Part shown: positions 1 to 25,860 of the stretch, in pieces
How the letters are laid out: each line of letters starts with the position of its first letter
Numbering within the stretch: position 1 is the stretch's first letter
Source: an uncultured Rhodospirillaceae bacterium
GTDB taxonomy: Bacteria > Pseudomonadota > Alphaproteobacteria > GCA-2746255
DNA length: 25,860 nt
Reading direction: 5' to 3'
NCBI GenBank assembly: GCA_964435655.1
Contig: CAYTAE010000003.1
Location: forward strand, 1 to 25,860
Position numbers and translations under genes: made by a program
The notes under the pieces: generated by a model
Told to the model about the DNA's origin: nothing
Database searches by the model: none
What the model saw: the letters and a program-made list of their open reading frames with translations, nothing else

Positions 1-1
1 A

Positions 2-289
2 GGCGTGACGTACCGAATAGCCGAACAACGCCTTCATGCGAATGCGGCAAGTGTCACCCTGACCTACGTCTTCCGTCCCAGCGAAACAACCTTTCCACCC
101 TTCTTCGACCAGGCGTTGATTGCCAGGCTTGCCGCAGAATTCACCATCCCAATCACCGAAAGCACAAGTCGCTCGGAAGTCCTTTTTCGCCTTGCAGAAA
201 AAGAGATCCGAAATGCCCGCATGATTGATTCGCAGCAGGAAACACCGACCGCGATTGAGGACTTCACACTCGTCGGGGTGCGAAGCTAA
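2..289 (+). CDS. Tail tubular protein A / adaptor (T7 gp11-like), C-terminal part, truncated by window edge
   Basis: Frame is open from the window edge. FPPFFDQALIARLAAEF...ARMIDSQQ resembles gp11-like adaptor C-termini. The stop overlaps the next ATG (TAATG 287-291). Confidence 0.7.
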   Translation, partial: GVTYRIAEQRLHANAASVTLTYVFRPSETTFPPFFDQALIARLAAEFTIPITESTSRSEVLFRLAEKEIRNARMIDSQQETPTAIEDFTLVGVRS

Positions 290-2193
290 TGCCGCGAATT
301 CACAAAACAAAGGCGAGCTTCACCGCCGGCGAACTATCGCCACTTCTTTATGGCCGTAGTGACCTTCGCGCCTATGCCAATGGAGCGGCAAAATTACGCA
401 ACACGTTTATCTTTCCAACGGGTGGGGTGCAACGGCGGGCCGGACTGCGTTTCATCGACACGGCATTAGGCACCGGCAGGTTGGTCGCCTTCGAATTTAA
501 TACCGAGCAGGTCTACCTGCTCGTCTTTACCGATTTTAAGATAGATGTTTACCGCGACGGGCAGTGGGTTGCGGAATTCGCGACACCATGGAGTGCGGCG
601 ATGCTTCCCCAGATCAACTGGACGCAAAGTGCCGACACCCTTCTTGTCGTTCACCCGGACGCTATTCCACACAACATTACTCGGACATCGGATACGGCCT
701 GGGTGATCAATACGTGGAGATATGTGACAGATGCCGAAGGCATGCATCAGCCTTATTTCAAATTTGCCGACGAAACCATTCAGATGCAGCCAAGCGCGAC
801 GACCGGCACCATCACCCTGACAACCACGGACGATGTCTTTGTCAGCGGTCATGGCGGGCTACGATTTCGAATTGAGGAGAAGGAAGTCACGATCCTCGGC
901 ATTATTTCCCCAACCCAGGCAACCGCCAGCGTCCTGGAGACCTTGAATTCAACCAATTTCACCAAGGACTGGGACGAACCGGCCTTTTCCAATGCACATG
1001 GCTATCCGGTTTCCGTCGCCTTTCATCAAGACCGCCTGATCGTTGGCGGGTCCCGGGACCTTCCGAACCGGCTCTGGATGTCGAAATCCTCCGACATCTT
1101 CAACTTCAATATCGGCACCGGGCTTGACGATGAAGCAATCGAGTTTGGGATCCTTTCCGATCAGGTCAACGCCATTCGCGCGGTCTTCTCTGGCCGACAT
1201 TTGCAAGTCTTTACCTCTGGTGCCGAATGGATGGTAACAGGCGATCCGCTAACACCGACGACGGTGCAGTTGCGCCGCCAAACCCGGGTCGGCTCCCCCA
1301 TCGACCGCACCCTGCCGCCAATCAACGTCGATGGGGCAACGCTATTTCTCGCGCGGAACAACAAGGAAATACGGGAGTTTCTTTTCACGGATGTCGAGCA
1401 GGCTTATCAGGCAAACGATCTGGCCCTGCTGTCCCAACATTTGATGAATACACCCGTCGATCAGGATTTCGACCAATCCCGCCGACTTGTGCATATCGTT
1501 ATGAACGATGGCAACCTTGCCACGGTAACTGCCTTTCGGGCCGAACAGGTGACCGCCTGGACGTTGCAGGAAACGGATGGAAGTTTTCTTTCCGTCGCGG
1601 TGGTTGGCAATGACGTTTACGTTCTTGTTCAGCGCGACGGCGGCATTCTGATTGAACAATTTGATGAAAGTTTCTACACCGATTCGGCGCTTAGCGGTCA
1701 AAGCGGCACACCCACAACCACCTGGAGTGGACTCGATCACCTGGAAGGCGAGACGGTAAAAATTATTGCCGATGGAATCTTTCAACAGGATGCCATCGTA
1801 GCCGGCGGTGGCATTACCCTTGACGAACCGGCATCAAGCGTCGAAATCGGCCTGCCCTACACCCATGTTATCGAACCCCTGCCGCCCACCTTCGACGGCG
1901 CGTTCGGCAATCGCCAAGGGGCGGCCCTGCGGCTCATCGAAGCCGCCTTTCATCTCCACGAGACGAAGGCGTTGCGCGTCGATGTCGGCAATGGATTAAA
2001 GGAACTTTCCTTCAAGTCGCTGGGCGTTCCCAGCATTTTGGACACTGCCCCAATCGCCTTTACCGGCAACAAGCGGGTCCGCGCCCTCGGCTGGAAAGCA
2101 ACAGGGGCGGCCCCCCTTTGGCGCATTGCACAGGACACGCCGGTTCCCTTCACCCTTTTGTCCGTCACAACCGAAACCATGGTGAACGACTAA
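289..2193 (+). CDS. Tail tubular protein B / nozzle (T7 gp12, P22 gp10, BPP-1-like)
   Basis: 634 aa; N-terminal SFTAGELSPLLYGRSDL...GGVQRRAG motif typical of podovirus nozzle proteins; YPVSVAFHQDRL and RLWMSKSSDIFNF beta-propeller-like segments. Confidence 0.85.
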   Translation: MPRIHKTKASFTAGELSPLLYGRSDLRAYANGAAKLRNTFIFPTGGVQRRAGLRFIDTALGTGRLVAFEFNTEQVYLLVFTDFKIDVYRDGQWVAEFATPWSAAMLPQINWTQSADTLLVVHPDAIPHNITRTSDTAWVINTWRYVTDAEGMHQPYFKFADETIQMQPSATTGTITLTTTDDVFVSGHGGLRFRIEEKEVTILGIISPTQATASVLETLNSTNFTKDWDEPAFSNAHGYPVSVAFHQDRLIVGGSRDLPNRLWMSKSSDIFNFNIGTGLDDEAIEFGILSDQVNAIRAVFSGRHLQVFTSGAEWMVTGDPLTPTTVQLRRQTRVGSPIDRTLPPINVDGATLFLARNNKEIREFLFTDVEQAYQANDLALLSQHLMNTPVDQDFDQSRRLVHIVMNDGNLATVTAFRAEQVTAWTLQETDGSFLSVAVVGNDVYVLVQRDGGILIEQFDESFYTDSALSGQSGTPTTTWSGLDHLEGETVKIIADGIFQQDAIVAGGGITLDEPASSVEIGLPYTHVIEPLPPTFDGAFGNRQGAALRLIEAAFHLHETKALRVDVGNGLKELSFKSLGVPSILDTAPIAFTGNKRVRALGWKATGAAPLWRIAQDTPVPFTLLSVTTETMVND

Positions 2194-2666
2194 TGGCAGC
2201 TTTAGCTACGATTGCAACGCTTGGTCTCAACATTTTTTCTGCACAACAGCAGGCGCGCGCCCAATCAAAACAAAACCTGGCGCAATTTGCCGCAAACGAC
2301 GCCGCTGCCAAAGCGCAAATTGCCGCCCTTCAGAGGACCGGCACGATTGAGGAACAACGCCGCCGCGATCTTTTGGAAAAAGAAACCGCCGCCCGACGCG
2401 CCCGTTTCGCCGGGCGGGGGCTTGCGGCTAGCGACGGCTCTGCTGCCGCAGTCCTTGGCGGGCTGGCAGAGGAAAGTCGGCTGGCGAACCGGGAAGACGC
2501 CTTCCTTCGCAACGAACGCATCCGTGAACTGGAAGCGGTGCGGCTGGCAAGGGGACGCATCGACCTTTTACAAGCAGCAGATGCCAGGGCGCGCGGGCGG
2601 CTGCAGACACTTCAGGGAGGCATCCCCCTCCTGCAAAGAGCCGGCACGTCCCTGTTCGACCGCTAA
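2193..2666 (+). CDS. Internal virion / ejection protein-like (T7 gp14-like), 157 aa
   Basis: Start moved to ATG 2193 (TAATG coupling). Ala/Gln-rich helical protein with hydrophobic N-terminus and RARFAGRG...DGSAAAVL motif; position after the nozzle gene fits. Confidence 0.55.
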   Translation: MAALATIATLGLNIFSAQQQARAQSKQNLAQFAANDAAAKAQIAALQRTGTIEEQRRRDLLEKETAARRARFAGRGLAASDGSAAAVLGGLAEESRLANREDAFLRNERIRELEAVRLARGRIDLLQAADARARGRLQTLQGGIPLLQRAGTSLFDR

Positions 2667-2703
2667 TCCAAAAACAACCCCATAACCGGAAGAGGTTTCA
2701 AGC

Positions 2704-3840
2704 ATGACTGAACTCACCGTCGGTGACGTACGGCCACGCGTGCAATATACGGCCGATGGCACACAGACAATTTTCGCCTATCCCTTCCCCGTTTTTGACG
2801 CCACCGATATCGAAGTCTTTTTCGACGATGGCGCAACGCCGACGTCCCACACAATTACTGACGTCGGCAGCAGCAATGGCGGCACCGTTGTTTTCGATAC
2901 ACCGCCCACAAATGGCATCCGCCTTACCATCCGACGCGATGCGCCGGTCGCACGTAGTACAGATTTTCAGGAAGGCGGTGATTTTCGGGCCACCGCCCTC
3001 AACGAAGAACTCGATAAACTGACGATGTTCGTGCAAACAATTGCAAGCACTTCGCAAGACGCAATCCACCAAAAAACCCACGACATCGATACCGACATGG
3101 CCCTGCCGCCGGTTGCAACACGGGCAAACAAGCTGCTTGGTTTTGGGCAGTTTGGCGAACCTGCGGCTTATGACCGCGCCGCAACGGAAGCCGACCCCAG
3201 CCTTGGCGGCGAGTCGAATGAAGGCCTAAATCTGGGTGGTGGTGAAGGCGTCTTTGCACAAAAATCCGCGGTTACCCTGCGCTTCAAATCCCTGCTTGCC
3301 GGCGATGGCGTCAGCCTTGCCTCGGATGCGAACGAAATCACCCTTTCCGGCACCGAGCTTGACCTGCTCACCACCCAGGGAGATCTGATCGCCCAGGGCG
3401 CGGCAACGCCAGAACGCCTGGCATTGGGCACGGCCGATCAGGTGTTGAAGGTCAATGGGGCTGGAACAGACCTCGGCTGGGAAACGCTAAAGACTCTTGC
3501 CGGGGCGTCGGTTGATTTTCAGACCTTCGCGATCGCAACGGATGCGGCGGTAAGCCTTACCCCTCCAAAAAACAGCGGCATCGCCCTTGCATTCGGCCTG
3601 AATCAGCTTGGCGATTCGGGCGGCGCGCTCTTTTCCTGGCGCGTGGATAGTTTTCGTTTTTGCGATTTAATCGCGAACATTTCCGGCGTCGAAGCAACAA
3701 CCGGCATCTTGACCGGCACGACGGGAAACACAAACACCGTCACCTATTCGGCCCATACGGACGGCAAGCTTTACATCGAAAACCGGCTTGCCAGCACCCG
3801 CAACATCGCCGTCCTGCTGTTCGCCACGGACCCTGCTTAA
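2704..3840 (+). CDS. Short tail fibre with T7 gp17-like N-terminal attachment domain
   Basis: 378 aa; YTADGTQTIFAYPFPVF...LTIRRDAP...DFQEGGDFRATALNEELDKLTM matches the gp17-type anchor; RBS GAAGAGG upstream. Confidence 0.8.
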   Translation: MTELTVGDVRPRVQYTADGTQTIFAYPFPVFDATDIEVFFDDGATPTSHTITDVGSSNGGTVVFDTPPTNGIRLTIRRDAPVARSTDFQEGGDFRATALNEELDKLTMFVQTIASTSQDAIHQKTHDIDTDMALPPVATRANKLLGFGQFGEPAAYDRAATEADPSLGGESNEGLNLGGGEGVFAQKSAVTLRFKSLLAGDGVSLASDANEITLSGTELDLLTTQGDLIAQGAATPERLALGTADQVLKVNGAGTDLGWETLKTLAGASVDFQTFAIATDAAVSLTPPKNSGIALAFGLNQLGDSGGALFSWRVDSFRFCDLIANISGVEATTGILTGTTGNTNTVTYSAHTDGKLYIENRLASTRNIAVLLFATDPA

Positions 3841-4136
3841 TGACAAAGAGAATGCGCACCCTGCGCGGGCAGATCCATGCTGCCCTTCCCGGCCTGATGG
3901 AAAAGGCGCTGATCGGCTATCGCCATTTCGCCGCCGAAACGCAGCCACGGGACCCCAAAGGCTTTGCCGCCCATCACGCTGCGTGTCGCGCCGCACTTTC
4001 CCACATGGAATTGCTGGTTCGACTCGCGCGTTGGGCAGAAACGAACGAAGGCAACGACGAGGAAATAAATGAAGACATGGCAAAGCTGATTGCCGAAGCG
4101 CGCACAGCCCTGACGGATATGGTTGATGAGGAATGA
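3840..4136 (+). CDS. 98-aa helical protein; candidate terminase small subunit
   Basis: Start ATG 3840 (TAATG overlap with the fibre stop); ATGA overlap with terL; basic N-terminus, acidic C-terminus. Function inferred from position only. Confidence 0.5.
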   Translation: MTKRMRTLRGQIHAALPGLMEKALIGYRHFAAETQPRDPKGFAAHHAACRAALSHMELLVRLARWAETNEGNDEEINEDMAKLIAEARTALTDMVDEE

Positions 4137-5605
4137 GCCAGCCGACATTCCCGGAATTCATCTGGCTGTGGAACCGCCTGCAAAATCTGTCCACGCCAAA
4201 ACTTCACCTGGAGATGGCAAGCTGGCTAGACGCACGCTGGCAGGCCGGCGACCGTGAACTTCTTCTGCTTGCCTTCCGCGATAGCGGAAAATCGACGCTC
4301 GCAGGCCTCTTTGCTGCCTGGCTGCTGAGCAACGACCGGAATTTGCGCATCCTCGTCCTTGCCGCCGAGCAGGAACTGGCAAACAAAATGGTGCGCAACG
4401 TCAAACAGATCATCGAACGCCACCCTCTGACCCGGGGTCTGAAACCAAAGCGGGCCGACCAATGGGCCGCGTCCCGGTTTACCGTCAACCGGCCGATGCG
4501 GCTTCGCGATCCGTCCATGCTTGGGCGCGGCATCAACGCGAACGTGACCGGAAGCCGGGCAGACGTTGTTCTTTGCGACGACGTTGAAGTGCCAAACACC
4601 TGCGACACACTTCCAAAGCGCGTAGATTTGCGTGTGAGACTTGCCGAAATTGACTATGTGCTGGTGCCAAACGGCCTGCAGCTCTACATCGGAACACCAC
4701 ACACCTATTACACGGTCTACGGGGAAACCCCACAGCCGGAAGCTGGTGAAACCCGGGCATTCCTCGAAGGGTTCAAACGGCTGGAGCTGCCGCTGCTCGA
4801 TAACGATGGAAAAAGCCGCTGGCCGGAACGTTTTTCCACGCAAAAGATTGCCGCCATCAAACGCCGCAGCGGGCCGAATAAATTCGCCAGCCAGATGCTG
4901 TTGCGCGCGGTGAACATCATGGAAAGCCGCCTCGACCCGGACCGCCTACGCCTTTACGAAGGCGAACTGAAGTACCGCGAATCAAACCGGGTGGCGACCC
5001 TGACCCTTGAAGGGAAGCGGCTGGTTTCCGCAAGCTGCTGGTGGGACCCCGCCTTCGGCGCGCCGGAACGCGGGGACAAGAACGTCATTGCCGCCGTCTA
5101 TACGGATGAAGAAGGCGGCTATTGGTTGCATCGCGTGCGTTACTTCGTCTGGGACCCGAAATCGAAAGACGATGAAGCCACCCAGCTTTGCCGCCAGGTA
5201 ACGAGATTTTTAAAAGAGCTGCACCTGCCGAGCATGCATCTGGAAACGAACGGGCTTGGGCGCTTTCTTCCCGGTCTGCTGCGACGCGAAATTGCAAAAG
5301 ACGGCCTTGGCACCAGTGTTCTTGAGGCCGTTTCGACGCGCGCCAAAGACCGGCGCATTCTTGATGCGTTCGACGCCGTGCTTGCGGCAGGTGCCCTGCA
5401 CGCCCATCGAAGCGTCTGGGAAACCCCGTTCATCACCGAAATGCGCGAGTGGCAACCCGGCTTGCATGTTCAAGACGACGGCCTTGATGCTGTCAGCGGC
5501 TGTTTGCTTGCCGAACCCGTCCGCCTGCCCGTCACCCCGGCACCAAACCGGCAGGACTGGCGCGGCAACGCCCCCGTCATCGCAAAAATGAATTTTAAGG
5601 TTTGA
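4133..5605 (+). CDS. terL: Terminase large subunit, T7 gp19-like
   Basis: 490 aa; Walker A AFRDSGKST, TGSRADVVLCDDVE (Walker B), coupling motif YIGTPH, nuclease acidic motifs WWDPAFG, LETNG and DDGLDAV. Confidence 0.92.
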   Translation: MSQPTFPEFIWLWNRLQNLSTPKLHLEMASWLDARWQAGDRELLLLAFRDSGKSTLAGLFAAWLLSNDRNLRILVLAAEQELANKMVRNVKQIIERHPLTRGLKPKRADQWAASRFTVNRPMRLRDPSMLGRGINANVTGSRADVVLCDDVEVPNTCDTLPKRVDLRVRLAEIDYVLVPNGLQLYIGTPHTYYTVYGETPQPEAGETRAFLEGFKRLELPLLDNDGKSRWPERFSTQKIAAIKRRSGPNKFASQMLLRAVNIMESRLDPDRLRLYEGELKYRESNRVATLTLEGKRLVSASCWWDPAFGAPERGDKNVIAAVYTDEEGGYWLHRVRYFVWDPKSKDDEATQLCRQVTRFLKELHLPSMHLETNGLGRFLPGLLRREIAKDGLGTSVLEAVSTRAKDRRILDAFDAVLAAGALHAHRSVWETPFITEMREWQPGLHVQDDGLDAVSGCLLAEPVRLPVTPAPNRQDWRGNAPVIAKMNFKV

Positions 5606-5619
5606 ATCAGGAGACCCAC

Positions 5620-5922
5620 ATGCAACCTCATTGGAACGCCGATCTTATTTGGTGGATCACCGCCGTCGAAATTCCAGCACTTGCCGGTTTGTTCTGGCTT
5701 ATCTGGCGCGCCCGTGGCGAATGGCAGGAATCCCTGCTACGCCTGCATCGCATTTTCGAAGAAGGGATCGACGCCCATCGTGACACCCTTGCCGCCTTCA
5801 AACTGGAAGTCGCAAAATCCTATGCGTCGATCGCCCTTCTGAAAGATGTCGAAAACCGGATCACGCGGCATTTGCAGCGGATCGAGGACAAGCTCGACAA
5901 TCAGATCCAGAGGCGGCGATGA
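5620..5922 (+). CDS. 100-aa single-TM plus coiled-coil protein (holin-like or lysis accessory)
   Basis: Start reassigned to ATG 5620 behind RBS CAGGAG; TM segment LIWWITAVEIPALAGLFWLIW followed by heptad-like LKDVENRITRHLQRIEDKLD. Confidence 0.6.
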   Translation: MQPHWNADLIWWITAVEIPALAGLFWLIWRARGEWQESLLRLHRIFEEGIDAHRDTLAAFKLEVAKSYASIALLKDVENRITRHLQRIEDKLDNQIQRRR

Positions 5923-6344
5923 ACGCCCGGGAAAATGCGCGGGAAAGCACGCGGCAGCTTGCCCGGCTGTTGGCAACGACGATCTGTGTGGAAAGCCAGG
6001 TCCACGCCCGCAAATCCCACCCGGGCAATGTCCGCGACATGGAGGCCATTGCGGCCACAATCCTGAACCGCGCCGCTCGGGAAAGGGAAAGCGGGATGCG
6101 CGGGAACCGTTGCGCACAAATTTGCCACGAAAATCTAGCGGCCCATTCGTTTGAACAAAACACGGACACGCCGCTGTTTAACATTGCCCTTCGCATTGCC
6201 ACGCGCGCCCTTGCCGGCGTGCTTGTTGACCCGACCGAAGGCGCCACCCGGTTTCATCCACGCAGCTGCTTTCCGGTCTGGGCCAAGGGCTGCACGCCCA
6301 CAGCCGAGATTGGCAACCACCTTTACTATCGGGAGGAACTTTAG
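5919..6344 (+). CDS. SleB/Hydrolase_2-like cell wall hydrolase (divergent)
   Basis: LATTICVE (catalytic Glu position), MEAIAATILNR, DPTEGATRFH, WAKG...IGNHLYY; the family QFS segment is not visible. Confidence 0.75.
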   Translation: MNARENARESTRQLARLLATTICVESQVHARKSHPGNVRDMEAIAATILNRAARERESGMRGNRCAQICHENLAAHSFEQNTDTPLFNIALRIATRALAGVLVDPTEGATRFHPRSCFPVWAKGCTPTAEIGNHLYYREEL

Positions 6345-6836
6345 ATGTTGGCCGCCCTGCTTGCCCAGATCGGGCTTCCGCTTTTAATCAACACGGTTGG
6401 CAGCGCCCTTGGCATGGTCGATCACCCGACCGCAAAATCCGCCGCCGGGGCGCTGAAAAACGTCGGCAACGCCATCGCGAAAGGCGCAATTTCACCGGAA
6501 GCCGTGCATGCGGCAAATCGGCATGTCGAACATATGGCAAAAATCGATGCCGACCGGGAAACAAAAATCTTACGGGAAATCAACCAGACGATTCGCACCG
6601 AAGTCCATTCGAACGATCCCTTTGTCCGGCGCATGCGCCCCACATTCGGCTACATTCTGGCCGCGACCTGGCTCGCCCAGATGCTAGCCGTCGCCTATGT
6701 CATTGCCTTTGAACCTGCGCGCGCCGGGTCCGTCATCGGTGCGATGGCGTCCCTGAGTGCGATCTGGAGCGTGGGCCTCGCGGTCCTTGGGATTTATGTC
6801 TACAAGCGGTCGAACGAAAAAATGGGGGCGCGTTGA
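6345..6836 (+). CDS. Holin resembling the GTA_holin_3TM family
   Basis: DPFVRRMRPTFGY motif, two C-terminal TM segments and a terminal KRSNEK tail; directly follows the hydrolase gene. Confidence 0.75.
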   Translation: MLAALLAQIGLPLLINTVGSALGMVDHPTAKSAAGALKNVGNAIAKGAISPEAVHAANRHVEHMAKIDADRETKILREINQTIRTEVHSNDPFVRRMRPTFGYILAATWLAQMLAVAYVIAFEPARAGSVIGAMASLSAIWSVGLAVLGIYVYKRSNEKMGAR

Positions 6837-6837
6837 T

Positions 6838-7041
6838 TTAACGCCCGGCCCGGGTCATCGCCTTGTAAATGGCAATCGCATTTTCCGCCGAGGACGCCCC
6901 GGCAGCCATGCCGTCTGAAATTTTCTTTTCCGAAGGCTCCGCCTCCACAAGCAAAACGCCCATGCGCTGATAGGCCGCGAACAGATCAAGCGAGAGACGG
7001 TACGCGTCGCTTGGGCCGGAACGATTGAACGAATTTTCCAT
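6838..7041 (-). CDS. 67-aa hypothetical protein
   Basis: Fills the gap between the holin and pyrD; helical PSEKKISDGMAAG...AIYKAM segment; weak RBS. Confidence 0.55.
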   Translation of the reverse strand: MENSFNRSGPSDAYRLSLDLFAAYQRMGVLLVEAEPSEKKISDGMAAGASSAENAIAIYKAMTRAGR

Positions 7042-7066
7042 AACAAAAGAGAACCTAATGGAAAAT
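7033..7066. repeat. Perfect 9-bp inverted repeat ATTTTCCAT-N16-ATGGAAAAT
   Basis: Read directly: arms 7033-7041 and 7058-7066; one arm covers the ATG of the 67-aa ORF. Confidence 0.8.
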
Positions 7067-7135
7067 CCTTACTGAAACCTTTGTCCGGGGGCGTTGCTAT
7101 CCACAGGCCATGCTTTCCGCTAGGCTGGCGGCGTT

Positions 7136-8266
7136 ATGGCATTGGGTGTTTCCGGATTTTCCAGACTTTTTGAGGCCATCGCGCCTCTGCTGCGGTGCCT
7201 GCCGCCGGAAATGGCCCATGGCCTGACCATCCGCGCGCTTTCCCTGGGCCTCGCACCACGGGGTGGCGCGCCCGACAACCCCGTCCTCGCCACCGAATGT
7301 CTGGGCTTGGCCCTTTCCAACCCGATCGGCCTTGCCGCCGGGTTCGATAAGAATGCAGAAGCCATGGACGCCATGCTTCGTTTTGGCTTTGGCTTTGTCG
7401 AAATCGGCACGGTGACGCCGCGTCCCCAGGGTGGCAACCCGCGCCCGCGCCTTTTTCGCCTTGTCGAGGACGGTGCCGTCATCAACCGCCTGGGCTTTAA
7501 CGGCGAAGGCATGGCCCGGGCCGTGGCGCGATTGCAGCGCTATCGCGAAAAATCCGCCGCCGCAAACGGCCCCAAAGCGCATGGCATGATCGGCATCAAC
7601 ATTGGCAAGAACCGCGACACGAAAGACGCGGCCAATGATTACGCCATTGCCGCAGAAGGCCTTGCCGGTCTGGCCGATTATCTGACCCTGAACGTCTCGT
7701 CCCCAAACACGCCCGGGCTTCGTGACTTGCAGGCAAAGGAAAAACTGGAAGAAATTCTGGCTCGAACCGAGGCTGCAATGGCCGAGACTGCAACCGCCAC
7801 GCCTTCCAGAAAAAAACCGCCGCTGCTTTTGAAAGTCGCCCCGGATCTGGACGCCGACACGCGCGCCGACATTGCCGCACTTGCCCTTGAAGGGCGCATC
7901 GACGGCCTGATTGTCGGCAACACGACCCTTTCCCGGCCCGAACATCTGCAAAGCCCACGGCGAACGGAAGCGGGCGGCTTAAGCGGCCGGCCCCTCTTCC
8001 CCCTTGCGACCGCCTGCCTGTCTGATTTCTACCGGCTGACGGAGGGCCGCGTGCCCTTGATCGGCACCGGCGGCATCGCCAGCGGCGAGGCGGCGTATGA
8101 AAAAATTCGCGCCGGTGCGTCCCTGGTGCAGCTTTATACGGCGTTGATCTATGAAGGGCCGGGGCTTGTCCTGCGCATCAAGGCCGACCTTGCCCGGCTT
8201 CTCCGCCGCGACGGCTTTTCTCATGTGAGCGAGGCCGTTGGAAGCGCCCACCGCGACGGCAAGTAA
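7136..8266 (+). CDS. pyrD: Dihydroorotate dehydrogenase (quinone), class 2
   Basis: GLAAGFDKNAE, GTVTPRPQGGNPRPRLFRL, INRLGFN, NVSSPNTPGLRDLQ and GGLSG motifs; exact start uncertain. Confidence 0.97.
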   Translation: MALGVSGFSRLFEAIAPLLRCLPPEMAHGLTIRALSLGLAPRGGAPDNPVLATECLGLALSNPIGLAAGFDKNAEAMDAMLRFGFGFVEIGTVTPRPQGGNPRPRLFRLVEDGAVINRLGFNGEGMARAVARLQRYREKSAAANGPKAHGMIGINIGKNRDTKDAANDYAIAAEGLAGLADYLTLNVSSPNTPGLRDLQAKEKLEEILARTEAAMAETATATPSRKKPPLLLKVAPDLDADTRADIAALALEGRIDGLIVGNTTLSRPEHLQSPRRTEAGGLSGRPLFPLATACLSDFYRLTEGRVPLIGTGGIASGEAAYEKIRAGASLVQLYTALIYEGPGLVLRIKADLARLLRRDGFSHVSEAVGSAHRDGK

Positions 8267-8273
8267 GCCCCAT

Positions 8274-8302
8274 AAAAAAAGGGCCGCCCCGAAGGGCGAC
8301 CC
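8274..8302 (-). terminator. Rho-independent terminator of groESL
   Basis: Minus strand GGGUCGCCC-UUCG-GGGCGGCCC-U7: 9-bp stem with one G-U pair and a cUUCGg tetraloop, 25 nt after the groEL stop. Confidence 0.9.
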
Positions 8303-8327
8303 AATCTTTAGACGATGTTTTTCTGCC

Positions 8328-9962
8328 TTAGAATGCCGGCTCTTGCGGCATCATCGGCGGCGCCATCTTGCCGGGATCTTCTTCCGGCTTTTCGGCAACC
8401 ATCGCTTCTGTCGTGACCATAAGACCCGAGATTGAAGCGGCATCCTGAAGGGCGATCCGCACGACCTTCGCAGGATCAATGATCCCCGATTTGATCATGT
8501 TGACATATTTCGCCGTCTGGGCATTGAAACCAAGATTGTGGTCTTTGCCCTCAAGAAGCTTGCCCGCAACAACCGCACCATCTTCGCCTGCATTCGCAGC
8601 AATCTGGCGAGCTGGCGCTTCAAGCGCCCGGCGAACAATCTCAACGCCAACCTTCTGGTCTGGGTTGCCGGTCTTCACCTTGTCAAGCACACGCGTTGCG
8701 TAAAGAAGCGCCGACCCACCACCGGGGACAACGCCTTCCTCAACTGCCGCGCGCGTTGCATTCAACGCATCGTCAACGAGGTCTTTCCGCTCTTTCACGG
8801 CCGCTTCCGTTGCGCCACCGACGCGGATAACCGCCACACCGCCAGCAAGCTTGGCCAGACGTTCCTGCAGCTTCTCCTTGTCATATTCAGACGTCGTATC
8901 CCCAATCTGAGTACGGATCTGCGTGCAACGTGCCTTGATGTCGCCTTTCTTGCCGGCGCCATCGACGATCGTCGTCTCTTCCTTCGTGGCGCTGATCATC
9001 CGGGCGGTTCCAAGCATCGAAAGCGTAACGTTTTCGAGCTTGATTCCCAGATCCTCGGAAATCACCTGACCACCGGTCAAAATGGCGACATCTTCAAGCA
9101 TGGCTTTCCGACGATCGCCAAACCCGGGTGCCTTCAGGCCAAGAACCTTAAGACCACCACGCAGCTTGTTGACAACCAGAGTGGCAAGCGCCTCGCCTTC
9201 GATGTCTTCGGCGATCAGTACAAGCGGACGGCTCGCCTGCATGGCCGCTTCGAGAAGCGGCAGAATTGGCTGCAGGCTGGTGAGCTTGCCTTCATTGAGA
9301 AGAATGTAGGGATTTTCCAGCTCACAGATCATGCGATCCGGGTTGGTGACGAAATAAGGTGAAACATAGCCACGATCAAACTGCATGCCTTCAACGACAT
9401 CCAGCTCATCGTTCAGGCCCTTCGCCTCTTCGACGGTGATCACGCCTTCCTTACCGACCCGCTCCATGGCTTCGGCAATTTTGTCGCCGATTTCTGATTC
9501 GCCATTCGCCGAGATCGTGCCGACCTGCTTGACTTCCTTGCTGGTCGAAACCTTCTTTGCGTGCTTTTGAACATCCGCAACGGCGGCCTCAACGGCCAGA
9601 TCAATCCCGCGACGAAGATCCATCGGGTTCATGCCGGCGGCAACCGCCTTCACGCCTTCCCGCAGGATCGCATGGGCAAGCACGGTCGCCGTCGTCGTGC
9701 CGTCGCCGGCCTCGTCATTTGTACGACTTGCAACCGAACGCACCATCTGTGCGCCCATGTTTTCAAATTTGTCTTCCAGGTCAATTTCATTGGCAACCGT
9801 CACACCGTCCTTGGTGATGCGGGGCGTACCAAATGCCTTGTCCAGAACGACCGTGCGGCCCTTTGGCCCCAACGTCACCCGAACGGCATTTGCAAGCGTT
9901 TCGACGCCGCGCAGCATCCGCGTGCGCGCATCCACATTAAATAGAACTTCCTTCGCAGCCAT
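8328..9962 (-). CDS. groL: Chaperonin GroEL (divergent; no GGM tail)
   Basis: 544 aa; [42 protein letters not shown] and APGFGDRRK motifs. Confidence 0.99.
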
Positions 9963-9995
9963 GGTCTTCGACTCCTCTTGTCCTGACGGACTTCG

Positions 9996-10307
9996 TTATT
10001 TCTTCTTTTTTGCTTTCTTGCCGGTGACGATTCCCAAAATGTCGGATTCTTTCGAGATCAAGAGATCTTCGCCGTCAACCTTCACTTCGGTACCGGACCA
10101 TTTTCCGTAAAGGACCAGGTCGCCCACCTTGACGTCGAGCGGGATAAGCTTGCCTGCCTCGTTACGCGTGCCGGAGCCAACCGCAATGACTTTTCCCTCT
10201 TGGGGCTTTTCCTTCGCCGTATCGGGTATAATGATACCGCCAGCCGTCTTTTCTTCCGACTCCAGCGCTCTGATCAACACCCGATCATGTAGCGGCCTAA
10301 AATTCAT
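9996..10307 (-). CDS. groS: Co-chaperonin GroES
   Basis: RPLHDRVLI, mobile loop [30 protein letters not shown]; RBS AAGGAG. Confidence 0.99.
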
Positions 10308-10369
10308 GGTCGATTCTCCTTAAAAAGCGTTCATTCCAGGCAACCCGCAAGTCGCGCGCGCTGCCACCC

Positions 10370-10396
10370 TTGGCACTCTTTGTGTTCGAGTGCCAA
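10370..10396. promoter_or_regulatory. CIRCE element (HrcA operator)
   Basis: TTGGCACTC-N9-GAGTGCCAA, a perfect inverted repeat one base per arm from the canonical TTAGCACTC-N9-GAGTGCTAA, upstream of groES. Confidence 0.95.
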
Positions 10397-10397
10397 C

Positions 10398-10426
10398 CAT
10401 CTAAGTAAGCTTGGGGTGTCTGTCAA
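10398..10426 (-). promoter_or_regulatory. groESL promoter (-35 TTGACA, N17, -10 TAGATG)
   Basis: Minus strand CTTGACA-gacaccccaagcttact-TAGATG, immediately upstream of CIRCE so the operator covers the start site. Confidence 0.7.
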
Positions 10427-10469
10427 GAAAAACCACAAAAAACCTTGAGAACCCGCCCGAAAGCCCGAC

Positions 10470-12413
10470 TTAAATGCCCGGCGCGGCCAATTGGCTGACG
10501 GAGTCGAGCGAGCCCGGCTCTTTCCAGCCCTTGCCGGCAACCAAGTTCTTCTCGACATATTCAAGCAGGCTGGTGACGGCCTCTTCGACGGTGAGCGTAT
10601 CCGTATCGATGGTCAGTTCCGGCGTGCCCGGCGCTTCGTAAGGCGAAGAAACGCCCGTGAATTCCGCAATTTCGCCGCTGCGGGCCCGCTGATAGAGCCC
10701 CTTTGGGTCCCTCTGCTCACAGGTTTCCAGAGACGCCTTCACATAGACCTCGTGGAAGCCATCCGGCGCAATGGCGCGAACACGGTCGCGATCGGCCTGA
10801 TAGGGCGAAATGAAGGCGGTAATGACGATAAAGCCGGCTTCGGCAAAAAGGGCCGCCACCTGGCCGGCGCGACGAATGTTTTCCGCCCGGTCTTCCGGGG
10901 TGAATCCAAGATTGGCGTTCAGGCCGTTGCGCAAATTGTCGCCGTCGAGAACGTAGACCTGGTAGCCCTTGCGAAAGAGCTGGCTTTCAAGCTCGATGGC
11001 GAGGGTCGTTTTTCCGGACCCGGAAAGACCGGTCAACCAAAGAACGCCACTGTGATGACCGTTCATGTCCCACCGGGACGCCGGCGCCACACGATGATCC
11101 ACCTGGAAGACGTTTGTGGCCCTTCGCGTGACGGCTTGGCGTTGGTCGGGATAACCGTCCATGTTGATAATGCCACCACCAACAATCGCGTAATCTTCAA
11201 CCAGGACGAAACGGCCGGTGCGGACATTATCGGTAAACTCGTCCAACGCGACCAGGCCACGAGTGCGCAAGGTTATTTCCGCAACGGCGTTTTTCGGGAC
11301 CTCTTTTCCTTCACCGGAAGAAAGATCGGCCACGTCAACAATTCGATCGATGGACTGCACTTCGGCGCGATGCTGGCCGGTGTGAAGTTTCAACATGTAC
11401 TGGCTGCCCACCCGCAACGGCTTTTTTCCCAACCAGAAAATATTCGCGCGAAAGACGTTTGTTTCGACCGGCAGATTTTCCTCATGGCTCGCAATCTGGC
11501 CGCGCTCGACAAAAATCTGTTCCTGAAAAGTAATGGCGACGGACTGGCCGGCACTGGCGGCAAGGACCGGCACGGCGACGTTCCAGGTTTCAATGCTGGC
11601 CACCTTGGCCGATTTGTTCGAAGGCGAAAGCACCAGCGTATCGCCGACGCGCAGGCGACCGCTTTCGATTCGCCCAACGATAAGCCGACGGTTGTCGAAT
11701 TTATAAACGTCCTGAATCGGAAGCCGCAACGGCAGCTCCGTTTGCAAAACCGGCGCCTGAAAGCCATCGAGGGCCTCGACAATCGTCGGCCCCTCGTACC
11801 AGCCCATTTTTCCGGAACGCGTGGCGATGCAGTCGCCCTCGCGCGAAGAAACGGGCACAATATGCTGCGCCTCGACGCCGATCCCGGCCAGGTAGCTGCG
11901 ATATTCCTCCTCAACCTCGACAAAGCGGTCGCGGGAATAATCCACCAAATCCATCTTGTTAATCGCAACCACAACCTGACGCACGCCAAGAAGGTGCAGA
12001 AGATAGCCGTGTCGGCGGGATTGTTCCTGAACACCTTCATGGGCATCGATCACAAGCAGGGCGGCGTCAGAACTGGCGGCGCCGCTGACCATGTTTTTCA
12101 GGAATTCTTTATGGCCGGGAGCGTCGATGATGACGTAATCGCGTTTTGTCGTCTTGAACCAGATATGGGAAACGTCAATCGTAATGCCCTGGTCGCGCTC
12201 AGCCTGCAAGGCGTCCATAAGAAATGCCCATTCAAACGGCATCCCACGGCGTTTGCACATGGCCTTGATTTCTTCAAGCTTGCCCTCTGGAAGCGAGCCG
12301 GTGTCATGGAAAAGGCGGCCGACAAGGGTGGACTTGCCGTGATCGACATGGCCGACAATGACGACGCGAAGGGGTTCACCCCCCAAAGAACGTTCGGGCG
12401 CATGACCGGACAT
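10470..12413 (-). CDS. cysNC: Bifunctional sulfate adenylyltransferase GTPase subunit / APS kinase
   Basis: [14 protein letters not shown] and NKMD GTPase motifs; C-terminal [12 protein letters not shown] and LDGDNLR APS-kinase motifs. Confidence 0.96.
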
Positions 12414-13214
12414 CTACATATACCCTTCTACCCGGAGCCGCTCGAACGCGTCTTCCGATTCCTTGTCCTGGGCGCGACCGGCACGTTCCGAGACGTTTGT
12501 CGTTTCAAGTTCTTCAATGATTTCGTCAATGGTTGACGCCGTGGATAGGATGGTGCCCGTGCATGGCGCACAACCAAGCGAGCGATAGCGCGTGCCGTCC
12601 TTCGCAAAATAAAGATCAACCACCGGAATCTTTTCGCGCCGGATGTAGTGCCAAATGTCCACTTCCGTCCAATGGAGCAGCGGATGAATGCGAAGATGCG
12701 TGCCGGGCGCAAAATCCGTCTTGAACTGATCCCAGAATTCCGGCGGCTGGTCGCGGAAATTCCATTCCGCATGCTTGCCACGGGGGCTGAAAACGCGCTC
12801 TTTCGCACGCGTGCCTTCCTCATCGCGACGGATGCCAGCAAAGACACCGGTAAAACCATGCTCCGCAAGCGTCTGTTTCAGACCTTCCGTCTTCAAAGCA
12901 CTGCAGCAGGTCACGCGGCCCTTCTCCGGCCCCATGCCGTCCGCCAGGGCTTTTTTATTTTGGCCGACAAGCAATTGCAGGCCCCATTCCTTTGCCATGC
13001 GGTCCCGAAATTCGATCATCTCGGGAATCTTGTAAGAGGTGTCGACATGCACGACCGGGAAAGGCACATGGCCAAGGAATGCCTTGCGCGCCAGCCACAG
13101 CAGCACGTTGCTGTCCTTGCCCACCGACCACAACATCGCCAGCTTGTCGATTTTGTTGAAAGCTTCCCGAAAGATATAAACGCTTTGGCTTTCCAGCGCG
13201 TCGAGATGATTCAT
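12414..13214 (-). CDS. cysD: Sulfate adenylyltransferase subunit 2 (short type, 266 aa)
   Basis: [51 protein letters not shown]; start set at ATG 13214 (ATGA overlap with the cysH stop). Confidence 0.93.
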
Positions 13215-13939
13215 TCGTTTCTGGCCCAGCTTGCCTTGTGAATGCCGCATTCCGTTTTACCGTTTTCCGCCCAGCGACCGGCACGCGCTGCGTCGCCTGG
13301 GTTTACCCGTCGCGTGCAATGGGTGCAACCGATAGAAAGATAGCCATCTGCGACCAGGGGGTGAGGTGGCAGGCCCCGGTCCTTGAACGCCGCAACAATT
13401 TCGTCCGAAGTCCAACGCACCAGCGGATTAATTTTAATTTTTCCGTCCGACGCCTCGATCACCGGCAAAGTGGCGCGCACGTCGCCGTGAAACCGCTTGC
13501 GACCGGTGATCCACGCATCAAAACCGGCAAGAACCCGGTCAAGCGGGCGCACCTTGCGAAGGTCACAGCATGCGTCCCCGTCGCGGGACCATAATTCCCC
13601 ATCGGAATCTTCCGTTGCAAGTTCTGCCGCGTCGGGCCGGATTACCCGGACGTCGCGCAACCCCAGCTGCGCGACCAGTGCATCCCGGTAGCGGAGGGTT
13701 TCATCAAAAAGTTTTTGCGTATCCAGAAAAAAGACCGGCGTTTCCGGATCAATGCTTGCGACCAGATCCAGCAGCACCGCCGCCTCCGCCCCAAACGAGG
13801 ACATAAGGGCAATCTGACCCGGAAATTCGCGCGTGAGCATGACACGGAGAAGCGCCAACCCATCAAGATCTCCGTAAGCCTCCATAAGAGCCGCTGCACG
13901 CGCGGCGGCCTGGGCCTCTGTTTGCAAAAGCTCTGTCAT
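13211..13939 (-). CDS. cysH: Adenylylsulfate (APS)-type reductase CysH with [4Fe-4S] ligand motifs
   Basis: [42 protein letters not shown] and terminal ECGIH. Confidence 0.95.
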
Positions 13940-13974
13940 TTTGGCGCCATCCTAGTCGATGTTGCGGCAAGGCC

Positions 13975-14086
13975 TATTTAACAGAATAAATATGTTAAAT
14001 AAATTATATTTACACATATATTAGGTTATTTAAAAGAAAGATAACATATCTCAATGTAGTTTCCATGAAAATTACTTATATTTTAT
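13975..14086. promoter_or_regulatory. Very AT-rich upstream region of cysH with dyad TATTTAACA-N9-TGTTAAATA (13975-14001)
   Basis: Hand count 18 G/C in 112 nt (about 16% GC) in a GC-rich background; perfect 9-bp inverted repeat. Confidence 0.65.
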
Positions 14087-14192
14087 GTGGAATAGGCCGA
14101 ACCCAGAGGCGTTCCAGCGACCTTCTAAGCCCCTTCGATTTGGCAGCAGGCCGCACACCCCTTTCAAGGCACGACGTTTTTGTTTTAGGACT

Positions 14193-14567
14193 TCAGGAAA
14201 TGTCGTTGAGAGCCTGACGCAGGACCTTGATGCGAATTGGCTTCTTAAGACTTTGCACGCAAGGAAGACCAAAGGCATCGCCCAGAGAACGGGCGCTTTC
14301 CAGCAATTTTCCGCTATAGCCACTCATCACCAGGATTGGAATCTTGCATCCATCTTCCGCCAGATGGCGCAAAATCTCGATCCCATCGATTTCCGGCATC
14401 ACAAGATCCAGAACAAGAACCGTTGGCTTAAAGCTCGCAACCGCCTCCTTAAACGCCTCGGGGTCGATTGTCGTTGAAACCTCAAATCCCTCGCCCTCGG
14501 CAACCTCGCGAATGAGGTTGCAGATTTCCTGTTCGTCATCAATAACCAGGAGGCGTTTTAACGGCAT
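14193..14567 (-). CDS. Stand-alone response-regulator receiver domain (124 aa)
   Basis: VIDDE, VLDLVMP (phosphoacceptor Asp), MSG and KKP motifs; start at ATG 14567 behind RBS AGGAG. Confidence 0.92.
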   Translation of the reverse strand: MPLKRLLVIDDEQEICNLIREVAEGEGFEVSTTIDPEAFKEAVASFKPTVLVLDLVMPEIDGIEILRHLAEDGCKIPILVMSGYSGKLLESARSLGDAFGLPCVQSLKKPIRIKVLRQALNDIS

Positions 14568-14670
14568 GCGTTTTTCTCCTGTGGCCATGCGCCACATGAA
14601 ACCATATCCCTTTATAGGCAGAGCCACCTATAAAATAGGTAAACAAAAAGCGGTTGCAATCGCATTCCTT

Positions 14671-14688
14671 AAAAAAATATATTTTTTT
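14671..14688. repeat. Perfect 18-bp A/T palindrome AAAAAAATATATTTTTTT
   Basis: Read directly, in the divergent receiver/ctaA intergenic region. Confidence 0.8.
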
Positions 14689-14704
14689 TAAAACGAGACA
14701 AACA

Positions 14705-15745
14705 ATGGCCGGAACCATTCCAGTTCAAAACGCTGCCCGCGAACGACCGCTCGCGATCTGGCTTTTCCTGTGTGCAGGGCTTGTCTTCATCATGGTCATT
14801 CTGGGTGGCGCCACCCGGTTGAACCAGGCCGGACTTTCCATGGTTGAATGGCAACCGCTGATGGGCATTCTGCCGCCGCTTTCAGAACCCGAATGGCAGG
14901 AAACCTTCACGGCCTATCAAAATTTTCCTGAATATCAAAAGCGCAATTTCGGCATGACCCTTGGCGAATTCCAGGGGATCTTCTGGCTGGAATATGTGCA
15001 CCGTCTATGGGGACGGCTGATTGGCGCCGCCTTCTTTTTCCCATTTCTCTATTTCTGGTTTCGGGGAAGGATCAACGCCCAACATCTCCCCCGGCTGCTT
15101 GGGGTTTTTTCCCTTGGCGCATTACAAGGCTGGCTTGGCTGGTACATGGTGCAAAGCGGCCTGGTGGATAGCCCGGATGTTAGCCCCTATCGCCTCGCCG
15201 CTCACCTAACCCTGGCACTCTGCATCTATGCCCTTCTTTTCCGCATCGGCCTTGGCTTTCTTCATCTGCCGAAAGGCACCTTGCCGCGCGCGCTTTTCCA
15301 AACCATCGCGCGCAGCCTTCTGGGAGTCGTTGCCCTGACGGTGATTGCCGGTGCCTTCGTTGCCGGCACCGATGCCGGCCTGACTTACAACACCTTCCCA
15401 CGGATGGGGGCGGGCCTTGTTCCGGAAGATTATTGGGCCCTGGAACCTGCCTGGCGAAATTTCTTTGAGAACATTCCAAGCGTCCAGTTCAACCATCGGC
15501 TCCTTGGTATTTTCAGCCTAGTCAGCATCGGCGCCGTCTGGCTTTTTTCCTGGCGCGAAACGCTTTCGAAACGCGCCTGCACGGCGCTAACGCTTCTTTG
15601 CATCATGACCGTTCTGCAAGTCGGGCTTGGCATTGCCACGCTTCTTCTTGTTGTGCCGGTACCACTTGGCGTTGCCCATCAGGCGGGGGCGCTTCTACTC
15701 CTTACCCTCGCCCTATGGACCGACCAGGAAATGCGCCCGGCATAA
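14705..15745 (+). CDS. ctaA: Heme A synthase, COX15/CtaA type
   Basis: GGATRLNQAGLSMVEW, EYVHRLWGR, RLAAHL, QFNHR and HQAGA motifs; start set at ATG 14705. Confidence 0.95.
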   Translation: MAGTIPVQNAARERPLAIWLFLCAGLVFIMVILGGATRLNQAGLSMVEWQPLMGILPPLSEPEWQETFTAYQNFPEYQKRNFGMTLGEFQGIFWLEYVHRLWGRLIGAAFFFPFLYFWFRGRINAQHLPRLLGVFSLGALQGWLGWYMVQSGLVDSPDVSPYRLAAHLTLALCIYALLFRIGLGFLHLPKGTLPRALFQTIARSLLGVVALTVIAGAFVAGTDAGLTYNTFPRMGAGLVPEDYWALEPAWRNFFENIPSVQFNHRLLGIFSLVSIGAVWLFSWRETLSKRACTALTLLCIMTVLQVGLGIATLLLVVPVPLGVAHQAGALLLLTLALWTDQEMRPA

Positions 15746-15791
15746 GACATGCCCCCTTCCCTTTTCGTCAAGGAGTCTACATAACGTCATC

Positions 15792-16472
15792 ATGTCAGAT
15801 AGTCCCGTCGCCAATCTTGAAGCTGCCACCCACCTTCCCGCCAATGGAGAGCCGGCAAAACGGCTTGTCGTGTTGCTGCACGGCTATGGCGCCGACATGC
15901 ATGACCTGATTGGATTGGCATCCCATTGGACGGAGATGATCCCGGATGCGGAATTTATTTCACCCAATGCACCCGAGATCTGCGACGAACTGCCAAGTGG
16001 CCGCCAATGGTTTCCTGTCGGCGACCTTGATTTAGAGCGCATGTATGAAGGCGCATTAACAGTCGCGCCAATGTTGGACACGTTCCTCGATGCCGAGCTT
16101 GAAAAACGCGGCCTTACCGAACGCGACCTCGTTCTTATCGGTTTTTCCCAGGGAACGATGCTGGCCCTTCATGTCGGGCTTCGCCGGGTACAGGCACCGG
16201 CTGGCATCATCGGCTATTCCGGCGTACTGGCAGGCCCCGAACATTTGGCCGACGAAATCCTGGCAAAACCTCCCGTTCTTCTGATCCATGGTTCGGAGGA
16301 TCCCTTGATCCCCGTACAGGCACAGATCATGACGGAAAACGTCCTCACCGATGCCGGCGTTCGCGTAAAATCCCATGTTTCACAAGGGCTTGGGCATGGC
16401 ATCGACCCGGCCGGACTGGCCCTTGGGGGCCATTTTCTTGTGGCAGCCTTCGCCGGTGCCGCCGAGAGATAA
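15792..16472 (+). CDS. Phospholipase/carboxylesterase (alpha/beta hydrolase)
   Basis: LLHGYGAD, nucleophile GFSQG, HGSEDPLIP (Asp) and GHGI (His); start set at ATG 15792. Confidence 0.92.
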   Translation: MSDSPVANLEAATHLPANGEPAKRLVVLLHGYGADMHDLIGLASHWTEMIPDAEFISPNAPEICDELPSGRQWFPVGDLDLERMYEGALTVAPMLDTFLDAELEKRGLTERDLVLIGFSQGTMLALHVGLRRVQAPAGIIGYSGVLAGPEHLADEILAKPPVLLIHGSEDPLIPVQAQIMTENVLTDAGVRVKSHVSQGLGHGIDPAGLALGGHFLVAAFAGAAER

Positions 16473-16517
16473 ACAACGCAAGCGCCAAGACGCGACCACC
16501 AAAAGACGCGTCTGCCA

Positions 16518-17096
16518 TCAAACCCGTGTCGAAAGCCAGATCGCTAGACGCGACGCGCGCTTGATAGCGCCACTTAACACACCATAGGCCGGCGCATCTT
16601 GCGCACCATGGGAAATGGCAGTGTCCTTATGGGCCAGCTCGTCGGCCTGGAACGTGGCAATGGTTTCCTTCAATTCCGGCTCGTTCTCGCCAAGCCTGTC
16701 GATCTGTCCCTGATAATGTTCGCCGATCACGTCTTCGACAGCAGCCGTACACGCCATCGCCGCACGCTCTCCCAAAAGCGCCGTCGCCACCCCCAGGGCA
16801 TAACCGGCAACGTGCCAACATGGCGCAAGCAACGTCGGTCGCACGCGGCGATCAACAATCCATTCGTCAAAGACTGCCAAATGCGCGCGTTCCTGATCCA
16901 GCATGTGCTGCAAAATTTCTTTCTGGCCTGAGCGGCCAAGCACGGCCATCTGGCCCTCATAGATCCGAACCGCCCCATATTCGCCGGCGTGATCGACGCG
17001 GATCATGCGCGCAATCTCCTCCTCCGGCGAAGGATCGCCCGGAAGCCGCATGAATTTTTTTTGATCGTGAGGCTTTTCTTTTTCGCTGGACGTCAC
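16518..17096 (-). CDS. coq7: Demethoxyubiquinone hydroxylase (Coq7/CLK-1 di-iron family)
   Basis: RVDHAGEYGAVRIYEGQ, QERAH, AVEDVIGEHY and DELAH di-iron motifs; GTG start at 17096 (GTGA overlap with the dsbB stop, RBS AGGAAAGAGG). Confidence 0.93.
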   Translation of the reverse strand: MTSSEKEKPHDQKKFMRLPGDPSPEEEIARMIRVDHAGEYGAVRIYEGQMAVLGRSGQKEILQHMLDQERAHLAVFDEWIVDRRVRPTLLAPCWHVAGYALGVATALLGERAAMACTAAVEDVIGEHYQGQIDRLGENEPELKETIATFQADELAHKDTAISHGAQDAPAYGVLSGAIKRASRLAIWLSTRV

Positions 17097-17581
17097 GCCT
17101 CTTTCCTTTTTCCAAAAATTCGGGCCACCGCAATGGCGCAAATTGCCAAACCAGTGGACATAATCGCATTCACCCCTGCCATCGACAGGCCGAGAAAAGT
17201 CCAGGCAATTTCATCACACCGCGCCGGTTGCATGTTTAAAAGGGACTGCCGCAACGCGTCCAGGCTTTCGCTGGCTTCAACACCGCCACAGGAAGCCGCA
17301 ACCCAGCCTTGCTCGACACCCACATGATAAAGGGCCAGCAGACCATTGCCGAAAAAGAGAGCGGCAAGAAGAAGCAACACCCCGACCGCCGCGCGCCGAT
17401 GGGGCGAGACAAAAAAGGCACCAAGGGCAACGCCCGCTGCCAAGCCATAGGGCACGCGTTGATACAGACAAAGGACGCAGGGCTTTAACCCGCCCAGAAA
17501 TTCAAAGCCATAGGCCGTCGCCAGCACGGCCAGGCTGACCCCAAAAAACCCAAGAAATACCAGTCTTGGTGCAAGCGTCAT
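17093..17581 (-). CDS. dsbB: Disulfide bond formation protein B
   Basis: Four TM segments, PCVLCLYQR motif, second periplasmic Cys pair (ASC...ARCD) and FLGLSMAG. Confidence 0.92.
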   Translation of the reverse strand: MTLAPRLVFLGFFGVSLAVLATAYGFEFLGGLKPCVLCLYQRVPYGLAAGVALGAFFVSPHRRAAVGVLLLLAALFFGNGLLALYHVGVEQGWVAASCGGVEASESLDALRQSLLNMQPARCDEIAWTFLGLSMAGVNAIMSTGLAICAIAVARIFGKRKEA

Positions 17582-18159
17582 ATTCCGTAGCCCAAAAGAA
17601 CAACCAACCCAATCGCCACCAGAAAAACGAGGATGGAAAGGGGTGCCAGATATTTTTCGACAAAACTCTGAACCCGCGGCCCAAAATACCAGATCAGCCC
17701 TGCAACAATATAAAAGCGCAGACCGCGCGCAACGAAAGATGCCAGCACAAAGGGCAGAAGGCTTAGGCCGACAACGCCGCTTGCAATCGTAATCACCTTA
17801 TAGGGAAAAGGCGTAAAGGCCGCCCCGGCGACAATCCAGACGCCCCATTCGAGGTAATGACCCTGAAATTCCGTGAAGGCGTCCATCAAGTTATAAAATT
17901 CCAGAACCGGGCGGCCGATGGTCTCGTAAAAAAAGAAGCCGATGCCATAGCCAAGAAGCGCGCCGGCAACAGACAGAAGCGTGCAGAGACCCGCGAAGAA
18001 AAAGGCGCGACGGCGCGCCGCCAGGCACATGGGAACCAACAGCAGATCCGGCGGCACCGGAAAGAACGAACTTTCCGCAAAAGAAACCGCCGCCAGCACG
18101 ACCGGGGCGCGACGCCCGGCGGCAAGCCGCATCGTGCGGGCATAAAGCGTTTCTGACAT
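17578..18159 (-). CDS. YqaA/DedA-family membrane protein (193 aa)
   Basis: SFAESSFFPVPPDLLL, GALLGYGIG, FTPFPYKVITIASG and ARGLRFY motifs; ATG 18159 behind RBS AGGAGG. Confidence 0.92.
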   Translation of the reverse strand: MSETLYARTMRLAAGRRAPVVLAAVSFAESSFFPVPPDLLLVPMCLAARRRAFFFAGLCTLLSVAGALLGYGIGFFFYETIGRPVLEFYNLMDAFTEFQGHYLEWGVWIVAGAAFTPFPYKVITIASGVVGLSLLPFVLASFVARGLRFYIVAGLIWYFGPRVQSFVEKYLAPLSILVFLVAIGLVVLLGYGI

Positions 18160-18262
18160 GTCCCGCACCTCCTGATCCAGGCCGCATCCGTATTTGCCTG
18201 GCCCCAATAGAACGCCGAAGGCCATGCGCGCGCAAGCCCTCAGACTTTGATGCGTCTCACCA

Positions 18263-18290
18263 TTGACCGCGCCCGCTGGAAGACTAGGAT
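18263..18290 (+). promoter_or_regulatory. Putative tRNA promoter TTGACC-N16-TAGGAT
   Basis: Sigma70-like hexamers ending 11 nt before the tRNA. Confidence 0.5.
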
Positions 18291-18301
18291 AGGCCGCCAT
18301 A

Positions 18302-18388
18302 GCCCCTGTGGCGGAACTGGTAGACGCGGCAGACTCAAAATCTGTTGTCCGCAAGGACGTGGGAGTTCGAGTCTCCCTGGGGGCACCA
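18302..18388 (+). tRNA. trnL: tRNA-Leu (anticodon CAA), 87 nt, encoded CCA
   Basis: Acceptor GCCCCTG/TGGGGGC, D-loop TGGTAGAC, anticodon arm GCAGA-CTCAAAA-TCTGT, long variable arm GTCC-GCAA-GGAC, T-arm GGGAG-TTCGAGT-CTCCC, then ACCA. Confidence 0.97.
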
Positions 18389-18438
18389 ATTTTTTCCCGC
18401 ACTCTTTCTTTGTGCGTTCCCGCGATGGCGGGCAATAG

Positions 18439-19146
18439 CTAAGCCAACGGCCAAAAACGTTCACGCAGGATCAGGAAAAGAATTTTCTTCCCTGCCAGGA
18501 AACTTCCCAAAAACGTGCCCGAAATTTTCGAAACCCCGGTCCGGGGACGATAGCGGACCGGAACCTCCATCCAAGTCAGCCGCATTTTTGCCGCCTTTAT
18601 CTGCATTTCCACCGTCCAGCCATAATCCGGGTCCGCCATGGCAAGGCGTGCCAGCGTATCGCGCCGGATTGCCCGGAAGGGGCCGAGATCCGTAAAATCC
18701 GCCCCATAAAAAAACCGGATAAGCGTCGTGGCAAGCCCGTTTCCCCATCGTTGAACCGGAGCAAGCGCGCCCTGCATCGCCGCCCCCAACACACGCGAAC
18801 CAAGGACAAATTCCGCGCGGCCTTCCAAAATCGGGTCCACCAGATCGGCCATCGCTTCCGGATAATCGCTGAAATCCCCGTCGAGAAAGACAATGACATC
18901 CATGGGAAGTTCCATATCCCCAAGGACGCGCAAGCCCGCCTGACAGGCCCGGCCATAGCCACGCCTGGGCTCCGCAACGACGCGCGCGCGCGCGGCGTGC
19001 GCAATTTGTGCCGTGTCATCTTTCGACCCATTGTCCACAACGACGATCGCGTCCAGCCAGGAAGGGATTGCCGCGATTACCTTGCCGATGGCCGGCCCTT
19101 CGTCTCGCGCCGGGATGACAACGCCGATGCGCATCTTATGCCGCAT
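18439..19146 (-). CDS. GT2 glycosyltransferase, DPM1/polyprenol-phosphate sugar synthase-like
   Basis: VIPARDE, VVVDNGSKD, RRGYGRAC, FLDGD (DxD), GSR and DLGPFRAI motifs; start at 19146 or 19134. Confidence 0.9.
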   Translation of the reverse strand: MRHKMRIGVVIPARDEGPAIGKVIAAIPSWLDAIVVVDNGSKDDTAQIAHAARARVVAEPRRGYGRACQAGLRVLGDMELPMDVIVFLDGDFSDYPEAMADLVDPILEGRAEFVLGSRVLGAAMQGALAPVQRWGNGLATTLIRFFYGADFTDLGPFRAIRRDTLARLAMADPDYGWTVEMQIKAAKMRLTWMEVPVRYRPRTGVSKISGTFLGSFLAGKKILFLILRERFWPLA

Positions 19147-20599
19147 GCACACCTCGCTTCTTTTGCCATCGGCCATGCGTCTCCCACGCGAACAACGCAA
19201 GGACAGGGGCCATTTCGACCCAGACGATCCACGCATCAAAAAGATCGGCAAAGCCCGCTTCGGCAAACACAAAGCGTAACGAATAGAGCGGCAGCGTCGC
19301 CGTCAACACAAGCAGCGAAAGCCGGGGGCACAGCACAAGCAGGGGGAGAAACCACGCGTAATACCATGGAAAAACCGCAGGGCTTAAAAGGACAAGCAGG
19401 GCCGTCACACCAAGCATGCCACAACAAATCGCCGCATCGCCACGCGCGCGCGCCAGCCAGAAACTGGCGCCAAGCACAGCACAACCAACCAGCCCGCGCG
19501 CCACATCCGGGGCCAGATCTGCAAAGGAAAAGGACGCCAGCATGGCTTTTGCAAAGGCGAGCACGAGGGGGAAAAGGGCGTCGTTCATCTCCCATTGCCG
19601 TCCATAGGCGACGAGACCCGCCCTGCCATCGAGGCCCGCCAGAAGCTGGGGCAAAAGAAAAAGCCCGAAGGGAATGGCAAAGAACAGAACGGCCAGAAAA
19701 AACGTGGCCTTCTTTTTAAAACCATGTTTTTCAAAACAGGGCCGCAGAAAGAACGGCCACAACACAATGGGCCAAAGCTTTACGCCGGCCGCACAGGCCA
19801 AAGCGAAATTCGCAAGCCAATGCCGCCTGCGCAGCAACAGAAGAAGCGCGCCGATCAAAAAGGGAAGCAGCAGGCCGTCCATGTGCGCGCCGTTGATCAG
19901 TTCTTTGACAAGCAACGGGTTCCACCAGAAAAGCGCGGCCCAAAATGGGGTGCGTCCAAGCTGTTTTAGAAGGACCAGCAGCAATGCCATGGACGTCATG
20001 TCGGCAAGCAGCAGGACCCCCCGCCAGGTTTCCAGATGGAACGGCGCAAGCTTGTAGGAAATGGCAAAGAAAATTTGCGCCAATGCCGGATAGATACTTC
20101 GTATTTCCGGGTGGTTGACGCGCGCTAAAATGGCGTCGGCACGCGGTCCAAGTTGCGCCAGAATTTCCGGGGCCGCCCCTTCGGACAAATCGGCCGGCGC
20201 ATGTTGATACGGGTTGTGCGCAAGCGCAACGACGGCACCATCCAGAAAATAACGGTGATAATCGTCTTCCAGAATGGGCGTCGATGGAAGAAGAACGAGA
20301 CGCATGGCAAGGCCAACGCCAAGCATCCAGAAGAAAAGCGCCGAGGCCTTTGCCGTCCGCCGGATCAACGCCGGCAGGGCAAGAAACAGAAGGCCCACCG
20401 TCATGCCAAGGGCGACAAGACGCAACGTCGCCGGCACGGGGGTGCGATAGGCGCCTTCAAAATCCGCCGAAAGATCCAACAGAAAAATCTGGGCGCCCAC
20501 CAGCGCAAGCCCAAGCCCAATCCAGCCGGCCCGGACGATTGTTTCCGTGCGCGGAACCGTTATTTCGTATAGCTCCCGAGACTTTTCGTTTCCGACCAT
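19136..20599 (-). CDS. Polytopic GT-C-fold glycosyltransferase (GT87/DUF2029-like)
   Basis: Many TM segments; EDDYHRYFLDG acidic loop, IYPALAQ, WNPLLVKE...HMDG, KLWP and PWYYAW; start uncertain (40-nt overlap with the upstream gene). Confidence 0.75.
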   Translation of the reverse strand: MVGNEKSRELYEITVPRTETIVRAGWIGLGLALVGAQIFLLDLSADFEGAYRTPVPATLRLVALGMTVGLLFLALPALIRRTAKASALFFWMLGVGLAMRLVLLPSTPILEDDYHRYFLDGAVVALAHNPYQHAPADLSEGAAPEILAQLGPRADAILARVNHPEIRSIYPALAQIFFAISYKLAPFHLETWRGVLLLADMTSMALLLVLLKQLGRTPFWAALFWWNPLLVKELINGAHMDGLLLPFLIGALLLLLRRRHWLANFALACAAGVKLWPIVLWPFFLRPCFEKHGFKKKATFFLAVLFFAIPFGLFLLPQLLAGLDGRAGLVAYGRQWEMNDALFPLVLAFAKAMLASFSFADLAPDVARGLVGCAVLGASFWLARARGDAAICCGMLGVTALLVLLSPAVFPWYYAWFLPLLVLCPRLSLLVLTATLPLYSLRFVFAEAGFADLFDAWIVWVEMAPVLALFAWETHGRWQKKRGVHAA

Positions 20600-22254
20600 G
20601 GCGCGCGTGCGGCATCGTTCAAAGACCAGTCGTAATCGATCCGGGTAACGCGTTCGATCCCGGCGAGCGCCTCACCAAATTCCGGCGTCGCGTATTTCCG
20701 AAGGTGGCGCAGCACGCTTGCGTCATCGCCGCCGAAATCTTCCAGATACCAGGAATACATGGCGGAAATGATCAACTGGCCCTTGCGGATGCGCGCACCG
20801 CGCGGATGGTTCACATAGGCCGCCGCCGCTGTGTCCAGCAGGGCTTCCCTGTTCGCCGCCGTAAATGGAACGGATTGAAGATCCGCACACCCATAGGCCG
20901 CCAGACTTAACGCGTAGTGGATGCGCGGATCTTTCCAGATCGGGCGCAGGATGCCGCTTTCGATGTCATGAAACGACAGCTTCACCCCCCCAACGGTGAC
21001 AAGCTTTGCATCCCAGGGGCCGCTATCGGCGGCCAAATCGCCTTCGCCATCAATATCGACAATGCTGCCCAGCCAGTAATGGTCGAGAACCACTTCAACG
21101 ACGGTCGCATTGTAAAGATTGACCCAATAGGCGAATTGCTCGTCCCGGCTGTAACGCTGGATCGGGATGGCTTCCAACCCTTCGATGTAGGCCTGAAGTT
21201 TCTTTTTATCCGGCTTCGTCACCGCGCCATAATCGACGTGATTGATCGCGTCCTCCCCCGGGGCAACATATTTGGCAAGGAAAGCCCCCCAGGCCGTGTG
21301 GTCGATTTCTTCCGTTGCCTTGGGCGCATGCGCTTCCCATTGGGCAAGAGCAACGGCTTTGGGCGCCGTATAGCCCCCTTGAGGCACCAGCCCCCCGATG
21401 GCCGCTTCATACGCCGCGACGTCGTTTAACGACCAGTCATATTCGTCGTCCCCGATGGTTGCCCCGGTGAGGGCTTCTTTTAAGGCCGGGTCGGCATATT
21501 TTTTCAAATGGCGCAGCACGCCCGACGCGCCACCAAAATCTTCTTCAAACCAGACAAAAATACTGGAGACGATCAACGCGCCGTCTTCAACCCGCACGCC
21601 ACGCGGATGGTTGATGTATTCGAACGCCGTCTCCTCCAGCATTTCCTCGATCTTGTCGCCTTCGAAAACAAAGGTCTGAAGATTCGGACAGCCAATCGAC
21701 GCGCAATTGATTGCGTAGTGAACGCGCGGGTCTTTCCAGATGGGGCGCAGAATGCGGTGTTCGATATCGTTCAGGGAAAGTTCCAGCCCCGCAACGCGGG
21801 CCTGCTTTGCGTCCCACGGACCGTCGGCGAACAGCCCCGGCGAAATGTCGATGTCGCGGATGCTGGCCACCGGATAATGATCGAGGATGACCTTCACGGT
21901 GAGCGCGTTGTAGAAATTGATCCAATAGGCGAGCTGTTCATCGCGGCGCAGCGCCGACACGGAAACGTCCCCAAGGGCGACAAGATAGCTTTCAAGCTTT
22001 TCCCGATCCGCTTTTGAAACTTTGTGATAGGCGACGCGGTTGATCCCGTCCGGGGGAAGTTCCACATATTTTGCAAGAAACCGGGCCCAGGCGAGGTGTT
22101 TGACGCGGATTTTTGAATCCGGGTCGGAGGCCTCCCACTGCGCCCATGTTTCAACCTTTGGTGCAAAAAGGTCGTCAACAAATCCGGCCCTGGCCGTGGA
22201 AAGCGTGAGGCCCAGCAGAAACACGATCAGAAAAAACGAAAACCGACGAACCAT
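20560..22254 (-). CDS. Exported protein with two tandem DUF547 domains
   Basis: Signal peptide (MVRRFSFFLIVFLLGLTLSTARA); duplicated EQxAYWxNxYNA, ILRPIWKDPRxHYA, HPRGxR, WxxEDFGG and YDWSLND blocks. Confidence 0.88.
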   Translation of the reverse strand: MVRRFSFFLIVFLLGLTLSTARAGFVDDLFAPKVETWAQWEASDPDSKIRVKHLAWARFLAKYVELPPDGINRVAYHKVSKADREKLESYLVALGDVSVSALRRDEQLAYWINFYNALTVKVILDHYPVASIRDIDISPGLFADGPWDAKQARVAGLELSLNDIEHRILRPIWKDPRVHYAINCASIGCPNLQTFVFEGDKIEEMLEETAFEYINHPRGVRVEDGALIVSSIFVWFEEDFGGASGVLRHLKKYADPALKEALTGATIGDDEYDWSLNDVAAYEAAIGGLVPQGGYTAPKAVALAQWEAHAPKATEEIDHTAWGAFLAKYVAPGEDAINHVDYGAVTKPDKKKLQAYIEGLEAIPIQRYSRDEQFAYWVNLYNATVVEVVLDHYWLGSIVDIDGEGDLAADSGPWDAKLVTVGGVKLSFHDIESGILRPIWKDPRIHYALSLAAYGCADLQSVPFTAANREALLDTAAAAYVNHPRGARIRKGQLIISAMYSWYLEDFGGDDASVLRHLRKYATPEFGEALAGIERVTRIDYDWSLNDAARAPWSETKSLGSYTK

Positions 22255-22368
22255 CCGCAGTCCCCCTTCACCCGCAAACCTACCCCCGAAGGGCGAAAGG
22301 CGGGCTTCACAATCCGTTGAAGGCCACCCACCCTGCGATGAGAAGCGCGATGTGTTCGCAAGGCATTT

Positions 22369-23508
22369 TTATTTGCAAATGTTTTGCAGCGCCTTCCATC
22401 TGGCTGCTGACAAGGCCGGAAGACTGTTTTCAAGCGGTTTCTGGCTCATTGCAATCCGCTCAGAATCGCTAGGATGCGTCGACAGAAAATTGAACCATTC
22501 CGGCAATTTTCCCTTGTTCAACCGTTGCGAGCGCTCGAAAAAGGCGGCGAAAGCCTTGGGCGCAATGCGAACAGCCGACAACCGCGCCATGGCATAGGTA
22601 TCGGCTTCTCGCTCAGCGTCCCGAGAATAAGCTGTGGCAATCAACATCTGACCGATGCCGCCAACCATTGACCCCCCAAAAACATCGCCGATAAGCAACC
22701 CCACCAAAAGGGAGCCACCCGCCACTTCGAGAGAAATTCCAAGCGGATGACGATGAAAGACATGCCCCATTTCATGAGCCAGCACGGCGGCCACTTCGTC
22801 CGCCCCCTCTGCAAATTCCAGCAGGCCACGAAAAAGGACGATGTTGCCCCCAGGCAAGGCAAAGGCATTCACCGTTTTGTCGTCAAACACCAGGACCTGC
22901 AGTCGCAATGGGATCCCGGCACCGTTCGTCAACCGCGACATAAGGCTCTCCAATGCCTGGCGGCCTTGTTTGTTTGAACAGCGAAGCGCTTTTGGCGTTG
23001 TGTCATTAAAGGTGGCAAAAATTTCCACAAGCTCGTCAACCGCCTGCTCTCCAATTTCTTGCTCGATCGCAATCGGAAGGAATTTGGCAACGCCCTTGGC
23101 AAGATAGGGGATGCCAACCCAGTAAATTAGCCCGATGGAAACCATGGCCAAAACGCCCCATCGCAGGACAAGACGCCACTCTGCCGTCGGGTTTTTTTGT
23201 CGTAAATTCGGGAAAAGCGCACAAAAATCTTCCCGGCGCTCTGACGGGTCAAGGCTCAACCGGGCTGCGTCCTTAAACCCATGTTTAAAAATATCTGGCT
23301 CGTCGTTCGCGCTGGAATTGGAAAAATGCACTTTCTCGATTGGCCACTGCGCCAACGACCGCTCCGCTTTGCTGGCATATGTGCTGTCTTCTGCCAAAAC
23401 GTCTTCAGCTGCAACGATTTCGATCGCCCGATCACGAACCAAAACCCGAACCCGCCAGCGCGTGGCGACTTTGCCATCAAAGAAATAGCCCGAATAGCTT
23501 ATGGCCAA
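22369..23508 (-). CDS. M48-family zinc metallopeptidase with N-terminal extra domain and TM
   Basis: NAFALPGG, AAVLAHEMGH (HExxH), YSRDAEREAD and STHP motifs; TTG start abuts the DUF898 stop. Confidence 0.93.
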   Translation of the reverse strand: MAISYSGYFFDGKVATRWRVRVLVRDRAIEIVAAEDVLAEDSTYASKAERSLAQWPIEKVHFSNSSANDEPDIFKHGFKDAARLSLDPSERREDFCALFPNLRQKNPTAEWRLVLRWGVLAMVSIGLIYWVGIPYLAKGVAKFLPIAIEQEIGEQAVDELVEIFATFNDTTPKALRCSNKQGRQALESLMSRLTNGAGIPLRLQVLVFDDKTVNAFALPGGNIVLFRGLLEFAEGADEVAAVLAHEMGHVFHRHPLGISLEVAGGSLLVGLLIGDVFGGSMVGGIGQMLIATAYSRDAEREADTYAMARLSAVRIAPKAFAAFFERSQRLNKGKLPEWFNFLSTHPSDSERIAMSQKPLENSLPALSAARWKALQNICK

Positions 23509-24759
23509 TCAAATGCCTCCAACATCAAAAGCGTCCGCAAGGCCCTCGCCAAACTTTAGGCCCTGGTCTTCGGCCTGTTTGATGGTGTCAACAACCTGGG
23601 CATTGGTCATCGCAAGCGATTTGAACATCGCCTTCAGCAAATCAAATAAGAAATAAACGTAATATAACGGAGGCAAAACAAAGGTGAAAAACAGCACCGC
23701 AAGAACCGCGTAAACCGTGACCGTATCCTCCATCGAAAAGTCTTCTGCCAACACAGCCGCCAAAGCCGGAAGAACAATGATGGGGATCAAGGCAACAAAA
23801 ACAATTGCAACATAGCGCAATGAAAATTGAAAAATCCTGTTTCCATTCAGCTTTAAATCGAAACGCGCCGCATCAAGGTTCGTGCAGGAAAAAATGTATC
23901 GAAACTCGGTAACTTTATATTGGATAAAAACACCTACGCAAAACCACCCATTGATTATCCAAAGAAAAACTAAGGATAGGGTGACGGCAGGCGCTGGCAA
24001 CCCAAAGAAAGTTGAAGCCTCATTTTCAGCAAAAACGGTGTCATACGCCATGTAGGTCAACACGCTGGCACTGCCAAGAAGCACCCCCCAAAAAAACAAC
24101 ACGCCAAGCCAGGGGAAAAACAACGCCCAGCCACTCCCATGAAAACCAAAGCGGCCAGAGCCAAACCACGTATGCCGCGTCATATAGCGTGTAAGCGCTA
24201 TGCTGTAACCGGGATAGGCAAGGCCCAGCGTTAAGAGAACGAGCAAAATCCAAACTAGATAGCGCAGCCCATAGGCAAGAGACGACCCGCCCAACCGCCC
24301 ACGAATACCGCGCCACTGTGTGCGACTAAGCCGATAACGCTGCGCGCGAAAAGTCGCGACCCCCAACAGAAAAACAAACACAAGCGTGGACAGAAGGTCA
24401 AAAAGCTCCCGCACACTGCCTTCTGTCGACACGACGAGTGTGCTGAAAAGGGCATAAATCAGGCCCAGGGGAAAAAGAATGCTGAGAACAATCAGAAAGC
24501 CAACGAATAGTTCTGCGCCACGCCCGACATATTCGAATGGCTCGTCTTGAAGACGCGTTTTCGCCCACAAATAACGGCGCAAGCGTGTCTTGGCCCAAAA
24601 ACGGTAAATGCCGACCGTAACAACTGTCAGCAAAATGTTGCGTACGATAATTCGAAAAAATGCGGCACGGTCGCCATCGAAGGCAAAGGCGTAACTCTCT
24701 GTACTGTCCACTGCCTCCGCAGTGATGGGGATAGAACTTTTGACCATCAAAGTCTCCAT
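23509..24759 (-). CDS. YjgN/DUF898-family membrane protein
   Basis: NILLTVVTVGIYRFWAKTRLRRYLW...FEYVGRGAELFVGFL, RYRLSRTQWRGIR, LTLGLAYP and terminal ADAFDVG. Confidence 0.9.
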   Translation of the reverse strand: METLMVKSSIPITAEAVDSTESYAFAFDGDRAAFFRIIVRNILLTVVTVGIYRFWAKTRLRRYLWAKTRLQDEPFEYVGRGAELFVGFLIVLSILFPLGLIYALFSTLVVSTEGSVRELFDLLSTLVFVFLLGVATFRAQRYRLSRTQWRGIRGRLGGSSLAYGLRYLVWILLVLLTLGLAYPGYSIALTRYMTRHTWFGSGRFGFHGSGWALFFPWLGVLFFWGVLLGSASVLTYMAYDTVFAENEASTFFGLPAPAVTLSLVFLWIINGWFCVGVFIQYKVTEFRYIFSCTNLDAARFDLKLNGNRIFQFSLRYVAIVFVALIPIIVLPALAAVLAEDFSMEDTVTVYAVLAVLFFTFVLPPLYYVYFLFDLLKAMFKSLAMTNAQVVDTIKQAEDQGLKFGEGLADAFDVGGI

Positions 24760-24901
24760 TCGCCCTTGCCAGAAACCTATTTAACGCGCTTTCTTTTCAG
24801 AAAGAAAACGACCTTAGCCTTTCCCAATAGTCACAAGGACTTGCAACGGCTACGCGCTTTTCCCACATTAGAGCACGCCTTCTTAAAGGAGACCCGTTCC
24901 C

Positions 24902-25744
24902 ATGGATGTCTGGCCAATGGAAGCTTGGATTCGCTTTGGCGCTTTCTTTGCAATTTTCGCCATCATGGCACTGTGGGAAGTGACCGCCCCGTGCCGCGTC
25001 TTAAGTCAGTCGAAGACCAAACGCTGGACCGCAAATTTGGGCATGCTTCTGGTCGATGCCCTTGCCGTACGCCTCACCCTGGGGGCGGCGGCTTACGCCA
25101 TGGCCATTCATGCGGAGACCGCCGGGTGGGGCGTGTTGAACGTTCTGGACTGGCCCCGATGGATTGAATTGCTGGCGGCGATCGTCTTCCTCGACTTCGC
25201 AATTTATCTTCAACACGTTCTTTCCCATGCCTTGCCGGTCTTCTGGCGACTGCATCAAATTCACCATTCCGACATGGATTTCGATACGACAACCGCCATC
25301 CGGTTTCATCCCATCGAAATTCTTGTGTCCCTGATTTTCAAGGTGGGGCTTGTCGCCGCCATTGGCGCCGATCCGTGGGCCGTTCTTCTCTTCGAAGCAA
25401 TCCTGAACGGGACGGCGCTTTTCAACCACGGCAATGTCCGCCTGCCGGAAAAGCTGGAACGCGGCGTGCGTTTTCTGCTCGTTACCCCGGACATGCATCG
25501 CATCCATCATTCGACGGACATTGCCGAAACAAACCGGAATTTCGGCTTCGCGCTTTCCATTTGGGATCGCCTCTGCGGCACCTATCAGCAGGCGCCGGCA
25601 AAGGGGCATCTGGGAATGGAAATTGGTTTGCACGCCTATCGCAACTTTGCCCGGCTTGGCCTTGGCAATTTACTGCTGCTGCCTTTTCGGAAGGACGTTG
25701 CTGAAAACCGTCTGGAAAGCCGGAAGCGGTCTCAACCGTCGTAG
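24902..25744 (+). CDS. Sterol desaturase / fatty acid hydroxylase superfamily protein
   Basis: His boxes HVLSH, HQIHH and HRIHH plus RFHPIE, FNHGN and NFGFALSIWDRLCGTY; RBS AAAGGAG. Confidence 0.92.
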   Translation: MDVWPMEAWIRFGAFFAIFAIMALWEVTAPCRVLSQSKTKRWTANLGMLLVDALAVRLTLGAAAYAMAIHAETAGWGVLNVLDWPRWIELLAAIVFLDFAIYLQHVLSHALPVFWRLHQIHHSDMDFDTTTAIRFHPIEILVSLIFKVGLVAAIGADPWAVLLFEAILNGTALFNHGNVRLPEKLERGVRFLLVTPDMHRIHHSTDIAETNRNFGFALSIWDRLCGTYQQAPAKGHLGMEIGLHAYRNFARLGLGNLLLLPFRKDVAENRLESRKRSQPS

Positions 25745-25860
25745 GGACGCACGCGCGCAATGGCCGCTTTGCTGATCAGGTGAACCTCGGCGTTGTCATC
25801 CATCAGGGGAAAGAACCGGGGTGCGTCGTTCAGCAGGTCTTGGATCCGCATCGTCGCTTC
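25732..25860 (-). CDS. C-terminal 42 aa of a hypothetical protein (truncated by window edge)
   Basis: Open frame EATMRIQDLLNDAPGFFPLMDDNAEVHLISKAAIARVRPYDG* with protein-like composition; overlaps the desaturase 3' end by 13 nt. Confidence 0.6.
   Translation of the reverse strand, partial: EATMRIQDLLNDAPRFFPLMDDNAEVHLISKAAIARVRPYDG

Follow-up and report, generated by a model that had tools for sequence, protein, structure and literature searches.

A T7-type podoviral gene cluster in the chromosomes of Rhodospirillales-like bacteria as a candidate gene transfer agent

The 25,860-nt stretch of DNA analysed here (the window) carries the right-hand half, or distal two thirds, of a ~13 kb T7-type podoviral locus in the chromosome, whose genes encode phage head, tail, DNA packaging and lysis functions. 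We hold with moderate confidence that this is a domesticated, non-autonomous element that descends from a T7-supergroup podovirus, was domesticated by the host lineage and is a candidate gene transfer agent (GTA). Its product is probably a short-tailed, GTA-like particle that is new to the literature, as our search found no prior description of the element. An earlier note on this DNA had cautiously proposed a podoviral GTA candidate, or some other kind of domesticated viriform, separate from RcGTA; that proposal stands.

Nine intact, translationally coupled genes occupy positions 2-6836 of the + strand, each where that note had placed it, the first being cut by the window edge. None of the nine ORFs contains an internal stop. 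Of the eight gene junctions, one is a gap of 37 nt; at the other seven the genes abut or overlap by 1-4 nt. The cut gene (2..289, +) supplies the last 95 codons of tail tubular protein A, a gp11-like adaptor (phrog_394 tail protein, E 2e-14); the fragment covers profile positions 95-188 of 190 and shares 79% identity with the complete 189-aa gene of a close relative (L003), the gene start lying left of the window. Next come tail tubular protein B, or nozzle (634 aa; 289..2193, +; phrog_376, E 4e-147; PDB 8ck1_A 'Tail Nozzle', E 6e-62), found at 64 of 80 TerL loci, and a small internal virion protein of 157 aa (2193..2666, +; phrog_418 'internal virion protein', E 3e-5). The latter is the sole internal or ejection-type protein of the element; comparison with T7 gp13 and gp14 detected no similarity, a PDB search gave no match, and the Pelagibacter phage Hodr has a 159-aa gene after its nozzle that is also assigned to phrog_418. 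The 378-aa tail fibre (2704..3840, +) has a T7-fibre-type N-terminal tail-attachment domain (phrog_1640, E 5e-31, residues 4-115; Pfam PF03906 at E 9e-4, under the family cutoff). Its C-terminal part differs among lineages, and the gene is missing from the cluster in gut and Geminicoccaceae lineages.

The fibre gene is followed by the packaging genes. A 98-aa protein (3840..4136, +; phrog_31793, unknown function, E 4e-24) had been noted as a putative small terminase (TerS). The coupling stands, as its stop codon overlaps the TerL start (ATGA), and the TerS identity is a candidate assignment from position: T7 gp18 falls into another PHROG, a PDB sequence search gave no match, and its AlphaFold model (pLDDT 80.5, three long helices) gave no significant match in structure searches of PDB and BFVD. 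The T7-type large terminase TerL (490 aa; 4133..5605, +) contains ATPase and nuclease domains and is matched by NCBIfam NF033889 termin_lrg_T7 (433 bits, cutoff 150), phrog_38 (E 4e-72) and T7 gp19 in PDB (4bij, 8dgc; E 4e-23). Its Walker A (G52-K53-S54-T55) and Walker B (D149-D150-E152) residues and its nuclease residues (D305, E371, D448, D452) are at least 97% conserved across 87 family members. A membrane-anchored coiled-coil protein of 100-106 aa (5602..5922, +; phrog_29007, E 4e-28), starting at TTG 5602 or ATG 5620, has an N-terminal hydrophobic helix before the coiled coil; its gene is kept 3' of TerL in 43 loci, and its adjacency to the lysis genes makes an i-spanin-like or lysis accessory role possible. 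The SleB/Hydrolase_2 cell-wall hydrolase (5919..6344, +; Pfam PF07486, E 2e-8, above cutoff; phrog_938 endolysin) is a probable endolysin and the fastest-evolving gene of the set (dN/dS 0.27-0.48). A 3TM holin (6345..6836, +; Pfam PF11351 GTA_holin_3TM, E 2e-12; phrog_3427 holin, E 8e-11) ends the operon. It does belong to the GTA-associated family named earlier, but that name is not diagnostic of a GTA because the family (phrog_3427) is also present in ordinary phages. As had been reported, one small ORF (67 aa; 6838..7041, -), convergent with the operon, separates the holin from pyrD (dihydroorotate dehydrogenase; 7136..8266, +; Pfam PF01180, E 5e-84), the right-hand chromosomal flank outside the element. 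This ORF has no Pfam family, is conserved at 45-54% amino acid identity in the same position in the two closest relatives (L003/L083 and L004), and could belong either to the element or to its flank.

The left half absent from the window is supplied by the closest complete relative (OZ252220.1; TerL 83% identical), in which the element sits between lysK and pyrD. Since the window lacks this half, the completeness of its own copy is inferred from relatives at ~80% amino acid identity. The portal, scaffold and capsid genes predicted upstream by the earlier note are present there, together with two small genes of unknown function and a CI/LexA-like repressor, which corrects its expectation that no repressor would be present. 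In relatives the full order runs from a divergent CI/LexA-like HTH-S24 repressor through two small element-specific genes (F20 and u130), portal, a small gene, scaffold, capsid and another small gene to tail tubular A, nozzle, small internal protein, fibre, 98-aa protein, TerL, membrane protein, endolysin and holin, an order that virtually every locus shares among the 80 TerL and 80 portal loci. The complete locus encodes neither an integrase or excisionase nor a primase-helicase or a polymerase for DNA or RNA. Nor did the 8 kb upstream of the OZ252220.1 repressor contain an integrase, att repeat or replication module, which together would have pointed to a complete prophage; they hold lysK, a GGDEF/EAL gene, phaR and genes for a PhaC-like hydrolase and a thiolase. 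The 19 kb 3' of the element in the window carry pyrD, groES/EL, cysNC/D/H, ctaA, COQ7, dsbB and tRNA-Leu, and no direct repeats flank the element. A dif/terminus site was considered and rejected, as GC skew is monotonic over the whole window. The element therefore has no viral means of excision, replication or spread and is inherited with the chromosome.

The cluster was seen in ~155 species-level genomes of Rhodospirillales-like bacteria, including Azospirillum, Magnetospirillum, Defluviicoccus, Micavibrio, Geminicoccaceae and gut Alphaproteobacteria (>510 portal candidates; 2629 TerL proteins at E <= 1e-30), with portals 57-69% identical to that of the window's closest complete relative. In IMG/VR, 26 contigs of the element are classed as viral; they hold the same genes and nothing more. 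Rather than the strain-level patchiness and incongruent gene tree against which the earlier note had set its proposal, we found that a neighbour-joining portal tree recovers host genera and families: Azospirillum, Defluviicoccus, Micavibrio, Geminicoccaceae and gut clades, and the Magnetospirillum group as one clade, within which Terasakiella PR1 and several MAGs also fall. The flanks are likewise shared by several families, with lysK immediately upstream in at least 16 loci and pyrD 0.3-2.5 kb 3' of the lysis genes in 11 (that of the window and 10 related ones). Divergence of lysK correlates with that of the portal (Mantel r=0.46) and divergence of pyrD with that of TerL (r=0.85; both p=5e-4), and amino acid divergence between the window and L003/L004 is the same for element genes (67-83%) as for flanking host genes (69-85%). 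Element dN/dS is as low as anticipated, at 0.03-0.17 in Azospirillum (where dS is unsaturated) and 0.04-0.19 in Defluviicoccus, matching neighbouring host genes; such purifying selection, taken alone, would be compatible with an active phage too. GC3 confirms the host-like composition first judged by eye and shows the element to be fully ameliorated (0.59-0.70, against 0.58-0.70 in 12 of 13 host genes measured within the window, the exception being a DUF898 gene in a low-GC region, 0.54).

The element has also been lost repeatedly, often with the repressor alone remaining. Around lysK, 10 of 64 informative genomes retain it, whereas in 27 pyrD lies within 6 kb and the structural genes are absent; a lone repressor is found in ~15 of those 27 genomes and in ~18 of all 64, and one genome is a visible deletion remnant. 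One remnant (L245) has lost all structural genes and kept the lysis genes, Azospirillum brasilense ATCC 49958 has a deletion from capsid to TerL, and a few copies contain stop codons. Gene order is rearranged in six loci (L033, L042, L141, L148, L154 and L156). Scaffold and capsid genes lie <300 nt apart in 47 of 96 loci; in 23 loci the distance is 2-8 kb, and the gaps contain genes for a BCCT transporter, a Na+/H+ antiporter, an MCP, histidine kinases, a GGDEF-EAL protein and a cytochrome c peroxidase, and in at least 13 loci no capsid gene lies within 6.5-9 kb. In several lineages the two halves are at least 12 kb apart, with cellular genes between them, or on different contigs, as in Magnetospirillum LM-5. 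Cellular genes that split the cluster, like the rearranged orders, suggest freedom from a packaging constraint and speak for domestication; because dN/dS rises to 0.15-0.5 in the split Magnetospirillum lineage, a split may be a step towards decay and is not proof of function.

Among 125 repressors, 106 retain the S24 nucleophile motif GDSM, operator-like palindromes are present in the element, and an exact GTTC-N7-GTTC, the alphaproteobacterial LexA box, occurs in 45 of 85 promoter regions (0.35 expected) and is absent in the window lineage. A CI-type repressor wired into the SOS response is what prophages carry and tells against domestication, and with a host-type LexA box in about half of lineages the regulation looks prophage- or PBSX-like, not RcGTA-like. 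The repressor and LexA box, the many losses and the cellular genes inside or splitting clusters had not been foreseen by the earlier note.

Free phages are distant. Among 50,697 phage records the best TerL match is only 30% identical and the capsid is at most 48% identical to complete phage genomes; a closer capsid match (58%) lies in a 5 kb unannotated human-faecal record, which we read as a fragment of the gut-lineage element. Hodr, the nearest real phage (capsid 48%, portal 37% identical), encodes two large proteins 3' of its phrog_418 gene, of 783 aa and 1247 aa, the latter gp16-like, whereas the element has neither. Large ORFs at this position in other loci proved to be fibres. We read the missing gp15/gp16-like ejection proteins as streamlining.

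Three other readings have to be weighed. That the locus is a PBSX- or bacteriocin-type defective phage, in which particles are made and selected for something other than gene transfer, seems unlikely to us. SOS-induced lysis would then release podovirus-like particles that kill or bind competitors, or the public good would be the DNA and nutrients freed by lysis itself; packaged DNA would be incidental and not productively delivered. The cleavable repressor and LexA boxes fit such PBSX-style SOS control, as do the lack of the ejection proteins needed for DNA passage across the envelope, the fibreless gut and Geminicoccaceae clusters and the lysis genes kept in L245. However, conservation of the portal, the 98-aa partner and the ATPase and nuclease sites of TerL is as strong as that of the capsid, which is unexpected if DNA packaging is unimportant; no killing mechanism is known for a short non-contractile tail without ejection proteins, and 12 structural genes are superfluous for lysis alone.

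An ordinary defective prophage remnant with no host function, either young in each lineage or decaying slowly, is a rather improbable explanation. Recurrent loss, lone repressors, deletion remnants, occasional stop codons, the large deletion in one A. brasilense strain and the relaxed, split Magnetospirillum lineage speak for it, and site-preferring integration of related temperate podoviruses could account for the shared position. Yet no integrase or att site would serve repeated site-specific integration, the 50,697 phage records include no closely related free phage, and the genes are intact in ~155 species whose portal divergence implies a very long time, under the same selection as neighbouring housekeeping genes, with host-like GC3 and a portal tree that mirrors host taxonomy. 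Least credible, in our estimate very improbable, is a still-mobile, self-packaging element (a minimal temperate podovirus or a satellite) that would rely on the host or a helper phage for excision, replication and perhaps ejection proteins. In favour of this, the element brings a repressor and operator-like palindromes of its own, its contiguous 13 kb would presumably fit whole in a T=7-type capsid, IMG/VR classes its contigs as viral, and the Terasakiella PR-1 portal within the Magnetospirillum clade hints at occasional transfer. Against this, neither boundary shows an integrase, Rep/primase or att repeats, the chromosomal neighbours are fixed across families, the halves are separated in several lineages, and the IMG/VR contigs add no further genes; known satellites (PICI and cf-PICI) carry integrases and lack full tail sets.

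If the locus is instead a domesticated element, DNA damage or another host signal would lift repression in a few cells, through RecA-stimulated self-cleavage of the S24 repressor and, in about half of lineages, through host LexA leaving the GTTC-N7-GTTC box at the operon promoter. Host RNA polymerase would then read the coupled operon, and scaffold, capsid and portal would assemble a procapsid. Because no replicating phage concatemer exists here, TerL would load the procapsid with cellular DNA; that T7-type terminases normally work on concatemers with terminal repeats speaks against this step. Adaptor, nozzle and fibres would close the particle, and the holin, SleB-type hydrolase and membrane protein would lyse the producer cell. 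With gp15/gp16 equivalents missing, delivered DNA would probably stop at the periplasm, and its further entry would depend on uptake machinery of the recipient, a proposed likeness to RcGTA, whose delivered DNA requires such machinery.

Classically, the packaging capacity of a GTA is smaller than its locus. The nearest solved capsid homologue is in an apparent T=7 lattice, and if the element's capsid is also T=7 (~35-40 kb), the contiguous 13 kb could be packaged whole, so this classical property may not hold. We use 'GTA' in its strict functional sense as a hypothesis for an element known here from its genes: the genomes show its gene content, non-autonomy, vertical descent and purifying selection, and from these we propose that it forms particles, packages host DNA and transfers it. 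Ancestral inheritance, retention under selection in ~155 species and the lack of integrase and replication genes together indicate that the locus probably gives these bacteria a GTA-like particle.

Nine open reading frames (ORFs) without internal stops filled the forward strand of the window from 2 to 6836, and seven of the eight junctions between them overlapped by 1–4 nt or abutted. The series began at the window edge with the C-terminal 95 residues of a truncated tail tubular A/gp11-like protein, recognized by profile search, and continued on the same strand with a nozzle (634 aa; phrog_376, E 4e-147; PDB 8ck1 ‘Tail Nozzle’, E 6e-62), an internal virion protein (157 aa; phrog_418, E 3e-5), a fibre with a T7-fibre N-terminal attachment domain (378 aa; phrog_1640, E 5e-31), a 98-aa protein whose phage family is uncharacterised (3840–4136), a T7-type large terminase (TerL; NCBIfam termin_lrg_T7, 433 bits with the cutoff at 150; PDB T7 gp19, E 4e-23), a coiled-coil protein anchored in the membrane, a SleB-type cell-wall hydrolase and a holin (GTA_holin_3TM). 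From 7136 onward the sequence was ordinary chromosome, carrying pyrD, groES/groEL, cysNC, cysD, cysH, a response regulator, ctaA, an esterase, COQ7, dsbB, tRNA-Leu, glycosyltransferases, DUF547, an M48 peptidase, DUF898 and a fatty-acid hydroxylase. In GC3, the phage-like genes (0.59–0.70) matched 12 of the 13 measured host genes (0.58–0.70), the remaining one being DUF898 in a low-GC region (0.54), and GC was likewise indistinguishable. The earlier note had described nine intact, coupled phage genes of host-like composition, and the ORFs, profile matches and GC3 bore this out.

Further features of the window were recorded alongside. A 67-aa ORF of no family on the reverse strand (6838–7041), convergent with the operon, was 45–54% conserved at the same place in two close relatives (L003 and L004). 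G+C was 0.48–0.52 in two stretches, versus ~0.57–0.60 in the rest: 13500–15000, which is the cysH-ctaA intergenic region including a single-domain response regulator (14193–14627, reverse strand), and 23000–24500, which holds the DUF898 and M48 peptidase genes. AT skew was strongly positive (maximum 0.36) from 17000 to 20500, over minus-strand dsbB, VTT-domain and glycosyltransferase genes. Because tRNA-Leu(CAA) at 18302–18388 falls within a mechanically listed ORF (17578–18435), the real start of that ORF must be further downstream. Promoter and terminator sites within 1–7400 were no commoner than in shuffled sequence.

The exact TerL sequence of the window was found on just two metagenomic contigs (3.7–3.9 kb, identical to the window), so the left half of the element was read in relatives. 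A TerL scan using one genome per species found 98 relatives, 80 of which were fetched; the closest was OZ252220.1 (TerL identity 83%), a complete 2.1 Mb alphaproteobacterial MAG chromosome collinear with the window across pyrD, groEL and cysNC. On this chromosome, the region 5′ of tubular A encoded a capsid (Pfam Phage_capsid_2, E 2e-81), a T7-type scaffold (PF05396) and a T7-type portal (PF12236, E 4e-138), with a small gene between scaffold and portal. Farther 5′ of the portal came two small genes without a family (F20 and u130) and then a divergent HTH and peptidase S24 repressor (phrog_4/CI-like), past which lay class I lysyl-tRNA synthetase (lysK), GGDEF/EAL, PhaR, PhaC-like hydrolase and thiolase genes. 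The whole element of OZ252220.1 occupied ~13.2 kb between lysK and pyrD. The expectation from the window had been that portal, scaffold and capsid genes would lie upstream, without integrase, repressor or replisome; in this relative the three structural genes were present and integrase and replication genes were absent, but a repressor was encoded.

GTAs and other viriforms are marked by a lack of autonomous replication, excision and integration, and the same was seen here. No integrase, excisionase, polymerase, primase, helicase or replication genes occurred within 8 kb upstream (L083, the locus from OZ252220.1) or 19 kb downstream (the window), and the att-like direct repeats flanking L083 were merely chance-level imperfect matches. 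Dif/Xer-type integration was considered and rejected, as cumulative GC skew made no turn in the window. L083 also held a perfect 17-nt tandem duplication at 9918–9951, between u130 and the portal start (ATCGGCTTTCGGGAAAG x2), which may serve regulation or packaging, or may simply be a duplication.

We then sought to identify the small proteins. The 98-aa protein gave no match in Pfam, NCBIfam or a PDB profile search, and its AlphaFold model (83 homologues, pLDDT 80.5) was a predicted three-helix bundle with no significant PDB or BFVD neighbour. The earlier note had labelled it TerS; its position agrees with that label, the other searches added no support, and the protein is thus a candidate small terminase on positional grounds. 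A profile of the small internal protein matched neither T7 gp13, T7 gp14 nor any PDB entry, and its match to a 159-aa protein of Pelagibacter phage Hodr was weak (E 0.007); the two are linked by PHROG and position. F20 and u130 found nothing in Pfam, NCBIfam, PHROG or PDB, and u130 has invariant His and Cys residues. An o-spanin lipoprotein embedded in the membrane-protein gene was also tried and rejected, the alternative-frame ORFs having neither signal peptide nor lipobox.

Scans with TerL, portal and lysK verified the element in about 155 species-level genomes and returned several hundred further candidates. The portal scan matched at least 600 stretches, at least 510 of which were confirmed. 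Essentially all 80 portal loci kept a common gene order: repressor (reverse strand), F20, u130, portal, small gene, scaffold, capsid, small gene, tubular A, nozzle, internal protein, one or more fibres, 98-aa protein, TerL, membrane protein, hydrolase and holin. Carriers included Azospirillum (~19 species-level genomes, cultured strains and MAGs), cultured Magnetospirillum, Paramagnetospirillum and Phaeospirillum (including model strain AMB-1), Telmatospirillum, Caenispirillum, Terasakiella, Defluviicoccus vanus, Micavibrio aeruginosavorus, Geminicoccus, Curvivirga and Ferrovibrio, and a large clade of uncultured human and ruminant gut Alphaproteobacteria. The best TerL match among 50,697 phage records was 30% identical, and 2629 TerL relatives (E ≤ 1e-30) were present in the protein collection, mostly unnamed or called ‘phage terminase large subunit’.

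Vertical transmission in a cellular genome, as is required of a GTA, was supported by the portal tree, the lysK and pyrD flanks and a divergence equal to that of the host flanks, with one possible exception and many losses. A neighbour-joining tree of 111 portals resolved clades for Micavibrio, Geminicoccaceae, the gut lineage, Tagaea, Defluviicoccus and Azospirillum (itself divided into the subgroups already known), and Magnetospirillum-group portals formed a single clade with several differently labelled MAGs nested within it. In at least 16 loci from several families, the gene directly upstream of the repressor was lysK, and at the other end the lysis genes were followed by pyrD in the window and in 10 related loci. 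Pairwise identities of flank and element genes were correlated (Mantel; lysK versus portal r = 0.46, pyrD versus TerL r = 0.85; p = 5e-4) and covered the same range. When the window was compared with its two closest relatives, identity was 67–83% for element genes (lower for the hydrolase, 50% to L004) and 69–85% for flanking pyrD, groEL and cysNC. The portal of the magnetotactic Terasakiella sp. PR1/PR-1 (L092) nested in the Magnetospirillum clade, and that of Terasakiella LRMN1 (L139) grouped elsewhere; in the case of PR-1 the element may have passed laterally between magnetotactic bacteria, or the record may be wrongly binned or labelled.

Some records bore unexpected labels. MAGs labelled Alcanivorax, Mycobacteriaceae, Solirubrobacterales, Bacteroidota, Hyphomicrobiales and Methylocystaceae (L041, L079, L104, L116, L140, L143/L010) carried the element and grouped among Rhodospirillales-like sequences; mis-binning of contigs or an erroneous taxonomic label is the probable cause. 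A 5,084 bp ‘Bacteriophage sp.’ record from human faeces (GenBank MT838907.1) encoded a capsid 58% identical to that of L003, and judged by this capsid match alone it is probably a fragment of a gut-lineage element. The 26 IMG/VR UViGs (L166–L191) had element genes only and no extra modules, and neither they nor MT838907.1 are likely to be free viruses. Prophage and virus predictors already file such loci as viral, as in IMG/VR and the GenBank record, and provirus counts are inflated as a result.

Selection was estimated from dN/dS. Against L003 and L004, values in the window were 0.07–0.19 for element genes (hydrolase 0.27–0.48) and 0.07–0.21 for host neighbours, at saturated dS (~1.2–1.6); for that reason we relied on closer pairs in other genera. 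Azospirillum pairs (dS 0.1–0.3) gave 0.03–0.17 across repressor, F20, u130, portal, scaffold, capsid, tubular A and nozzle, Defluviicoccus gave 0.04–0.19, and the Magnetospirillum molischianum/fulvum pair gave 0.03–0.27. Every gene measured at unsaturated dS was under purifying selection. The Walker A, Walker B and nuclease acidic residues of TerL were at least 97% conserved (87 sequences), indicating that DNA translocation and cutting are still under selection.

The element tolerated interruption. The gap between scaffold and capsid was <300 nt in 47 of 96 loci, 0.3–2 kb in 26 and 2–8 kb in 23, and in at least 13 loci no capsid gene was found within 6.5–9 kb after the scaffold; this junction is an insertion hotspot. 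In HF-Din02, a BCCT transporter, a Na+/H+ antiporter and a chemoreceptor were inserted and the element halves lay ~12 kb apart, and in Magnetospirillum LM-5 histidine kinases were inserted and the halves lay on two contigs of ~265 kb. Halves split in this way cannot be co-packaged. In the split Magnetospirillum lineage dN/dS was raised, to 0.15–0.5, with ORFs still open. Azospirillum insertions at the junction comprised a GGDEF-EAL gene and a cytochrome c peroxidase. An ORF of ~800 aa lay between scaffold and capsid in L120, L125, L127, L128, L132 and L137; it falls in the same cluster (F29) as the GGDEF-EAL gene of L083 and sits stably at one insertion point in about ten Azospirillum species. 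On this cluster assignment, we regard it as a putative cellular ‘cargo’ gene inherited along with the element. Gene order was rearranged in several loci, with TerL and lysis genes, or the capsid-to-nozzle block, ahead of the portal.

AMB-1 (Paramagnetospirillum magneticum, AP007255.1, ~4.691–4.700 Mb; L163 12386–21400) had rubrerythrin and thioredoxin genes after the TerL-holin block, followed by two Phage_integrase-family genes and an AAA ATPase gene. These integrase and ATPase genes probably belong to a separate island adjoining the element. No hydrolase gene was called between membrane protein and holin in L163.

Loss was also recurrent. Among 64 genomes informative in the lysK scan, the element followed lysK in 10, pyrD lay within 6 kb without structural genes in 27, and the neighbourhood was another one in 27. 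A lone repressor was kept in the lysK-pyrD interval of ~18 element-less loci (L201, L205, L207, L210, L213, L220, L222, L223, L226, L228, L236, L246, L251–L253, L260, L268, L270), with HMM scores equal to those of element-linked repressors (E about 1e-80), and about nine of these lone repressors had lost the catalytic serine. Such a repressor seems to have a role of its own, perhaps immunity against related phages or host regulation. In the Rhodovibrionaceae MAG HN14.bin.1 (L245 4229–6700), a deletion remnant lay directly ahead of pyrD: every gene for head, tail and terminase had been lost, and the repressor, membrane-protein, hydrolase and holin genes persisted together with a trace of F20. 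In Azospirillum brasilense ATCC 49958 (L123 ~15877–17000), only 138 codons of the capsid gene remained, joined to part of TerL and to the membrane-protein gene. This capsid-to-TerL deletion is internal and at the level of the strain; the genes in between are kept by other A. brasilense strains. Repeated loss together with long retention indicates that the element has been kept very long in many lineages and is dispensable in others. RcGTA clusters are likewise dispensable in some lineages.

Turning to regulation, the S24 nucleophile motif G-D-S-M was present in 106 of 125 repressors, including the lineage of the window; the Geminicoccaceae clade had lost it. Between repressor and F20 (median spacing 165 nt) lay palindromes resembling AGGA..TCCT and a −35 box of the TTGAC type. 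An exact GTTC-N7-GTTC (or its complement), which we take to be the alphaproteobacterial LexA box of SOS studies in Rhodobacter, Sinorhizobium and Caulobacter, was found in 45 of 85 loci at a median of 37 nt 5′ of F20 (shuffled sequences: mean 0.35 loci, maximum 4), and was absent from the lineage of the window. A LexA box together with a cleavable S24 repressor suggests SOS control. Judged by these motifs, control looks SOS-linked, as in prophages and PBSX and unlike the CtrA/GafA control of RcGTA.

We then compared the element with known systems. As in RcGTA, a phage-derived set of head, tail, terminase and lysis genes is present without integration or replication genes (PMC9662315). Both are vertically inherited in Alphaproteobacteria under purifying selection and with host-like composition, the integrity of both clusters is dispensable in some lineages, and the holin family PF11351 is the sole feature they have in common by homology. 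The element differs in its independent origin from a T7-supergroup podovirus, visible in portal, scaffold, tubular A and B, fibre adaptor domain and TerL, whereas RcGTA derives from an HK97-type siphovirus with prohead protease and tape measure. No RcGTA-like type I homology was found: protease, tape measure and tail tube were missing, and the structural genes all matched T7-supergroup podoviral families. At its head stands a CI/LexA-like repressor, often with a LexA box, in place of CtrA/GafA. Its capsid is likely larger, a homologue forming an apparent T=7 lattice, than the T=3 oblate, ~4 kb head of RcGTA. Its hosts are Rhodospirillales-like bacteria, Micavibrio, Geminicoccaceae and gut lineages, and it is known from genes alone, compared with the transfer particles of RcGTA.

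T7 itself shares the order gp8-9-10-11-12-(internal proteins)-17-18-19, together with portal PF12236, scaffold PF05396, the fibre N-terminal domain and TerL NF033889. Unlike T7, the element has no RNA polymerase, DNA polymerase, primase-helicase or gp15/gp16, places its lysis cassette after TerL and uses a capsid of the Phage_capsid_2 family instead of the gp10 family; its small internal and 98-aa proteins had no detectable relation to T7 gp13, gp14 or gp18. Of the features that define Autographiviridae, T7-type structural and packaging genes in T7 order (8–19) were thus present, and the single-subunit RNA polymerase and replication module were absent from element and flanks. The lack of an RNA polymerase also led us to drop the idea of connecting the element with the phage ancestry of the mitochondrial RNA polymerase. 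In place of the gp14-gp15-gp16 ejectosome of T7, the loci examined had one 157-aa phrog_418 protein and no gp15/gp16-like ORF. The nearest true phage, Pelagibacter phage EXVC031P Hodr (OQ414635.1, HTVC010P-type, 34 kb), was collinear over portal (37%), scaffold, capsid (48%), a small post-capsid gene, tubular A, nozzle (33–37%) and the phrog_418 protein. After the phrog_418 gene, Hodr encodes two large proteins of the internal/ejection class that the element lacks, one of 783 aa and one of 1247 aa, the latter gp16-like and containing an endolysin domain. Large ORFs at the ejection-protein position in other loci were fibres, and clusters from gut lineages and Geminicoccaceae were without even a fibre gene. 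Hodr is also autonomous, with ~20 kb of further genes and a TerL of family phrog_2, whereas that of the element is T7-type.

PICI and cf-PICI satellites have their own integrase, repressor and primase/replication module and take tail genes from a helper; the element has a repressor, no integrase or primase, and a full podoviral tail set of its own. Nor did it resemble an intact temperate prophage: of the expected modules only those for immunity, morphogenesis and lysis were present, att repeats were absent, and both ends adjoined housekeeping genes. FpGTA of Faecalibacterium prausnitzii is a GTA-like system thought to be podovirus-like, with genes in more than one operon and packaging data (Nat Commun 2026, PMC12946183). 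Compared by description only, its host is a Gram-positive gut bacterium, whereas the element is alphaproteobacterial, T7-type and known from sequence alone.

This analysis establishes the gene content, the lack of genes for mobility and replication, fixation in the chromosome, divergence in step with the hosts, tolerance of interruption, and purifying selection acting on the structural, packaging and lysis genes, and the best-supported reading of the genes is that the element represents a domesticated, non-autonomous podoviral particle locus. A still-mobile, helper-dependent element and a remnant in neutral decay are both less consistent with these comparative data. The same is true of a PBSX-like function without gene transfer. 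PBSX of Bacillus, too, is a chromosomally fixed, non-propagating particle locus with a phage-type repressor and SOS control that ends in holin/endolysin lysis. PBSX is, however, a myovirus-derived locus of Firmicutes, armed with a contractile killing tail, whereas the element is podoviral, has no evident killing device and spans far deeper host divergence.

Read as a domesticated particle locus, the element has caudoviricete genes that, at gene level, are sufficient for the virion-like particle expected of a GTA (portal, scaffold, capsid, tubular A/B, fibre, TerL, lysis). DNA-filled particles would be assembled in SOS-induced cells and released by holin/hydrolase lysis. They would package cellular DNA, since there is no replicating phage genome. 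Delivery would stop at the periplasm because the gp15/gp16-type ejectosome is missing, and with no trans-envelope ejection apparatus, uptake functions of the recipient would probably be needed, as in RcGTA. The nearest solved capsid homologue, 9eg4 (E 1e-23), was deposited with seven identical chains, from which we infer a T=7 asymmetric unit. A head of T=7 size would hold ~3x the locus length, and a contiguous 13 kb locus could fit. Contiguous copies may in that case depart from the classical GTA pattern, in which the head holds less than the locus, and particles would carry long host segments.

We tentatively consider, as a possibility that is rather doubtful as a whole, that this is a second, independently domesticated and very old alphaproteobacterial GTA, the first of T7/podoviral ancestry, predating the split of Rhodospirillales-like, Micavibrio, Geminicoccaceae and gut lineages. 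Wired to the SOS response, it would fill T=7 heads with tens of kb of chromosomal DNA and, having shed its ejectosome, deliver only to the periplasm, from which recipient uptake machinery would import. To our knowledge, RcGTA-type clusters are mainly not reported from basal alphaproteobacterial orders; if the proposal is true, these orders own a transfer device moving far larger DNA segments.

Domesticated phage-particle loci are a known kind, and the podoviral T7-type family is apparently undescribed, though an earlier mention is possible: we found none in the full-text literature, a search that left subscription journals mostly outside its scope. Genetically defined systems of this kind known to us are few (RcGTA-type, Bartonella, Brachyspira, PBSX, FpGTA), and none is derived from a T7-type podovirus. 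The 2022 viriform classification has three GTA groups only, none podoviral (PMC9662315), and the element goes unmentioned in the Micavibrio genome paper. A 2012 comparison of Azospirillum genomes reported a lysozyme as the sole phage ORF in A. brasilense CBG497 (PMC3899980); the A. brasilense strains examined here do carry the cluster.

The family offers a natural experiment in domestication, spanning ejectosome loss, insertion of cellular genes, cluster splitting, loss with the repressor kept and capture by the LexA regulon. Its carriers range from organisms used as models or in applications (Azospirillum brasilense, Magnetospirillum, Defluviicoccus, Micavibrio) to uncultured human and ruminant gut Alphaproteobacteria, and because cultured, genetically tractable carriers exist, the question is directly testable. 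Should the particles contain host DNA, they would contribute host reads to viromes, and soil, aquatic and gut communities would have in them a major unrecognised means of exchanging genes, or of lysis set off by the SOS response.

Follow-up and report, generated by a model that had tools for sequence, protein, structure and literature searches.

A chromosomal T7-like head-tail cluster without recognised large ejection proteins in Rhodospirillales-grade Alphaproteobacteria: a possible podovirus-derived GTA-like element

Results

Tail, terminase and lysis genes at the start of the window

The window, by which we mean the whole 25,860-nt stretch of DNA analysed, is an entire contig from an uncultured Rhodospirillaceae bacterium. 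It opens inside a set of T7-like tail genes, which is followed by a terminase gene, a lysis cassette and host genes (Table 1). The contig start truncates the gp11-like gene, and the remaining part shares 94% identity with the C-terminal end of its 189-aa counterpart in locus L087, the nearest relative. The nozzle shares 31–35% identity with tail tubular protein B of the HTVC010P-type pelagiphages and YeP4-6, the nearest phages, where it is annotated ‘tail tubular protein B’, and 57–82% identity with its chromosomal orthologues. As the preliminary description had stated, the nozzle gene is coupled directly to a 157-aa gene, the nozzle stop (TAA, 2191-2193) and the next start (ATG, 2193-2195) overlapping by one base in TAATG. 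The fibre gene likewise begins 37 nt after the 157-aa gene (stop TAA 2664-2666, fibre ATG at 2704), with no gene between the two in the window. The fibre matches the HTVC010P gp22 fibre by phmmer. The 98-aa gene is kept upstream of terL in relatives, and its product is, by position only, a candidate small terminase, while the position and sequence of the membrane-anchored coiled-coil protein suggest that it is possibly spanin-like or otherwise associated with lysis. Downstream of the element lie pyrD, groEL, groES and cysNC, as they do in loci L084, L086 and L087. Promoter- and terminator-like sites did not exceed the shuffled expectation. A look-up returned no record of the window’s exact nozzle sequence, and the contigs from the two runs that contain the window were fragments of 170-680 nt at ~3-6x depth, none of which reached past the window start.

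Table 1. Genes and features of the element and its downstream border in the window.
Feature	Coordinates	Strand	Match or note
gp11-like tail adaptor (tail tubular protein A), 3′ part, 94 codons	2..289	+	phrog_394 ‘tail protein’, 3.5e-14
gp12-like nozzle (tail tubular protein B), 634 aa	289..2193	+	phrog_376, 3.6e-147
Small internal-virion (ejection-class) protein, 157 aa	2193..2666	+	phrog_418 ‘internal virion protein’, 3.2e-05
Spacer, 37 nt, gene-free, ribosome-binding site AAGAGG (2690-2695)	2667..2703	+	Sequence
Tail fibre, 378 aa, T7-type N-terminal (tail-attachment) domain	2704..3840	+	phrog_1640, 4.8e-31; PF03906 weak
98-aa protein, immediately 5′ of TerL	3840..4136	+	phrog_31793, 4.1e-24, family of no assigned function
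Large terminase (TerL), 490 aa	4133..5605	+	phrog_38, 3.7e-72; dN/dS 0.09
Membrane-anchored coiled-coil protein, 100-106 aa	5602..5922	+	phrog_29007, 3.9e-28; weak phrog_462 ‘lipoprotein’
SleB-type cell-wall hydrolase (endolysin), 141 aa	5919..6344	+	PF07486 Hydrolase_2, 2.1e-08; phrog_938
Three-TM holin, 163 aa, final gene of the element	6345..6836	+	PF11351 GTA_holin_3TM, 1.7e-12; phrog_3427
Host pyrD	7136-8266		Follows holin

The complete cluster in relatives

The complete locus is present in two close relatives, L084 and L086, whose nozzles are 82% and 77% identical to the window’s and whose downstream host synteny is identical to that of the window. It spans 12.3 kb and has 16 genes, in the order 121-aa, 148-aa, 70-aa (phrog_831), portal, Bbp19-like, scaffold, major capsid protein, 89-aa, gp11, nozzle, 157-aa, fibre, 98-aa, TerL, 100-aa, endolysin and holin. 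The module is made up of a T7-type portal (PF12236), a T7 scaffold (PF05396), a Phage_capsid_2 protein and tail tubular proteins A and B, together with a Bbp19-like protein (PF25181). In relatives the cluster is flanked by lysS and a divergent S24 (CI/LexA-type) repressor gene on one side and by pyrD on the other; upstream of the portal, the syntenic relatives hold only the three small genes, the repressor gene and then host lysS. Integrase and replication genes or domains were not recognised in the clusters of L084, L086 and L087.

The same core order is common to ~80 genome loci and ~80 IMG/VR loci. Across genera, the upstream neighbour is the repressor gene (with lysS where that flank was covered), and the downstream neighbours are pyrD or other host genes. 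Carriers include Azospirillum, Magnetospirillum, Micavibrio, Caenispirillum, Roseomonas and many marine MAGs. The IMG/VR copies are mostly short contigs or predicted proviral regions; those read end to end have this core order, and none of them is a 35-45 kb phage genome. Genome and IMG/VR records currently label the genes as hypothetical proteins or the locus as a short ‘prophage’. We found no description of the element in the literature, and the Azospirillum and Micavibrio genome papers are silent on it.

The nearest relative, L087/L088 (89% nucleotide identity, 93% in the 157-aa protein), carries a 1.9-kb in-frame deletion that has removed the portal and left the 70-aa and Bbp19-like genes fused. 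The two assemblies with this deletion may share one sample. The 148-aa protein upstream of the portal belongs to a family of 464 members with an invariant GFRHCF...FTCVEAVKRVLG (His-Cys...Cys). We considered a permuted papain-type hydrolase and set it aside: the AF2 model (pLDDT 84) had the cysteine peptidase 3kw0 as its best PDB match, which was non-significant (E = 0.28).

Vertical inheritance and purifying selection

The locus is vertically inherited and under purifying selection. Element genes have dN/dS values of 0.03-0.37, against 0.06-0.10 for groEL and 0.20-0.25 for pyrD, and their dS is the same as in the host genes on either side. Between the window and L087, dN/dS is 0.03-0.32 (nozzle 0.11, TerL 0.09, 157-aa gene 0.09). 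Pairwise identities of the nozzle and lysS are correlated across eight loci (Spearman 0.90), and the fibres diversify in the manner of receptor-binding proteins. Two marks of a GTA are found here: a fixed chromosomal locus with vertical inheritance and purifying selection, and, in L084 and L086, a structural cluster without recognised replication, integration or excision genes. The marks of an intact temperate prophage are lacking in L084, L086 and L087, where no integrase, att site or replication module was recognised, and the nearest phage proteins reach at most 35% identity.

A small protein in the position of T7 gp14

The 157-aa ORF is, judging by the spread of its family HMM (matches in 128 of 166 related loci) and its dN/dS (0.09-0.21), a real gene and no chance reading frame. 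Gene calling based on GC3 overlooks it because its Ala/Arg-rich composition raises GC1 and GC2, and we therefore relied on conservation-based calling; an overlapping frame (2212-2685) has higher GC3 but was rejected for its R/P-rich, off-frame translation. phrog_418 was matched by 22 of 40 orthologues (best 1.2e-11). The AF2 model (pLDDT 84) has helices at residues 2-74 and 82-151 that form a two-helix hairpin of ~10 nm, and its matches in BFVD include ‘Internal virion protein (B)’ and Bbp12 (TMq 0.77 for Bbp12). The motif RA..G-x4-5-[DE]G[ST][AS] is common to the protein and its phage positional equivalents. The 157-aa protein is the positional equivalent of T7 gp14, BPP-1 Bbp12, HTVC010P gp15 and the YeP5 160-aa protein.

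The preliminary description had called this gene ‘gp14-like’, which holds for position, PHROG profile and the shared hairpin-turn motif; the searches gave no support for membership of the T7 gp14 family proper. That family, phrog_805, was touched by one of the 40 orthologues (8e-5), hhalign gave no match between the 157-aa family and the single T7 gp14 sequence, and Foldseek similarity was non-significant. Against the PDB, the model returned generic antiparallel coiled coils only (best E = 0.16), a helical hairpin being an uninformative query, and the family profile returned only low-complexity, Q-rich sequence matches. A tblastn search of 50,697 phage records with the 157-aa protein gave no match, probably owing to composition filtering. 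Some lineages lack the gene: in 21 loci the fibre starts 11-29 nt after the nozzle and the family HMM has no match.

Large ejection genes are very probably absent from the cluster

T7-like phages build the DNA channel across the cell envelope from large ejection proteins. The genes for these had been described as missing from the tail operon, and our analysis bears this out both for the window, where the 157-aa gene is followed by 37 nt and the fibre with no further ORF, and for the part of the cluster upstream, where gp15/gp16 homologues were absent from the complete clusters of L084 and L086. In those two clusters the only proteins of more than 190 aa are portal, scaffold, major capsid protein, nozzle, fibre and TerL. 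Homologues of T7 gp15/gp16, BPP-1 Bbp11/Bbp10 and the YeP5 708- and 430-aa proteins were found neither in the window and the two complete clusters nor in ~165 related loci, and a phmmer search of every ORF in 80 loci (~22 kb each), with T7 gp13-16, HTVC010P gp14-27 and the genes that follow the YeP5 nozzle as queries, recovered only the fibre N-domain and phrog_418 relatives. Taken by class, a gp15-type protein (~700-750 aa, periplasmic tunnel) appeared neither in the window, L084 or L086 nor in the 80-locus search; a gp16-type protein (>1000 aa, often with a lytic transglycosylase domain) did not appear in the clusters, the large ORFs being fibres or host-type morons; and a gp14-type protein, small, helical and directly after the nozzle, is present by position, phrog_418 match, hairpin model and motif.

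The large unassigned ORFs within clusters are longer fibres, second LamG-like fibre proteins and host-type morons (GGDEF-EAL, chemoreceptor), with no helical core protein among them. A 794-aa ORF between scaffold and capsid in Azospirillum, considered as a large internal protein, is a GGDEF-EAL signalling protein with a chemoreceptor neighbour, and in IMG/VR loci the 780-840-aa ORFs that follow the nozzle proved to be long fibres bearing the canonical N-domain. These absences are defined by sequence and profile searches of the loci, which very divergent helical proteins could escape.

The gap is common to homologous clusters: among 129 loci, the nozzle-to-fibre distance is 100-800 nt in 81, <100 nt in 21 and larger in 27. 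The preliminary description would have been undercut by related active phages with the same compact nozzle-to-fibre arrangement, and the INPHARED collection contains none; in the 12 phages that carry both markers, nozzle and fibre lie 5.9-12 kb apart, compared with 0.5 kb in the window. We consider it highly likely that the cluster lacks the large ejection genes and that it is a domesticated element. Since the compact nozzle, 157-aa gene and fibre arrangement is common to lineages with an intact portal, the ejection genes were lost long before any recent decay, and we infer that loss of the ejectosome is ancestral to the family.

Discussion

A conserved, chromosome-fixed cluster that encodes a T7-like head and short tail and lacks large ejection proteins looks like a new podovirus-type GTA-like element. 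The explanation we favour, with a confidence that stands about midway between doubt and certainty, is a domesticated podovirus-derived GTA-like element (a ‘viriform’ in ICTV terms) whose tail module has kept a single protein of internal-virion or ejection type, the one encoded by the 157-aa gene. The repressor counts against this reading in being of phage type and not a host regulator. The capsid, if T=7 like that of the 35-kb relatives, could also hold the whole 12.3-kb locus, unlike those of classical GTAs, so that the element may not share the GTA property of not transmitting its own complete locus.

An assembled particle would consist of a T7-like head, portal, adaptor, nozzle and fibres. 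Binding would open the nozzle and let out first the small helical hairpin, possibly accompanied by the 70-aa protein, to act at the outer membrane in the role proposed for gp14. No phage-built tube would cross the periplasm and inner membrane; DNA would be freed into the periplasm and imported by the recipient’s own machinery, as reported for RcGTA and BaGTA. Recipient uptake is reportedly required for RcGTA. Such periplasmic delivery followed by recipient uptake is plausible, though we hold it to be slightly less likely than not.

The particle might instead have kept full injection, with channel and cell-wall functions supplied by unlinked genes or by small cluster proteins (the 70-aa phrog_831 protein, the 148-aa protein and the 157-aa hairpin) together with peptidoglycan-binding or lytic proteins. 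RcGTA has unlinked loci, and candidate proteins do occur: variable slots of many relatives contain PG_binding_1 proteins and 470-550-aa proteins with an H...NC motif and PG-binding repeats, and an RlpA-like DPBB protein directly follows the 157-aa gene in L066 and L054, the latter also encoding a PG-binding lysozyme-like protein. The invariant residues of the 148-aa family and the position of phrog_831 directly upstream of the portal in HTVC010P too point the same way. Yet L084, L086 and L087 have no extra PG proteins, their sole hydrolase being the endolysin of the lysis cassette; the 148-aa model has no significant structural match; a hairpin of the modelled length would be too short to cross a Gram-negative envelope alone; and the 80 loci searched hold no homologue of a known large ejection protein. 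We regard retained injection as unlikely, and rather more so the view that the cluster in the window’s lineage is a defective remnant that makes no functional particles, the missing ejection genes being part of its decay. The portal deletion in L087/L088 means that this lineage may be defective, and the window starts inside gp11, with the upstream half of the cluster outside it. Against decay, all nine visible genes are intact and of the same lengths as in relatives, dN/dS between the window and L087 does not exceed the values for more distant pairs or for groEL and pyrD, the compact arrangement also occurs where the portal is intact, and both deletion assemblies may stem from one sample.

If particles were made for regulated lysis and DNA release, or for killing or adhesion, and did not deliver DNA into cells, an ejectosome would be unnecessary. 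The complete lysis cassette that ends the cluster, the divergent S24 repressor gene that adjoins it in relatives and the 21 loci without even the 157-aa gene fit such a role. We think it improbable: terminase, portal, scaffold and capsid are conserved under purifying selection, which argues for DNA-filled heads, and the fibres diversify like receptor-binding proteins. That the window, beginning as it does inside the cluster, belongs to an ordinary prophage with gp15/gp16, an integrase and a replication module further upstream is hardly credible given the few genes between portal and lysS in syntenic relatives, flanks that co-diverge with the cluster across genera and IMG/VR loci that keep the core order end to end without any reaching 35-45 kb.

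To return to the domesticated, GTA-like element, we tentatively extend this reading to an ancient podovirus-type GTA, conserved in Rhodospirillales-grade Alphaproteobacteria, that discarded its ejectosome save for the gp14-class hairpin (in some lineages that too) and whose DNA entry would be wholly recipient-dependent; of our proposals on the favoured side this is the one we hold least firmly. To our knowledge, the carrier lineages largely lack RcGTA. If the proposal is true, the element would be the third GTA, and an independent one, to have converged in evolution on delivery to the periplasm and competence-type uptake. If particles are made and transfer DNA, they would offer a natural minimal system, a T7-like tail without a trans-envelope channel, and would add a podovirus-derived lineage to the known GTAs in an order with plant-associated, magnetotactic and predatory bacteria. 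Since losing the ejection proteins hands control of DNA entry to the recipient, such loss may be a general mark of phage domestication or one of its causes.

Comparison with known systems

The closest parallel in gene order is BPP-1 (Rauchvirus), which likewise has portal, a small gene, Bbp19, scaffold, major capsid protein, two small genes, a gp11-like gene, nozzle, a small internal virion protein and then fibre. BPP-1 differs in having Bbp11 (720 aa, lytic transglycosylase/SLT) and Bbp10 (2052 aa) between Bbp12 and fibre, both of which the element lacks, and in being a temperate phage of 42.5 kb that has replication genes and an att site. With T7 the element shares T7-type portal, scaffold, gp11, gp12 and fibre N-domain, and a small helical protein directly after the nozzle with a hydrophobic N-terminus and the motif G-x4-5-[DE]G[ST][AS], also present in T7 gp14. 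In contrast, T7 gp13 (phrog_308), gp15 and gp16 have no counterpart in the element, and the 157-aa protein belongs to phrog_418, whereas T7 gp14 belongs to phrog_805. The HTVC010P-type pelagiphages and the Yersinia phages YeP4-6 have the nearest phage nozzles and a phrog_418 protein after the nozzle, and HTVC010P shares phrog_831 upstream of the portal; unlike the element, they are free phages of 34-36 kb in which a gp13-like or acetyltransferase gene and then 5-10 kb precede the fibre, genes that encode 708, 430 and 841 aa in YeP5 and are gp16-21 in HTVC010P.

Like RcGTA (Rhodogtaviriformidae), the element is a chromosomal, vertically inherited head-tail cluster of ~12-15 kb under purifying selection with no recognised replication or integration genes; the holin family PF11351 is the only Pfam family in common, and recipient uptake is proposed for the element as well. 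RcGTA follows a siphovirus-like plan, and its HK97-type module, prohead protease, tape measure and g1-g15 order are all missing from the element, which is T7-like podoviral with scaffold and tail-tubular proteins and occurs mainly in Rhodospirillales-grade lineages. BaGTA of Bartonella is likewise a domesticated phage cluster of similar size, but is set apart by its described gene set and order, in which the terminase adjoins the portal and no tail-tubular genes are listed (PMC3610622), and by its coupling to run-off replication.

Gene order around the nozzle and fibre genes

The preliminary description had the nozzle gene coupled directly to a 157-aa gene and the fibre beginning 37 nt further on, and the sequence bears this out. 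The nozzle stop codon (TAA, 2191-2193) runs into the next start codon as TAATG. Between the 157-aa gene and the fibre there are 37 nt, which include an AAGAGG ribosome-binding site, leaving no gene between these two in the window. Profile searches identified the neighbours of the 157-aa gene as a T7-type tail module, and no promoter- or terminator-like sites within the phage block rose above shuffled expectation. The host DNA at 7136-25860 holds no competence genes and no additional phage genes. An overlapping frame, also of 157 aa, was rejected: its translation is R/P-rich, and the conserved frame is that starting at 2193. Although higher in GC3 (0.72 versus 0.59 for the real gene), this ORF is an artefact of reading an Ala/Arg-rich gene out of frame, by which GC3-based gene callers can be misled.

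Features of the window and of related loci (L numbers denote genomic loci of relatives carrying the homologous cluster)
Feature	Locus	Position	Strand	Remarks
gp11-like adaptor, 3' end only	window	2-289	+	phrog_394
gp12-like nozzle, 634 aa	window	289-2193	+	phrog_376, 3.6e-147
157-aa gene	window	2193-2666	+	ATG overlaps nozzle stop
Rejected overlapping frame, 157 aa	window	2212-2685	+	
Fibre	window	2704-3840	+	T7 fibre N-terminal domain
98-aa gene, TerL, 100-106-aa membrane protein, Hydrolase_2 endolysin, GTA_holin_3TM holin	window			3' of fibre, in this order; profile searches
Ordinary host DNA	window	7136-25860		3' of holin: pyrD, groEL, groES, cysNC, cysD, cysH (the last two cysD/cysH-like, PAPS-reductase family), then further housekeeping genes; includes ctaA, carboxylesterase, COQ7, glycosyltransferase, DUF547 protein, M48 peptidase
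HTH + Peptidase_S24 (CI/LexA-type) repressor, 210 aa	L084	3536-4168	-	divergently upstream in most relatives; equivalents in 54 loci
148-aa family gene	L084	4638-5084		element-specific; window equivalent upstream of its start; 464 relatives
Sigma-70-like promoter, then G+C-rich hairpin	L084	5084-5222		before 70-aa gene and portal; conserved L084-L087
In-frame deletion, about 1.9 kb	L087; L088	4914-5418; 1813-2317		compared with L084:5222-7370
GGDEF-EAL protein and methyl-accepting chemotaxis protein	L077; L062	4395-6779; 5820-7916		Azospirillum-type; between scaffold and capsid
Radical-SAM-like protein	L038	8308-9342		Magnetospirillum; before gp11
Tyrosine-integrase-like (516 aa) and serine-recombinase (193 aa) genes	L119	11987-16062		Azospirillum-type; between nozzle and 157-aa-family gene
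Peptidoglycan-directed proteins	L066; L054; L003; L044	12590-13096; 7600-8007 and 5243-6205; 5635-6780; 7862-9355		variable slots

Large ejection genes in complete clusters and in phages

Because the window takes up the entire contig, which begins within gp11, the upstream genes were read in relatives. Complete clusters were available in L084 and L086 (nozzles 82% and 77% identical to that of the window), which share their downstream host genes with the window. These read lysS, the divergent S24 repressor, genes for 121, 148-152 and (in L084) 70 aa, portal, Bbp19-like protein, scaffold, major capsid protein, an 89-aa product, gp11, nozzle, the 157-aa protein, fibre, a 98-aa product, TerL, a 100-aa product, endolysin, holin and then pyrD. 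The L084 cluster spans 12.35 kb and 16 genes, and its only products longer than 190 aa are portal, scaffold, capsid, nozzle, fibre and terminase. This core order was seen again in about 80 loci from genomes and 80 from IMG/VR. Cultivable carriers of an intact cluster include Azospirillum brasilense (L077), Caenispirillum bisanense JCM 14346 (L035), Magnetospirillum sp. UT-4 (L073) and Micavibrio aeruginosavorus (L066), and complete genomes of carriers are available as NZ_CP195303.1, OZ271840.1 and OZ246000.1. When all ORFs of the 80 genome loci were searched by phmmer with T7 gp13-16, HTVC010P gp14-27 and the post-nozzle genes of Yersinia phage YeP5, no large ejection homologues were found, only the fibre N-domain and relatives of phrog_418. 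Large unassigned ORFs within the clusters turned out to be long fibres or second LamG-like fibre proteins, and others were host-type insertions (GGDEF-EAL, chemoreceptor and radical-SAM proteins) or, in L119, an integrase insertion.

The gap is common to homologous clusters, with the small gene standing alone between nozzle and fibre in 81 of the 129 loci that have a nozzle and a downstream fibre; extra small genes occur there in 27. BPP-1 has the same gene order as the element but carries Bbp11 (720 aa, transglycosylase) and Bbp10 (2052 aa) between Bbp12 and the fibre, while the position past the nozzle is taken by gp13-16 in T7, by 708-, 430- and 841-aa genes in YeP5 and by gp16-21 in HTVC010P. 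In the twelve phages to which a nozzle and a fibre N-domain could each be assigned, the two are separated by 5.9-12 kb, compared with 0.51 kb in the window. Nozzle identity to the nearest phage in the collection is about 35% at most. In IMG/VR the cluster occurs for the most part on short contigs or in regions predicted to be proviral; no copy that was read from one end to the other proved to be a phage genome of 35-45 kb.

The preliminary description had named two findings that would speak against the gap, gp15/gp16 homologues upstream in the same cluster and a related active phage with the same compact arrangement; the locus searches revealed none of the former in L084 or L086, and the phage comparison none of the latter. 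This supports the preliminary interpretation in part. At the level of sequence, gp15/gp16-class genes are shown to be undetectable in the cluster, one gp14-class protein is kept, and the gap is evidently real and conserved. We infer that loss of the ejection genes was ancestral.

The retained 157-aa protein

The 157-aa protein is rich in Ala, Arg, Leu and Gln and has a hydrophobic N-terminus. Matches to its family HMM are present in 128 of 166 related loci, 40 orthologues align on the motif RRxALxRAxAxQRAxFGAxGV....GSAxAVLxGL, and dN/dS of the gene is 0.09-0.21. The 'internal virion protein' family phrog_418 is matched by 22 of the 40 members (best 1.2e-11), and other PHROGs of that name are touched by single members, including the T7 gp14 family phrog_805 at 8e-5 (T7 gp13 belongs to phrog_308). 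In HTVC010P (gp15) and YeP5 (160 aa), phrog_418 is the second small gene past the nozzle, the gp14 position. An AlphaFold2 model (pLDDT 84) has long helices at 2-74 and 82-151 with a conserved Gly-rich turn between them, which implies a predicted hairpin about 10 nm long. A Foldseek search of the PDB was uninformative; one of predicted viral structures gave its best hits (E 2e-3 to 6e-2) to podoviral proteins 140-240 aa long, of which several carry the name 'Internal virion protein (B)', and BPP-1 Bbp12 matched with TMq 0.77. In a seven-sequence alignment, the turn motif G-x4-5-[DE]G[ST][AS] is found in the window protein, the YeP5 160-aa protein, HTVC010P gp15, Bbp12 and T7 gp14. Position, profile and motif therefore support the earlier label 'gp14-like', although profile searches did not place the protein within the T7 gp14 family proper.

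Variation among related loci

An even more reduced tail operon is seen in 21 of the 129 loci, which are Magnetospirillum-type (among them L019, L033, L038, L039, L040, L042, L046, L048, L057, L073 and L079), where the fibre starts 11-29 nt past the nozzle stop. The 157-aa family HMM has no match anywhere in these loci except in L030, about 6 kb downstream. Host-type genes are inserted in the structural operon in some genera, and the recombinase genes of L119 look like a secondary mobile-element insertion. Modules are rearranged in some loci (L051 and L064; L031, L049, L052 and L082; L090 and L091). Part of these have terL upstream and portal and scaffold downstream of the tail genes, whereas elsewhere gp11 is preceded by the fibre and endolysin, or the 157-aa gene is immediately followed by the lysis genes. 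Collinearity is thus not a fixed property of the cluster.

The peptidoglycan-directed proteins of the variable slots include an RlpA-like DPBB protein right past the 157-aa gene, a PG-binding lysozyme-like protein, and PG_binding_1 proteins encoded between the scaffold and capsid genes. Others are 470-550 aa long, carrying an H...NC motif at the N-terminus and PG-binding repeats at the C-terminus. The 148-aa family has invariant GFRHCF and FTCVEAVKRVLG motifs (His-Cys...Cys) and no match in Pfam or PHROG; its AF2 model is confident, with no significant PDB match (best, the cysteine peptidase 3kw0). The predicted promoter and hairpin upstream of the L084 portal may form a late-operon control point.

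Inheritance, selection and alternative explanations

The locus keeps its position beside the repressor and, in loci covering that flank, beside lysS, with pyrD downstream in the window's lineage and in Azospirillum and Roseomonas loci. Nozzle and lysS pairwise identities are correlated (Spearman 0.90, Pearson 0.98; 8 loci), and the element and its flanking host genes have equal dS. Selection acts on head, portal, terminase, adaptor, nozzle, fibre and lysis genes, with dN/dS of 0.03-0.37 for element genes, in a range like that of groEL (0.06-0.10) and pyrD (0.20-0.25). Judged from these genomic features, this is a domesticated, vertically inherited phage-derived locus, a pattern known from gene transfer agents (GTAs). 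An ordinary prophage was rejected. Neither an integrase nor replication genes could be identified in the cluster.

Ejection functions might instead be supplied elsewhere, by unlinked genes or other components, and the peptidoglycan-binding or lytic proteins in the variable slots of many relatives, including the RlpA-like protein beside the small gene, would fit such an arrangement; the window's lineage, however, is without any of them, and we consider this unlikely. That the cluster in the window's lineage is a decayed, defective remnant seems rather improbable to us. Its nearest relative, L087/L088 (89% nucleotide identity), does have an in-frame deletion by which the entire portal gene is lost and the start of the 70-aa phrog_831 gene is joined to the end of the Bbp19-like gene, all remaining cluster genes being intact, but dN/dS between the window and L087 reveals no relaxation, and the L087 and L088 assemblies may derive from a single sample. 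We regard a role of the particles other than transfer as unlikely.

Comparison with known gene transfer agents

No description of this element was found in the searchable literature, and it goes unmentioned in the Micavibrio genome paper. In comparative genomics of Azospirillum, phage lysozyme was the only core phage-related gene reported, and A. lipoferum strains and B510 release particles with about 10 kb of host DNA, ascribed to RcGTA-like regions, with no mention of a podovirus-type cluster (PMC3899980). Such a cluster is present in Azospirillum genomes (L059, L062, L068 and L077), and which locus makes the particles may merit re-examination.

The best reading of the locus is a putative podovirus-type GTA-like element without an ejectosome. 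Its particle would assemble without a large internal core; fibre binding would open the nozzle, and the hairpin protein, perhaps with the 70-aa phrog_831 protein, would exit and act at the outer membrane, so that DNA would be released to the periplasm and then imported by the recipient. Import of DNA by the recipient is reported for the Bartonella agent BaGTA and is also required by RcGTA, but the RcGTA module is siphovirus-type, whereas that of the element is podoviral and T7/BPP-1-like.
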